IMG/VR virus record: IMGVR_UViG_3300010362_000019
Span: 1 to 55,326 of that record
Source: a virus
Lineage: Duplodnaviria; Caudoviricetes
Reading direction: 5' to 3' (one strand)
Length of the DNA: 55,326 nt
Position 1 is the first letter of the stretch; every line of letters starts with the position of its first letter. The notes below the pieces were generated by a model, which was given only the letters and a program-made list of their open reading frames with translations, had not been told where the DNA came from and made no database searches. The position numbers and the translations under genes are program-made. This document shows positions 1 through 55,326 of the stretch, piece after piece.

Positions 1-820
1 CCAGGAGAGCGTCTGCGTTGGTCGTGGTGATCAGCGTGGCCTTCCACAGCGCGATCTCGACGTGGGCCAGCAGCGGGCGTTTGGTTTGGTGTTCGGCCTC
101 GGGGCCTGAGCTGGCGCGGATCTTGGCTGAGGCACGCTCAGCCAGCCGCGCGACGTGACCCACGCCCTCGGCCCGGTAGCGCCCGTGGTTTACCGCAACG
201 TTGGTCGAGTCCGAGCTATCGAAATCGTAGAGATGCGCCTGGGACTGGGCGCGCATCATGTGGATCCGCGGCCTGATATAGGCCCCCTCACTCTCAGCTT
301 CCCACGCGTCGATCGCTGCGAACATCTCGATGATGCGGGCGCGCCACGTCGGCGAGCCGGTCTGCCAGTATTGGCCCGAGCTGCCGATGCCGATGTATCC
401 GAAGCCCTCGCAGAGATGCAGCAGGTAGTCGATGCTCTCGTGCATGTGCCAGATCGGCATGGCGCGGTCGTAGTCGAGCAGCGTGTGCGTCACGAGCTGG
501 TAGTTCTCAGCTTCGGTGCCGCCGATCACGTCGGGGATCACCGCAATCGCCTGGGGGCATCGGTCGAGGATGTCCTGGGCCCAGGCCTCGTATGCGTCCT
601 GATAGGCCTCGTCGCGGGCGCTGACGCCCTGCTTGTGCATGCTGAACGCGCCGTTATCGACCAGCAGGATGCCGTCTTCGCCGACCAGCCTGATCGCATC
701 GTTGAGCTGGGAGCCCAGGCGGTCGCGGGTGGCGTAGGAGATGCAGAACGAAGCGCCCGCCAGCTCCTCGAGGAGATGACGGGGGTTCAGCGGCAGGCCA
801 TAGATCGAGGTCTTGATCAT
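1..820 (-). CDS. TGT/DpdA-like (queuine tRNA-ribosyltransferase-like) base-exchange enzyme, 3' end outside window
   Basis: Hand translation from ATG 820 is open to the window edge: MIKTSIYGLP...LLVDNGAFS...AVIPDVIGG...PIWHMHES...GIGSSG...IHMMR...DSSDSTN, matching the motif order of phage TGT-like proteins; TGATG overlap with upstream gene; not in ORF track. Confidence 0.75.
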   Translation of the reverse strand, partial: MIKTSIYGLPLNPRHLLEELAGASFCISYATRDRLGSQLNDAIRLVGEDGILLVDNGAFSMHKQGVSARDEAYQDAYEAWAQDILDRCPQAIAVIPDVIGGTEAENYQLVTHTLLDYDRAMPIWHMHESIDYLLHLCEGFGYIGIGSSGQYWQTGSPTWRARIIEMFAAIDAWEAESEGAYIRPRIHMMRAQSQAHLYDFDSSDSTNVAVNHGRYRAEGVGHVARLAERASAKIRASSGPEAEHQTKRPLLAHVEIALWKATLITTTNADALL

Positions 821-1506
821 CACGCTGCTTCCTGCAGGGCCGCGCCGATCAGCGCATCGGCGTTGGTGGTGAACGGGCCGAGCGGGCCCCACTGGTCGGC
901 CATCGCCTGGGCGATGCCGGGGAAGAACCGGCTGCGCTCGCGCCAGCGGTTCTTGGTCTGGCCCATGCGGTGGACGCGATGTGAGCGACCCTCGACAACG
1001 TCGGTCGGCGTCAGGCGCGGCAGGTTCCGGAGCCAGAGGCAGGTGCGCTTGCTCTCGGGGTGGCCATACTCGTAGGGCTGCACGCTCTGCGAAAAATCGC
1101 GGTAGCCCTCGATGCGCTCCTTGGCGTGCCGGTGCATCACCGGGTTCTCGATGCACACCCGGTCGATCGGCGCGTTCCAGAAGGCGCTGAACAGCTCGGC
1201 GGCCTCGTCCAGCTCACGCCACATGGCGTCGAGCGTGCGCCCAGGCGGCGGCTCGGACAGCCAGCGCACACCGCTGTTGCACAGGCGCGTGCACGGCGGG
1301 TGCGCGACCATGAGCAGATCCCACCCCTCGTCGAGGTAGTCGCGGGCGTCGCCGCGGATGTGGCGATTGCTGTTGCGCTCAGCCGGGAGCAGATCGCACG
1401 ACCAAGCATCGTGGCCACGCGCCAGGAAAGCGTCGCGCACGGTGCCGGAAAACTCACAGGCGACCAGCACGCGGAGCGGGGTCGGGTCTTGTTCCATCTC
1501 GATCAT
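820..1506 (-). CDS. DNA cytosine-C5 methyltransferase-like protein (short phage type)
   Basis: RVLVACEFSG (SAM-binding-like), AHPPCT catalytic PC, ENP, GHPESKRTCLW, RSRFFPGIAQAMADQW; GAGGG RBS before ATG 1506. Confidence 0.75.
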   Translation of the reverse strand: MIEMEQDPTPLRVLVACEFSGTVRDAFLARGHDAWSCDLLPAERNSNRHIRGDARDYLDEGWDLLMVAHPPCTRLCNSGVRWLSEPPPGRTLDAMWRELDEAAELFSAFWNAPIDRVCIENPVMHRHAKERIEGYRDFSQSVQPYEYGHPESKRTCLWLRNLPRLTPTDVVEGRSHRVHRMGQTKNRWRERSRFFPGIAQAMADQWGPLGPFTTNADALIGAALQEAA

Positions 1507-1517
1507 CGACGTTTCCC

Positions 1518-2516
1518 TCAGAGTCTCTTGTCGCTCTCGCCGAACGCGCCGGCCGGGAGCTGCCAATCGTTGGTGAATACGGGTTCGTTCCAGTCGTCGG
1601 CGTCGGCCTGGGCGACCAGCTCGGGCTGCGCCAGGGCGGCTGCGAATGGGGTGCCGCGGTCGGCCAGCTCGTGGACGCTGCGACGCTTGGTGTCGATCGT
1701 CTTGCCGAACTGACGCTCGCGGGCGGCGATGCGCTCAAACCGCTCGGGGAAGACTGCGCGGATCGTGGCCCACTGGTCGACCGAGCCGAAGATGCAAGTC
1801 ATGCAGCTCAGCCGCGACCAGCCCAGGCGATACGCGGGGTGCGGGATGATCGCGTAGCGGCGGATGATCTCCCACACCTGCTCCTCGGACCAACCCAGGA
1901 CCGGGCGCCAGTGGTCGATGTGGCGGGGGTTCTTGCCGTCGCGGAGATCGGCCTTGTGCGGGCCGAACGCGGAATACTTCGCCCTGGCGTCGCTCTCCTC
2001 GGCGCGCTCGCCAGTGATGACCAGGGTGCGGCTGCGAACGAACCGGGGTTCGTTCTTCAGCATCATCTCCATGACCATGATCTTGAGGTAGGCCGAGCAC
2101 CAACGGATGCTGAGCGAGTGATGCTGGGCCGGATACTGCTCGCGGGTGTCGATCTTGCCCGCGGTGCCGCCGTTCACCTTCCAGCTGCCGTCTTCCGTCT
2201 CCCAGGCGGTTGGCGCGGTGCGGCTTTCGTGACGCAGCATCTCGCCCTCGAAACCCCCCACCTTGTGGCTGAAGTAGATCTTGAGCCCGAGAGCCTGGGC
2301 GACCCGCCGGCAATAGCTGGGGGTCGAGCCCCAATCCATGAAGCGGCGCTCGCCGCCGTCCACGTCATGGTGATGCAGCTCAATGCGGTCCTTGGGCACG
2401 CCCAGGTCCAGCAGCAGCAGCACAGAGGCGAGGCTGTCTTTCCCGCCTGAGAAAGCGACGATGTAGCGGTCGTAGTCGGTCGTGAAGGTCATCTCGGTCG
2501 TTTCACTCAACTTCAT
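1518..2516 (-). CDS. Phosphoadenosine phosphosulfate (PAPS) reductase family PP-loop protein
   Basis: IVAFSGGKDS PP-loop, RWCSAYLK, TGERAEES, HPAYRLGWSRLSCMTC; start 2516 or 2492. Confidence 0.85.
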   Translation of the reverse strand: MKLSETTEMTFTTDYDRYIVAFSGGKDSLASVLLLLDLGVPKDRIELHHHDVDGGERRFMDWGSTPSYCRRVAQALGLKIYFSHKVGGFEGEMLRHESRTAPTAWETEDGSWKVNGGTAGKIDTREQYPAQHHSLSIRWCSAYLKIMVMEMMLKNEPRFVRSRTLVITGERAEESDARAKYSAFGPHKADLRDGKNPRHIDHWRPVLGWSEEQVWEIIRRYAIIPHPAYRLGWSRLSCMTCIFGSVDQWATIRAVFPERFERIAARERQFGKTIDTKRRSVHELADRGTPFAAALAQPELVAQADADDWNEPVFTNDWQLPAGAFGESDKRL

Positions 2517-2536
2517 CTGTCGCAGTTTGCGACAGA
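2516..2536. promoter_or_regulatory. Palindromic operator-like site
   Basis: TCTGTCGCA-GTT-TGCGACAGA perfect inverted repeat; related copies at 2611-2625 and 9501-9515. Confidence 0.55.
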
Positions 2537-2599
2537 AACGACTGGGAAACAAGGGGCAAAAGCACCGTCCGTATACCACTATCGGCGTTAATGTGCGCA

Positions 2600-2628
2600 T
2601 TGACCGGCACGTCGCAATTTGCGATAAG
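2600..2628 (+). promoter_or_regulatory. Putative sigma70-type promoter with operator in spacer
   Basis: TTGACC-N17-GATAAG containing GTCGCAATTTGCGAT; lies in divergent intergenic region. Confidence 0.45.
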
Positions 2629-2678
2629 TGGCTCGCCGCCTGATTGTCGGGCGGCGGAACACACACGTGAGAGACCAA

Positions 2679-2906
2679 ATGACCTGTCAACACACCGAAG
2701 CCTGCGCCCGAGCCGACCAGTGCTTGGGCACATGCGGGGGCCAGATCGTTCGCGATACCGCCGGCCAATACTTCCGCGTCCGTGAGCTGCTGAACCCCGA
2801 TCTCGCGCACTGCTGGATGGGCAAGCCGACCAGCCGGAAGGGCGTCGACCGCAAGGGGCCAGCGCGGCTCGTCCGCAAGGCCGGCTGCACCGTGGTGGAG
2901 GGCTGA
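2679..2906 (+). CDS. Hypothetical protein (Cys-rich N-terminus)
   Basis: First gene of rightward operon; next ATG 2 nt after its stop. Confidence 0.6.
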   Translation: MTCQHTEACARADQCLGTCGGQIVRDTAGQYFRVRELLNPDLAHCWMGKPTSRKGVDRKGPARLVRKAGCTVVEG

Positions 2907-2908
2907 TC

Positions 2909-3100
2909 ATGAAGAGCCGTCTGACAATCAGCACGACCCCCACTGGCGTCGATCTGAAGCTGTTCCACTCGACCGGCCAGGGCAGCATCGCGCTGCCCTA
3001 CGCCCAGCTGCTCGATCTCTACGAGTGGCTCACCGAGTATCGCGAGGCCGGCTTCATGGCCGAGCCGTTCGTCGCGACAGCCCCCGAAGTGGAGGGCTGA
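2909..3100 (+). CDS. Hypothetical protein
   Basis: GGAGG RBS, tight coupling. Confidence 0.65.
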   Translation: MKSRLTISTTPTGVDLKLFHSTGQGSIALPYAQLLDLYEWLTEYREAGFMAEPFVATAPEVEG

Positions 3101-3102
3101 TC

Positions 3103-3375
3103 ATGCCAAACGCAAGCGACTACGGCTTCTCGATCGAGGGGCAGCTCCCCTCGACCGGGGCGCGGGCGGCAGACCTCTCCCGCACCATCACCGTCTCGAT
3201 CCGGAACGTCTACGGCAACGAGACCATCTACCCGGCCTGCCCGACCAGCCTGTTCTTCTGCCGGCTCGCCAGGACCAAGACCATCACCGAGGAGATGATG
3301 CGCCTCATCCGCGCACAGGGCATCGACGTCCGCGTCGAGGCTCCGACCCTCAAGTTCACAGGAGCCCGCTCATGA
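3103..3375 (+). CDS. Hypothetical phage protein
   Basis: GGAGG RBS; VSIRNVYGNETIYPAC motif; ATGA overlap with next gene. Confidence 0.65.
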   Translation: MPNASDYGFSIEGQLPSTGARAADLSRTITVSIRNVYGNETIYPACPTSLFFCRLARTKTITEEMMRLIRAQGIDVRVEAPTLKFTGARS

Positions 3376-3674
3376 GCACCAAAACCTACGAGCCCATGAC
3401 CGCATGGGCCTGCACCAACTCGATCCTGCGGTTCTGCGGTCTGGATGAGACGCTGTTCGCCGAGTGGAACGCTGCCTGCAAGCAGCAGCCTGCCAGCCAG
3501 GGCGAGTGGGATGCGGACGGTCGGTTCTATCAGGCCGTCAACCCGATCGAGGCCGCGCACCTGATCATCAGCTGGCGCGTGCTGTCACCGGCACATGCCC
3601 AGGCACACGACCGCCTGATGGAGGCTCTCGAGATGGCCGGGCGCTGGGCCAGGGAGGAGAGGGCCAGATCATGA
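3372..3674 (+). CDS. Hypothetical protein
   Basis: AGGAG RBS, ATGA overlaps. Confidence 0.65.
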   Translation: MSTKTYEPMTAWACTNSILRFCGLDETLFAEWNAACKQQPASQGEWDADGRFYQAVNPIEAAHLIISWRVLSPAHAQAHDRLMEALEMAGRWAREERARS

Positions 3675-4006
3675 AAGCGTTCCGCACCTACGCAGCCGCC
3701 AAGGTGCATGCCAAAGGGTTGCCGATCCTCGCGATCGGCAGCCACGGCAAGCATCTCTACGTCGCCTTCGACCACTGCCAGGACATGCTCGATGTGTCCG
3801 AGGAGGAGGTCACGCTCATCCGCCCCGATGGCCAATTCTGCGGCCACCTCTCGATGCGGCACCTCGATCGCCTGGGCGACGCCAACACCGCCCGCGCTGG
3901 GACGGGGCCGGCGGGGGAGCAGTGCTTTTCCCGGCATGACCTGGGCCTGCCCGAGCAGCGCCCGAGCATGATCAGAGTGTCCCCGAACGTGGTGAGGCGG
4001 GCATGA
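3671..4006 (+). CDS. Hypothetical protein
   Basis: GAGGAG RBS, ATGA overlaps. Confidence 0.6.
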   Translation: MKAFRTYAAAKVHAKGLPILAIGSHGKHLYVAFDHCQDMLDVSEEEVTLIRPDGQFCGHLSMRHLDRLGDANTARAGTGPAGEQCFSRHDLGLPEQRPSMIRVSPNVVRRA

Positions 4007-4197
4007 CCGAGGTCGACATCCAGCTCTGGCAGGACCACGAGGGCTTCTACTGGAAGCATGCCGCGGACGGGCTGCGGCTGCTCTTCGGCCCCTACCCCAC
4101 CCGCGACGCCGCCATGCGCGGCGCCCAGGCGCTCAACCGCGGCAGCTGCGTCTTCAGCGACGTGATGCTGCCGCCCGAGATCAGGAGGGCCGCCTGA
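4003..4197 (+). CDS. Hypothetical protein
   Basis: ATGA overlap; GPYPTRDAA motif typical of small phage proteins. Confidence 0.6.
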   Translation: MTEVDIQLWQDHEGFYWKHAADGLRLLFGPYPTRDAAMRGAQALNRGSCVFSDVMLPPEIRRAA

Positions 4198-4198
4198 C

Positions 4199-4444
4199 AT
4201 GCGCAGAGACATGCGCTCGACCCGCGCAGACGTGCGCAATCCGATCCTGGCTCTCCCCGCGGCTGCCAAGCTGCGGGAGCTGCCAGAGCCAGCCAGGGCC
4301 GCCCTGGTGGCGCTGCTGGGCGAGATCCGCCTGGACGCTGCTGCCCGAGCCCAGCTCTGCTGGCGCACCCACAAGGCCCCGATGGCCGCTTACTGGAAGG
4401 CCGTGAGCGTCTACGCCAACCACATCGGGAGGGCTGCGCGATGA
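4199..4444 (+). CDS. Hypothetical protein (mobile-element family, HKAPMAAYWKAVSVYA motif)
   Basis: GGAGG RBS, coupled. Confidence 0.65.
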   Translation: MRRDMRSTRADVRNPILALPAAAKLRELPEPARAALVALLGEIRLDAAARAQLCWRTHKAPMAAYWKAVSVYANHIGRAAR

Positions 4445-4680
4445 CCCAGCTCCCCAAGATCGAGTGGCAGCGGATCCCGCGCCTGGGCTTCATCAAGGCG
4501 CACTGGCTGGGCGAAGCCAACGGGCTCCGGTTCAAGATCTGGGCCCATCGCTCGGGTGGCACCCGCTTCCGCCGCGGTCAGCTCTCGTATGTCCTGGCGA
4601 ACGGGGCCGCCAGGACAGCCCACACCACCCTGGCAGAGGCCAGAGAACACGCCGCGTATCTGGCGTGGGGAGGCAAGTGA
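4441..4680 (+). CDS. Hypothetical protein
   Basis: ATGA and TGATG overlaps. Confidence 0.6.
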   Translation: MTQLPKIEWQRIPRLGFIKAHWLGEANGLRFKIWAHRSGGTRFRRGQLSYVLANGAARTAHTTLAEAREHAAYLAWGGK

Positions 4681-5192
4681 TGGACGCCCTGGCCGGCATC
4701 ACCCTCCACGACGGCAGGACAGGCATGAGCTGGACCCTGGACGATGGCGGTCGCAAGGCCGCCGGGTTCCATGGCCCGGCCAACGACTGCGTCTGCCGCG
4801 CCATCGCGGTCGCCACCCGCATGCCCTACCGCGAGGTCTACGACCGGCTCAACGCTCTCGGGCAGCTGGAGCGCAAGACCAAGCGTCGGCGCCGCAGCGC
4901 CGCCAGGACGGGCGTGCACAGGCGCACCTACGAGCGCCTGCTGTCTGAGCTGGGCTGGCGCTGGGTCGGCACGCGGCCGATGTTCGGGGGCGCTGTCACG
5001 TTCCTATGCCGGGAAGATCTTCCGCCTGGGCGCCTGATCGTCTCGGTGTCCAAGCACCTGACGTGCGTCATCGACCACGTGATCTACGACACCCACGACC
5101 CGCAGCGGGCTACGCCCACGCTGGTCAACGGGCTGCCGCGGATCTCGAGGCGACAGGTTTACGGCTACTACACACGGGAGAACGACCACTGA
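4680..5192 (+). CDS. Papain-like/C39-related phage protein (putative peptidase)
   Basis: DCVCRAIA ... KHLTCVID..IYDTHD Cys-His-Asp arrangement; alternative start 4725. Confidence 0.55.
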   Translation: MDALAGITLHDGRTGMSWTLDDGGRKAAGFHGPANDCVCRAIAVATRMPYREVYDRLNALGQLERKTKRRRRSAARTGVHRRTYERLLSELGWRWVGTRPMFGGAVTFLCREDLPPGRLIVSVSKHLTCVIDHVIYDTHDPQRATPTLVNGLPRISRRQVYGYYTRENDH

Positions 5193-6448
5193 TGGCGAAG
5201 CAGCGCCGCAAGATGCCGCGGTATACGGGCGACATGCCCCTATACCCGGTCAGGGAGCCGGGGGCCCGCAAGGCCCCCAAATCTGTGTCTGGGATGCGCA
5301 TGCCGGCGCCTGAGAAGCGCCAGCCCCTGCTGATCGACAAGTTCCTCTTCTCCAAAGGTGCCAGCGATCCTGTGGTGCCACCCAAGACGCTGGCCCAGCT
5401 CCAGGCGACCGCTCGCCGGGCGGAGAAATTTGTCTTCGACCAAGAGGCCTCGCTCCGCGTCGGACAGGTGGTCGCCCAGGTGCCCGAGCTGCTGATCAAG
5501 GAGGCTCGGTTCGCTCGGCCGCCCTACGAGACCATGTGGATCGAGTGGCCCTCTCGGCCGTATTGGCAGCAGCTCCACCCCGACCGGGATGCCGATGGCG
5601 ATGCGGACGATATGGTCGGCTACCTGTTCGACCATAACCGGGTGCATGTGATCGTCGACCAGACGTCCCAGGCGAGCATGTATAATCCGCCCGAGGGCTA
5701 TCTGATCCAGCGCGGGGCCGCGGTGTGCCCATTCATCTACGATCTGCTGACCGAGTGGCCCGAGGCCGAGCAGGAGCGGTTCCGCGTCGGCGCCAGTCTC
5801 ACCAGCCTGGAGCTGGATGGCTTCCTGGCCGGCAGCAGCATGCCCAGGCTGAGCGAGGAAGAGCGTCGGGTCTTGCGCTCCTACAATGCGGTCAGCTTCG
5901 CGCCGGCAAATCCTACCTACCCGGCCTACGAACAGATCATCTCACCGCTGCACAGGCGCTGGGCGATCCAGGGCTCGATGGGTGAGCTGCGGACCATCAT
6001 CGCGCTGCTGCTCATGATGAACCGGCCGAACCTGACCCGCTACAAGAGCGTGCTGCAGAACCATCGCACGTTCCACCACGGGCGCAGCGTCACCTACATG
6101 AAGCACACCGTGGTGACGGTGGATCTGGACCCGGTGCCCAGGCTGATGCTGGTGGGCTCGCAGCAGGACGAGGACGCCGGCCTGCGCCGCCGGCACCGCG
6201 TGCGTGGCCATTACTGCCATGACCAGAACGCCAGGGACTACATGCGGATCGCCGGCTGCATGCACGACTGGCGTGACTGCCACGACGACTGGACGCCCTG
6301 GCCCGAGGCTCACCCCGATGATCCAGACCACTGGATCTGTGGTGCCTGCGGCGGGAAGCGCTGGTGGCGCGTGGCACATGAGCGTGGCACAGCCCAGGTC
6401 GGATTTATTGGCCACGACGCATATGAAGTGACCAGCTCATCGTCATAG
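5192..6448 (+). CDS. Hypothetical phage protein with C-terminal RxHxVRGH...HERG motif
   Basis: 418 aa ORF, TGATG overlap; RRRHRVRGHY, CMH..CGACG, WWRVAHERG. Confidence 0.75.
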   Translation: MAKQRRKMPRYTGDMPLYPVREPGARKAPKSVSGMRMPAPEKRQPLLIDKFLFSKGASDPVVPPKTLAQLQATARRAEKFVFDQEASLRVGQVVAQVPELLIKEARFARPPYETMWIEWPSRPYWQQLHPDRDADGDADDMVGYLFDHNRVHVIVDQTSQASMYNPPEGYLIQRGAAVCPFIYDLLTEWPEAEQERFRVGASLTSLELDGFLAGSSMPRLSEEERRVLRSYNAVSFAPANPTYPAYEQIISPLHRRWAIQGSMGELRTIIALLLMMNRPNLTRYKSVLQNHRTFHHGRSVTYMKHTVVTVDLDPVPRLMLVGSQQDEDAGLRRRHRVRGHYCHDQNARDYMRIAGCMHDWRDCHDDWTPWPEAHPDDPDHWICGACGGKRWWRVAHERGTAQVGFIGHDAYEVTSSSS

Positions 6449-6483
6449 GCTATGACGGTTACCGAGAGACTACGCATAACTTC

Positions 6484-6518
6484 GCCCCTGTGGGTTCCCC
6501 CTCCAGGGGCTTATTTTT
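6484..6518 (+). terminator. Rho-independent terminator
   Basis: GCCCCTG...CAGGGGC stem followed by TTATTTTT, between convergent genes. Confidence 0.6.
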
Positions 6519-6546
6519 GCTTGGGCTGCGGGCTTTCTCGCACCGA

Positions 6547-6786
6547 TCAGCCTGACTTCGGTTCGTCACTCCAGCATCCGCATGGCCATTCCGGCGTGGT
6601 CTCATCGACCGGCAGACCATCCCACTCATCGCACCAGTGCGACTTGGCCCCGGTGAGCACCTTGCCCCGCCAGTGCAGGCAGTCCTTCCGCCATTGATCG
6701 CGCCATTCCGGCGCTATGTGCGGCAGATCCTCATCCCCGCCACGCTGCCCAGGCGCGGCTCCAGCGCCCTCTCCTTCGCTCGGCAT
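6547..6786 (-). CDS. Hypothetical protein (HWCxEWDGLPVDE..CxC motif)
   Basis: Trp/Cys-rich C-terminal part of ORF 6547..7017. Confidence 0.5.
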   Translation of the reverse strand: MPSEGEGAGAAPGQRGGDEDLPHIAPEWRDQWRKDCLHWRGKVLTGAKSHWCDEWDGLPVDETTPEWPCGCWSDEPKSG

Positions 6787-7132
6787 CTCTGATCCCCTCC
6801 AGCTCCTCGACCCTCCCACGCAGCGCCAGGGCCTCGTCCTGTGCCTGTTTGATTTGCTGCTGTGCCATGGCACGTGCCTCGGCATATGCCTCAGCCAGCC
6901 GATCGACCGCGAGCCGGAACGCTGCCAGGGCCTCCGTGTCCGTTTTCTCGACCACTTCGGAGGCGCCAGCCGGCTGATCGTAGCCCTCGGGCACAAGCAC
7001 CCTGACAGTGCCGTCATTGCCGTTCTGCCTCGGCCATTTCCGCCGCCTTGTCAGCACCACAGCGGCATGAACTGACGTGCCGCGTGCCTGTGACAGTTCC
7101 CGGTAGCTCATCCATCGTGCATCATCGGCCAT
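6731..7132 (-). CDS. HTH plus coiled-coil protein, alphaproteobacterial plasmid-type
   Basis: WMSYRELSQARG...RRRKWPRQNGNDGTVRVLVP, coiled coil, RRGRWSRAWAAWRG tail; GGAGG RBS. Confidence 0.65.
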   Translation of the reverse strand: MADDARWMSYRELSQARGTSVHAAVVLTRRRKWPRQNGNDGTVRVLVPEGYDQPAGASEVVEKTDTEALAAFRLAVDRLAEAYAEARAMAQQQIKQAQDEALALRGRVEELEGIRDAERRRGRWSRAWAAWRG

Positions 7133-7235
7133 CGGCTGTGCGCCCTCCCAGTGGCTGGCACGTGCCCTATTCTCAGTCTGCGAGCCGGGTCAACGCGTTA
7201 TGCGACGATCTTGCACATCATTTGTGAGGAGGCAC

Positions 7236-7850
7236 ATGCCCACACCCGCTGACCTCGAGCGCTTCGAGTCGTTCGCCACCATGGTCGACAACATCCTGCA
7301 GCGCGAGAACGAACCGCCGGCACCGGACGAAGAGGTCTGGCGCCTGATGGAAGCGGGCCTGGGGACAAGCGAGGCGGCCGATCGCATCATCGCCGGCCGA
7401 GCGGTCAAGGCGGATCTGCAGGAGCGCCTGGGCGAGCCTGAGCCTGAGCCTGAGCCAGCTGCCGCCCAGACTGCCATGCTGCGCGTGGGCCCGTTCCCGG
7501 TCGAGGAGCTGCAGGCCACAGCACAGCGGGTCGCCAAGGCCGCCAGGATGCGCGTGGAGGCGCTGGACAGCGAGACCGGTGAGGTGGTCGGCACCATCGA
7601 GCCCCCGCCTCCAGAAAGCCGGTCCAAGCTGGTGCGCGCCATTGTGCCGGCCATGCCAACCGTCATCGATCTCATGGTGCGACCGGGCGGCGTCAGCGCG
7701 CTCGAGGTCAAAGAGACGCTCGGCTGGCACAAGATCCCAGGCCCCTGGTTCTTCAAGAGCTGGGCCAATCGAGCGGGCAGGGCAGGGGAGCTGCAGCACC
7801 TGGGCAAGCACGAGGACGGCAGTGACATCTGGAGGATCACCAGCTCATGA
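7236..7850 (+). CDS. Hypothetical protein, possible C-terminal winged helix; PE repeat linker
   Basis: GAGGAGG RBS; GAGCCT tandem repeats encoding EPEPEPEP. Confidence 0.7.
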   Translation: MPTPADLERFESFATMVDNILQRENEPPAPDEEVWRLMEAGLGTSEAADRIIAGRAVKADLQERLGEPEPEPEPAAAQTAMLRVGPFPVEELQATAQRVAKAARMRVEALDSETGEVVGTIEPPPPESRSKLVRAIVPAMPTVIDLMVRPGGVSALEVKETLGWHKIPGPWFFKSWANRAGRAGELQHLGKHEDGSDIWRITSS

Positions 7851-7923
7851 GAAGACGAGCGCTGCTGCTGACGACCGCCCTGTCGTGGTCGCTGTGCTGG
7901 ATGGCTCTGCGTGAGCCCGGCGC

Positions 7924-8190
7924 ATGATCGAGGATGGCAACAGCCGACTGCACTGGATGCAGCGGCACGGCATCGTCGCCCCTCCCAGTCAGGCCGAGAA
8001 GGACCGGCTGATGCGGAAGCTGAAGCGCATCGTCGCCGAGCAGCCCGATGCTGACTTCGCCACTGTGCCTCTGACTGCCAGGGAGCGCGGCATGATCCTC
8101 AGTCTGTGCTTCGATGTGCACAAGAGCCCGACCGATCCCGATCGCGAGCTATTCGACAGCGTGGCTCGTGACCTGATGCAGATCGTCTGA
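7924..8190 (+). CDS. Hypothetical protein
   Basis: ORF with TGATG coupling to next gene. Confidence 0.55.
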   Translation: MIEDGNSRLHWMQRHGIVAPPSQAEKDRLMRKLKRIVAEQPDADFATVPLTARERGMILSLCFDVHKSPTDPDRELFDSVARDLMQIV

Positions 8191-8411
8191 TGGACGGCAA
8201 TCACCGTGCGGCTCGGGTCCAGCCGCTGACCCAGGCTGAGCGTCAGACGCTGATGCGCTATCTCGGTGAGCTGGAGGCAGCCGGCCTGGGCGATATGTCG
8301 ATGACCCACATCATCATGCCGGCGCATATCCACCGGCTGGTCGTCCGCATCGCGATGCTGCGTGGCGACGCAGAGATCGTCCAGCAGCTGCTCGAGAAGG
8401 AGGTCTCGTGA
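8190..8411 (+). CDS. Hypothetical protein
   Basis: Coupled ORF. Confidence 0.55.
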   Translation: MDGNHRAARVQPLTQAERQTLMRYLGELEAAGLGDMSMTHIIMPAHIHRLVVRIAMLRGDAEIVQQLLEKEVS

Positions 8412-8602
8412 TGCCAGCTCAGCTGATCTGCGACGCTCCAGGCTGCGGTGCGGTAGCGGAGCTGGACATAACATCCGGCATGCGCGTGAAGCCTCCAGGC
8501 ACGTGGTGGGCGCTCCCTGGAGCGGTCGCCTGCTGCGATCAGCACCTCATCCAGTCAAAACTGGTCCCAGAGCCCGCTCCGAGCATCACCCATAAGGCGT
8601 AG
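8408..8602 (+). CDS. Small Cys-containing hypothetical protein
   Basis: AGGAGG RBS; CDAPGC...CCDQH. Confidence 0.55.
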   Translation: MMPAQLICDAPGCGAVAELDITSGMRVKPPGTWWALPGAVACCDQHLIQSKLVPEPAPSITHKA

Positions 8603-9500
8603 ATGCCGTTTCCCGGCTGCTGGGAGCCGCTACAGAGGCGCAACGAGACCGGGTATCCAGCATATCCGGCTCTAACACAGCTTATGTGCGTTAATGTAGG
8701 CGCCTGCGCGGGGGTGGGTGCGTTAAATTTCCAGTTAGGGCTGCTCTACAAATTAAAAAAGACATTCCATCCCCAGTTGCGAAAAGGGAGCCGGCACACT
8801 GGGCACCGACCCCCTACACACGTGAGCGATGACCAACCGCTCGGACGCTCACATAGGGTTCTCTGCAACCGCCTGCCAGCGCGCATTTTGAGACCGGTTG
8901 CGCTTACCGTCAGAGTCTCTGACGTTTGGTTGTGCAACGACATTCTCACCCCTATCCGGTTGCGCTTGCCAACATCCACTCGCCTGTGCCAATGGGCCCT
9001 CAGCATCCTTCTACATAGCGTAGGCAGCTGCAGGATCGGGGGACCGACCGAGCTGTAGCCGAAGGCTCTGCCGGCTCCGACTTGCAGCTCCAGGCGTTGC
9101 GCCTGGGCAGATGCGGGCTCCGTTTGCCGCGACCCGCGACGTCCGACCAACTGATCGCATGGTGTGTCGGGCGTGCCGCTGTTTGGGGACACCCAACGAG
9201 ATCGGCTGGGACGAGGGCACCGGACAGCCTGTCCATCGGGGGAGAGACGCTCCCACCCAGTCATGCGATTGACGACCGCCCGACATTTTCTCTAACGGGC
9301 GCTCAAAACATCTTGACCTCGGATAGGCGAGGTGTGACTGCCCGACTGTTGCGCGGGGCTGTGTAACGAAGCCTCAAGCGAGAGTGAAACAGACCCGCCG
9401 CGCACGACAGAACAAACCTCCTGCGATGCTGGTAAAGGACACAGTCTGATGAGAGTAGAGATTACGCGCGCGAACAAATCGCAATGATATTACTTGTGAC

Positions 9501-9550
9501 GTCGCAGATTGCGACAGAACGTTGACGGGCGAGTTATTCGGCAGTATTTC
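9501..9550 (+). promoter_or_regulatory. Operator palindrome plus putative promoter
   Basis: GTCGCA-GAT-TGCGAC at 9501-9515 followed by TTGACG-N17-TATTTC. Confidence 0.5.
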
Positions 9551-9588
9551 GCCTGACACACACGTGAACGTTCGAAAGCGCACACAGC

Positions 9589-9930
9589 ATGGGCAGACCA
9601 ACCCACCTGCGCGAGGTGACTGACGAGACACGTCCGTTGAACGCGACAGGCCGATGGCAAGGCGTCGATGACGTGTTCTTCCATCGCAGCCAGATCCGCA
9701 AAGGTGTCCGACTGATCTGGTTCGGTCGCACGAACCACGGTGATGTCTACGTGGTCGATGAGATCCGAACGCTGAAGGTGAACCGGCTCGGGAACTTGAA
9801 GGAGATCCCAGTCGATGCCTGTGTGCACATGACCGACTGGATCGTGCTCAAGCGCATCGGATCCAATCAGTGGATCACACGGTCGTTCGCAGCGCTCAGC
9901 TACAATGCGGCATGGAGGCTGGTGACATGA
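9589..9930 (+). CDS. Hypothetical protein
   Basis: 113 aa ORF downstream of promoter, ATGA overlap. Confidence 0.65.
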   Translation: MGRPTHLREVTDETRPLNATGRWQGVDDVFFHRSQIRKGVRLIWFGRTNHGDVYVVDEIRTLKVNRLGNLKEIPVDACVHMTDWIVLKRIGSNQWITRSFAALSYNAAWRLVT

Positions 9931-10361
9931 TCACGAGCAAACTACGCAGCGCAGTGGATGCGAAATTACAGTTCGGCGATGTGCTCATCGTGGTGAATGG
10001 AGTGGTCGTAGGGGTGGAGAGCAGCAACCGTTCCAACGCGGTTGATGATCCAGTGCCTCAACGAGCGCCAACCCGCACGCCATACGGCGGCCAGAAGAAA
10101 ACCGCGGCGCTTCGACAGCAGATTATGGAGGTGCTGGAGAGCGGTGGACCGATGCAGTCGGGAACCATTTGCGATCGGATCCTCGGGCCCGACAGCGGCA
10201 ATCATCCGAAAAGACCAGCAATTCGGCAGACTATTGAGCGGATGCGGGTGCAGAAGTTCCTGCTGATCCCAGCTCAGGACAAAGGGAAGATGCGGCCGAG
10301 GTATATGGCCAGACCGGCGAAATCGGCCCCCTCGCGTGCCTCGCTCAACGGAGCCGGCTGA
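9927..10361 (+). CDS. Putative winged-helix DNA-binding protein
   Basis: GGAGG RBS; LRQQIMEVLESGGPMQSGTICDRI...IRQTIERM..RPRY. Confidence 0.55.
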   Translation: MITSKLRSAVDAKLQFGDVLIVVNGVVVGVESSNRSNAVDDPVPQRAPTRTPYGGQKKTAALRQQIMEVLESGGPMQSGTICDRILGPDSGNHPKRPAIRQTIERMRVQKFLLIPAQDKGKMRPRYMARPAKSAPSRASLNGAG

Positions 10362-10600
10362 TGCCCACGCGCATGGTCGAGATCGACGAGGAGCTGCTGC
10401 TCCAGCTGCCGCTGCTCCTGCGCCTGCTGGAGGGCCACAGAGCCCAGCTCAAGCTCCAGCTCGGGCGCCTCGAGGCGCTGCAGGAGACGCTCGAGGGCTG
10501 GGCCAGGGCCGTTCCTACGGCCGCCCAGGACGCCCAGCTCGAGGCAGAGGTCCGGACCATGGAGTCACGCCTGCCTGGAGCTGTCTCCAACCGCCGCTGA
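10361..10600 (+). CDS. Leu-rich coiled-coil hypothetical protein
   Basis: TGATG overlap; heptad leucines. Confidence 0.55.
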   Translation: MPTRMVEIDEELLLQLPLLLRLLEGHRAQLKLQLGRLEALQETLEGWARAVPTAAQDAQLEAEVRTMESRLPGAVSNRR

Positions 10601-11022
10601 CTGACTGCCGGCTATCATAGCTGGCGCTGAACTCTCGCTCATCCGCTATTTGCAAGGGTTTCGTGCCGATGCCGTGCCGCTCTACCCGTAAATATACCCG
10701 CGACGTCCCCGTGATTGGATCGATTGCGTGCCGATGCCCAGGCGCACCGACCAGCTCGATGCTGCAGTGCATGGGGGCGAAAAGATCACTTATCGGACGC
10801 GACAGATCCGCGAGCGCATCGGCCTGCTCCTCGCCCATCACGTGCGACCTGGGCCTCGAGGCCTGGGCTCACCCATCCGGTCGATCGAGAAGCCAGACGG
10901 TCGGCCGGATGGCCTACACCCATCAGCCATTGGGTTTACCCGCCTGCCGCGTAAGCCTTCTGGGTGAGGCGAGGGGGGTGGCCAAAAAATGGGCCCGCTG
11001 CCAGGGACGAAGGGGCCCCCCA

Positions 11023-11118
11023 CCCCCCACAACTTGGACCACTCGGAGGTCAGTATATACGCATGGAGATCGACTACCTCCTCCCCCCACAACTAGAACG
11101 TATGTATATACGCATGGA
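11023..11118. repeat. Bipartite direct repeat
   Basis: CCCCCCACAACT at 11023 and 11083; GTATATACGCATGGA at 11053 and 11104. Confidence 0.8.
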
Positions 11119-11248
11119 TGGGAATATTGTCTGAGGACCGAACTGCCATGTTTTTGCCCTCCGACAGCAGACTTGTGCCTGTGCCGCAGCGCTATTCTCA
11201 ACGGACCAAACTGCGGGTGCAGTGGGACGATAATCCTGTGTGGGAGTT

Positions 11249-11587
11249 ATGGGGATGACCGGACACCATAACTTGGTGTGCATAGAGATCGGCGACGGTG
11301 TGCAGGACGAGGGCTGGCTGCGGGACATGGCTCGAGCACCCGCCGAAGCGCATGCGTCATTGCCACGCGCGACGATCGTGCTGCTGCTGAGCGGCTACGA
11401 CGATGATCAACGCTCGATCTGGGAGATACCCGAGGCAGCGGATTACGTGCGCCGGTTCGCCAAGCTGAGCGGATTGAACGACTGGCGGACGTCGGTGTTC
11501 GGGCAGCTGTCGGAGGAGACGAAGTTTCTGCTGATCATGTGCGATGCGCTGGACAAGCCGCATCCGTTCACAGCGGTGATTGAGTGA
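11249..11587 (+). CDS. Hypothetical protein (GYDDDxRxIWEIPE motif)
   Basis: First ORF of second small-gene array; GGGAG RBS. Confidence 0.65.
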   Translation: MGMTGHHNLVCIEIGDGVQDEGWLRDMARAPAEAHASLPRATIVLLLSGYDDDQRSIWEIPEAADYVRRFAKLSGLNDWRTSVFGQLSEETKFLLIMCDALDKPHPFTAVIE

Positions 11588-11808
11588 TGGCGGGTGCTGG
11601 TTGGAGTGAGCCGGATGCGGATGGTTGGCAGCAGTGGAGGAGCTGGCAGCAATGGCGGAAGCTGTGTCGCAGCGACGGATCAAAGTTTCATCGGCGCTAT
11701 GCGCGTTTGACCGCAGCGGGTCGCAAGGTGTGGCTGAAGGTGCCGGGTAAGCCGGGGAGAGAGTTTAAGACGGTCGAGGAAGCGAAGAGGGCATGCGTCG
11801 ATGAGTGA
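11584..11808 (+). CDS. Hypothetical protein
   Basis: Overlapping start/stop; FKTVEEAKRA motif. Confidence 0.5.
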   Translation: MMAGAGWSEPDADGWQQWRSWQQWRKLCRSDGSKFHRRYARLTAAGRKVWLKVPGKPGREFKTVEEAKRACVDE

Positions 11809-11817
11809 TCAGCTGGG

Positions 11818-11994
11818 ATGAGGAGCCACTGGTTCGACTGGGCGCTGGACCACGCCCGCTGGATCAATGCGGTGTTGTCGGTGGTGCTGTTGGTCGGTGC
11901 GATCGTGAACATGCTCGACGGTGCGCCATGGCTGGCGCCGTTCGGGTTCTGGGTGTCGGGTGGATTGGCGGGTTTGGCGATGGGGAAGAGATGA
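11818..11994 (+). CDS. Small membrane protein
   Basis: Hand translation MRSHWFDWALDHARWINAVLSVVLLVGAIV...LAMGKR; ATGA overlap; below ORF-track cutoff. Confidence 0.5.
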   Translation: MRSHWFDWALDHARWINAVLSVVLLVGAIVNMLDGAPWLAPFGFWVSGGLAGLAMGKR

Positions 11995-12272
11995 CGGGCC
12001 GTGAGGCGGCATGGATGTGCGTGAGCTGCGGCTATGTGTGTGACGCGTATACGTCGTTCAGTGATCCGAAGGCGCGGCCGAAGACGGGCGATGTGTCGCT
12101 GTGCATGAACTGCGGCGCTGAGTATGTGCGGCACGCTGGTCGCTGGCGGCCGATGACGGCGGCAGAGCGCGAGGCAATGCATCCGGAGAGCAGGCGACAG
12201 ATCGAAGAGATGCACGCGGCGCGGTCGCACGTGCCGATGCCGGATCTGGCGAAGCGCGGAGGGCGAGCATGA
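11991..12272 (+). CDS. Zinc-ribbon protein
   Basis: CVSCG...CMNCG. Confidence 0.65.
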   Translation: MTGREAAWMCVSCGYVCDAYTSFSDPKARPKTGDVSLCMNCGAEYVRHAGRWRPMTAAEREAMHPESRRQIEEMHAARSHVPMPDLAKRGGRA

Positions 12273-12481
12273 TGACACTGGAGCCCGGCATGACGGTGCG
12301 GTTCCGCTACACGAACCACAAGCTCGAGACCGAATGGCGCGAGGTGACGGTGCTGGGGGTGTGGTGGGGTGCGTCGAAGTTTCACCAGGGCGAGCAGTGG
12401 TTCCTGCGGGCGTTCGATCCAAGTCGCAACGAGGAACGGAACTTTGCGATGCGTGACATGCGCTCGGTGAGCAAAGCATGA
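12269..12481 (+). CDS. Stand-alone WYL-domain-like protein
   Basis: VRFRYTNH...REV...QWFLRAFD..RNEERNFAM matches WYL pattern. Confidence 0.7.
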   Translation: MMTLEPGMTVRFRYTNHKLETEWREVTVLGVWWGASKFHQGEQWFLRAFDPSRNEERNFAMRDMRSVSKA

Positions 12482-12690
12482 CGAAGATGCGGAACAGCCA
12501 GCTCCTGCAGCTGATGCAGCACATCATTGGCTGGCAGCTGGATCCAACGAAGCACCCGCTGACATGCGGCAACAGCAGTGATCATCCGCCGCTGTATCCG
12601 CTGATCGTCGAGAGGCGGGTGACGTTGGCCTGCGCGCATTGCGACTACCGGCAGGAGCTGCCCGAGTGGATCGGGGAGATGGTGCGGTGA
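12478..12690 (+). CDS. Small zinc-binding hypothetical protein
   Basis: HPLTCG...CAHCDYRQ. Confidence 0.6.
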   Translation: MTKMRNSQLLQLMQHIIGWQLDPTKHPLTCGNSSDHPPLYPLIVERRVTLACAHCDYRQELPEWIGEMVR

Positions 12691-12935
12691 CGCTGAGCCA
12701 GGGCGAGGCGCTGGATCTGCTGTGCGAGGAGCTGATGATCGCAGCTGACGAGGGACCGATGAAACCGACCGAAGTGCATAAAGTGCTGGAGGACGCCTAC
12801 GCGCAGCTGAAGGGGCTGATCTACGAGCTGGAAGACGTGAGGACCGACACCGCGGCAGCGATCGGTTACGCGACCGGTGCGCTGTCGAAAGCGAAAGCGT
12901 TGGTGGGAAGGGATATCGATGACGCAGCTGCCTGA
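12687..12935 (+). CDS. Hypothetical protein
   Basis: GTGA overlap. Confidence 0.55.
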   Translation: MTLSQGEALDLLCEELMIAADEGPMKPTEVHKVLEDAYAQLKGLIYELEDVRTDTAAAIGYATGALSKAKALVGRDIDDAAA

Positions 12936-13194
12936 TCCCAAGGAAGTGCAGCAGATGATCGACCAGATCGAGCCGATGCTGCACGGGAAGAACCCGATCG
13001 AGGTCGGCGCGACGCTGGCGTGGCTGACGGCACTGTGGCTGTCGGGGCACGTGAGGAAGGGCGATCCGCTGGCGACGTCGACACTGCAGGAACGGCTGCT
13101 GCTGTCGCACACGGATGCGATCATCGACACGGTGGTGAAGCTGCAGCCGATGTTTCAGCAGCGCGCAGAACGCGGAGAGGGGAGACCGCTATGA
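12919..13194 (+). CDS. Hypothetical protein
   Basis: Coupled ORF in array. Confidence 0.6.
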   Translation: MTQLPDPKEVQQMIDQIEPMLHGKNPIEVGATLAWLTALWLSGHVRKGDPLATSTLQERLLLSHTDAIIDTVVKLQPMFQQRAERGEGRPL

Positions 13195-13430
13195 GCAGAC
13201 TGCTGGTGATGCGGTTGGCTGACATGGTGCGCGTGCATCCGAACCAGATCGAGAGCACGTGCCCGAACTGCGGCGAGACGGTCGGGATCTATCCGAGCGG
13301 TCAGCAGATGCTGCAGGAGAACCCGGAGCTGGAGATCGTGTGCCAGAAGTGTGTCGGCGGCCCGATGCTGGTGCCGGCGCCATCGACGCAGATCCTCGAG
13401 GAGATGAAGCAGTCGGTGAAGCGCCGATGA
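13191..13430 (+). CDS. Zinc-ribbon protein
   Basis: CPNCG...CQKC; ATGA overlap. Confidence 0.65.
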   Translation: MSRLLVMRLADMVRVHPNQIESTCPNCGETVGIYPSGQQMLQENPELEIVCQKCVGGPMLVPAPSTQILEEMKQSVKRR

Positions 13431-13693
13431 GGACGTCAGACACGCTGTCGGTGCTGGAGCTGCTGCCGGCCGAGGTCGAGGAGCTGCTGAGACCATGCAA
13501 CGGGGAAGCTGGGCTGCAGCGGTATGTGCGGCATCTGCAGGGGATGGTCGAACCGGGCGGGATCATTGCGCTCGACGACGAGCATGTCGGGCGGATCTTT
13601 CGATATGCCCGCTACAACTTCGGTGAAGGCGGCGCCCAGGAGCAGCTGATCGCGGCATTCGGTCGGCTGTTCGTGGACGCGTTCAAGAGATGA
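13427..13693 (+). CDS. Hypothetical protein
   Basis: ATGA overlaps. Confidence 0.6.
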   Translation: MRTSDTLSVLELLPAEVEELLRPCNGEAGLQRYVRHLQGMVEPGGIIALDDEHVGRIFRYARYNFGEGGAQEQLIAAFGRLFVDAFKR

Positions 13694-13923
13694 CGCGGCC
13701 AGGGCTGATGGATCAGCTGGCGTCACTGTCGTTGCACCACAGCAGCGTGCGCAATCTGGTGGCGGGGTTCCTCGAGCAGGATCTGAAGCACCGGCATGGA
13801 ATAACGACAGTGTCGGTCGACGACATCGAGCTGGCGCTGCGCGTGCTGGCGACGGGGTTGGAGACCAATGCGCGTGCGGTGATCGCAGCGCTGAGCATCA
13901 TGCAGGGAGAACGGGATGAGTGA
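13690..13923 (+). CDS. Hypothetical protein
   Basis: ATGA overlap. Confidence 0.55.
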   Translation: MTRPGLMDQLASLSLHHSSVRNLVAGFLEQDLKHRHGITTVSVDDIELALRVLATGLETNARAVIAALSIMQGERDE

Positions 13924-14248
13924 GACCGAGCAGACCGGCGCGAAGCTGGGTCATAGCGACGTGGAGCTGCTGCAGCAGGTGGTGATGGACGCCGGCCGGC
14001 GAGCGATGAAGGCGCGCAAGAAGGCAAAGCGCCGCGGGGACGATGAGGGCCGGAAAGCGCACACGCACATGGCTGCGCATCTGGCGCGGGTGCACATGAA
14101 GCTTGGTCACTTGCACGGCGATCCGCGCAAGCAGCTGGGCGACATGCTCGGTCGGGTAATGTCGGAGCTGACCGGCAGTAGTGCGACCGCGACGGTGATC
14201 GGGCCGGGCGATCCGAAGGCGGGCGAAGAGCAGCGAGCTGCAGAGTGA
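13916..14248 (+). CDS. Hypothetical protein
   Basis: GGGAG RBS, overlap. Confidence 0.6.
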   Translation: MSETEQTGAKLGHSDVELLQQVVMDAGRRAMKARKKAKRRGDDEGRKAHTHMAAHLARVHMKLGHLHGDPRKQLGDMLGRVMSELTGSSATATVIGPGDPKAGEEQRAAE

Positions 14249-14520
14249 CAGAGCTGGAAGAGCGTCTGCGCGCCGGGATGCTCGAGGTCTTGGTCAGCAC
14301 CGAGGAGCTGTATCCAGGCATCATGGACGAGGCTCGAGACCGCCTGGGTATGCTGCCGCGCGCTGGCGAAAACCCGACGCCACTGGCTGACATGGAACGC
14401 ATGGCGCTGATAGCTGCGGCGTTTGCGGCGATCGACCGGAAACCGAGACCAGAGCTGGTGTCGGCGGTGCGCAAGATCAGCGGCGTCGACAAGCGCATGT
14501 GGGTGGAGACGGTGAAGTGA
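14245..14520 (+). CDS. Hypothetical protein
   Basis: GTGA overlaps. Confidence 0.55.
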   Translation: MTELEERLRAGMLEVLVSTEELYPGIMDEARDRLGMLPRAGENPTPLADMERMALIAAAFAAIDRKPRPELVSAVRKISGVDKRMWVETVK

Positions 14521-14738
14521 GCTGGGAACAATGGCTCTCCTTTGCGGTGATCGCGGTCAACTTCGTGCTGATCTGGCGCAACATCCGAATGTATCGGCTG
14601 ATGCTGCGGACGCAGGACGTGCTGCAGCAAGTCATCGTCAAAGCCTGGGTGATGCGGCACGCCCCGATCTGGGTGCCGTGGTGCGCGGTGCGCGGCTACG
14701 AGTTCCACGTCGAGCCGCGGGAGATAAAGCGCAAATGA
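14517..14738 (+). CDS. Small membrane protein
   Basis: N-terminal hydrophobic segment; GTGA overlap. Confidence 0.55.
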   Translation: MSWEQWLSFAVIAVNFVLIWRNIRMYRLMLRTQDVLQQVIVKAWVMRHAPIWVPWCAVRGYEFHVEPREIKRK

Positions 14739-15046
14739 AGGTGATCCTCGAGGGCCCGTTCACGGACGATGATCTGGTCGCTTTGGCGCGGGTCATCCGG
14801 CAGATAGACGACCACAATCCGACAGCGCTGTTCTCGATGCAGATCACCGGCAGTGGTCGGTCGTCAGATCAGATAGAGGCGGCACTGGCACGGATGCTGC
14901 CGCCGCTGCCAGACCGCGCCACTGCGTTCGCCAGGGCGGCGTATCAGGACGACAGCTATCCGGTGCGCGACTGTCAATTCTGCCACAATCCGTATCGCGG
15001 GCCGGCGGTCTACTGTTCGCTCGACTGTGCGATGGCTGACGCATGA
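14735..15046 (+). CDS. Hypothetical protein with C-terminal CxxC..YCSxxC zinc finger
   Basis: CQFCHNPY...YCSLDC. Confidence 0.6.
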   Translation: MKVILEGPFTDDDLVALARVIRQIDDHNPTALFSMQITGSGRSSDQIEAALARMLPPLPDRATAFARAAYQDDSYPVRDCQFCHNPYRGPAVYCSLDCAMADA

Positions 15047-15303
15047 TCCCATGGCAACCGAGCCCCGAAGAGCTGGACGAAGCCGACGTCGGCATCGCCC
15101 TGGCGAACGAGATCATTCAGCTGTGTGCGCAGCATGCGCAGAGCGTCGAGCTGACAGAGGTCGCGCTGTGCTGGGCCCTGGCCAGGGTGATCGTGGCGCT
15201 GCGCAGGCCCGAGATCATCCCCCAGGCGACGGCGAGCTGCGTGTCGACGCTGCGAATGGAAGTGGAGCGACTGAGGGGAGTGTGGGAACGTGACGCTGGA
15301 TAA
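15043..15303 (+). CDS. Hypothetical protein
   Basis: ATGA overlap. Confidence 0.55.
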   Translation: MIPWQPSPEELDEADVGIALANEIIQLCAQHAQSVELTEVALCWALARVIVALRRPEIIPQATASCVSTLRMEVERLRGVWERDAG

Positions 15304-15526
15304 GATGGAAGAGCTGGCCAAAGGGCTCGGCCAGATCCTGATCCAAACCGTGCCCGAGGGCATGGCGTATCTGCTGCTGCTTACGTCGCTCGACCAGACC
15401 CGCGTGGCGGTGTGTTCGAACATCGAGCAGGACGACGCGATCGACGTGATGCGCAACCACATCGACACCTACGACCGCGGCGGGGTGCCGCGCCCCAAGG
15501 AGATAGCCAAGGAGGCGCGCAACTGA
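15290..15526 (+). CDS. Hypothetical protein
   Basis: GGGGAG RBS; TGATG coupling. Confidence 0.55.
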   Translation: MTLDKMEELAKGLGQILIQTVPEGMAYLLLLTSLDQTRVAVCSNIEQDDAIDVMRNHIDTYDRGGVPRPKEIAKEARN

Positions 15527-16053
15527 TGGCGCGGCAGTGCGGCAGCTGCACGCTGTGCTGCCGGCTGTTGCCGGTGCAATCGCTGGACAAGCCGGCGAAC
15601 CAGAAGTGTCGGCATCAGTCATACGGCAAGGGCTGCACAGTCTATTCGCGGCTGTGGGAGGTCGCGCCGGAGTGCAAGGTCTGGAACTGTCGCTGGCTGA
15701 TCGACGAAGAGGTCGAGCGCCGGCAGATGAAGCGACCAGACCGGGCGCATTACGTGATCGATGTGATGCCCGACGCGGTTACGACAACCACACCTGACGG
15801 CACCAAACACAGGATCCCCGCGGTGCAGGTTTGGGTCGAGCCTGGGCACCGCGACGCGCACCGAGATCCGAAGCTGCGGGATTATCTGGCGCACATGGGC
15901 GAGAAGCATTCTGTCGTCGCCATCATCCGATACGACAATCGCGAGGGCTTCGTGCTGGTGCCGCCGGCTCTGAACGAGGGCGAGTGGCTCGAGCACCGCA
16001 ACACGAGAGCTGGGCCGTCGCTGCTCGAGCTGATGGCGAAGGGGGAACTATGA
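15526..16053 (+). CDS. YkgJ-like cysteine-cluster (Fe-S/Zn) protein
   Basis: CGSCTLCC...C..GCTVY...PEC..WNCRWL; AGGAGG RBS. Confidence 0.7.
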   Translation: MARQCGSCTLCCRLLPVQSLDKPANQKCRHQSYGKGCTVYSRLWEVAPECKVWNCRWLIDEEVERRQMKRPDRAHYVIDVMPDAVTTTTPDGTKHRIPAVQVWVEPGHRDAHRDPKLRDYLAHMGEKHSVVAIIRYDNREGFVLVPPALNEGEWLEHRNTRAGPSLLELMAKGEL

Positions 16054-16541
16054 GCGAGCGGCCACCGATCGGAGGGCAATGCATGATTGAGCTGGGATGG
16101 GCCCGCAAGGCAGAGGAGACCGGCTTCGGCGACGGTGTGCCGGTCGGCTACATGGCGAGCTGGCCAAAGGACAAGGCGCTCCCGCCTGGGTGGGTGTGGC
16201 TCGAGACGGTCGAGGAGTATGCGGCGAAGCTCGATGAGCTGGAGGTCGGGCCGAGGGTCTATGCGATCTGTTGGTCCGATGAGCGTTCCGACCGGGAGTG
16301 CCCATGCCCAGGCGTATGCGAGGAGGCCAACCGGTGCGTCGTTGACCTCATCCGCGAGCGTGGCTGGGTGGTGGCTGAGCCTGGGAAGTCTGGCAACGAG
16401 CTGGTGGACCTGGGCCTGGGGGTAGCCGCCAGGACAGTCGAATTGGCATCGCGCGCGAAACGAGAGGACGGCCTACATCACGATGCGGACGTGCTCGAGT
16501 CCGCGGCGAGAGGGCTGCGGCTGCTGGCAGGTGAGAGGTGA
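16050..16541 (+). CDS. Hypothetical protein
   Basis: ATGA overlap. Confidence 0.55.
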   Translation: MSERPPIGGQCMIELGWARKAEETGFGDGVPVGYMASWPKDKALPPGWVWLETVEEYAAKLDELEVGPRVYAICWSDERSDRECPCPGVCEEANRCVVDLIRERGWVVAEPGKSGNELVDLGLGVAARTVELASRAKREDGLHHDADVLESAARGLRLLAGER

Positions 16542-16545
16542 AGAC

Positions 16546-16761
16546 ATGCATTGGCTGATAATTCTGGTGATCTTGTGGGTGGTCTTTCGGCAGGTGGCCT
16601 CGCTCTGGGCGGATGGGTATCAGCCCAGCCTGGAGCCCCGGCCGCCCTGGTTCCCGCACCGGCACGTGTTCAACGAGCAGCCGACCGCTGCCAGGATCCT
16701 GCAATGCGGGCTGCTCGGTTTCGCCGCGGTCTGCATCGCCTGGGCGTTCTTCGGTGGCTGA
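16546..16761 (+). CDS. Small membrane protein
   Basis: Two hydrophobic segments; GAGG RBS. Confidence 0.55.
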   Translation: MHWLIILVILWVVFRQVASLWADGYQPSLEPRPPWFPHRHVFNEQPTAARILQCGLLGFAAVCIAWAFFGG

Positions 16762-17008
16762 CGTTCACCTCGACATCGGGATCGACGCCGATCAGCGGAT
16801 CATCGATGTCTGGGCCTGGATCGCGGTGCACGCGAACGGGGGCGAGGGGATCATCAGCGGGGTTCTCCCAGGCCTCGGTCTCGCTCAGCTCTTCAGCGCC
16901 AACGAGGCTATGGCCCAGGCGATGGAGCCTCTTGCCAAGCGAGCGGTGAAGGTCGCCCCCAAAGGAACCACCTGCGAGCTGCGCAAGTTCACCGTGGTGA
17001 GGCATTGA
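16754..17008 (+). CDS. Hypothetical protein
   Basis: VWAWIAV..NGGEGI motif; coupled. Confidence 0.55.
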   Translation: MADVHLDIGIDADQRIIDVWAWIAVHANGGEGIISGVLPGLGLAQLFSANEAMAQAMEPLAKRAVKVAPKGTTCELRKFTVVRH

Positions 17009-17319
17009 TGGCGCCTGCATTCTACAAGCTGGACAACGACCGTAAGCCTGTGCGCGTCCACGATGCTGATTGGGTAGATGCGCTCGGCACCTATTCGGGC
17101 GTCGTGGTGAAGCGCGAGATTGCCAAAAACACGGTGGTGTCGACGATCTTCTGGGGCATCACTGCACCGAACGACCGCGATCTGCTGTTGTTCGAAACAT
17201 CGGTCTTCGGTCCAGACGGGACGGATGATGGGCTCTACCGGAAATATCGCACCTGGGACGAGGCTGTTGAGGGGCACGAGGAGATCATGCGCACGGTGTT
17301 GGGCATAGGGTTCGTGTGA
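17008..17319 (+). CDS. Hypothetical phage protein (VSTxF...LFETxVF...YxTWDEAxxGH family)
   Basis: Recurrent phage motif set; TGATG overlap. Confidence 0.65.
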   Translation: MAPAFYKLDNDRKPVRVHDADWVDALGTYSGVVVKREIAKNTVVSTIFWGITAPNDRDLLLFETSVFGPDGTDDGLYRKYRTWDEAVEGHEEIMRTVLGIGFV

Positions 17320-17666
17320 GCTGGGAAGAGCGCAGATATGACCGCGCCGGCATCGTGGTGCCGTATTACGTGCGCGCTGACGGCATCATCGTGCGGTTCA
17401 GCTCAGAGCGTGGCGGGTGGTGTGCGTTCTCTGCAGACGGCGATCGGCTGCATGACATTGGCGATGGGTTCACTGCCGGCGCGATGACCGACAAGGTCGA
17501 TCAAACCATCCCGTTTTATGAAGCGGTCGAGCAACGACCGGTGTCGATGATGACCGACAATCAGGGCCGATTTGTTGTGCTCACCGACCGCGGCCGGATC
17601 TACCGGTTGTTCGAAACTGAGTGGCGTGAACTGCTCCTGCCACCGCTGCCAAACTTGCAAGATTAG
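17316..17666 (+). CDS. Hypothetical protein
   Basis: GTGA overlap; last gene of array. Confidence 0.55.
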   Translation: MSWEERRYDRAGIVVPYYVRADGIIVRFSSERGGWCAFSADGDRLHDIGDGFTAGAMTDKVDQTIPFYEAVEQRPVSMMTDNQGRFVVLTDRGRIYRLFETEWRELLLPPLPNLQD

Positions 17667-17680
17667 AACCCATCATCCGC

Positions 17681-17710
17681 TTGTCATCTCGCTGCCGCGT
17701 TCCTTAAACT
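17681..17710 (+). promoter_or_regulatory. Putative sigma70-type promoter
   Basis: TTGTCA-N18-TAAACT in AT-richer intergenic gap. Confidence 0.4.
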
Positions 17711-17734
17711 TACAATTCTGTAAGGGGAACGTGC

Positions 17735-18139
17735 ATGAAGGCAGCAGACATGCCGCCTGGGTGGCGGCAGGTGCATACCCAAAAATTTGAGAGAACAGAC
17801 GGCATTGAGGTCAAGCTGGTCGGCCCCGACTTGTGGTCGGTCGTGCTGCTGAACAAGAGTCGGCTCGACGGCTGCAGCTCAGCCCTCGAGGCGATCACCA
17901 AGGCCGATGAAGCTGTGCCGCTGGCGCTATCCGATGCGATCCTCGGCAGCGTCGAGGGCACATGGAACATGGCCATGGGCACTGCGATTGGCGTGCTCGA
18001 GGACATGGCCAACCAGATGGAAAGTGGCGATTGGCCGATCTGTTGCCCGATGTGTGCACTGCGAGCTGCTGCAGGGATCTTCCGCGGTGGTGAGCAGAAG
18101 CGCGCGATGATGTGGGGGCGTGCAGCTGGACATGCCTGA
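17735..18139 (+). CDS. Hypothetical protein
   Basis: AGGGG RBS; 134 aa. Confidence 0.55.
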   Translation: MKAADMPPGWRQVHTQKFERTDGIEVKLVGPDLWSVVLLNKSRLDGCSSALEAITKADEAVPLALSDAILGSVEGTWNMAMGTAIGVLEDMANQMESGDWPICCPMCALRAAAGIFRGGEQKRAMMWGRAAGHA

Positions 18140-18353
18140 CGAAGGCGAACCCGTCACCGTCCGTGAGGTCGCGTTAAATCCGCGCTGGCGTCTCGTGGAG
18201 GTCCGCATCGATGGTCTCGCTGAGGCGCTGCTGGTTCTCCGTATTGAGCATTATCGGCTCGGCAACGTCGACGCGATCCTCTCCAAGCCCAACGCTATGC
18301 TGCTCCGCGACACGCTCAACGAAGTCTTGGCTCAAGCCAAGGTGCCTGCCTGA
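18132..18353 (+). CDS. Hypothetical protein
   Basis: Overlap with upstream stop. Confidence 0.5.
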   Translation: MPDEGEPVTVREVALNPRWRLVEVRIDGLAEALLVLRIEHYRLGNVDAILSKPNAMLLRDTLNEVLAQAKVPA

Positions 18354-19119
18354 CACCGTCACCTTTGTGGTGACGATACTTGGTCTCTTCCTCGCCATCG
18401 CTGCGCTGCCGACATTGGCGCTCTGGTGGCTCCTGATTGGAGTGTGGCCATGGTGAAGCGCGTCGCCACGTTTCCGGTGTTCCTGGCTGCCCTGCGTTGT
18501 GCCTGTGGGAGTGACGATATCCTCTCTGTCGCAGCTGGAACGGCACCATCGGTCACCGATGGCGTGGTTGATCCTGGCACCCCGATCGTAGCGCGGTGTT
18601 TCGCATGCTTGGTCGCTTCCTTGCCTCTGTTCTCCACCAGCTCGTCCACCTGCTCCACTGGCAGCGTGGCTACGTCGTAGTCGCGAGCGATGATCGAGGA
18701 GTCGTCTGGGTTGGATACTGCTGTCATACCTGCCACCGACTCAGTGGCGTTCACCCCACTGGAACCCGCCAACCCGGTCAGCAGCCGCGGTCGCGAGATT
18801 TCCGCTGAGCACCTCTATCGCGTCAGCGGTCGCTGGAAGGGCAAACCTTTCTGCTGTGGCGCTGTATCGGTGAACAACATGGTCGTGCGCACTGCACCGT
18901 TGCTGCACAATAGGCAGCTCGATCTGGTGCTGCGCTCGGTGTGGGAAGCAGAGGACATGGTGCGCAGCCGCGGCTGGACCTGGGAGCGGGTCACTGCTCC
19001 TGCAGCTGACACTCACAGTCAACTAATGCGTATCGGCCGGCGGCGGCCTCGCGACGGATGATGTCGGCCTTCTGAACTAAGCACGAAGACGCATCAAATA
19101 GCGTCTTGGGAGTGAAACG

Positions 19120-19392
19120 ATGGATGCGCCCGTCGTTGCCGAGCATGATCGCGACGATCACCCAACATTCGGCTGGCGTAATCATGACCAGCGGACCTAT
19201 CACAAGGTCATGGCCAAACGCGAACCTGCAGAGCGGACGCCCGCGCAGATCGCAGAGCAGGAAGCCAGATATCAGGTCTGGCTTCTGCTCAAGGCGGATC
19301 CGTCGCTGATGTTTACCGTTGATACGCTGCGACCGTTCGACGCCTGGGTGACAGTGTTGACCAAGCTCCAGGCGGGATATCGTTCTCGTTGA
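19120..19392 (+). CDS. Hypothetical protein
   Basis: GGGAG RBS. Confidence 0.5.
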   Translation: MDAPVVAEHDRDDHPTFGWRNHDQRTYHKVMAKREPAERTPAQIAEQEARYQVWLLLKADPSLMFTVDTLRPFDAWVTVLTKLQAGYRSR

Positions 19393-19648
19393 GCAGATCA
19401 TCGATCACGTGGTCGGTGCCGCGGACTGCCTGCATGGTCTCCACCAGGGCGACCATCTCCGACAGCCGGCAATCTTCGACGCCGAGCTGCACGATGCCGT
19501 CCACCACCTCGTCGAGCAGCCGCCGCGTCTGCGCCACCAGCTCAAACGCGTTGATGTCTTCTGCTTGGAGGGTTGCGATGGCGCCTGACACGAGCAGCTT
19601 CACGCCATCACGGGCCTGCTGAACCAGCAAATGATGCGAGTGTTCCAT
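19313..19648 (-). CDS. Hypothetical helical protein (lone antisense gene)
   Basis: 111 aa ORF with protein-like composition; + strand frames here look non-coding. Confidence 0.5.
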   Translation of the reverse strand: MEHSHHLLVQQARDGVKLLVSGAIATLQAEDINAFELVAQTRRLLDEVVDGIVQLGVEDCRLSEMVALVETMQAVRGTDHVIDDLLNENDIPPGAWSTLSPRRRTVAAYQR

Positions 19649-19734
19649 CCCAGATATTCCCCGTAGGCTAACCAGGCGAACAATGCATCAATGATCAGGC
19701 CCCTCCAAGAATTATTGTGGTATTGAGCCGAGTC

Positions 19735-19929
19735 ATGCACAGCAGAAATGCCAGCGACGAGGAGTGCATCGAGGCCTACACCAGGGCTGTGTTTGCTGTA
19801 GCAATGAGAAACGGCGGCACCCTCCTGATCAAGGGTGACGAAATACCCGAGGAAAGCACCGTGAATATCGCATTTCGGTTTCTGAAGAACGGAGACCTGG
19901 AAATCCGAGCTGAGAGGGTCACCAACTGA
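19735..19929 (+). CDS. Hypothetical protein
   Basis: ORF ending 1 nt before terS. Confidence 0.5.
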   Translation: MHSRNASDEECIEAYTRAVFAVAMRNGGTLLIKGDEIPEESTVNIAFRFLKNGDLEIRAERVTN

Positions 19930-19930
19930 G

Positions 19931-20371
19931 ATGGTGGCGAAGCGGAAAGCGAAGCCGAAGCCGAAGAAGCCAGTCCGGATCATCAAGCCCGGCGAGGCGC
20001 CTGGGCGTGGATCATCCCCAGGCGCACGCGGTCAGCAGGCGCGGTTCGTCGCCACCGAGGAGCAGCGCCGGCTCGTAGCCGCTCTGCGATCGTGCGGCTG
20101 GTCGCAGGAGAATATCAGCCTCGCCACCAAGCTGCCGCGCACCACGCTCAACCGACATTTCGCCAAGGAGATGGAAACCGGCGAGATGTCGATCAAAAGC
20201 AAGATCTCGCACAACATCATTGAGGGGGCGATGAACGGCGACCGAACCCTGATGATTTTCTATGCCAAGACGCAGATGGGGTGGAAAGACCGCGCCTCGA
20301 TCGGCTTCGAGGACGACAAGGGTCAGCCGATCAATCCGGCCGGGCTGTTTACCGTGAACATCAGCGGATGA
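19931..20371 (+). CDS. terS: Terminase small subunit (HTH type)
   Basis: EEQRRLVAALRSCGWSQENI...TTLNRHFAKEMETG...AMNGDRTLMIFYAKTQMGWKD, typical phage TerS pattern. Confidence 0.75.
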   Translation: MVAKRKAKPKPKKPVRIIKPGEAPGRGSSPGARGQQARFVATEEQRRLVAALRSCGWSQENISLATKLPRTTLNRHFAKEMETGEMSIKSKISHNIIEGAMNGDRTLMIFYAKTQMGWKDRASIGFEDDKGQPINPAGLFTVNISG

Positions 20372-20643
20372 GCGCTCCCGAGCCCGATCTCGAGCAGCTG
20401 CTCGCAGGCATCGACCAGGGCGTCGCCAACGAGCTGATGGAGGCGTTCCGCGTCGCCGCGGCTGACCTGGGTGTCGACGACAACACTGCGATGTGGGCCC
20501 TGGCGCAGCTCGAGGCGGCGATCATCGCCAACGGCAGGCCTGGGCGCGAGCAGTCATGGCGCGCGCAGCGGTTCCGCGAAATGGTCTATGTCGCGCTGCC
20601 GGTTGCCCTCACGCATTACTCACGGGCGCAGGTGCCGCAGTGA
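20368..20643 (+). CDS. Hypothetical protein
   Basis: ATGA overlap with terS. Confidence 0.55.
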   Translation: MSAPEPDLEQLLAGIDQGVANELMEAFRVAAADLGVDDNTAMWALAQLEAAIIANGRPGREQSWRAQRFREMVYVALPVALTHYSRAQVPQ

Positions 20644-20646
20644 GAG

Positions 20647-20853
20647 ATGGACGGACAGCCAACACCGCTGTTCGCGCACAGGTATCCTCTGGATCGCAAA
20701 GATGAATTGGAGCGCCTGGGCTGGGATGAAGACACGCTGATCGCCGAGGCGAAGGCGGCGGGCTGGTTCGTCAATCGCAAGATGGTGCGCGCCTGGGTGC
20801 GCAACGGCATGTTGCCGCCGCCAAAACGACGTTGCGAGGGCGAGGCATTTTAA
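20647..20853 (+). CDS. Small HTH-like hypothetical protein
   Basis: VNRKMVRAWVRNGMLPPP, MerR/excisionase-like pattern. Confidence 0.5.
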   Translation: MDGQPTPLFAHRYPLDRKDELERLGWDEDTLIAEAKAAGWFVNRKMVRAWVRNGMLPPPKRRCEGEAF

Positions 20854-20887
20854 AATACGTTGCGGCCGGTTCAGTAGGAGTCGCTGA

Positions 20888-21049
20888 TTGCCCCTTAAAA
20901 AAGGCAGTTCGGACGCCACCCGCAGCGAGAACATCCGCGAGATGATCGATGCAGGGCATCCGCGCGACCAAGCCGCTGCCGCGGCATATCGTCAGCAGCG
21001 GCTGGCGCGAGCGCGCAAGACGACGAAGAAGCGACGGAAGAAGGGTTGA
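20888..21049 (+). CDS. Small basic phage protein (MPLKKG..SENIRE..G.P..QA.A.A family)
   Basis: Hand translation from TTG with AGGAG RBS; 53 aa, below ORF-track cutoff. Confidence 0.7.
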   Translation: MPLKKGSSDATRSENIREMIDAGHPRDQAAAAAYRQQRLARARKTTKKRRKKG

Positions 21050-21085
21050 CCGATGCAGAGCGAAGGCCTGACGCAACGGAAAGGT

Positions 21086-21334
21086 ATGGCGATGTCAAAA
21101 GGGACCGAGCCGGGTGGCTCATTCGGGTGTCAGTCGTTCGCCAGCATGAATGGCGGCAAGAAGCATCCTGACTCAGGCATGTCGCATGCGCACACTGGCG
21201 ACAGCGGCCGGGCGATCTCTGGTCACGTATCGCGTGGCTCTGGCTCGATGGGCGCGCAGCGGCATCCCGACCATGGACCTCATCACCACAGCGGCGACTT
21301 CGGTGTTGAGTCCTTCAAATCGATGAATGGCTGA
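21086..21334 (+). CDS. Gly/Ser/His-rich small protein
   Basis: ORF with duplicated FGxxSFxSMNG motif. Confidence 0.55.
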   Translation: MAMSKGTEPGGSFGCQSFASMNGGKKHPDSGMSHAHTGDSGRAISGHVSRGSGSMGAQRHPDHGPHHHSGDFGVESFKSMNG

Positions 21335-21479
21335 GCCGACCCCACCGTTCAGCAAACCGACGAAGCCGGCGCCTCCACCGACAACGTCGTTTGTCGGCTG
21401 TAAGTGTGGGCGCCGGAACCCCTCTCACTTTGAGTATTGCGGTGCCTGCGGCAATCCGCTCCCACGCCAAGCTGTCTAA
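21327..21479 (+). CDS. Small zinc-ribbon protein
   Basis: Hand translation MAEPTPP...CKCGRRNPSHFEYCGACGNPL; 50 aa. Confidence 0.5.
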   Translation: MAEPTPPFSKPTKPAPPPTTSFVGCKCGRRNPSHFEYCGACGNPLPRQAV

Positions 21480-21639
21480 GGCTGCCGTGCACTACGGGCC
21501 CGGCATGCCGGGCAGCAGGTGCGACATCTGCACGCACTGGAGACCGCCCGAGAGCTGCGAGCTGGTCGCCGGCAAGATCGAGAAGACCGACTGGTGCAAC
21601 CGGTTCCACAAGGACCGCAGCAAGGTGAAGCGCAAATGA
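21442..21639 (+). CDS. HiPIP-like (high-potential iron-sulfur) protein
   Basis: SKAAVHY...RCDICTHW.PPESCELVAGKI...WCNRF four-Cys HiPIP pattern; start uncertain. Confidence 0.65.
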   Translation: MPAAIRSHAKLSKAAVHYGPGMPGSRCDICTHWRPPESCELVAGKIEKTDWCNRFHKDRSKVKRK

Positions 21640-21899
21640 CCCTACCGCATGTCGACGTGGTCAAGGCGGCCACAGGTTTCCTGGCGCTGGTGCACGCGGC
21701 CGAGGCTGCAGGCGTTGGCCCGCGGGTGCTGCAGGGTGAGGGGCTCGACCAGCTCGCGCGCCGCCTCGTCTCGACGCTGATCTCTGAGTATGGGGCTTCG
21801 CCCGAGGCTGCTGCTGCGCACATCGTTGACAGCAGCATGGTGCGCAACGTCGAGAGCACGATCATGGCGGCGTTCGCGAAGGGGAAGGGTGACGCGTAA
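21636..21899 (+). CDS. Hypothetical protein
   Basis: ATGA overlap. Confidence 0.55.
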   Translation: MTLPHVDVVKAATGFLALVHAAEAAGVGPRVLQGEGLDQLARRLVSTLISEYGASPEAAAAHIVDSSMVRNVESTIMAAFAKGKGDA

Positions 21900-22150
21900 T
21901 GCCAGCAGCCAGTGATGCTGTTCGCGGGCTTTGGAACACCGCTGACCAAGATATCCGGCGGAAGCAGATGGCTGCTGACGCGAAAGAGCAAGCAAAGCAG
22001 GCTGCGCTCGGCCCGTTGGCTGGCTCAGCTTCGACATACAGCTACGGGCGCAGCTTGATGCCGCGAGTCCAGGGGGATGGAAGTATAGCGTATACCGATG
22101 GCCCCCTCGCCTGGGACGCCAACGAGGAGACGGCGTTCGGCGGCCGATGA
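21899..22150 (+). CDS. Hypothetical protein
   Basis: TAATG overlap. Confidence 0.55.
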   Translation: MPAASDAVRGLWNTADQDIRRKQMAADAKEQAKQAALGPLAGSASTYSYGRSLMPRVQGDGSIAYTDGPLAWDANEETAFGGR

Positions 22151-22404
22151 ACCTCGCTCCCCTCAAACGCGAAGGCTATCCGTTGATCGAGGATCCCGAG
22201 CATCCGCTCTGGGAGCAGCAGCAGGAAGGCTGGCCTGACTTCACGCCCATCGAGGCGAAGCGCGAGGCAGCACGTGACAGTGTTGCGACTCGGGCAAATT
22301 CAAATTCCCATCCGGCGTTCCAATCGGACTATATCGTCAACGATCAGGCCGAGCGCGAACGTCAGCAAGAAGAGGCGGCAGCGCCGGCAAAACCGCGCCG
22401 CTGA
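22147..22404 (+). CDS. Hypothetical protein
   Basis: ATGA overlap. Confidence 0.55.
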   Translation: MNLAPLKREGYPLIEDPEHPLWEQQQEGWPDFTPIEAKREAARDSVATRANSNSHPAFQSDYIVNDQAERERQQEEAAAPAKPRR

Positions 22405-22416
22405 AAGAGGCCGCGT

Positions 22417-22620
22417 ATGGGTGTGCATAACAGGCGGCCTCAGATCGACAAGGTGAACGTGAAAGAGCTGGCGCGAGCTGGCCATCTCACCTATCCGCAA
22501 ATCGCACAGCGCCTCAGTCTGCCGTTGGGCACTGTGCAGCGATATGCGCACCAGCTGCGCCAGGAAGAAGCGATCCCCAGGCGCGCGCCACCTCCGAAGG
22601 TGACACCCAATGGCAACTGA
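22417..22620 (+). CDS. Small HTH protein
   Basis: LTYPQIAQRLSLPLGTVQRY sigma-region-4-like HTH. Confidence 0.6.
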   Translation: MGVHNRRPQIDKVNVKELARAGHLTYPQIAQRLSLPLGTVQRYAHQLRQEEAIPRRAPPPKVTPNGN

Positions 22621-22864
22621 CGACGAAGACGTCGAGGCCACAGCTGAGCAACGCAAGCTGCTGGGTCTGAACCCGAGCGGCGATGACGCGTTCCACCCAG
22701 GCTCGGGCTTCGCGTTCGGTAGCGGCGCGACAGCGTTCGGCCGGATGATTGGCAGATCCAACGACATCCGCGATGACGCCAACGCAATTCAGCAGGGCAT
22801 CGACAGCCGGCGGCAGCAGCCGCGGCAGCGTGGCACGCCGGCACCGCCGGATGGAGGAGCCTGA
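22610..22864 (+). CDS. Hypothetical protein
   Basis: Coupled ORF. Confidence 0.55.
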   Translation: MATDDEDVEATAEQRKLLGLNPSGDDAFHPGSGFAFGSGATAFGRMIGRSNDIRDDANAIQQGIDSRRQQPRQRGTPAPPDGGA

Positions 22865-23046
22865 TGGACGACGACGACAGCAACATCCAGCTCGCTGCAT
22901 ATCACCCAGGCAACAGCCAGCAGGCGTTCCCGACGCCGATCCCGCCACCGACGCCGCAAGGCACCAACGTCCCAGCTCAGAAGCTGCGTGACGCGGTCGG
23001 TGGGTTGTTCTTCCAGAAACCATCGCCGCCGCCGCCAAAGAGGTAG
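22864..23046 (+). CDS. Pro-rich hypothetical protein
   Basis: GGAGGAG RBS; TGATG overlap. Confidence 0.55.
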   Translation: MDDDDSNIQLAAYHPGNSQQAFPTPIPPPTPQGTNVPAQKLRDAVGGLFFQKPSPPPPKR

Positions 23047-23048
23047 CC

Positions 23049-23306
23049 ATGGCAGACGATAAGGCGTTCCCCGACAGGGGGCAGGCGTTCATCTCGCCGA
23101 GCACCGGCAAGCCCATGCCTCTGAGTTCCGACGACGCGCAATGGGACGTCGACATCCCAATCGAGAGGCCTGATTGGACGCGTGGCTTGAAGCGACAAGG
23201 ACAGCCGGCGGATCCGAACATGCGCACGGAGGCGCCGGATGCTGGATCAGCTCCTGCGGAGTGGATGTTCCCCACGAAGCCGCGGTCTGTAAGGGGTGGT
23301 GTCTGA
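23049..23306 (+). CDS. Hypothetical protein
   Basis: GAGG RBS. Confidence 0.55.
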   Translation: MADDKAFPDRGQAFISPSTGKPMPLSSDDAQWDVDIPIERPDWTRGLKRQGQPADPNMRTEAPDAGSAPAEWMFPTKPRSVRGGV

Positions 23307-23515
23307 TGTGCTCGATCTTCGCACTCAGAGAGGTGCTGATCGCCGCGGTCTTCATCTGCGCGGTCATTGCTGTCATCCGCATCTTGGTCGGTCAGGCATC
23401 GGGCGCACCCGCCTGGGTGATCGCGCTGCTCAACGTGGTGCTGTGGGTTGTCGTCGCCTTGGTGGCGATCTGGCTGATCTTCGGCCTGCTCACCTGCGTG
23501 CCGGGATTACGCTGA
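23306..23515 (+). CDS. Small two-TM membrane protein (possible holin)
   Basis: Two long hydrophobic helices; TGATG overlap. Confidence 0.6.
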   Translation: MCSIFALREVLIAAVFICAVIAVIRILVGQASGAPAWVIALLNVVLWVVVALVAIWLIFGLLTCVPGLR

Positions 23516-23562
23516 TGCCCATCACCACAGGAAACACACCCAAAGCCCTGTCAGGAGGCTCC

Positions 23563-23838
23563 ATGCCGCTATCCGCAGCTCAGCGTCGCAACATGCCGGC
23601 GTCGAAGTTCGCACTACCCGGTAAGGGCGAAGGCGAGGGCGGCAAAGGCCCAGGCGCATATCCGCTCGACACTCTGAAGCGGGCCCGCAATGCGCTGTCG
23701 CGTGGCTCCGAGTATGCGGCACCGAGCGCGCTCGAGGTGATCCGGCGCCGGGTGCACGAAGCTTTCCCATCCATCGACATCGCGCACCACAACGATGGAG
23801 GCTATGCGTTCCACCGCGGAGAGGGGCATGCACATTGA
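23563..23838 (+). CDS. DUF6582-like phage protein
   Basis: LSAAQRRNMPASKFALPG...YPLDTLKRARNALSR; AGGAGG RBS. Confidence 0.65.
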   Translation: MPLSAAQRRNMPASKFALPGKGEGEGGKGPGAYPLDTLKRARNALSRGSEYAAPSALEVIRRRVHEAFPSIDIAHHNDGGYAFHRGEGHAH

Positions 23839-24589
23839 GGCGCTCAGCGTCTGCGTAAACTTTCACGATGTGCTGGCGTTCACGCTGCCGGCGAACAAGT
23901 CACATTTCGACAGGATGGTCGTTGTCTCGGATACGACTGACGAGCTGACCAAGAACCTGTGCTCGCACCATCACGTTGAGCTGGTGCAGACCGACCAATT
24001 CTACCACAGCGATCAGGCGTTCGCGAAAGCGCGAGGCCTCAATGCCGGCCTGCAGCGGCTCTCACGTAAGGGCTGGATCGTGCACATGGATGCCGACATT
24101 GTCTTGCCGACGCGCACGCGAGAGATCCTCGGCCGGCTGCCGTTGGACCCTACCTGCATCTACGGCATCGATCGGATGATGTGTCCCGACTTCGGGGCGT
24201 ATATCCGCTACATGCAGAACCCGACGCAGATGCACACGGCAGAGACGTTCGTGATCCCCGAGCCCTTTCCTTTGGGCGCGCGAGTCGCACCGATGCAAGC
24301 CGGCAAGCTCTGGATGCCGATCGGCTTTTTCCAGCTTTGGAACCCAGAGGGCAGCGGTATACACGACTATCCGCACGACCACGGCACCGCGGGGAGGACC
24401 GATATGCTGCATGCCATGCGTTGGCCTCGTGAAAAGCGACAGCTCATCCCCGAGCTGATTGCTATCCACCTCGAGGGCCCGATCGCCAAGGGCATGAAGA
24501 ACTGGCGCGGCCGGCGCATGGGTCACTTCGGGCCGCCGCCTCACCAAGATCCACACCAGCCGCCTCCGTCCACCTACTGCGGTGAGTGA
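23828..24589 (+). CDS. Glycosyltransferase, GT-A fold (GT2-like)
   Basis: VCVNFHD.L..TLP, FAKARGLN, WIVHMDADIVLP (DxD), GFFQLW. Confidence 0.75.
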   Translation: MHIEALSVCVNFHDVLAFTLPANKSHFDRMVVVSDTTDELTKNLCSHHHVELVQTDQFYHSDQAFAKARGLNAGLQRLSRKGWIVHMDADIVLPTRTREILGRLPLDPTCIYGIDRMMCPDFGAYIRYMQNPTQMHTAETFVIPEPFPLGARVAPMQAGKLWMPIGFFQLWNPEGSGIHDYPHDHGTAGRTDMLHAMRWPREKRQLIPELIAIHLEGPIAKGMKNWRGRRMGHFGPPPHQDPHQPPPSTYCGE

Positions 24590-26102
24590 GTATCTCGGCA
24601 ATCGCGATGTGCTGTTCGATCCGTCGAACGGCACGCAGCCGCGGAATGATCTGCAGGACTACCATGAGCACCTGCCGATCCTGGCGCATCTGACGAGCGC
24701 GCCAGACCGGTTCCAGGGCGCGATATGGCCTTCCAACAATCCGGTCGGGACTGAATACGTCCAGGGAGCTGGGAACCCGTCAGGCCCGTTCGTAGAGGCG
24801 CCGCAGGGCGGCTGGAACGCAGAGCGCATCATGTCGCAGCCTGGGGCAGATGTGGCCGCCAACTTTGTGCTCGGTGTTGGCGGTGGACCGTTCCGTCGCG
24901 TGCCAAACCCGCTGACGGTCTATCACGGCACGCCGCACACGTTCCCGCCGACCGAGGGCAATCCGCTCGGTGAGTTCGATCTGTCGAAGGTAGGCTCAGG
25001 CGAGGGCTTCCAGGCCTATGGGCACGGTGTCTATCAAGCCGGCGCTGAGGATGTGGCGCGCGGCTATAAGGACAGGCTGAGCGGTGCTGCGATCATCCCA
25101 GGCGCTCCCAGTCATGTGCCCGGCTATGCGGTCGATGGCGTGTATCCGCCCACCGGCATGGCTGGCCATGCAGCAATGGACACCGCCATAGATCTGAATG
25201 GCCTGCTCTCGGCAATGCATGCGTATGAGAACAAGCCCTCTCACTCGTCGTATTGGAAAAAGGGAGATCCGATCGCCCCAGACTGGGACATGCGGCCGAG
25301 CTACCAGCAATCGATCGACTACCTGCGCCAAACGATCGAGCGGCGGATTGATGCGTTCCGTGAGCGCCTAGGTGGCGAGAAGCCCAGCGGCATCGCCGAT
25401 CGAGATATGGCCGATCTGGCCGACTACTACGATGCGCATGTCCGCAATGCGAAGCCAGAGGACGTGATGCAGCGCCCGCCTGGGCGGATGTATGAGTCCG
25501 AGTTCCATGCCGAGCTGCACGAGCTGCTGGATTGGGACAAGCCGCTCTCAGAGCAATCGCCCCAGGTGCGTGAAGCGCTGGCGAAGCTTGGCGTGACCCA
25601 GCCCGAAAAATGGGAATACGAGTGGACGACAGGTCCGAACGGCCGGCATGTGCTGTATCGCAGCGACTACCCCGACATGCCGCTGGCGACGCTGGAACCT
25701 GTCGAGAAAAACGCCCCCGACGACTGGTTCCATGTTCATCAGGGCAATGGATACGGAGCCTATGGAGGCGCCGGCCGTCTTGAGAGCGCCAAGCAGATGG
25801 CAGAGGACAAGTATGGGTCGCGGCTGTCACCCGAGACGCGGATGATGACCGGTGAGCAGCTGCTCGATGCGCTCAAGGCAAACTTGAGACACGAGGATAA
25901 CCCCCGCGTTGCTGCGGCTGAGGCGCTCCGCGATGCCGGCGTGAAAGGTATCCGCTACCTCGATGCTGATAGCCGTAGGAGAGGTGCTGGCACCTACAAC
26001 TACGTGGTGTTCGATCCGACCGCGCTGAACATCGTGCGACGCTACGGCATCGGCGCTCTGCTCGGTGGTGGAGCTGCTGCAGCTGCAGGGGAAGAACAGT
26101 GA
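24582..26102 (+). CDS. ADP-ribosyltransferase-like (ART-PolyVal-type) protein
   Basis: VYHGTPH..F..FDLSKVGSGEG.QAYGHGVY, LLDWDKPLSEQ, AGVKGIRYLD...NYVVFD. Confidence 0.7.
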   Translation: MSEYLGNRDVLFDPSNGTQPRNDLQDYHEHLPILAHLTSAPDRFQGAIWPSNNPVGTEYVQGAGNPSGPFVEAPQGGWNAERIMSQPGADVAANFVLGVGGGPFRRVPNPLTVYHGTPHTFPPTEGNPLGEFDLSKVGSGEGFQAYGHGVYQAGAEDVARGYKDRLSGAAIIPGAPSHVPGYAVDGVYPPTGMAGHAAMDTAIDLNGLLSAMHAYENKPSHSSYWKKGDPIAPDWDMRPSYQQSIDYLRQTIERRIDAFRERLGGEKPSGIADRDMADLADYYDAHVRNAKPEDVMQRPPGRMYESEFHAELHELLDWDKPLSEQSPQVREALAKLGVTQPEKWEYEWTTGPNGRHVLYRSDYPDMPLATLEPVEKNAPDDWFHVHQGNGYGAYGGAGRLESAKQMAEDKYGSRLSPETRMMTGEQLLDALKANLRHEDNPRVAAAEALRDAGVKGIRYLDADSRRRGAGTYNYVVFDPTALNIVRRYGIGALLGGGAAAAAGEEQ

Positions 26103-28177
26103 GCGAAACCACATCCCCGCCGGTCTACGATGACATGCTGTTCGGCCCGTCGACCGATCAGCGGCAATCGCTGCTGTCGTCCTACCTCACCCAGGTCGCG
26201 CACCTGCATGGCCTGAGCGACCACCTGGGACGCGATGCCCCGAGCATTGCGGATCTCGCGCCCCCGCCCACGCAGTATGCCGGCCAGATCTGGCCAGCGG
26301 GCAATGCGGTCGGGACCGAGCACCAGACTCTGCCTCCAGCTCCGACGTTCGAATGGAGCGTCACCCCAGGCGGCCGGCTGGCGGCGTCAGCCAACGACAA
26401 CCCGCTCACCCAAGGCACACCATCGCCTGGACAGGCAATCGCACATACGGGCCAGGACGTCGGCGACTGGGTGCAGCGTCAGCGAGACGAGGCTGAGCGC
26501 CTGGGGCTCTGGGATCCGGAGACCAACCGTCCCACAGCCAAGGGCATCCTCGAGGCCGCGCAGGAATACGGCGGCGCGATGCTCGGCGGCACCGAGGCAC
26601 CGAAGGCCGGCGCCGCGGCGATGAAAGCCCCAGGCGAGACCTTCACGAGCTGGATCAATCGCCTTGCAGGTGACGAGCGTGGTGGTGGTCCAAACCCCCT
26701 CGCTAAGCGCGCCAGGAAGGCGCCCAAGGCCCCCGACAATCCGCTCGAGCAAATCTCCAAGGACAATCCTCTCGCCGCCATGGAGCGTCCTGAGCCGGCT
26801 GGCGAAGAGTTCACTGTGCCGAGCCGCATCATCTCGCCGGCCGCTGCCAAGAAGCTGGGCCTTAACGCCTACGGAGCCAAAGAGAACCGCGTCGGCCTGG
26901 ACACCTACATGCAGCCCGGCGTCAGCGATCTGCGCGAGCGGCACGCTGGTCTGATCAAGGGCTATGGCGGCATCGTCGGTGTGCATCCCGACATGACCGC
27001 GGATGAGGCCGGCAAGGCCTTCCTCAATCACCTGCACGGCAACGTCAGCGGTCTCTACAACGAGCTGGTCGACCAGTGGGGCATGCCGATCGTTCGCGAT
27101 GCATCCCGCTGGTATGACGGTGCGAACAAGATCGTTCACCGGGAAGCGGAAAACTTCGGCCTCGAGCCCCAACAGGTCGCCGGAACATTCGCTGCTCTGA
27201 GCCCGCAGAAGGACTGGAACCAGAACGTCCTGCAGGGCCGGCGGCTGATGATGGCGGATAACGCCGGCAACCAGATGGGGCCCAATGGAACGTTCACCCC
27301 GAAGATGAAGGAGTGGGTGAACAACTACATTCTGACCATCAAGAACGAGAGTGACCTGACCGGCGACGCGTTGCGGGCCAAGATCGCCGAGGAGCGCAAG
27401 GCCTTCAAGGAGATCATGAACGTCCCGTATCGGGACTTGAAAACCTACCTTGAGAAGGCGCGCTGGGCCCGCGCCTGGGAGCAGGCAAACTTCCCCGATC
27501 GCAGCTACCGGCTGGTCGGTCCCAATGGCGAGGAGCTGGGGTTCGCCCAGACGAAGGGCGGCGAGAACCGTGCCCATTCTTGGGGCTCGTTCAAGGAGAT
27601 CGCCAACGCACTGAAGGCGATGCATGGCGACCAGAACCAGATCTCCCAGGCGGTCGGCAGCCAGCACAAGGTGCGATCGTTCTACAACAACCTGATCGCG
27701 CCCTGGTCGCCGGCTGGCCATACGACGATCGACACCCACGCCATTGCCGGGGCGCTCTTCCGCCCGCTCGGCAGCAAGTCAACGGAGGTGGCGCACGGCC
27801 TGGGCACCTCGCCATCGCCGATCAAGAACCCAGAGACCGGTGAGAAGTTCCGACCGATCGGTGCCAGCGGCCATGCTGAGACCGGCATCAGCGGCATGTA
27901 TCCGTTGTTCCACGAGGCCTACGGCCGAGCTGCCAACGGCAGTGAGCTGTGGATCCCGCGGCAGATGCAGTCGATCACCTGGGAAGGCACCCGTTCGCTG
28001 TTTCCAGATGTCCTAAAGCGTAACAAGGCATTCCAGGCAGAGGCCCACAAAGTGTGGCAAGATGCGGCTGCCGGGAAACTGAGTCCCGAGGAGGCCAGGG
28101 CGAAGATCATCGTCAGGGCGGCCGAGGTGATGAAGGGTGAGCCCGGCAAGATACCGCTACCGGAGTGGGCGAGATGA
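26099..28177 (+). CDS. Large protein with HhH-glycosylase-like domain (DUF7178-like)
   Basis: RWYD...AALSPQKDWNQN...HKVRSFYNN...TIDTHA...Y...AY.RAA...PRQMQSITW. Confidence 0.6.
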   Translation: MSETTSPPVYDDMLFGPSTDQRQSLLSSYLTQVAHLHGLSDHLGRDAPSIADLAPPPTQYAGQIWPAGNAVGTEHQTLPPAPTFEWSVTPGGRLAASANDNPLTQGTPSPGQAIAHTGQDVGDWVQRQRDEAERLGLWDPETNRPTAKGILEAAQEYGGAMLGGTEAPKAGAAAMKAPGETFTSWINRLAGDERGGGPNPLAKRARKAPKAPDNPLEQISKDNPLAAMERPEPAGEEFTVPSRIISPAAAKKLGLNAYGAKENRVGLDTYMQPGVSDLRERHAGLIKGYGGIVGVHPDMTADEAGKAFLNHLHGNVSGLYNELVDQWGMPIVRDASRWYDGANKIVHREAENFGLEPQQVAGTFAALSPQKDWNQNVLQGRRLMMADNAGNQMGPNGTFTPKMKEWVNNYILTIKNESDLTGDALRAKIAEERKAFKEIMNVPYRDLKTYLEKARWARAWEQANFPDRSYRLVGPNGEELGFAQTKGGENRAHSWGSFKEIANALKAMHGDQNQISQAVGSQHKVRSFYNNLIAPWSPAGHTTIDTHAIAGALFRPLGSKSTEVAHGLGTSPSPIKNPETGEKFRPIGASGHAETGISGMYPLFHEAYGRAANGSELWIPRQMQSITWEGTRSLFPDVLKRNKAFQAEAHKVWQDAAAGKLSPEEARAKIIVRAAEVMKGEPGKIPLPEWAR

Positions 28178-28395
28178 CCGACGCCAGAGAGTTCACCAGG
28201 GCCGAGCTGCAGCCATATGCCGACACCGACACCGTGGTGGAGCATATGCTGATGAAGGGCGTGCCGCTGACGCGCGAGAACTACCTGCAGCTCGCGTATG
28301 GCGCAGACATGCCGAAGGCCGCGGATTGGAACCACGAGCACGAGGCTGGACTGCCTGAGCCATTCCGCGATCCTAGCTCTGTAATTCCCGACTGA
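28174..28395 (+). CDS. Small acidic protein, candidate immunity/partner
   Basis: ATGA overlap; PLTRENYLQLAY...W..EHEAGLPEPF. Confidence 0.65.
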   Translation: MTDAREFTRAELQPYADTDTVVEHMLMKGVPLTRENYLQLAYGADMPKAADWNHEHEAGLPEPFRDPSSVIPD

Positions 28396-28416
28396 CTGTG
28401 CTAATCGCCTGCGCAC

Positions 28417-29922
28417 ATGCAGGCGATTAACTTCGACGTCAGCGATGCCCCGACCATCAAAGACTTCATGGCGAGCGACGCGTTCATGCGCGCTCTTATG
28501 GGACCATTTGGCTCCGGCAAAAGCAGCGGGTGTCTATTCGATCTCATAGCCAGGGGGCTGAAGCAGAAGCCTGGGCCTGACGGGATCCGAAGGACGCGGT
28601 TCGCGATCATCCGCAACACCTATCCGATGTTGCGAGACACGACGATCCGCACCGTTAACCTTTGGTTTCCGTGGCCCACGTTCGGCAAATGGAAGGCGGT
28701 TGACCATGAATACATGATCAACACGCTCGTGGCCCCAGGCGACAAGATGCCAGCTCAGATTGAGTTCATGTTCCGCGCGCTCGACAGACCGGAGCATGTG
28801 AAGAATTTGCTCTCGATGGATCTCACAGGCGCCTGGGTGAACGAGGCCAGAGAGGTTCCATGGGCGATCATCGATGCGCTCCAAGGCCGCGTCGATCGCT
28901 TCCCACCTGTCATGTATGGCGGCGCGAGTTGGGCAGGCGTCGTCATGGACACCAACCCGCCCGACACCGACAGCGAGTTCTTTAAGTTTTTCGAGGAGAT
29001 GGACCACAGCGATGCCGTCGCCGAGCTGTCGAAGCACATCCCAGGCATCACGCTGGACCGCTACTGCAGGATCTTCAAGCAGCCATCAGGGTTGTCGGAC
29101 GAGGCCGAGAACCGGAAGCACCAAGCACCCGGCTACTGGCACAGGATGGCGATCGGCAAGGATCCGGAATGGGTCAAAGTTTACTGCAAGGGTGAGTATG
29201 GCTTCGTCGTCGATGGCCGGGCCGTGTTCCCCGAATACCACGACAGCACGCATTGCCCAGGCAACACCGATCCGACGCGTGCACCGATCACCGACCCCAG
29301 GCTGCCCATCCAGCGCGGTTGGGATTTCGGATTAACGCCGAGCTGCATTTTCTCCCAGCTCACTGCCAAGGGTCAGTGGATCGTGGTCGACGAGATGGTC
29401 GCCAGCAGCATGGGCATCGACCGGTTTTCCGATCAGGTGCTGGATCATTCGGCGCGCTACTTCCCCAATTCTGAGTTCGAAGACGTCGGGGATCCCGCGG
29501 GCAATAGCCGCGCTGAGACCGACGAGCGCACGTGTTTCGATATCCTCCACGGCAAGGATATCCAGATTGAACCCGGCCTGCAGACCCCAACCATCCGCCA
29601 GGAATGTGTCCGTCGCGTGCTTCGGCGCATCGAGGATGGCGGCATGCCCGCTTTCAACTTGCACCCCAGGTGCACCATGACCCGCCGCGGACTGATGGGC
29701 GGTTACCATTTCCGTAAGATCGAGCTGCCGGGCCGCTCGCGTTTCTCTGAAAAGGCCGAGAAGAATAGCTATTCCCATCCGGTCGAGGCCATGTGCTACA
29801 CCGCGACTCGATTGTTCGGTGCTGCGTTACAGGCTCGAGACAATATCACAGACGACGACATCGTCGCTGCCAATTCCAGGCTGGTCAACGACCACACACG
29901 GAACCGGATTACAGGTTACTGA
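28417..29922 (+). CDS. terL: Terminase large subunit
   Basis: GPFGSGKS Walker A, WVNEARE Walker B, DTNPP, RGWDFGLTP, GDPAG, SHPVEA nuclease motifs. Confidence 0.95.
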   Translation: MQAINFDVSDAPTIKDFMASDAFMRALMGPFGSGKSSGCLFDLIARGLKQKPGPDGIRRTRFAIIRNTYPMLRDTTIRTVNLWFPWPTFGKWKAVDHEYMINTLVAPGDKMPAQIEFMFRALDRPEHVKNLLSMDLTGAWVNEAREVPWAIIDALQGRVDRFPPVMYGGASWAGVVMDTNPPDTDSEFFKFFEEMDHSDAVAELSKHIPGITLDRYCRIFKQPSGLSDEAENRKHQAPGYWHRMAIGKDPEWVKVYCKGEYGFVVDGRAVFPEYHDSTHCPGNTDPTRAPITDPRLPIQRGWDFGLTPSCIFSQLTAKGQWIVVDEMVASSMGIDRFSDQVLDHSARYFPNSEFEDVGDPAGNSRAETDERTCFDILHGKDIQIEPGLQTPTIRQECVRRVLRRIEDGGMPAFNLHPRCTMTRRGLMGGYHFRKIELPGRSRFSEKAEKNSYSHPVEAMCYTATRLFGAALQARDNITDDDIVAANSRLVNDHTRNRITGY

Positions 29923-30179
29923 TGAGCGCCTCTGCTTCGCTGGTTATCCCCCAGCACGTTGCCAACCAGCTCACCAAGGAGAGCTGCGCCAACTGTAAAT
30001 TCATGCACCGCGACCGCGACCAGGACATCGTCTGCCGGCGCATGCCACCGACCGCGTGGCTGGTCGGCGAACCGATGCCGCCGCCGCACATCGGCAAGAT
30101 GGGCTTCCGCGTGCGTTCCGCGAGCCCGCCGGTCGAGAAGGACCGCTGGTGCGGCGAGTGGAAGCTCCGTGGTGGCTGA
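29922..30179 (+). CDS. HiPIP-like four-Cys phage protein
   Basis: CANCKF...CRRMPP...WCGEW. Confidence 0.6.
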   Translation: MSASASLVIPQHVANQLTKESCANCKFMHRDRDQDIVCRRMPPTAWLVGEPMPPPHIGKMGFRVRSASPPVEKDRWCGEWKLRGG

Positions 30180-30378
30180 AGCCACCAAAACGTCGCTGAC
30201 ACCCGAGGAAAAGGTGCGCGCGGCATGCGCGCGGCTGATGTATGGCGTCAGCGATGCGGCTATTGCCTTGATCCTCGGCGTCAGCAACCTCGGCCGGGTG
30301 AATGAGGGGATTAAGGAGGTGCTTGCGCCTCTTGGCCTCAGCGCGCCCGGCTACAAGGACAGGGATGCCACGGAGTGA
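30172..30378 (+). CDS. Small HTH-like hypothetical protein
   Basis: GVSDAAIALILGVSNLGRVNE. Confidence 0.5.
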   Translation: MAEATKTSLTPEEKVRAACARLMYGVSDAAIALILGVSNLGRVNEGIKEVLAPLGLSAPGYKDRDATE

Positions 30379-30766
30379 CAACTACCGCGGCACGCGTGCG
30401 GTCGGAGATGGCATCTCCAACACCGAGGAAGAGCTGCGGGCCAATGACATGGTCGCCCTCGAGCAACTGCCGGCGTCGTTGCGCCAGCTCCTCTGCGAGC
30501 TGAACATCAAGCTGAGCGCTGTCACCGTCCTGGCGTTCTACCGCGACATCTGCAGCAAGGCCTCGAGCGACTACGAGGCCGAGGTCTATACGCAGCGAAA
30601 GCTGAACGCGATCGAGGACGAGGATCTGTCACGGTTCGCTGCAGACTATAACCGCAAGCACCGGGTGCGACTCCCTCACACCGCTGCGGAGGCGTCAGTC
30701 CTGCGTTACGGCTCTCTTGAACGCGTTGCGCGCAGGAGAGCGAAACTGTTACGCGTGCAGGCATGA
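30365..30766 (+). CDS. Hypothetical protein
   Basis: Overlaps both neighbours; ATGA with portal. Confidence 0.55.
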   Translation: MPRSDNYRGTRAVGDGISNTEEELRANDMVALEQLPASLRQLLCELNIKLSAVTVLAFYRDICSKASSDYEAEVYTQRKLNAIEDEDLSRFAADYNRKHRVRLPHTAAEASVLRYGSLERVARRRAKLLRVQA

Positions 30767-33132
30767 GCGACGTGATGTCTGCGGCCGGTGAGGCCGAGGC
30801 GACCGAACCCCAGGCACCAGAGCCACAGCTGCCTGACCTCAATGCGCTGATGCCGCGGCGGCCGGCGATGTTCCCCGGCATGATGCGCGAGCCCCAGCTG
30901 GAGATCCCAGAAGGCGGCGACGATCGGCCGCTCCTCAAGCTAGAGATCGCCAGGGATATCGCGGAGCGGATCGCGCGCAAGAACCTGTGCGACGACATGG
31001 ACCGTGGTGATGCCCAGAGCGTCGCCGAGCGGGCCAAGCGTGAATACAAGATCGATGACGACACCCGCGCCGAATACAAAACCCGCTACCGCGAATGGCT
31101 CGATTTCGCGATGCAGGTGGCGCGCAAGAAGACCTATCCATGGCCGGATGCGAGCAACGTCATCTTCCCATTGATCACCGTCGCTGCGCTGCAATTCTCG
31201 GCGCGCGCCTACCCGGCGATCGTCATGGGCCGCAACGTGGTCAAGGGCACCGTCGAGGGCCTCGACCGCGGCGTCGCAGAGATCAATCCGCAGACCGGGC
31301 AGCCGATCACCAACCAAGCCGGGCAGGTTCAATGGATCACCCCGCCTGGGCAGAAGCAGACCAGGGCCGACAACATCGGTCGGCACATGAGCTGGCAGTT
31401 GTTGTCAGAAATGACCGAGTGGGAAGACCAGACCGACCGACTGCTGATCATCGTCGCCATCGCGGGCACGATGTTCAGAAAAACGTATTACGACCCGGCG
31501 GCCCGGCGGAATGTGTCAGAGACTGTCAACGCTCTCAGGGTGTGCGTGAACTACCACGCCCGGTCGTTCGACGACGCTCCGCGCATCAGCGAGGAGATCG
31601 ACTTCCTGCCGTGGGAGGTGGAGAGCAACATCAGAGCTGGGCTGTGGTTGGATTACGGCGAGGGCTGGCAGGGCTACGGCCGCAACACCGAGGGCCCGTA
31701 TGTCGGCCTGCAGGATGAGCAGGCGCCCATCACCTTCATCGAGCAGCACCGCAGAGAGGATTTGGATGGCGACGGCTATGCGGAGCCGATCATCATCACG
31801 TTCGCCCGTGACAGCGGCCGGGTCGCGCGCATCACCGTTGGCTTCGACGAGGACAGCATCGAGGCGACATTAGACGGTGAGATCCAGCGGATCGAGCCTA
31901 TCCGCTACTACACGCCCTACACGTTCGTGCCGAACCCCGACGACAGCCCCTATGCGATCGGCTTCGGCAATCTGCTGTATCCGATCAACGCCAGCATCAA
32001 CACGTCGATCAACCAAATGTTCGACGCCGGCCATCTGCAGAACGCTGGTGGTGGCTTCATCGGCGGCGGCGCCAGCATGAACAGCGGCTCGGTCAGGTTT
32101 ATGACCGGCGAGTATAAGGTGGTGAACACGAGCGGCCGGGCGCTGCGCGAGAACATCGTCCCGCTTGAGTTCCCAGGCGCCAGCAATGTGCTGTTTCAGC
32201 TGCTCCAGTTCCTCGTCGAGGCGGCGAAGGAAATTGCCTCGATCAACGATGTGCTGAGTGGCCAGCTCCCAGGCGCCAATGTGCCCGGTATCCTTGGCCT
32301 TGCTGTCATCCAGCAGGGCTTGAAGACATTCAACGCGTGCTTCAAGCGGGTCCACCGCAGCCTGCGCAAGGAATACGAGAAGCTGTTCCGGTTGAACCGG
32401 CTGTATCTACCCGACACCGCGGGCTATCGCATGGGCTCGCAGTATTTCCAGATCAGCCGGGCAGACTATGCACTGGGTGGTGGCGTCGAGCCGGTGAGCG
32501 ATCCGGAGATGACCACCGACATCCAACAGATGGCCCAGGCGAATTTCTTGGCTCAGTTCCTGGGCGATCCGTTCTTCGACCAGCGCGAGATCCGGCTGCG
32601 TATGCTGCAGGCTGCAGCGATCCAGCAGATCGACAAGCTGCTCGCCGCACAGCAGCCGCCCAACGCAGCGATCCTCACCCAGATGGCCGAGCTGGATCTG
32701 CAGCAGCAGGTGGTTGCGGCCGAGAAGAAGATGGTGGATCTGCGCCAGGAAGAGCTGCGCATCCGCGCCGCGAAGGAAGAGGCCGAGCTGTCGATCCGCC
32801 GCGGCAAGGATAAGGCCGAGGAGATCCAGAAGCTCTCGCAGGCAATCTTGAATTTGGCGAACGCCAAGAAGGCCGACGCCGAGGTCGATCAGCGCTGGTA
32901 TGAGCAGCACCTCGCTGTTCTCAAGCACCAGATCGACTTGCTGAACATCATGGCTCCAGAGACCGAGGAGGGACGCGACGTCGAAGACATCTCCATTGAC
33001 ACCCCCGGCCCGCATAATGGAGCAGGAGGACTTGGACTCCCGGCTGCAGGGCCTCCAGCAATTCCGCGAGTCGGATTTCCAGGCATGGCGTCACCACCCG
33101 GTCTCCAAGGTGGTGCTCCAGTTCCTGGCTGA
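30763..33132 (+). CDS. Portal protein
   Basis: 789 aa after terL; KTYPWPDASNV.FP, QFSARAY, NQMFDAGHLQN, C-terminal coiled-coil barrel as in P22-like portals. Confidence 0.9.
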   Translation: MSDVMSAAGEAEATEPQAPEPQLPDLNALMPRRPAMFPGMMREPQLEIPEGGDDRPLLKLEIARDIAERIARKNLCDDMDRGDAQSVAERAKREYKIDDDTRAEYKTRYREWLDFAMQVARKKTYPWPDASNVIFPLITVAALQFSARAYPAIVMGRNVVKGTVEGLDRGVAEINPQTGQPITNQAGQVQWITPPGQKQTRADNIGRHMSWQLLSEMTEWEDQTDRLLIIVAIAGTMFRKTYYDPAARRNVSETVNALRVCVNYHARSFDDAPRISEEIDFLPWEVESNIRAGLWLDYGEGWQGYGRNTEGPYVGLQDEQAPITFIEQHRREDLDGDGYAEPIIITFARDSGRVARITVGFDEDSIEATLDGEIQRIEPIRYYTPYTFVPNPDDSPYAIGFGNLLYPINASINTSINQMFDAGHLQNAGGGFIGGGASMNSGSVRFMTGEYKVVNTSGRALRENIVPLEFPGASNVLFQLLQFLVEAAKEIASINDVLSGQLPGANVPGILGLAVIQQGLKTFNACFKRVHRSLRKEYEKLFRLNRLYLPDTAGYRMGSQYFQISRADYALGGGVEPVSDPEMTTDIQQMAQANFLAQFLGDPFFDQREIRLRMLQAAAIQQIDKLLAAQQPPNAAILTQMAELDLQQQVVAAEKKMVDLRQEELRIRAAKEEAELSIRRGKDKAEEIQKLSQAILNLANAKKADAEVDQRWYEQHLAVLKHQIDLLNIMAPETEEGRDVEDISIDTPGPHNGAGGLGLPAAGPPAIPRVGFPGMASPPGLQGGAPVPG

Positions 33133-33322
33133 TTACCGCGACTTTACCTACCGCGACGCGTTCAAGCTGTTTGTCGACGGGGCTCTGACCGAGCCAGAGG
33201 CGCAGCGCTTTCGCGGTCAATTCGTCACCTTCAACGACATAGTGAACCTGCGATGGCCGACCCTCTGCGAATTTTACGGCCACGAGGATCCAAAGGAGAC
33301 CGAACCAGATGATGGAAGGTAG
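33017..33322 (+). CDS. Hypothetical protein (conserved post-portal position)
   Basis: FQAWRHHPVSK motif; overlaps portal tail. Confidence 0.6.
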   Translation: MEQEDLDSRLQGLQQFRESDFQAWRHHPVSKVVLQFLADYRDFTYRDAFKLFVDGALTEPEAQRFRGQFVTFNDIVNLRWPTLCEFYGHEDPKETEPDDGR

Positions 33323-33746
33323 GCTGATCACCGGAGATCAGCGCGAGTATGTCGTCGAGGCCTGGAGCGGAGCCAACGAAAGCGGCTACGACCCGCTGGA
33401 TGACAAGGTGCTGGTGCTGATGGATGAGCACCACGACCACGTCGGCAGCATCATGATCCCGACCGTCGCTGTGGAACGGCAGACAGCTGCTGCAGAGACC
33501 GGCACGATCGTAGCGCTTGGCCCGTGCGCGTTCGTCTACAATGACGAAGCGACGCGCAAATGGGTCGGCCGGCGGCCAGAGCCTGGGGACCGTGTATACG
33601 TCTCCCGCTACAGCGGGCAGCTGCTGCAAGGCATCGATGGCAAGACATATCGCTTGATGTCGCAAAGCTGCGTCGGTGCTGTCGCGCAGCCTGATGCCCT
33701 GGCGAAGATGGTCGAAGCACAGAGGCTCAGCGCTATAGCTGAATGA
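33309..33746 (+). CDS. groES: Co-chaperonin GroES-like protein
   Basis: PLDDKVLV, GSIMIP mobile loop, GTIVALGP, GDRVYVSRYSG, YRLM. Confidence 0.8.
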   Translation: MMEGRLITGDQREYVVEAWSGANESGYDPLDDKVLVLMDEHHDHVGSIMIPTVAVERQTAAAETGTIVALGPCAFVYNDEATRKWVGRRPEPGDRVYVSRYSGQLLQGIDGKTYRLMSQSCVGAVAQPDALAKMVEAQRLSAIAE

Positions 33747-33860
33747 GAACGGGGCGGCCTGGGAGAGCCGCCCCGCGGGTTAACCTGGGATTTGGGGAAA
33801 CGTCCACCGCGTCTGCGGCACCTACACAGCTATCAGCTACAGATAGGACCGCGCAAGTAA

Positions 33861-34766
33861 ATGTCAGGCACAGCAGAGCAGACGGGCGTAGAAGGCGGCA
33901 CAGGCGCACCGCCTCCGGACCCCGCACAGCAGACAAACGGCGAAGACTTCGAAGCCCGCGCGAGGGGCATGGGCTGGCGCCCGCGCAATGAGTGGACGGG
34001 CCCCGACTATAGATGGGTAGATGCCAAGACGTTCGTCGAGCGTGGCGAGCGCATCATCCCAGTGCAGCGAGAGCGCAACGCCGCTCTTGAGAAGCGCATA
34101 CAGGAGCAGCAAGGCCAGATCTCCGAGATGCGCGACATGATGGCGCAGCAGATCGAGCGCACGCGCCGCGCTGAGCAGATCGGCTACAAGCGGGCGATGC
34201 GTGAGCTGGAGGCCCAGAAGGCTGAAGCTGTGCGCAATGCGGATCCCGTGGCGGTCGCTCGGGTCGATGAGCAGATACGCGATATGGGACCGGATCCGCT
34301 GCTCGAGCAGCGTGTTCAGCAGCCCGCACCACAGCCGCAGCAGCAGCAAAACACACCGGATCCGATCGTGGTCGACTGGGTCGACGACAATCCGTGGGTG
34401 ACCCAGAACCCGGCCGCCTGGGACATGGCAGTGGTGACCTTAAATCGCGTGAGGGCTGAACGGCCGAGGACGTCCCTCGAGGAACAGCTCGCGGAGGTCA
34501 AGAAACGCGTCATGCCCCTATTTGTCCAAGATGCCGGCAGCTCAGCTCCGTCTCGCCGCGATGCGCCGGCCGCTGTCGCCCGATCGCAGAGCGCTGGCGT
34601 TTCGACTCGCGTGCAGCCGCGGACGTTCGCCGCGATGCCGCTCGAGGTGCAGAAGCAATACGAGAAGGAGAAGCGCGTCCTGCATGGCAAGGGCAAGGAG
34701 CTGACCCGCGAAGAGTTCGCCGAGTATTACTGGGACCAGTTCCCCGTCGATGATGGGGTCTCGTGA
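33861..34766 (+). CDS. Capsid scaffolding protein
   Basis: EARARGMGWRP..EW...WVDAKTFVERGE, coiled coil, DWVDDNPW, EEFAEYY; position. Confidence 0.7.
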   Translation: MSGTAEQTGVEGGTGAPPPDPAQQTNGEDFEARARGMGWRPRNEWTGPDYRWVDAKTFVERGERIIPVQRERNAALEKRIQEQQGQISEMRDMMAQQIERTRRAEQIGYKRAMRELEAQKAEAVRNADPVAVARVDEQIRDMGPDPLLEQRVQQPAPQPQQQQNTPDPIVVDWVDDNPWVTQNPAAWDMAVVTLNRVRAERPRTSLEEQLAEVKKRVMPLFVQDAGSSAPSRRDAPAAVARSQSAGVSTRVQPRTFAAMPLEVQKQYEKEKRVLHGKGKELTREEFAEYYWDQFPVDDGVS

Positions 34767-34975
34767 TGGCGCTAATCGCTGATCGAGACGCTTTCGAGAA
34801 CGCGGTGATGCAGCTCTGGCATGTCGCGTCATGGTGCAAGAACGAAACCGGCGAGCTGGTGCCAGCTCCCAGCAGAGATGTGCAGCGCTACCGCTCTGCC
34901 ATTCGGGTTGCACTGTCAGGACTGTTCAACGCACCGATCAAGACCAGTGCCGAGGTAGAGAACCACAATGAGTGA
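34763..34975 (+). CDS. Hypothetical protein
   Basis: Overlapping start/stop. Confidence 0.45.
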   Translation: MMALIADRDAFENAVMQLWHVASWCKNETGELVPAPSRDVQRYRSAIRVALSGLFNAPIKTSAEVENHNE

Positions 34976-35510
34976 CCGCGTCCCCTTGAACGAGCACGCT
35001 GCAGCAGCTGCGCAGCGTCGCCGGATCGCACCCGAGCATTTCGCTGCCGCCCAGGCGATCAGCGCCGGGACAACGACGGATCCCGAGGACCAGCTTGAGG
35101 TCGATGAGCTGGAGAAGCGCAGGCGCAACCGCAAACCGTTCGGCTCCCTCGAGCAGAAGCTGCAATTCCCAGACAGGCCCGGCTACCATCGCCACTGGTT
35201 CAATGACGACCCAGGCCGGCTCGCGCGCGCGGAGGAAGCCGGCTACTCCCAGGTCAACGACGAACACGGCAAGCCGGTGCACTGCGTTGTCGGCATCTCG
35301 CGCGGCGGCGGCCCGCTCACAGCATACTTGCGAGAAATTCCGTTGCAGTGGTATCAGGACGACATGGCGGCTCAAGAGAACGTTGTTCTTGAGCTGATGC
35401 GACAGATAAAGCGGGGCGAATTTGAACGCCCAGGCGGCGCTGATGGTGCCGCAAGATATGCTGGCAGCAGCAAGGGTGACATCTCCATCCGAGAGTCATA
35501 CCGCAGGTAA
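34968..35510 (+). CDS. Conserved head-module protein
   Basis: RPGYHRHWFND..GRL..A..AGY...YLREIPLQWY. Confidence 0.7.
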   Translation: MSDRVPLNEHAAAAAQRRRIAPEHFAAAQAISAGTTTDPEDQLEVDELEKRRRNRKPFGSLEQKLQFPDRPGYHRHWFNDDPGRLARAEEAGYSQVNDEHGKPVHCVVGISRGGGPLTAYLREIPLQWYQDDMAAQENVVLELMRQIKRGEFERPGGADGAARYAGSSKGDISIRESYRR

Positions 35511-35623
35511 TATCCGCCCAGGCCGCACTGCGCCGGGTGCTGAGTAGAGAACCCTCTCCTTAAAACCCAGCGCAGTCTGCGTGCTCCAGGCGCGCACTGC
35601 CGCATACGTGGAGTGCTCGCCGC

Positions 35624-36247
35624 ATGGCGAACCCCAACACGCCGTATGGGTTGCGGCCGTATGCCTATATGTCGGGGGCGCCATACAATGGCGCAGTTCG
35701 CGTCTACTACGTCCCCGTAGGCAACAGCACCGCGCTCTACCTCGGCGATCCCGTCAACCTCGTTGCCAGCTCATCTGATGGCAACGGTGTGCCCACTGCA
35801 GAGATCGCGACAGGCGGCGCCGGGCATCAGATCCTCGGTGCGTTCCTTGGTATCGCGAACAACGCAGGCGAGAGCGTCATCACGTTGCTGCAGTCGCAGA
35901 CGCCGTATCTCGCGGCGGCCCAGGCGGCCTACATCTACGTGTCTGACGACCCGTTCCTGCTCTACGCGGTGCAGGAGGACAGCGTCGGTGGCAACATCAC
36001 CTCAGATGCTGCCTCGAGCGCGAACGCGAACCTGATCGCTGGTGCAGGCAGCACGTTCACTTCGCAATCCGGTTGGCTGCTGGATAGCTCCACCGTTGGC
36101 AGCGGCGGCTCTGATGCCACCAAACAGGTGCGCATCATCCAGGCCCTCCAAGAGATCGACAACAGCATTGGCAACTTCGCCAAGTGGCTGGTGAAGATCA
36201 ACGAGGGTGTGTCCGCGTTCACCAACCCCGCCTCTGGCGGCACATAA
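35624..36247 (+). CDS. Capsid-associated (decoration/cement-like) protein
   Basis: MANPNTPYGLRP...LYLGDPV...VSDDP; immediately before MCP. Confidence 0.7.
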   Translation: MANPNTPYGLRPYAYMSGAPYNGAVRVYYVPVGNSTALYLGDPVNLVASSSDGNGVPTAEIATGGAGHQILGAFLGIANNAGESVITLLQSQTPYLAAAQAAYIYVSDDPFLLYAVQEDSVGGNITSDAASSANANLIAGAGSTFTSQSGWLLDSSTVGSGGSDATKQVRIIQALQEIDNSIGNFAKWLVKINEGVSAFTNPASGGT

Positions 36248-36259
36248 GGAGCCGCGCAG

Positions 36260-37165
36260 ATGGCAGTCATTACGACTGGGACGCATCCGAAGGCGCTATG
36301 GCCTGGGATCCGTGCGTGGTGGGGTCGAAGCTACGACGAACACCCGACAGAGTTCTTGGATCTGTTCGACAAGCAGACCAGCGACAAGGCATACGAGGAA
36401 GAGGTCGAGATCACCGGCTTCGGTCTCGCGCCGGTCAAGCCGCAAGGTCAGCAGATCTTCTACGACATCGAGGCGCAGGGCAGCATCTCGCGGTTCACGC
36501 ACGTGGCCTACGCGTTGGGCTACATCGTGACCTACGAAGAGCTGCGCGACGATCTCTATGACGTGGTGTCTCGCCGCCGCGCATCGCAGTTGGCGTTCTC
36601 GATGCGGCAGACGAAGGAAAACGTGCTCGCTGGCGTCTACAATCTTGCCTTCAGTGCCAGCGCGCTCGGTGGTGATGGTCAGCCGCTGATCTCAGCGTCG
36701 CATCCGACGATGTCGGGCTCCCAGTCAAACCTGGGCACCGCGGCAGATCTGTCGGAGGTCTCGCTCGAGAACCTGACGGTGCAGATCATGCAGATGCAGA
36801 ACAACAGGGGCATGCGCATCAGCGGTCTGCCCATGTCGTTGCATGTGCCGCCGCAGCTCTTCTTCGAGTCCAACCGCGTGTATAATTCTGTGCTGCAGAA
36901 TGATACCGCGAACAACGCGATCAATGTGCTGAGGGCCACTGGCACCTTCCCGCGCGGGATCAAGGTCAACCATTACTTCAGCTCGGCGACCGCATACTTC
37001 ATCCGCACCAACGTGCCCAACTCACTGACCTATTTCGAGCGCGATGCAATCTCGTTCGATCAGGACAATGATTTTGACACAAAAAATGCCAAGGCAGCCT
37101 GCTACGAGCGTTACAGCGGCTACTGGGCAGATTGGCGCGGGATCTACGGCAACCAGGGCGTATAG
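36260..37165 (+). CDS. Major capsid protein
   Basis: KALWPGI, SDKAYEEEV, GFGLAPVK, YALGYIVTYE, GGDGQPLISASHP, DFDTKN..ERYS; AGGAG RBS. Confidence 0.9.
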   Translation: MAVITTGTHPKALWPGIRAWWGRSYDEHPTEFLDLFDKQTSDKAYEEEVEITGFGLAPVKPQGQQIFYDIEAQGSISRFTHVAYALGYIVTYEELRDDLYDVVSRRRASQLAFSMRQTKENVLAGVYNLAFSASALGGDGQPLISASHPTMSGSQSNLGTAADLSEVSLENLTVQIMQMQNNRGMRISGLPMSLHVPPQLFFESNRVYNSVLQNDTANNAINVLRATGTFPRGIKVNHYFSSATAYFIRTNVPNSLTYFERDAISFDQDNDFDTKNAKAACYERYSGYWADWRGIYGNQGV

Positions 37166-37269
37166 CCCGCGGGGCAGCGGCTCGAGGCTCGGGTCGCTGC
37201 CGATCACCGTGTCCCGAGGCGGGTAAGCGCCAGCGCGACTCTGGCGGGCACACTCAGGAGATCTGACCG

Positions 37270-38253
37270 ATGGCGTTCACCAACTTTCCGAACGGTATCA
37301 CTTCGCTCGGCATCCCCACGTTCGGCGCATCGATGGTGCCGCCGTTCCCCAGCAAATATCTCTTCGTGCAGGAGCGCACCACCGCAGGCGTGAGCGCCGG
37401 GTCGGGCACTGCACAGGATCCGTTCAACACGCTCGAGCAGGCGCTCGCGCAGTGCACGTCAGGCGCCAACGACGTCATCTTCATGACCGGCACCGTGCAC
37501 CCGACCGCCACGATCGCGTGGTCGAAGAACAACACCCATCTGGTCGGCCTCTGCGCACCGCTGAAGCGCGGCAAGCGGGCCCGGCTATCTGTGACCGGCT
37601 CGACGGCTTACGGGCCCCTGGTGAGCGTCACGGGCAACGGCTGCATCTTCCAGAACATCGGCACCTTCTACGGCTTCGCAGTCACTGGCTCGACCAGCCC
37701 GATCTGCTGGCAGGATACCGGTGGGCGCAACAGCTATAACCTCGTCGAGTTCCTGGGCTTCGGTGATGGCACTGCCTCCACCGGCACCAGCAATCAGACC
37801 GGTGCGCGCGCGTTCAAGATGAACACCAGCACGGGAGAGAGCACGTTCCGAGACTGCGTGTTCGGCGTCGACACCATCCAGCGTGGCGCGACCAACTACA
37901 CGGTGGAGATCGCCGGCGGTGCGCCGCGTATCAGCTTCGAAGGCTGCGATTTCGAGGCAGATCTGGCAGCTGGTGGCGCTGGCGGATCGCACCTGCTCAT
38001 CGGCGCATCGGGCATCGATCGCTACCTCGAAATGCGCGACTGCATCTTCAACAGCGCGACGAAGAGCAGCGGCACCGCGATGACGCAGTGCATGAACATC
38101 AACAGCGCGGCCGGCGGATACGTGATCCTCGATGGCTGCACCGGCTTCGGGTTCACCCACTGGGAAACCAGCGCGAGCGGTTGCTTGGTCATCAACATGG
38201 CGGCGCCGACTGCGCACGACGGTGGCATCGCGGTCGCTGCGTCACCCTCGTAG
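37270..38253 (+). CDS. Right-handed beta-helix (pectate lyase-like) virion protein
   Basis: PFNTLEQALAQCT...DVIF cap followed by repeated x-F-x-x-C-x-F coils. Confidence 0.65.
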   Translation: MAFTNFPNGITSLGIPTFGASMVPPFPSKYLFVQERTTAGVSAGSGTAQDPFNTLEQALAQCTSGANDVIFMTGTVHPTATIAWSKNNTHLVGLCAPLKRGKRARLSVTGSTAYGPLVSVTGNGCIFQNIGTFYGFAVTGSTSPICWQDTGGRNSYNLVEFLGFGDGTASTGTSNQTGARAFKMNTSTGESTFRDCVFGVDTIQRGATNYTVEIAGGAPRISFEGCDFEADLAAGGAGGSHLLIGASGIDRYLEMRDCIFNSATKSSGTAMTQCMNINSAAGGYVILDGCTGFGFTHWETSASGCLVINMAAPTAHDGGIAVAASPS

Positions 38254-38264
38254 GAGGAGCCCTC

Positions 38265-38705
38265 GTGGCAGACGCAGTCACCAGCCAGCTGCTCGACAAC
38301 GGGCCGAAGTGGGCCGTCTACAAGTTCACCAACGTCAGCGATGGGGGTGGCGAGACCGGTGTCGTCAAGGTCAACGCCACGAGCACAGGGCCTCTGGGCG
38401 TCACGGTGCAAGGTCAAACCTTTTACCCTGGCGTCCACCTCGAGGTCGTGGCGCTCGAGTATGACGTCCGCACCATGGCGGTGCGCATCATGTGGGAAGC
38501 GACCGCCAACGACGATATGTGGATCGCGAGCGGCGCTGGTGCTGGACCGTTCATCTTCTTGGATCGGCGCGGTGGCTTCCAGGGACTGAAGAACCCCAAC
38601 AGCGCTGGTGCGACCGGCAGCATTCTCTTCACGACGATCGGTGCTGCAGCGGGCGCCACCTACTCGATCATCATGAAGCTGAACAAGGGCATCCCACAGG
38701 CATGA
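38265..38705 (+). CDS. Virion structural protein
   Basis: GGAGGAG RBS, GTG start; KFTNVSDGGGETGVVKV...TYSII. Confidence 0.7.
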   Translation: MADAVTSQLLDNGPKWAVYKFTNVSDGGGETGVVKVNATSTGPLGVTVQGQTFYPGVHLEVVALEYDVRTMAVRIMWEATANDDMWIASGAGAGPFIFLDRRGGFQGLKNPNSAGATGSILFTTIGAAAGATYSIIMKLNKGIPQA

Positions 38706-38720
38706 TGAGGGTGACCCAAC

Positions 38721-39464
38721 ATGGCCGACCAGCTCTGGTATAACCCAGGAGACCATTACCAGCTCGACGATCTCTCTGGCTTTAAGATCCGCGCATCGCG
38801 GTCGATGAAGATCCCCGGTGGTCAAACCGGGGGCCTCATCGTCGCACCAGAGCGGTTCGAAGTTCAGCAGCCGCAGGATTTCGTCCGCGGTGTCGTCGAT
38901 GATCAGACAGTCACCGATGCCCGGCCGCGGCAGCAGAACCAGTTCGTCATCCTGGCGACATACGTCACTGCGCCGAGCGCTCGAGGCACCAGCATCATCA
39001 CTGTCGCGAGCACGGCGGGCTGGCGCATCAACGACAACGCGTTCCTGATGTTGGACTCAGGCGAAAACTTCCTGACTTCGATCGGCGGCATCAGCGGTCA
39101 GCAGATCTTCCTGGGCACCCCGCTGCCGTTCTCTGTCGGCACGCTCTACGGGGATCCGCTGGAGAACACGCTGCTCTTCTACCAGCACGGCCCAGCTCAG
39201 GTGACCGGCTTCTATAACAACGGGGGCGTGCTCGGGATCATCTACCCCAGCTCATTGCCCACCAGCTCAGCAGTCCCAGGCGCTGTGTATGACACTGGCG
39301 GCACGGTCGGCATCGTCCCAGGCGTTGGCCCAGGCACGCTCGAGCTGTTCTTCAACGAGGTGAGCCAGGGCTACCTGCTCGCCAATGGCGGCGGCCAGCT
39401 TCCGGCATCCGCGAGCGTAGCAAACCAGCTGTATAACAACGGTGGGGAGATCGGCATTGCGTAG
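38721..39464 (+). CDS. Virion-associated protein (PQDFVRG family) with appended domains
   Basis: GD...DDLSGFK...QPQDFVRGVVDDQ..RPR; YxNGG repeats. Confidence 0.65.
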   Translation: MADQLWYNPGDHYQLDDLSGFKIRASRSMKIPGGQTGGLIVAPERFEVQQPQDFVRGVVDDQTVTDARPRQQNQFVILATYVTAPSARGTSIITVASTAGWRINDNAFLMLDSGENFLTSIGGISGQQIFLGTPLPFSVGTLYGDPLENTLLFYQHGPAQVTGFYNNGGVLGIIYPSSLPTSSAVPGAVYDTGGTVGIVPGVGPGTLELFFNEVSQGYLLANGGGQLPASASVANQLYNNGGEIGIA

Positions 39465-41424
39465 GCTCCTCCTAACCCTTGCGCTGTTGGCGCTGGGGCT
39501 CGCTGCACAGGCGCAGATCCCTCCGACGCCCAGATACAGCGGGGTCATCTTCAACCCGCAGAGCGGCACTCCAGCGACCACAGCGGAGGGCTTGTGCTGG
39601 AGCCAGACCAACACCGGGCTCTACTGCTATTACAACGGCAGTGCGCACGGGCCGTTCAGCACCAGCTCTGGCACTGTCACCACCACCGGGTCGCCGGCAT
39701 CAGGCAATCTGACGCAGTTCAGTGGTGCCAGCTCAATCACCAACGGCAACCTGTCGGGTGATGCGACCACGTCAAACACGCTCGTGGTCACTGTCGGCAA
39801 GGTCCATGGCGTCACCTATCCGGCATCGCCGAGCACCAACACCGTGCCGGTGGTCACCAGCAGCAATACTGTCACCTACGAGGCAGTCCCCAATGCGGCG
39901 CTCGCTTTCAGCGCCACGACCGTCAACGGTCAGACCTGCACGCTGGGTGCGTCCTGCACGGTGTCTGCCGCTGCATCCTCACTGACGGTCGGCAGCACGA
40001 CGATCAGCGGCGGCTCCAGCGGCCGGGCGCTCTACGACAATGCTGGTGTGCTCGGTGAGCTGGTGGTCGCGACTGGCGCTACAGCAACGTCGCTGGCGCA
40101 GCGCGACGCCAACGCGAACCTGCTCGCCAACATCAATTTCATGAACACGGCGTCGACCGGCTCGGCCGGCGGCACCACCACCCTGACGGCTGCTTCCGCG
40201 CAGTATCAAATCCTGACCGGCAGCGCCAACCAGACGTTCCAGCTGCCCGATGCGACCACGATGTCGCTCGGCCCCTCGTTCATCTTCAACAACAACAGCA
40301 GCGGCACGCTGACCATCAACGATGCCAGCTCGACGCCGATCTACGCTGCGCCTGGGGGCGGTGTGGTCGAGGTCGAGCTGCTCCAAAACAGCAATGCTGC
40401 TGGCGTATGGGTGCGGCATCCAAAGCCGCCATCAACGGTCACCTGGGGCTCGCAGACGACCGGGCTCGTCATGAACACTGTGCTGGACACCACAGCTCAG
40501 ATTTCGGCGGATGTGTCGTCATCCACTGTGCCGGTGTTTCTCCCGCAGCGCGGCACATCAAACACGGGCTTCGGCGGCGACAGCACGCACACCTACAGCA
40601 TCGTCGGCGGCACCGCGGCGATCAGCTCGACGTCGGCTGGCACCAGCATCCCCAATCTAACGGCCACCGGCTCGTTCACTGCGACCGGGTTGGTCACCAA
40701 CGCTGACCTCGCCAACAGCAGCATCACCGTGGCGGGCCACAGCGTGTCGCTGGGCGGCTCCACGACGATTGCCTGCGGTGATCTGTCCAACGGAGCCACA
40801 GGCTGCAGCACGGCCACAGGGACGTCTGGCGCCACCATCCCGCTCTTGAACGGGACGAACACGTGGTCTGGTGTCCAAAGTTTCAACGATGGCGATCTCG
40901 CGCTCAAGGGCTCATCGTCAGGCACAGTCACGCTCAAGGCAGCGGCAGCCGCCGGGTCGAATACCCTGACTTTCCCTGCCGGCACGACAAACTTCAGCGC
41001 GACCGGCGGCACGTCCCAGGTGGTCAAACAGACCTCTTCCGGCGGCGCTTTCACTGTCGGCCAGCTCGCGACCACCGACATCTCAGGCACCATCACCGAC
41101 AATAAGTGTCTGACCTGGGACAGCACGCTCGCGGTCACAGCTCAGACGGTGAAGTTCGCGGTCCCTTGGACGTCCTACACCGTCACCACGATGCAGACCG
41201 CGGTCTCAGGTGGCGGCAGCTTCACCGTCGCGGCGAAGATCAATGGCACGGATATCACCAGCCTCAGCGCGGTGTCGGTGAGCGGCACCAGCAACACCAA
41301 TACTGCCTCGACCGGCGCGAACACCGGCAGCGCGAATGATCAGATCTCCATCGTCACCAGCTCACCGAGCGGCACCGTGAACACCGCATACGTGTGCTTG
41401 GTCTTCACCCACAGTCTCAACTGA
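39457..41424 (+). CDS. Ser/Thr/Gly-rich fibre-like protein with N-terminal signal peptide
   Basis: TTG start with GGGGAG RBS; MRRLLLTLALLALGLAAQA-Q; tail-fibre-like segments (PLLNGTNTWSGVQSF, GSSSGTVTL). Confidence 0.75.
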   Translation: MRRLLLTLALLALGLAAQAQIPPTPRYSGVIFNPQSGTPATTAEGLCWSQTNTGLYCYYNGSAHGPFSTSSGTVTTTGSPASGNLTQFSGASSITNGNLSGDATTSNTLVVTVGKVHGVTYPASPSTNTVPVVTSSNTVTYEAVPNAALAFSATTVNGQTCTLGASCTVSAAASSLTVGSTTISGGSSGRALYDNAGVLGELVVATGATATSLAQRDANANLLANINFMNTASTGSAGGTTTLTAASAQYQILTGSANQTFQLPDATTMSLGPSFIFNNNSSGTLTINDASSTPIYAAPGGGVVEVELLQNSNAAGVWVRHPKPPSTVTWGSQTTGLVMNTVLDTTAQISADVSSSTVPVFLPQRGTSNTGFGGDSTHTYSIVGGTAAISSTSAGTSIPNLTATGSFTATGLVTNADLANSSITVAGHSVSLGGSTTIACGDLSNGATGCSTATGTSGATIPLLNGTNTWSGVQSFNDGDLALKGSSSGTVTLKAAAAAGSNTLTFPAGTTNFSATGGTSQVVKQTSSGGAFTVGQLATTDISGTITDNKCLTWDSTLAVTAQTVKFAVPWTSYTVTTMQTAVSGGGSFTVAAKINGTDITSLSAVSVSGTSNTNTASTGANTGSANDQISIVTSSPSGTVNTAYVCLVFTHSLN

Positions 41425-42182
41425 TGCTGAAAGCGCTCGCCCTCCTCGCCGGCCTGCTACTGCTGTCGGTCGCTGCGCGGTCGCAGCCGGCGCTCGATGG
41501 CCACGCGACCGGAAGCGCGACATCTGGCACCACGACCACGATCTCGGTCACCACCGCGGCGAACCCCGAGATCCTCATCGTCTCAGCAGCGGTGCGCGCG
41601 ACTGGCACGACCAACCCGACGCTGTCGATTTCTGGCTGTTCGCTGAGCTGGAACGCACTGGGCACGCCGGCACAGTTCAACAACAACTCGTCCAAGGGCA
41701 CCGGCATTTACGCGTGGTATGCGCAATCTGCGTCGAACCTGTCCTGCACGATCACTGTCACCAGCGACCAGACAATTCAAAATTCGTCGGCCGCCTACTG
41801 CAGCTTCTCTGGCATCAACACCAGCAATGCTTTCGACCCAGGCGCTACGCCGCCCACCACTGAGACGAACAGCACCAACAGCACATCCGACATGCGGGTG
41901 ACGCTGTCCACCAGCTTGGCGCACAGCACGATGGTGGTGGCGAGCGGTCAGACCTCGGCGAACATGGGTGGCACGAGCCTCAGCGCAGGCGCCACAGCGT
42001 GCGCGAACATCACCAACGCTGGCGGGCTCAATTTCTCCAACGCTTACGTCATCTACCAGACGTTCACCTCGACCCAGAGCAGCCTCAGCTTCGGAAACGC
42101 GACCAACCAGCCATATTACAACACTGTCGGAACGGCATTGACGGCCGATGCGCCGCTCAGCCATTCGCGGCTGATCCAGTGA
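41424..42182 (+). CDS. Ser/Thr-rich beta-sandwich protein with N-terminal signal peptide
   Basis: MLKALALLAGLLLLSVAARS-Q; TGATG overlap. Confidence 0.75.
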   Translation: MLKALALLAGLLLLSVAARSQPALDGHATGSATSGTTTTISVTTAANPEILIVSAAVRATGTTNPTLSISGCSLSWNALGTPAQFNNNSSKGTGIYAWYAQSASNLSCTITVTSDQTIQNSSAAYCSFSGINTSNAFDPGATPPTTETNSTNSTSDMRVTLSTSLAHSTMVVASGQTSANMGGTSLSAGATACANITNAGGLNFSNAYVIYQTFTSTQSSLSFGNATNQPYYNTVGTALTADAPLSHSRLIQ

Positions 42183-42189
42183 GGAGCTG

Positions 42190-43251
42190 ATGGCAGTCCA
42201 GACGACCACCGGCACATACGCCTGGAACCTCAACACCTATCTGATCATCAGCGGCGCGCTGCGGCTGCTCGGTGCGATCCAGACCGGCGAGACGGTTGAG
42301 GCCGACGAATATCAGGACAGCCTCGAGGCTCTCAATGCGCTGACGAAGCACTGGCAGAGCACCGGCATCCACGTGTGGAGCGAGCTGGATGTGACCTTGT
42401 TCCTGCAGCCAGAACAGACCCGCTATGTCATCGGCAATGACACGACGCTCGGCGTCACGACTGACCACTACGCGCAAAGCTTCGCCTGGGCACAGTATGC
42501 GCTGACAGCCGACGCGGCTGCGGCTGCAACGTCGATCGTCATCGGTGATGCGGTGATCGCGCCGGTCAATCCGGCCTTCGCGGTTACTGGCACTGCCATC
42601 ATCGGCATTTGGCTCGACGCCGGCACCACGTTCTGGACGACGGTCGCCTCGGTCAGCGGCAGCACGGTGTTCCTCGACGATCCGCTGCCATCGCAGGCCA
42701 GCTCAGGCGCCCAGGTCGTGAGCTATGGTGGAAGCACGGTCACGCGGCCACTGCGGGTGATGGCAGCTCGCCGCTACCAGTATGCCGCGGGTGATGGCAC
42801 GCCGATCGAAGTTCCGCTGATGGCGATGAGCAGGATCGACTACGCCAACGTGCCCAACAAGACTACGCCAGGGATCCCGACGCAGTGGTTCTACGATCCC
42901 AGCATCAGCAGCGGCACGTGGATTGTGCCTTACAGCCCGACGCCTGGGGCGGGACAATTCTTCGTCTGGCCGGCTCCGAGCAACAATCAAAATGCGATCA
43001 AGTTCACTGCGCAGCGGCCCCTGCAGGATTTCAGCACCCAGGCGGATTACGCGGATCTGCCGCAGGAATGGATCTCCACCCTGAGATACAATCTCGCGGT
43101 CGAGCTGGCGCCCGAATACGACTGCACGCCGCCCAGGTTTCAGATGCTCAAGATGATGGCGGAAGAGAAACTTGAGACATCGAAAATGTGGGACCGCGAA
43201 CCCGAGGCCGTTATGTTCGGGGTGTCACAGACCCCATCGTCACGGACGTAA
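42190..43251 (+). CDS. Head-tail adaptor (P22 gp4-like) with inserted domain
   Basis: IISGALRLLGAI..GE...LEALN, DYANVPNK..PG.P, DLPQEW..TLRYNLAVELAPEY. Confidence 0.75.
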   Translation: MAVQTTTGTYAWNLNTYLIISGALRLLGAIQTGETVEADEYQDSLEALNALTKHWQSTGIHVWSELDVTLFLQPEQTRYVIGNDTTLGVTTDHYAQSFAWAQYALTADAAAAATSIVIGDAVIAPVNPAFAVTGTAIIGIWLDAGTTFWTTVASVSGSTVFLDDPLPSQASSGAQVVSYGGSTVTRPLRVMAARRYQYAAGDGTPIEVPLMAMSRIDYANVPNKTTPGIPTQWFYDPSISSGTWIVPYSPTPGAGQFFVWPAPSNNQNAIKFTAQRPLQDFSTQADYADLPQEWISTLRYNLAVELAPEYDCTPPRFQMLKMMAEEKLETSKMWDREPEAVMFGVSQTPSSRT

Positions 43252-44918
43252 TGGCCCAGGTTCTAGACTTCGTCGCCCAGGCATACACAGCCCACAGCAA
43301 GCCGCTCAACGGGGCCCAGTGCATTAACTTCTTCCCCGAGATGGAGCTGCAGGACGCGCGCAGTAAGTCACCGGTCGGCATCTGGGGCTCGCCCGGCATC
43401 TCGCCATTCGCGCTGACGTCCGACAGCTCGATCCGCGCGCTGAACATGATGAATGGCATCGTGTATGCGGTGGGCAACCGGCACCTCTGGCAAATAAATC
43501 CGGACGGCACGGTTAAGGATCTCGGCTCGCATCTCGCCAATACGCCGATCTCCATCGACAACAATGGCATCCAGCTGTGCTGGGTCGATGGATCGACTGG
43601 CTGGTATTGGCAGGAAGGCGGCTCGGTTACTCAGATCACCGACCCAAACTTCTATCCGTCGAACACGGTCACATATTTCGACGGGTATTTTTGTTTCGTT
43701 CGCAACGGCACGAAGCAGTTTTTCCTGTCACCGCTGTTCGGTGTGACCCCGTTCGATGGTGCGATGTTCGCCAGCAAGGAGGCGACATCCGATCTGCTGC
43801 TGGGCATCGCCAACAGTCATGAGCAGCTGTTCTTGTTCGGGCAGCTCCGCACGGAGGTCTGGTTCGATGCCGGCAATCCCGCGCCTGAGTTCCCGTTCCA
43901 GAGAAGCGATGGCGCGATCATCCAGCGCGGCACCCTCTCGCCATTCAGCATCATCCTCGAGGATAACACCGTCTTCTTCCTGGGCGATGACGCGGTCTAT
44001 TACCGGCTGAATGGCTTCGCTCCCGAGCGCTACAGCAACCATGCGGTCGAGAACGAGTGGAACACCTACCAGACGCTCACCGACTGTCAGGCATGCGTCT
44101 ATACGGTGTTCGGCCACAAGCAGATCCACCTGACTTTCCCCACCGCGCAGCGCACCTGGGTGCTGGATCTGGCGACGAAGCGCTGGCATCGGCGCGAGAG
44201 CTGGCTCGGCACTAATCTCGACACGACGATCGGCCGCTGGCGGGTCAACTGCGTGCTCGCGGCTTACGATCGCATCCTCGTCGGCGACAGCGTCACTGGG
44301 CAGATCGGGCAGATCAACTTCAACGATTTCACCGAATGGGGCGCGACCATGCGCGGTCTGCTGGATGGGCCACCCATCCACTCCGACCGCCACAGATGCT
44401 TCATGAAGCGCTTCGAGCTGGACGTGGAAAGTGGCATCGGTCTGACCGAGGGCCCCCAGCTCGAGTCGCTGCAGTATTGCCTCAACCCGGTCGTCATCAC
44501 GAAGCCAACCACACTGACGTCGGCAAGCCCGCTGCCTGGGCTCGCTGCGAATTACGTCAACGCCATGTTCTCGGTGTGGATCAATCTGGCGGGTGCCGAT
44601 GCCACTGGCATGAACCTGACCAACGATGGCTTCACGCTGCAGATCCAGAACGACGGCACTGGCACGCCCCAGCTCACCGTCACAGCAAAGGATGCTTTCG
44701 CCGCGACCATCGTCGAGGGCACATATGACTTCGCCACATGGGACGACTGGGTCAACGTGATGATCAGCATCGGCACCGCGACGCAGCGGCTGCAGGTATG
44801 GGCCAACACCCTGGTCGCTGGCGATCTGGTCGAGAGCGAGCTGACCCCGACAGCGCTGACGTGGTCATCGTCAAACCCGGTCGCCGAGGGCGGCGCCTGG
44901 GTGGTGTCGGTGGTGTGA
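43251..44918 (+). CDS. Packaged DNA stabilization / tail hub protein (P22 gp10-like), N-terminal part
   Basis: CINFFPE, YFDGYF, FASKEATSD, TEVWFD...FPFQR, TWVLD..TKRWH.R, ELDVESGIG, then LamG-like segment. Confidence 0.85.
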   Translation: MAQVLDFVAQAYTAHSKPLNGAQCINFFPEMELQDARSKSPVGIWGSPGISPFALTSDSSIRALNMMNGIVYAVGNRHLWQINPDGTVKDLGSHLANTPISIDNNGIQLCWVDGSTGWYWQEGGSVTQITDPNFYPSNTVTYFDGYFCFVRNGTKQFFLSPLFGVTPFDGAMFASKEATSDLLLGIANSHEQLFLFGQLRTEVWFDAGNPAPEFPFQRSDGAIIQRGTLSPFSIILEDNTVFFLGDDAVYYRLNGFAPERYSNHAVENEWNTYQTLTDCQACVYTVFGHKQIHLTFPTAQRTWVLDLATKRWHRRESWLGTNLDTTIGRWRVNCVLAAYDRILVGDSVTGQIGQINFNDFTEWGATMRGLLDGPPIHSDRHRCFMKRFELDVESGIGLTEGPQLESLQYCLNPVVITKPTTLTSASPLPGLAANYVNAMFSVWINLAGADATGMNLTNDGFTLQIQNDGTGTPQLTVTAKDAFAATIVEGTYDFATWDDWVNVMISIGTATQRLQVWANTLVAGDLVESELTPTALTWSSSNPVAEGGAWVVSVV

Positions 44919-44919
44919 C

Positions 44920-46161
44920 ATGACGATCCTCGCCTGGGTCAGTGTCAGCGGCGGCCCGTGGAACGGCGACGCATCAGCAAACCCTGAGACCGGAGCTGGT
45001 GGCGTTGATCTGACCGCGGTCGGCGTCAATGCGCTCTTTCCGATCATCAGCATCAGCGGTGGCGGCCGGCAGACAGCCAACTTCGGCAACGCTCCGTTCG
45101 CCTACACCGTGCCCACTGGATACACCGCGGGGTGGCCTGGGAGCGGGACCGGCGGCTTCACTGCGTTTGATCCAGCGAAGCTACTGGGCACCGGCACGCT
45201 GTCGAACAACAACCGGACCTTCGCGCAGACCAGCAGCTTCGGCCCCACCCAGGTGCAGGTGCCGGATGCGGATGGGAAGACGAGCGGCAGCTACTATTTC
45301 GAGGTCCACTACGACGCGCACGGCGCGCTCTCAAACTTCTTCGGCGCAGGCATCGGCCGGAAATATCCAGGCCTCGACTATGCGTCGTTCGTCAACACAC
45401 TGAGCCCAGGCGACTATGCCGGCGCTGACCACGATGGTGGCATCTTCATCGGGTCAAATTTCCCGTTTGCGGCCCCGAACCAGTATCACAACTACTTCGG
45501 CGCGTTCTCTGTGGTGCTGGCATCCTCGCCGCCGGCCACGTGGTTCTCCTACGAGCCCAATGCGGTCCTGCGCTTCGCCATCACCTTCGGCTTCACCCCG
45601 CCGGTCGGCAACCAGATCACTGGTGTCGGTGATCTCTGGTATGGGCCAACGACCGAGTTCGTCGATCTCAGCGCCTCGTCCAACCGCCGCAAGTTCATCG
45701 GGGTCGACGGCTCGACCCAGTTCCTCGGCGACAATGGCGAGCGACCGTTCAGCAGCCAGCCGCCCATCTTCCTGCACGTTCCGCCTGGGGATCCGCTGCC
45801 CGATCACTTCGCTACCAACTACGGCAACGGTGGCTCGTTCACGATCGCCGATGGATCGCTGCAGCTGTTCGCCGGCTCGATCCCGCCATGCGGTCGCTAC
45901 ACCATCGAGGCTCCAGCTCCGAACACACCGCAGGGCTCCGATCCGCAGATCCGGCTTAGCGTCAGCGACGATGGCGGTCGCACGTTCAGCCTGCTGACGA
46001 AGTGGCGATCGATGGGCAAGATCGGCGAATATCGGAAGCGGCTCCGCTGGTTGAAGATGGGGATGTTCCGGCAGCGGGAGATCCGCCTGGAGATCACGGA
46101 CCCGGTGCGCAGGAACATCGTCGGCATCTATCAGGATGTGTCGAAGGGACTGGACGAGTAA
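44920..46161 (+). CDS. SPRY/LamG lectin-like domains fused to gp10-like C-terminal part
   Basis: TANFGNAPF, TLSNNNRT, KTSGSYYFEV; ends QGSDPQIRLSVSDDGGRTFS...MGKIGEY..RLRW...ITDPV. Confidence 0.8.
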   Translation: MTILAWVSVSGGPWNGDASANPETGAGGVDLTAVGVNALFPIISISGGGRQTANFGNAPFAYTVPTGYTAGWPGSGTGGFTAFDPAKLLGTGTLSNNNRTFAQTSSFGPTQVQVPDADGKTSGSYYFEVHYDAHGALSNFFGAGIGRKYPGLDYASFVNTLSPGDYAGADHDGGIFIGSNFPFAAPNQYHNYFGAFSVVLASSPPATWFSYEPNAVLRFAITFGFTPPVGNQITGVGDLWYGPTTEFVDLSASSNRRKFIGVDGSTQFLGDNGERPFSSQPPIFLHVPPGDPLPDHFATNYGNGGSFTIADGSLQLFAGSIPPCGRYTIEAPAPNTPQGSDPQIRLSVSDDGGRTFSLLTKWRSMGKIGEYRKRLRWLKMGMFRQREIRLEITDPVRRNIVGIYQDVSKGLDE

Positions 46162-47682
46162 GTGTCAGGTCAGATCACGCCGGCAAGCACGCCGCGGCTC
46201 GTAATCCCATACGGCGACAGGCCGATCATCGATCCCAGAACCGGCGGCGCGACATTCGAAATGTATCAGTGGATGCAGCGGGTGAACCGCGGCCTGGGCA
46301 CCACGATCACCAACGTCGACACCACCATCACTCAGGTGAACGAGAACACGATCGCGATCACCGAGGTCGATGCTGATCTGACCCAGATCAATGCTGAGCT
46401 GCTCGAGATCCAGCAGGACATCGATGACCTCGAGGGCTGGGTGCAGATCTTCCTCAACAGCCAGCCTGCGCCGCCGCCCCCACCTCCTGCGGCACCGTTT
46501 ACGTTCCAACGTGGGACGGAGATGCCATTCCCTCCAGCTCCTGTGCGCTGGCCTGGGGCGGCCGACTTCATCCAGCTCGAGAACGGCAGCATACCGGAAA
46601 AGATCTCGAGCATGCCGGCGTTCGATCTAACGCTGCCGCCGACCGGCGCTGAGCTGCTGCCTATCGTGACCGGCAGCGACAACGACAGCATCACCCTGGC
46701 AACGCTCTACACGCTGATTGTGGCTTGGTTGTCTTATGTCGGGACAAATCCGCTAGACGGCACCGCGGGAACACCGTCGGGTTTCCCCATCAGTTTCGAG
46801 GGCGGCAGCGCATTCCCGACAAGCAATGCCACGGCTGAAAACGTCACACTTCTGAGTGGATTTGGCGACGGTTCGGGCTCTGGCGGCAATCTCAACCATT
46901 TCGCCGGCGGCGGCGGCGACACGGGCGCTGGTGGCTCGATCAACATCTTCGCTGGCACAGGTGGTGCCATAAGTGGTGATGGCGGCGCTGCTTCCTTCGG
47001 TGCGGGCAATGCTACAAACGCGGGTAACGGCGGCACGGTTGCGATCACTAGCGGCAGTGGCGGCGCATCGTCAGGCGATAGCGGAGCCATCAACATTGCA
47101 ACCGGCGCAGCGCCATCCGGCACGCGCGGCAATATCGTGCTCGATGCGCCGCTAATCACGAACGTCCAAAATTTTCCTCTGGAAATTTGCAGTGTCGCTG
47201 CGACCGGCGCCAATACTGACGCCGTTGACGTTTTCAGCGGTGTCGCGACCACAGGCAACAGCGGCGAAACCTCCCTGTCGACCGGGAACACCTCAGACGG
47301 CAACAGCGGCGCTGTGTCTGCTTTTAGTGGTGACGTGACCAGCGGAACGGGCGACAGCGGCGAAGCGTTTCTGGGGACGGGCAACAGTGCCACTGGCACA
47401 ACCGGCGCAACGGCGGTCTATACCGGCGATGCCGCAGCTGGGTCGTCGGGGCTTATCGGCATCAGCACAGGCGTTGCTGGCGCTGGCAACAGCGGCAACA
47501 TCGGTCTCAAGACCGGCGATGCGACCGGCGGCAACAGCGGCGACATCGCGCTGGAGATCGGCACAGCGACCGGAACCCAAGGTGTCGTCCTGGCGGTTAA
47601 TTGGCCGACCAGTGCAGCGGGGCTACCTGCAAATGCATTGTGGGTCGATACCGGCGCCGGAAATGTCGTAAAGCGGGTCTGA
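46162..47682 (+). CDS. Tail needle/fibre protein
   Basis: PIIDPRTG...WMQR N-terminus, coiled coil, Pro linker, Gly-rich SGxxxIxTG repeats. Confidence 0.7.
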   Translation: MSGQITPASTPRLVIPYGDRPIIDPRTGGATFEMYQWMQRVNRGLGTTITNVDTTITQVNENTIAITEVDADLTQINAELLEIQQDIDDLEGWVQIFLNSQPAPPPPPPAAPFTFQRGTEMPFPPAPVRWPGAADFIQLENGSIPEKISSMPAFDLTLPPTGAELLPIVTGSDNDSITLATLYTLIVAWLSYVGTNPLDGTAGTPSGFPISFEGGSAFPTSNATAENVTLLSGFGDGSGSGGNLNHFAGGGGDTGAGGSINIFAGTGGAISGDGGAASFGAGNATNAGNGGTVAITSGSGGASSGDSGAINIATGAAPSGTRGNIVLDAPLITNVQNFPLEICSVAATGANTDAVDVFSGVATTGNSGETSLSTGNTSDGNSGAVSAFSGDVTSGTGDSGEAFLGTGNSATGTTGATAVYTGDAAAGSSGLIGISTGVAGAGNSGNIGLKTGDATGGNSGDIALEIGTATGTQGVVLAVNWPTSAAGLPANALWVDTGAGNVVKRV

Positions 47683-47684
47683 TC

Positions 47685-47945
47685 ATGCCCAACACCCGCG
47701 TCATCAGCACGACGGTCGTAGAGTTCACCAAGGACGAGGCCGACAAGCTGATTGCTGAGCACATGCCGGCGCTGTCGCCTGATGAAGCGACGCTGTCTGG
47801 AGGCAAGCTCACCTTCAGTCTGAACCAGCAGGCAATCGCAAAAGTGCTCGCTGAGATGATCCCAGGCCTGCCAGCGAAGTTTTCGATCGCCCAGGTCAAC
47901 GGTAATCCCAAGATCGCGCTGCGGGTCACCTTCCTGACGCCGTAG
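47685..47945 (+). CDS. Hypothetical protein
   Basis: ATG 2 nt after upstream stop. Confidence 0.55.
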   Translation: MPNTRVISTTVVEFTKDEADKLIAEHMPALSPDEATLSGGKLTFSLNQQAIAKVLAEMIPGLPAKFSIAQVNGNPKIALRVTFLTP

Positions 47946-48034
47946 TTGCGCGCGAGCTGCACTGTGCTGTAACGATTTGAACAGCCAGGGCCGCGCCCAG
48001 GCGAGATAGAGCTGCACCACCACCAGAGAGTCGG

Positions 48035-48373
48035 ATGGCGTTCTATCTCCAGCAACTCGTAGCCGCGGCCTTCATCCCGAACGCCAACACGACGATGTAT
48101 ACGAGCGGGACGAACACGACGACGCGCATCGATGCGCTCACCGTGACCAACGTCGACAGCGTCGCACGCACAGTGACCATCCACCTCGTCGCCAACGGTG
48201 GCAGTGCGAGCACCGGCAACACCACCACCCAGACACAGAGCATCCAGCCAGGGCAGACCTGGGTGTCGCCAAACGAGATCGGCAAGGTGCTGAACACGGG
48301 CGACTTCATCAGCGCTGTCGCCTCGGCTTCCAATGCCCTGGTCATGTCGGCCGGCGGGATGATCCAGGCATGA
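48035..48373 (+). CDS. Small beta-sandwich tail-associated protein
   Basis: TTMYT...IDALTVTN...VTIHLV..GG...VLNTGDFI. Confidence 0.7.
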   Translation: MAFYLQQLVAAAFIPNANTTMYTSGTNTTTRIDALTVTNVDSVARTVTIHLVANGGSASTGNTTTQTQSIQPGQTWVSPNEIGKVLNTGDFISAVASASNALVMSAGGMIQA

Positions 48374-48933
48374 CGACTTACCTTCCGCACCCGCGCAAGC
48401 ATCTCAAGCTGATCGGGCATGTCGACATCGCGTGGTTTCTGCCGGCGCTCACCGAGCACCGCGAGCGGTTCGACGACTCGACGTGGCGCCAGGACCATCC
48501 CCAGTCACCGCACGGTGCGACTCGGACGATCTATCTCCGAATGCCGCAGGAAATCACGCTCGACTCGGTGCTCGAGTCGCTCGAGGTCGTCGACCAGCCG
48601 GCGTTGCTGCAGGTTTATCCGTTCGCCAAGCTGGCATCCTCGATGGCCGCTGAGCTGGATGCCGGCGATCGGGTCGCACGCGTGATGCTGATCGAGCTGG
48701 CGCCGCGGTCGCGCATCGCCGAGCACCGCGACGAGGGCGGCTATGCCGAGGCGACCGAGCGCTATCACCTACCCATCACCACCAACCCCGACTGCATCGT
48801 GCACATCAATGGTGAGTTCGCTCATCTCGAGCCGGGCGACGTCTGGTGGTTCGACAAGCACTCGCCGCACAGCGTCGTCAACATGGGTCGCGAGCCGCGG
48901 GTGCACATGGTCATGGATCTGTTCCGGCCATGA
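48370..48933 (+). CDS. Aspartyl/asparaginyl beta-hydroxylase-like 2OG-Fe(II) oxygenase
   Basis: RVMLIELAP..I.EHRD (HxD), RYHLPITTN, GDVWWFD...HSVVN...RVHMVMD. Confidence 0.85.
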   Translation: MTTYLPHPRKHLKLIGHVDIAWFLPALTEHRERFDDSTWRQDHPQSPHGATRTIYLRMPQEITLDSVLESLEVVDQPALLQVYPFAKLASSMAAELDAGDRVARVMLIELAPRSRIAEHRDEGGYAEATERYHLPITTNPDCIVHINGEFAHLEPGDVWWFDKHSPHSVVNMGREPRVHMVMDLFRP

Positions 48934-49424
48934 ACGCGATGAGCCCCATCCTGGCGGCGATGGACGATGTCCAGTTCCGCGAAGAGCGCTTCAGCGATCT
49001 GCGTGACGAAGGCTCGTTCCTGTTCAAGGCGCACTGGCTCGAGGCCAACGTCGACCCATCGTGCCCGCTCGATGTCGACTGGGAGATCTACGAGAAGTTC
49101 GAAGCTCTGGACCTCGCCGTCTGTGTCACAGCGCGAGCTGGCATCCGGCTGATTGGCTACGCGGTCTACATGATCGTCCCGTCGATGCACTACCGCGGCC
49201 GGCGGCTCGGTGTGGCCGACGTGTTCTACCTGATGCCGTTCTATCGCCGCGGCTGGGTCGGTGTGCAGCTGTTTCGCAGCGCAGAGGATGTGCTGCGTCA
49301 GCGCGGTGTCCACGTCATGGAAACGCGGGTGAAGAACCACGTCAAAGACGGGCGCGTCGGCAGCATCATGCAGCGCCTGGGCGCGGTCTGTGTCGAAACC
49401 CAATGGCGAAAGGCCCTGGACTGA
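48930..49424 (+). CDS. GNAT-family acetyltransferase-like protein
   Basis: LIGY, DVFYLMPFYRRGWVGVQLF, RLG. Confidence 0.75.
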   Translation: MNAMSPILAAMDDVQFREERFSDLRDEGSFLFKAHWLEANVDPSCPLDVDWEIYEKFEALDLAVCVTARAGIRLIGYAVYMIVPSMHYRGRRLGVADVFYLMPFYRRGWVGVQLFRSAEDVLRQRGVHVMETRVKNHVKDGRVGSIMQRLGAVCVETQWRKALD

Positions 49425-50221
49425 TGGTTGGAACCGTTGGGGCTATCGTCGGCATTGTCGGTGCGGGCACCCAGCTTGCCGGTGGCATCATGGGTGGCAA
49501 CGCTTCGAAAGCGGCGGGCGCACAGCAGGCCCAGGCGATCAGCCAGGGCATCGGTTTCGAGCAGGGCGTCTACAACGAGGCGAAATCCAACTTCGCGCCA
49601 TACATCCAGCAGGGTCAGAACGCCCTGCAGAGCATCGCGCAATTCTACGGGCTCGCGCCTGGGGGCGGCGCGGCGAAGGCCTACCAGAATTATCAGAACA
49701 CCCCGTTCTACCAGTTTCCCCTGCAACAATCGCTCGACACGCTGAACCGACAGGCGGCGCGCCGCGGTCTCAACCTGTCAGGCGGCCAGCTCAATGCGCT
49801 GCAGAGCTATGCGCAGGACTACGCGTCTAAGAATTTCCAGACCTACCTGCAGGGCCTCAGCGGCCTTGCAGGCGGTGGCATGACTGCGTCGCAGAACATC
49901 GCATCCGCCGGCACAAACCTCGGCCAGGACATGATGCGCGGCTACACCGGTATGGGCATCAGCAACGCCGCCGGCACGATGGGCAAAGCCAACCAGACGA
50001 ACGATGCGCTGGGTGGTGTGGCACCGCTCATTCAAGGCGCAGGCAATCTCTACGACAGCCTGACCAAGAGCAGCTATGACCCAACGCCGAGCGGTAACGG
50101 CACGACCGTGCCGACATATCAGGGCAGCCTTGCTGGTTACGACATGACCGCTGGTCAGACGGCGCCTGGGTTCACGTGGGGTGGCCAGGGTGGCTACTCG
50201 TCTTCGCAATACGGTGAATAA
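49424..50221 (+). CDS. DNA transfer/ejection protein (P22 gp7-like)
   Basis: Gly/Ala-rich N-terminus, APYIQQGQNAL, NTPFYQF, AARRG..LSG..LNAL. Confidence 0.8.
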   Translation: MVGTVGAIVGIVGAGTQLAGGIMGGNASKAAGAQQAQAISQGIGFEQGVYNEAKSNFAPYIQQGQNALQSIAQFYGLAPGGGAAKAYQNYQNTPFYQFPLQQSLDTLNRQAARRGLNLSGGQLNALQSYAQDYASKNFQTYLQGLSGLAGGGMTASQNIASAGTNLGQDMMRGYTGMGISNAAGTMGKANQTNDALGGVAPLIQGAGNLYDSLTKSSYDPTPSGNGTTVPTYQGSLAGYDMTAGQTAPGFTWGGQGGYSSSQYGE

Positions 50222-52804
50222 ATGAGCGGCGCTCTATGGGTTCCACTGCAGGGTCGGCGGGTCGAACCGTTCAACTCTCTGCAGCAGTATTTCAACGCGC
50301 AGAAGACACAGGCCGACGTCGGCTACACAAAAGCACAGACCGAGCTGACCGACGCGAGCACGGTCAAGCAGCAGATCGAGAATGAGCTGGGGCGCCTGGG
50401 CTACACCTACAGCCGCTATGGGTTCGACAAAGGCCTGGGCTCGCAAGGCACGACGCTGCCGACTTTCGGCAAGCTGCCGCCCCCGCCTGAGCCGGTCACT
50501 GAACCAACGCAGCAGAGCCAGCAGCCAAACTTTGAAGGCGGCTACGGCGATGAGCCTGAGCCGCAGCAGCAGGGTGCAAATCCTCCGAGACAGCAGCAGT
50601 CCGAAGCACTGCCGTTGCCTCCGATCCCTCCCGGCTACACACCGCCTGGGCAGACGCGTCAGGCGATGGGTTCTGATGGCAACACCTACACGGTCCCCAG
50701 CTCACCGAACCCGCTGCAGCAGATGCGACCAGCTCAGGTCGCGGGCTTTCCATCGCCAGGACAAATCACCGCCCAGGCGCAACAGCAGCCACCCATTCCT
50801 CCAGGCCTTATGCAGCAGGCCGCACAGACCGCTACGCCGGCTGCAGCGCCCGTAGCTAACCAACAAGCCACCCAGACAGCGCCAGCCCCACCGGAGGCTC
50901 CAGAGGGCGTTATTCCCGATCCAGCTCCTGGCGCGGGACCGCGCAATCCGTGGAGTGGATTAGATCCCAACGGCACGAGCCCTGCCGGCCTCTACATCCC
51001 CGGCCAAGGTGCGGCGTCGTTGCCGATCGGACTGGCAGCCGCTGCAGCTCGAGATCCCAAGTCACAGAACGACGCTCTGGCGCAGCGTCGCGTGGTGCTG
51101 CAGCAGCTCGTTGGCGAAGCGACGGATCTCCCGAGCTGGAACCGCAGCGTCGCTGCAGCGTGGAGGCTTGGCTGGATCAACAACGGTGAAGCCCAGCATT
51201 TCTGGAACCACCCGAGCTACAAGAAACCGCTGCTCAGTTCGTTCGCGTCGCCGGAAGCGCAGCTGGATTATGCCGCGCGAGGACTGGCACAAGGACTGTC
51301 CATTGAACCGCGCTCAGGCGGCTTCGTGCCGAGCCCGACCGCCGCGGCCGGTCGCACCCTCATGCGGGGAGCGGAGGCGCAGTTCGATCTGCACACCATC
51401 GATGTGCCGAACGGCGACGGCACCTACCAGACAGTGCAGGTGCAGGGCGGCCCCAACTACTTGCGGTTCATGCAGCAGCACGCTGGTGCGCGCGATGCGA
51501 CCACGCAGTCAGTCCATTTTGATCCGCGCGATGCCACCTTCCTGCCGGCGCTGCAGTCGATCCCGCCTGAGTATCGCGAGATGGCGATTGATGCCGCGCA
51601 GACGGCCAACATCCCGCTGTCGATGCTGGCGTCGACCATCAACGTCGAGAGCGGATGGAACCCAGGCAAGGTCGGCAGCAAGCGTGAGGTCGGCCTGGGC
51701 CAGATCTTGCCCAGCACCGCGCCATACATCCTCGCTGGTCCCAATCAGCGTGCATACACGCTCGATGAGCTGAAGGATCCTCGCAATAACCTGACAGCGT
51801 CGGCGGCGTATCTGCGCGCGATGTTGGACAGGAGCGGCGGCAACATCGGCCTCGCGGCGGCGCGCTACAATGGGGTGAACAATCCGCAATACCTCAACGA
51901 CTGGCTGAACGACTACAAGCGGTTTGGTGGGTTCATCATCCCTGCCGGCGCTCCGGTCGGTGGTGGCGGCGGGCAGCCCGGTAGTCCAGGCGCCATCCCA
52001 GGCCCGACCAAGCTGAGCGCACCGAATGAAAAGCGCTACGAGGAAGGCAACGCCCTCATCCCCAAAGACGCTGAGGAGGTCAACAGCCGCCTCAAGCAAA
52101 TGAAGGACAGCCTGGGCCAGCAGATGCAGATGCAGGTGCTGGAGCCGCTCATCGACGAGGCGAACCCAGGCGCGTTTGGTCGCGCGCGCGGAGCTGCAGA
52201 AAACTTCCTCAAGACGTTCATGCCCGAGGGCAGCGAGAAGACGTGGCTCGGCAAGTTCACCAACGCGGTCACCGGTATCGATCCGTCGAAGGCGAGCGCG
52301 ATGCAGGAGCTGGCGAAGATCACGTTGTCGATCGCCGGCTCAGCTGGTGAACAGGTCGCCGGCAAGAACACGGGCCTGGGCATCGTCCAGCTGTATCAGA
52401 GCGCGTTCCCAGGCCCCGAGACGCAGGCTGATGCGTTCAAGAATATGCTGCACCTGTTTGAGGTCGCCCATCAGGCGCAGATCGACTACAGCGATCAGAG
52501 CAACGACCATTTCATCAACGCACGCCACGAATTTGGCACAGCAAACGGTGCCAAAGTTTATCGCGGGCTGAACGAATTTGACTCGAACTGGCAGAAGCAG
52601 AGCGGCATCCACGCACCAAGGGTCTATGTCGCAGCCGCGGCCATCTTGAACGGTGTGCCCGAAGATGACTGGACCAAGACGCTCGAGACCAGGGACCAAC
52701 GCGTCGAGGCGATCAGGATTGCGATGCGCGCCAACCCGCTGGGCACGCGTGCATACATTGGTCCAGACGGTCAGAAGCAGCTCATCCCGCTGAGGCCGCA
52801 GTAG
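50222..52804 (+). CDS. Ejection protein with lytic transglycosylase (SLT) domain
   Basis: INVESGWNP (catalytic E), GLGQILPSTA, DPRNN..SAAYL, AAARYNG. Confidence 0.8.
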   Translation: MSGALWVPLQGRRVEPFNSLQQYFNAQKTQADVGYTKAQTELTDASTVKQQIENELGRLGYTYSRYGFDKGLGSQGTTLPTFGKLPPPPEPVTEPTQQSQQPNFEGGYGDEPEPQQQGANPPRQQQSEALPLPPIPPGYTPPGQTRQAMGSDGNTYTVPSSPNPLQQMRPAQVAGFPSPGQITAQAQQQPPIPPGLMQQAAQTATPAAAPVANQQATQTAPAPPEAPEGVIPDPAPGAGPRNPWSGLDPNGTSPAGLYIPGQGAASLPIGLAAAAARDPKSQNDALAQRRVVLQQLVGEATDLPSWNRSVAAAWRLGWINNGEAQHFWNHPSYKKPLLSSFASPEAQLDYAARGLAQGLSIEPRSGGFVPSPTAAAGRTLMRGAEAQFDLHTIDVPNGDGTYQTVQVQGGPNYLRFMQQHAGARDATTQSVHFDPRDATFLPALQSIPPEYREMAIDAAQTANIPLSMLASTINVESGWNPGKVGSKREVGLGQILPSTAPYILAGPNQRAYTLDELKDPRNNLTASAAYLRAMLDRSGGNIGLAAARYNGVNNPQYLNDWLNDYKRFGGFIIPAGAPVGGGGGQPGSPGAIPGPTKLSAPNEKRYEEGNALIPKDAEEVNSRLKQMKDSLGQQMQMQVLEPLIDEANPGAFGRARGAAENFLKTFMPEGSEKTWLGKFTNAVTGIDPSKASAMQELAKITLSIAGSAGEQVAGKNTGLGIVQLYQSAFPGPETQADAFKNMLHLFEVAHQAQIDYSDQSNDHFINARHEFGTANGAKVYRGLNEFDSNWQKQSGIHAPRVYVAAAAILNGVPEDDWTKTLETRDQRVEAIRIAMRANPLGTRAYIGPDGQKQLIPLRPQ

Positions 52805-52807
52805 CAG

Positions 52808-55326
52808 ATGCCGCTCGACTCACTCTGGGGTGCTGCTGGTGCGCAGACTGTCCCGTCTGAGTCGGGAACCGTAACCGCGCCTGCGCCGCCGCCTCCTCCA
52901 CCAGCTCCAGTCGCACCGAACGCGGCACCAGCTCCCGCGGCGCCGCCTGTCGTTGTTCCGGCTGCTCCATCTCCACCTGGGACAGAGACGGGCCCTGGCC
53001 CAGCGCCATACAAGCTACAGCTCAATCCTGACTGGAAGCCAGCAGCGCCTGAGTCCAAGAGCCCGCGTGCTGTGCAGCCGCCTCCAGCGCCCCCTGCAGT
53101 GCCTCCATCTCCGAAGAAGGAAGAGCCGAAGGGGGACAGCGTCTGGACGCAGGCCGGCGCCGCAACCACGCCGCCACCAGCTCGTCTTCCTCCGACCACG
53201 CCGGCTGGAGCTGCGCTGCGAACCGATCAGCCTAAGCTGCCGTCAGTCGGGGGCGGCGAAGAGGGCGGCAAGAACGTGCCGATGCAGGCCGCTCCGCAAT
53301 TCGGCCCAGGCTCGACGCCTATCACCGACACCTTGGTGCATGGCATGACGTTCGGCCTGGACGAGCATGTCGCAGCGCCGGCCGCGGCATATATCTCGTC
53401 GCTGCTCACCGGCACGTCTTACACCGACAACTTGAACCGCATCCTCGGCCGGCTGCACGCGGGCGAGGAGAAGTTCGCAGAGGAGCACCCCTACCAAAGT
53501 TTTGGCACCGAGGTGACGGGTGCTATCGCCAGCCCGATCAGCCGACTTGCGGGACCGCTGCATCAGGCAATCGCCGCCGGCAAGAACGCAGGCATCCTGC
53601 AGCGCATCGCATCGCTCGCCGGCCACGCGATGCTTGGTGGCGGCGAAGGCGCGCTCGCCTCTGCATCGATGTCGCACGCTCCATGGGGCGGCGAGCAGTG
53701 GCGAAGCGACGTGCGCCAGGGCACCTATCTCGGTGCTGGTCTGCCTCTCGTTGCGCCGATCATACGAGGCCTGCGCAACACGTGGCGATCGGCGCGACCA
53801 GACTCTCAGGTCGATCGCATTACCGGCGAGCAGCTCGACAAGATGGCGAGCACAACGCCGCCGCCGGCAGGGACGCCCCAAGGCTCTCCAGGCAACATCC
53901 CGCGTGGTGGCATGCCTGGGCCTGCGCCTCCTTGGCCATGGCAGGCGAAAGGACCGCCGGCACCGGGTGGTGAGCAGCCGCAGCTTCCTGGCATGCGGTT
54001 CGACAGCGGATCTGCGCTGAACGACCCAGCTATCGCTGCAGAGGTTCGCCGGTTCCACGAGACGCCTCGAGGCGCTGCCCCAGGCGCAGACCTGATCTCC
54101 GACCAGGGCGCTGCAGTGCGCCAGGGCTACGCCGCGGCCGGCAGCACCGGCATGGATCGACCGACTGCCAGCTCGATCATTGTGCGCGCGGTGCGCAATG
54201 CCTGGGATGCGCTGCGCACCGAAGAGAACCGGCTCTGGAATGTGCCGGCGCTGCGGAACCTGCGGCCGAACCTTGTCGATCTGCATCACCGCATCGGCCG
54301 CGCTCTCGATGCTCTGCCGTATCGCGATCGTGCGGCGATCATGGGCAACGGGCCGCTGATGAACGCGATCCGCGATCTCGCGCAGATGGGCCCGGCTGAT
54401 GCCACCCTGGCGAACATCAATGCGGTGCGCAGCGACATCCTCAAGATCGCACGCAGCATGGATGACCCGGCGGCTGCGCGCGCCGCCAACGCTGCAGCTG
54501 ACGCCATCCTGCGAAGCTTCGAAGCCAACCCTGCGCTCCGGAACAACCCCGCAGCATCTGACGCATATCGGCGAGCGCGCGCGTTCACTGCAATGAAGTG
54601 GGACACGTTCGGCCACAAGGGTTTCCTCGACATGGTCGATACGAACCCGCAGGGCCATTACACCGCAAACGAGGCCACCGCGGCAGAGAAGCTGTTCAAC
54701 TTCAGCCGCGGCAGAGCGTCGGAAACCGTCCCAGGCCAGATGCGCCGGGTCATCGACACGATGGATCGGATGCAGCGCTGGTGGACGACGCTGCAGCGAG
54801 CTGGGCAGCAGGCCGGCGATCCGCGCGTTGCGCGACAGGCGATGGAAGATCTCATCGACGGGTCGCGCGACTTCATCATCCGCAACATGATGGACGCCGC
54901 TGAGTCCTCGACGTTGGATAGGACTGCCAATCACCGGGTGATCTGGCACAGCCTCTCGCGGTGGATCGAGACGAACCGCGACTGGATCCGTCGCAGCGGT
55001 CTGTTCGCAAGATCCCAGCTCGATGCGCTCGATGATCTGCATCACGACGCAATCTGGGCTGCGAAGCTGACCGATCTGCGAGCCGGCACAGGATCGCAGA
55101 CCTATCAGCACCTCATGCAGGACGCGAACGTCATCCAGCTCTTTGCGAGCCCGATGTTCATCCGTGGCATCGGTCTGCTGGGTGGTCTTCCAGGCGCGTT
55201 CTTGGGTCGGTTCAACGACGCCGGCATCGGCCTGATCCTCGGCCTGGGCGCTGAGAACGTCGGCCGCAAGATCCTGACGGCCATGTATACGGTCCCGATC
55301 GAGAAGATGCGCGCCAAGGTCGAGGA
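52808..55326 (+). CDS. Large ejection/internal virion protein, 3' end outside window
   Basis: Hand translation from ATG 52808: MPLDSLWGAAGA, Pro-rich, HGMTFGLDE, FAEEHP; appears open to window end; not in ORF track. Confidence 0.75.
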   Translation, partial: MPLDSLWGAAGAQTVPSESGTVTAPAPPPPPPAPVAPNAAPAPAAPPVVVPAAPSPPGTETGPGPAPYKLQLNPDWKPAAPESKSPRAVQPPPAPPAVPPSPKKEEPKGDSVWTQAGAATTPPPARLPPTTPAGAALRTDQPKLPSVGGGEEGGKNVPMQAAPQFGPGSTPITDTLVHGMTFGLDEHVAAPAAAYISSLLTGTSYTDNLNRILGRLHAGEEKFAEEHPYQSFGTEVTGAIASPISRLAGPLHQAIAAGKNAGILQRIASLAGHAMLGGGEGALASASMSHAPWGGEQWRSDVRQGTYLGAGLPLVAPIIRGLRNTWRSARPDSQVDRITGEQLDKMASTTPPPAGTPQGSPGNIPRGGMPGPAPPWPWQAKGPPAPGGEQPQLPGMRFDSGSALNDPAIAAEVRRFHETPRGAAPGADLISDQGAAVRQGYAAAGSTGMDRPTASSIIVRAVRNAWDALRTEENRLWNVPALRNLRPNLVDLHHRIGRALDALPYRDRAAIMGNGPLMNAIRDLAQMGPADATLANINAVRSDILKIARSMDDPAAARAANAAADAILRSFEANPALRNNPAASDAYRRARAFTAMKWDTFGHKGFLDMVDTNPQGHYTANEATAAEKLFNFSRGRASETVPGQMRRVIDTMDRMQRWWTTLQRAGQQAGDPRVARQAMEDLIDGSRDFIIRNMMDAAESSTLDRTANHRVIWHSLSRWIETNRDWIRRSGLFARSQLDALDDLHHDAIWAAKLTDLRAGTGSQTYQHLMQDANVIQLFASPMFIRGIGLLGGLPGAFLGRFNDAGIGLILGLGAENVGRKILTAMYTVPIEKMRAKVE

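Follow-up and report, generated by a model that had tools for sequence, protein, structure and literature searches.

Two adjacent genes directly before the large terminase gene (terL) of a phage encode proteins that begin alike and continue as unrelated enzyme-like domains, which raises the question of what the common N-terminus does. The earlier note had read it as an undescribed leader that routes swappable effectors into the head for co-injection. The window (the whole stretch of DNA analysed, 55,326 nucleotides of an IMG/VR virus record) is of podovirus type, with T7-like adaptor and nozzle genes. The ORF check of the window assigned a GTG start to both the first gene, p1 (24582-26102, 506 aa), and the second, p2 (26099-28177, 692 aa); both open with GTG-AGY-GAR (M-S-E). 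The start codon of p1 shares nucleotides with the stop codon of the gene before it (GTGAGTGA), and that of p2 with the stop codon of p1 (GTGA). A small ORF ending at 28395, terL and the portal gene (30763-33132; phrog_1216, E 8e-16) follow in this order, placing the pair upstream of terL and not downstream of the portal gene. Internal virion proteins are encoded further along the window, at 50222-52804 and from 52808 on. The features of the locus are:

24582..24767, + strand: p1 leader, aa 1-62, with block A (MSEYLGNRDVLFDPS), a variable middle and block B (alignments, BLASTP, shuffle test)
24723..24755, + strand: p1 core motif IWPSNNPVGTE, aa 48-58 (alignment A4, profile score)
24909..26051, + strand: predicted p1 catalytic core of ADP-ribosyltransferase (ART) type, about aa 110-490, carrying large inserts (VIA-align, conserved residues, PF18760 in relatives)
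26052..26099, + strand: C-terminal tail of p1, rich in Gly and Ala (also seen in the consensus of alignment A6, ART-type relatives)
26099..26323, + strand: p2 leader, aa 1-75, with block A (MSETTSPPVYDDMLFGPS), a longer middle and block B (alignments, BLASTP)
26288..26320, + strand: p2 core motif IWPAGNAVGTE, aa 64-74 (A4 profile score)
26324..26785, + strand: p2 linker, aa 76-229, predicted mostly disordered, with four NPL tripeptides and a small helical unit at aa 118-159 (AF2 confidence, NPL count)
26786..28174, + strand: DUF7178 domain of p2, aa 230-692, helical, predicted HhH-GPD-type glycosylase-like (PF23802, pLDDT, VIA-align)
28174..28395, + strand: small acidic protein, 73 aa from ATG, in ATGA overlap with the p2 stop
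28417-29922, + strand: terL, given as context (phrog_2, E 1.4e-20)

The N-termini of p1 and p2

The common leader of the two proteins, and their divergence after the first 60-75 aa, had been noticed from the sequence alone and were both borne out. BLASTP of p1 against p2 returned one significant segment (aa 9-59 versus 12-75; 23/65 identical, 35%; 33.5 bits, E 2e-5), all other segments having E values of 0.26 or more. The Smith-Waterman score of the N-termini was 82, compared to 27.8 ± 5.1 for shuffled sequences, and none of 2000 shuffles reached it; the remainder of the proteins scored 46, at shuffle level (42 ± 5.7; 41 of 200 shuffles reached 46). Scored with the leader profile A4, p1 obtained 54.7 bits and p2 40.4 bits, and the I, W, N, G, T and E of the core were invariant in the 30-row alignment behind this profile. 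The p1/p2 homology stops directly after GTE; in A4 the conservation of relatives runs 30-40 residues further, and their leaders are longer (approximately 95-145 aa, versus 60-75 aa in the window phage).

Both leaders are predicted to be disordered, AF2 confidence (pLDDT) being below 50 across most of aa 1-101 of p1, and at aa 1-23 and 38-117 of p2. The profile A4 had no match in the PDB. The NPL tripeptides reported earlier as repeated in both proteins are present above shuffle means: two copies in p1 (aa 109 and 127; mean 0.12, two or more in 106 of 20000 shuffles) and four in p2 (aa 101, 199, 214 and 223; mean 0.19, four or more in 2 of 20000).

Enzyme-like domains behind the leader

The earlier description of p1 as ART-like stands at the level of fold and through its relatives, but not by Pfam on p1 itself, which gave no match to PF18760 (ART-PolyVal) at E <= 0.1. 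In a VIA-align search based on a model with a mean pLDDT of only 68, the best structural match of the p1 core was chain B of PDB entry 9k3a (Z 10.7, rmsd 4.9, 150 aligned residues), followed by diphtheria toxin (Z 7.9, 126 aligned) and other ARTs (tankyrase 7.8, PARP13 7.6, ParT 7.0, MbcT 6.7; PARPs and ParT/MbcT ranging from 6.5 to 7.8), so the modelled p1 has an ADP-ribosyltransferase fold. One leader-bearing relative, L088, passes PF18760 (32.2 bits, cut-off 31.2), and L102, L076 and L105 remain under that cut-off (24.7-28.2 bits). The active site of ART-PolyVal is described as H-Y-D, with His on strand 1, Tyr on strand 2 and Asp on strand 5 (PMC5512222, seen in part). In alignment A6, H115, Y151 and D461 of p1 are nearly invariant and D478 is also present in p1; either of these two may be the strand-5 Asp. 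A Gly/Ala-rich tail like that of p1 is found on both cargo genes of L088.

The C-terminal part of p2 belongs to DUF7178 (PF23802; 65.1 bits, gathering cut-off 27, E 1e-17), a family with at least 207 members detected, and the domain was found in 120 of 120 p2 relatives among the matches listed. Its model is confident (block-mean pLDDT of 89 or more from about aa 230 to the C-terminus). The label "glycosylase-like" given to p2 in the earlier note kept a weak to moderate fold match: VIA-align found QNG1/DUF2419 (7u07_A; Z 8.7, 219 aligned, rmsd 4.3), Tm1821 (3n0u_A; Z 8.4), AGOG (7.0), OGG1 (6.6), EndoIII (6.5) and MagIII (6.4), with many glycosylases among the best 30 matches, but the best Z of 8.7 lies under the value of approximately 13 below which helical folds can merely have a common arrangement. 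In the PDB, a Foldseek search with the p2 model had no match at E <= 0.001, and the p2 sequence profile had none of relevance. Glycosylases of the HhH-GPD superfamily have a catalytic Asp behind a helix-hairpin-helix, and bifunctional ones also a catalytic Lys. In p2, K524 and D545 are invariant within the stretch HKVRSF...TIDTHA, which may resemble the "VDxH" region of EndoIII/OGG1. As judged from its model, p2 may be an enzyme acting on nucleic-acid bases.

The small acidic protein encoded behind p2 resembles the product of the gene directly after the p2-like gene of genome G002 (phmmer E 4e-17), and tblastn located such a gene directly 3' of the cargo gene in L087, L075, L095 and L085, that is, after DUF7178-type cargo in 4 of 4 loci holding downstream sequence. 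The ART-type cargo genes of G001 and G003 do not have this partner. By gene order and sequence similarity, the small acidic protein is a conserved downstream partner of DUF7178-type cargo.

The leader in other phages

The earlier note had suggested a search with the leader for many different C-terminal enzymes near head genes. A family of this kind was detected with the 30-row profile and with a scan for the core motif IWxxxNP[VI]GTE, written as a DNA pattern with free third positions. The core was in frame in 38 of 38 IMG/VR pattern matches, compared to none with a reversed-codon control, and it started at residue 25-75 in 43 of 43 proteins among the matches listed (32 new, 11 earlier). The family comprises 65 unique leader proteins, 62 with enough C-terminal sequence for clustering: 24 ART-type, 29 in the cluster containing p2, four in a third cluster and five in small groups. 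The leader thus sits on at least two unrelated folds, as far as sequence clusters and models define them. Orthologues of the p1 type (P0003/P0014) begin MSEYLGNRDVLFDPS, and those of the p2 type (P0016/P0018) begin MSDALGKRDMLFDPS. Adjacent genes with similar N-termini were found in two more genomes (L088, and L091 with 66% over 53 aa). In three genomes the second gene of the pair does not have the IW core, indicating that the core is not required on every cargo. Our literature search found nothing on the core motif or on DUF7178, in agreement with the earlier description of the leader as undescribed.

Earlier searches were nearly empty because the profiles used, of two and three sequences, were short, not because the leader is absent. 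The word-index search recovered only p1, p2 and one p1 orthologue, and exhaustive HMMER against 1.84 billion representatives gave seven matches at E <= 0.001, two of them real (P0001, P0003); the other five were discarded, each consisting of 3-11 short stretches, and the two of these five that were inspected (P0007, P0011) are repeat proteins. Searches of viral contigs for related loci with p2, terL and the two-row leader, and of metagenome contigs with the p1-orthologue alignment, found nothing. A stricter DNA pattern (G-x-I-W-P also required) had no viral match and one metagenome match, a contig of 1634 nt with a p1 orthologue and its upstream gene in the same order. Eight motif matches in genome contigs were read as chance (unrelated flanks, and the motif away from the N-terminus in seven of the eight), the rough expectation of chance matches in that collection being about 26; in the genome-contig match L124 the motif opens a stop-to-stop frame. 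None of 63 other ART-bearing IMG/VR loci had the leader (BLAST, regular expression, A4 HMM at E <= 10), indicating that ART-type cargo also gets to virion modules leaderless.

A weak second type of common N-terminus was seen between phiGT1 gp5 and CRP-738 gp40 (E 0.004 over 24 aa), and the phiGT1 head module encodes an ART-type homologue; virion mass-spectrometry data for phiGT1 are given in Table S3 of PMC10386132 (seen in part) and may be informative on the presence of ART-type proteins in particles.

The context of the 38 loci, in which most virion reference genes were checked by PHROG, is that of virion modules: a recognised virion gene lies within 5 kb in 30 of them, and a portal-type gene adjoins at 3 nt or less in 11. 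The complete phage behind L088 has the order portal, cargo, cargo, scaffold, capsid. In four pairs of closely related phages the cargo has been exchanged directly 3' of the constant part, with a match between the cargo genes in the first 96-147 residues only: L076/L069 (portal 89% over 645 aa and capsid-type gene 98.5% over 406 aa; cargo match limited to 147 aa, 81%), L094/L085 (flanking gene 94.5% over 707 aa; cargo over 99 aa, 80%), L079/L075 (capsid-type gene 91% over 373 aa; cargo over 96 aa, 80%) and L088/L103 (portal 86% over 596 aa; cargo over 108 aa, 66%). A constant leader with swappable cargo in a virion module is supported by these sequence comparisons. Of the earlier reading as a routing leader, these parts stood (38 loci, four phage pairs). 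A cleaved signal in the style of T4 is not supported, no prohead protease being recognised between the portal and capsid genes.

Core-bearing phages have portals in different PHROGs (1216 and 156), their head proteins did not detect each other by phmmer or BLAST, and the leader family is the only one found in five of the six genomes compared.

Proposed role, known systems and rival explanations

We propose, with a probability of about 0.5, that p1 and p2 are leader-tagged cargo enzymes of a podovirus virion module, p1 being an ADP-ribosyltransferase of the ART-PolyVal type and p2 a DUF7178 enzyme with nucleic-acid bases as its probable target, and that the leader docks them for packaging into the head and for ejection. 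The header consists of a lineage-specific first part and the near-invariant core IWxxxNP[VI]GTE, and forms a module apart from the enzyme, related phages retaining the header and the gene slot and exchanging the C-terminal domain. Most likely it would dock the cargo as an extended peptide onto an internal virion assembly, namely the portal/pre-ejectosome region of the procapsid; the enzyme would thereby be packed in the head and leave with the DNA. We infer the loading of p1 and p2 into the head, and likewise that the leader is the loading signal, that it has a receptor and that the enzymes are co-injected. A complex prediction of the window portal with a 61-aa leader segment (score 0.01, mark 0.32) speaks neither for nor against binding.

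The principle of a constant tag has close known analogues. In T4 internal proteins and P1 DarB, as is proposed here, proteins that have nothing else in common are directed into the head by a short signal at the N-terminus. The T4 capsid-targeting signal has approximately 10 residues and is removed by the prohead protease. The leader described here is likewise N-terminal on otherwise unrelated proteins (start of the core at residue 25-75, at least two unrelated folds), but it is longer (approximately 60-145 aa) and predicted to be disordered. PHROGs and Pfam revealed no prohead protease in the ten window ORFs scanned beyond the portal gene (33861-44915), and none was recognised between the portal and capsid genes of L088; a cleaved T4-style signal was consequently ranked low, although three ORFs have no assignment and may include a protease. 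According to the parts seen of PMC9024508, the first 30 residues of DarB, itself a protein of polyvalent type, suffice to send a reporter into the capsid, and its authors find no consensus among the Dar N-termini; the leader here, in contrast, is recognisable by sequence across many phages.

The MuF polymorphic toxins of temperate phages, in the parts seen of PMC5576092, have a constant N-terminal virion part, a variable C-terminal toxic domain, a gene beside the portal gene and a small downstream partner gene. The leader-bearing cargo genes look similar in this layout, the small acidic gene after DUF7178-type cargo being a possible counterpart of a downstream immunity gene. The constant part here is, however, a disordered peptide by prediction and not a folded head protein, Pfam detected no MuF (SPP1 gp7-like) domain in p1 or p2 at E <= 0.1, and the leader is carried by podoviruses that have T7-like adaptor and nozzle genes. 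The polyvalent proteins (Iyer et al. 2017, PMC5512222, seen in part) have the same domain types, PolyVal-family ART and DUF7178, and are predicted to be packaged and injected. In L055, L035 and L059, ART and DUF7178 are fused within single giant ORFs (2754-3026 aa), a fit with this class. That class is defined by two to fifteen effector domains per polypeptide (PMC5512222), whereas p1 and p2 hold one recognisable enzymatic domain each, behind separate leaders. An N-terminal "header" domain was considered there for ArdC-N, and the leader is not among the domains described in the parts seen. In cyanophage A4, a domain with the ART-type fold of p1 lies in the virion above the portal, in the pre-ejectosome protein gp27, which we take 9k3a chain B to be from its residue numbers; an extended N-proximal segment of gp27, residues 114-154, reaches into the core and plugs it (PMC12002296, seen in part). 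By this structural match, a solved podovirus pre-ejectosome physically contains an ART-type domain, although the searched text of that paper does not term it an ADP-ribosyltransferase or transferase. Unlike p1, gp27 exceeds 1700 aa, and a PDB profile search gave no sequence relation to the leader.

Docking in the virion has to be weighed against the conservation of the core motif, which exceeds that of any head protein across the carriers: a docking peptide is not expected to be more conserved than its receptor, and this leaves room for a host-side or other role. The position of p1 and p2 before terL and not after the portal gene also counts against docking, as do the presence of the core in phages with portals of different PHROGs, the second genes without the IW core in three genomes and the 63 leaderless ART-bearing loci. 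The header may instead act after ejection, as a disordered docking or translocation segment. Its core would bind a conserved host factor, and the enzyme would thereby reach its target or cross the envelope, in principle a parallel to colicins, whose N-terminal translocation regions are unstructured. Host proteins evolve slower than phage head proteins, and a region predicted to be disordered and made of short motifs, including the repeated NPL, would suit such a role, as would a core that outconserves every phage structural protein. We nevertheless hold this reading to be unlikely, given that the strict N-proximal position, a lineage-specific first part that tracks the type of head module (on our combined reading, G004-type portals accompany leader cluster 2, and G001-type capsid genes accompany clusters 1 and 4) and the adjoining of cargo and portal genes all speak against it.

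That the common 5' ends arose incidentally, when duplication, recombination or gene conversion took place at a cassette junction, and form a platform for recombination or translational coupling whose peptide has no targeting role, would account for the overlapping stop and start codons, which point to translational coupling, for swap junctions just past the constant part and for the similar 5' parts of paired genes in one genome. It appears improbable nonetheless: the p1 and p2 leaders are only 35% identical and yet retain specific residues, the core is invariant at the protein level in 30 diverse sequences, the start at residue 25-75 holds in all 43 proteins among the matches listed, and conservation is of the peptide, since the DNA pattern left third positions free. 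We give equally little credence to a pro-region that protects the producing cell from the enzymes or chaperones them there, and is removed or displaced at assembly, possibly by cleavage after ...GTE, for which the cleavage motifs of T4 and phiKZ head proteins offer a parallel. The end of the p1/p2 homology right after GTE, the potential toxicity of the enzymes and the conserved small acidic partner behind DUF7178-type cargo agree with it; against it, neither the head module of the window nor that of the complete L088 phage showed a recognisable prohead protease, a single disordered peptide is unlikely to inhibit two unrelated folds, and relatives remain conserved past GTE.

A broader form of the loading proposal, which we regard as possible but on balance doubtful, is that the IWxxxNP[VI]GTE header is a portable, sequence-defined virion loading and ejection signal across podoviruses whose head proteins cannot be aligned. 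Such a signal would recognise either some part of the portal/ejectosome channel whose structure does not vary or a receptor on the host side, and any protein placed behind it would enter the particle and the infected cell. Phages would then trade anti-host enzymes through a natural plug-and-play slot.

Injection of enzymes together with the DNA, by which phages disarm the host, is known or predicted; to our knowledge, the route by which single-domain effectors enter podovirus heads is known for very few cases. If the proposal is true, virion-borne effectors could be found in metagenomes by their tag and not by enzyme family. DUF7178, a family of unknown function, would be assigned to the leader-tagged cargo class, its modelled fold weakly suggesting an action on nucleic-acid bases. 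The leader would also make the route of loading and ejection in T7-like particles accessible to tests, and provide a natural fusion point for protein delivery by engineered laboratory phages.

Gene order and the common N-terminus

The window record (55,326 bp, estimated to be ~79% complete, G+C ~60-68%) carries three tightly coupled plus-strand genes immediately 5' of the large terminase gene, and the first two, p1 and p2, both start with GTG-AGY-GAR (M-S-E). Encoded downstream are a capsid protein, a T7-type adaptor, a nozzle and, with a lytic domain, an internal virion protein; these mark the phage as a podovirus whose particle has a T7-like architecture.

Genes around the p1-p2 pair in the window
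23795-24589, upstream of p1: glycosyltransferase-family-2-like gene (Pfam 26.9 bits, just below the cut-off of 27.5)
24582-26102, +: p1, 506 aa, GTG start, overlaps the stop of the gene before it
26099-28177, +: p2, 692 aa, GTG start, overlaps the p1 stop
28174-28395, +: small ORF, 73 aa, ATG overlaps the p2 stop
28417-29922, +: terL, recognised by PHROGs
30763-33132: portal, PHROGs match
further downstream of the portal: capsid protein, T7-type adaptor and nozzle
further downstream: internal virion protein with lytic domain

The glycosyltransferase-like gene also lies directly 5' of a p1 orthologue on the metagenome contig L068, with the same stop/start overlap. At 19931-20371, ~8 kb upstream of terL, a 146-aa basic protein is encoded that, by eye, we take to resemble a small terminase; if it is one, the p1-p2 cassette lies, together with the glycosyltransferase-like gene, between the two terminase genes.

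BLASTP aligned p1 and p2 in a single significant segment, at the N-terminus (23/65 identical, E 2e-5). None of 2000 shuffles reached the N-terminal Smith-Waterman score of 82 (shuffle mean 27.8, sd 5.1); the rest of the two proteins was noise-like, its score being matched by 41 of 200 shuffles. The aligned leader comprises block A (MSE..D[VM]LF.PS) and block B (G.IWP..N.VGTE), and is predicted to be disordered in the AlphaFold models of both proteins. NPL tripeptides are enriched in each. A shared leader on two otherwise unrelated proteins and repeated NPL in both, as claimed in an earlier note on this DNA, were thus borne out.

The leader in other phages and the exchange of cargo

Leader profiles of two or three rows retrieved only a p1 orthologue. 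The closest p2 relatives (P0016, P0018) start with MSDALGKRDMLFDPS, nearly block A of the p1 orthologues, and block B is present at residues 25-65 in eight further DUF7178 proteins. A degenerate DNA pattern for the core, IWxxxNP[VI]GTE, matched 38 IMG/VR loci, all in frame, while a control pattern with the same codons in reversed order matched no IMG/VR locus; eight matches in the prokaryote genome collection were taken as chance occurrences. The motif lies at most 121 residues from the upstream stop in 35 of the 38 stop-to-stop frames (exceptions: L076, L086, L096), and starts at residues 25-75 in all 43 leader proteins inspected. I, W, N, G, T and E are invariant in a 30-row alignment, many rows of which continue after the core with T-[LV]-Q-S-x-G-M-P-x-P-T. 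The corresponding profile, searched against 5.8 billion sequences, returned 38 proteins of 142-916 aa (10 DUF7178, 2 ART-PolyVal, 2 PF18838 with marginal E-values, 24 without family).

Two head-module proteins of roseobacter podoviruses, phiGT1 gp5 (ART-type, L067:4918-6081) and CRP-738 gp40 (DUF7178-type, L066:5783-8290), have a different, weak common N-terminal motif at matching positions (aa 32-55 and 30-53, E 0.004), which hints at a second leader type.

The deduplicated set held 65 leader proteins, 62 of them with enough C-terminal sequence for clustering: 24 fell into an ART-type cluster that includes p1, 29 into the cluster of p2 (classical DUF7178 and longer proteins unnamed or weakly matched by Pfam), four into a third cluster (two members barely over the DUF7178 cut-off) and five into small groups. 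Of the pre-motif clusters, 11 have more than one member, and four of these mix cargo classes by our reading. The clearest evidence of modularity comes from four pairs of closely related phages. Loci L076 and L069 share a portal at 89% and a capsid-type gene at 98.5% identity; the gene next to the portal on its 3' side is similar over the first 147 residues only (81%), beyond which one phage encodes an ART and the other a different domain. The same pattern was found in L094/L085, L079/L075 and L088/L103, with junctions after 96-108 residues. Cassettes are exchanged behind a constant header. In L075, a 478-aa gene lacking the leader (6301-7737) lies between matches of the genes flanking the ART cargo of its close relative L079; its C-terminus may, by its motifs, resemble an SGNH hydrolase.

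The search suggested in the earlier note, for other C-terminal enzymes behind the leader near head genes, thus yielded at least two unrelated folds and the four swap pairs, with a recognised same-strand virion gene within 5 kb in 30 of the 38 loci. The reference virion genes were mostly PHROG-checked (exception: the 'portal' of the relative genome G001). The cargo gene lies at most 3 nt from a portal-type gene in 11 loci, between the adaptor and nozzle genes in L073, and in L087/G002 directly after two large proteins, one with an endolysin-like domain, as in internal virion proteins; the window has its cargo pair directly 5' of terL. In the complete phage of 43 kb from which L088 comes, the order is portal, ART with leader, second cargo, scaffold, capsid, the second cargo having the extreme N-terminus and post-motif stretch of the first, without the IW core. 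Two adjacent genes of L091 are 66% identical over their first 53 residues. Counting the pair in the window, there are consequently at least three tandem arrangements of this kind.

ART-type and DUF7178-type cargo

No Pfam family matched p1 itself above threshold. Relatives of its core (~aa 110-490) were found in 63 IMG/VR loci, many of them within giant ORFs of 2000-4260 aa. ART-PolyVal is matched by relatives, in one case above the curated cut-off. The AlphaFold model of p1 (mean pLDDT 68) matched diphtheria toxin, PARPs and the toxins ParT and MbcT at Z 6.5-7.9, and its top structural match was chain B of the cyanophage A4 pre-ejectosome (Z 10.7, rmsd 4.9, 150 residues). Residues 1279-1608 of this chain (PDB 9k3a), a large ejection protein, have the ART-type fold of p1; from the residue numbers, the chain is probably gp27. 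Neither 'ADP-ribosyltransferase' nor 'transferase' appears in the main text searched of the A4 particle paper (PMC12002296). A Gly/Ala-rich C-terminal tail (..YG..AGL.GGGAAAAA..) is found on p1 (26052-26099) and recurs on ART-type cargo, as on L088 (5600-5697), and also at the end of the next gene there, the second cargo (~7330-7400); it may be a second signal.

p2 is a DUF7178 protein (Pfam, 65 bits), and its AlphaFold model is very confident from ~residue 230 on. Foldseek gave no match for this model. Exhaustive structural alignment gave QNG1 (queuine salvage), 8-oxoguanine glycosylases, endonuclease III, MagIII and MutY, with Z from 8.7 down to 5.5, a consistent family, yet under the caution level of the aligner for helical folds, so that p2 is glycosylase-like with moderate confidence only. 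The best match of the domain encoded at 26786-28174 was the queuine-salvage enzyme QNG1/DUF2419. Of the two effector-like enzymes proposed in the earlier note, p1 therefore stands as ART-type by fold match and relatives, and p2 as glycosylase-like with that qualification.

The 73-aa product of the small ORF is acidic (14 D+E vs 6 K+R). Homologues are encoded directly 3' of DUF7178-type cargo in 4/4 such loci with downstream sequence (G002/L087, L075, L095, L085). The protein accompanies the glycosylase-like enzyme as a conserved partner and is plausibly an inhibitor, immunity protein or chaperone.

In three giant ORFs (L055, L035, L059) an ART-type domain is followed ~400-600 residues on by DUF7178, the order of p1-p2. 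These ORFs belong to the class named polyvalent proteins by Iyer et al., who predict their packaging and injection (PMC5512222). In the p2 relative P0017 (1182 aa), a leader-like N-terminus (MSD...NPL...) is followed by an additional domain and then by DUF7178; the string GGGPNP[LF] is repeated at apparent domain boundaries, p2 having it as ERGGGPNPL.

Role of the leader

The header would dock cargo onto an internal assembly of the procapsid and load it there, a reading to which we give about even odds. It is favoured because the leaders are predicted to be disordered and because there are a structural and a functional precedent: in the solved A4 particle, the large ejection protein with the ART-type domain is part of the pre-ejectosome over the portal and, by the authors' account, an extended N-proximal segment (residues 114-154) plugs into the core (PMC12002296), and the 30 N-terminal residues of P1 DarB are enough for capsid targeting (PMC9024508). 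The earlier proposal of a leader routing swappable effectors into the head holds for the modular leader, the swappable cargo and the virion modules; head loading and co-injection we infer.

Several observations sit badly with a docking header. When the window was compared with five complete relatives, the leader family was the only one found in 5 of these 6 genomes, phmmer matched none of the window's head proteins in the relatives, and the portals fell into different PHROGs; an invariant docking peptide without an equally conserved receptor is odd. Moreover, the core motif has been lost from some of the paired genes, and other ART-type cargo manages without this leader (0/63 loci). Since the core is invariant and no equally conserved head protein was found in the six genomes compared, a host-side role of the leader is kept as a less likely alternative to the docking header.

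The principle is already known in three forms: the capsid-targeting sequences of T4 and P1, the MuF polymorphic toxins, and the polyvalent proteins. No paper on 'DUF7178' or the motif strings was found in the literature covered. What is new is a disordered leader that sequence alone identifies and whose 11-residue core is invariant; the occurrence of this leader on at least two enzyme folds unrelated to each other; the direct evidence that near-identical podoviruses exchange cargo at a single slot; and the link of DUF7178 to a class of leader-borne cargo.
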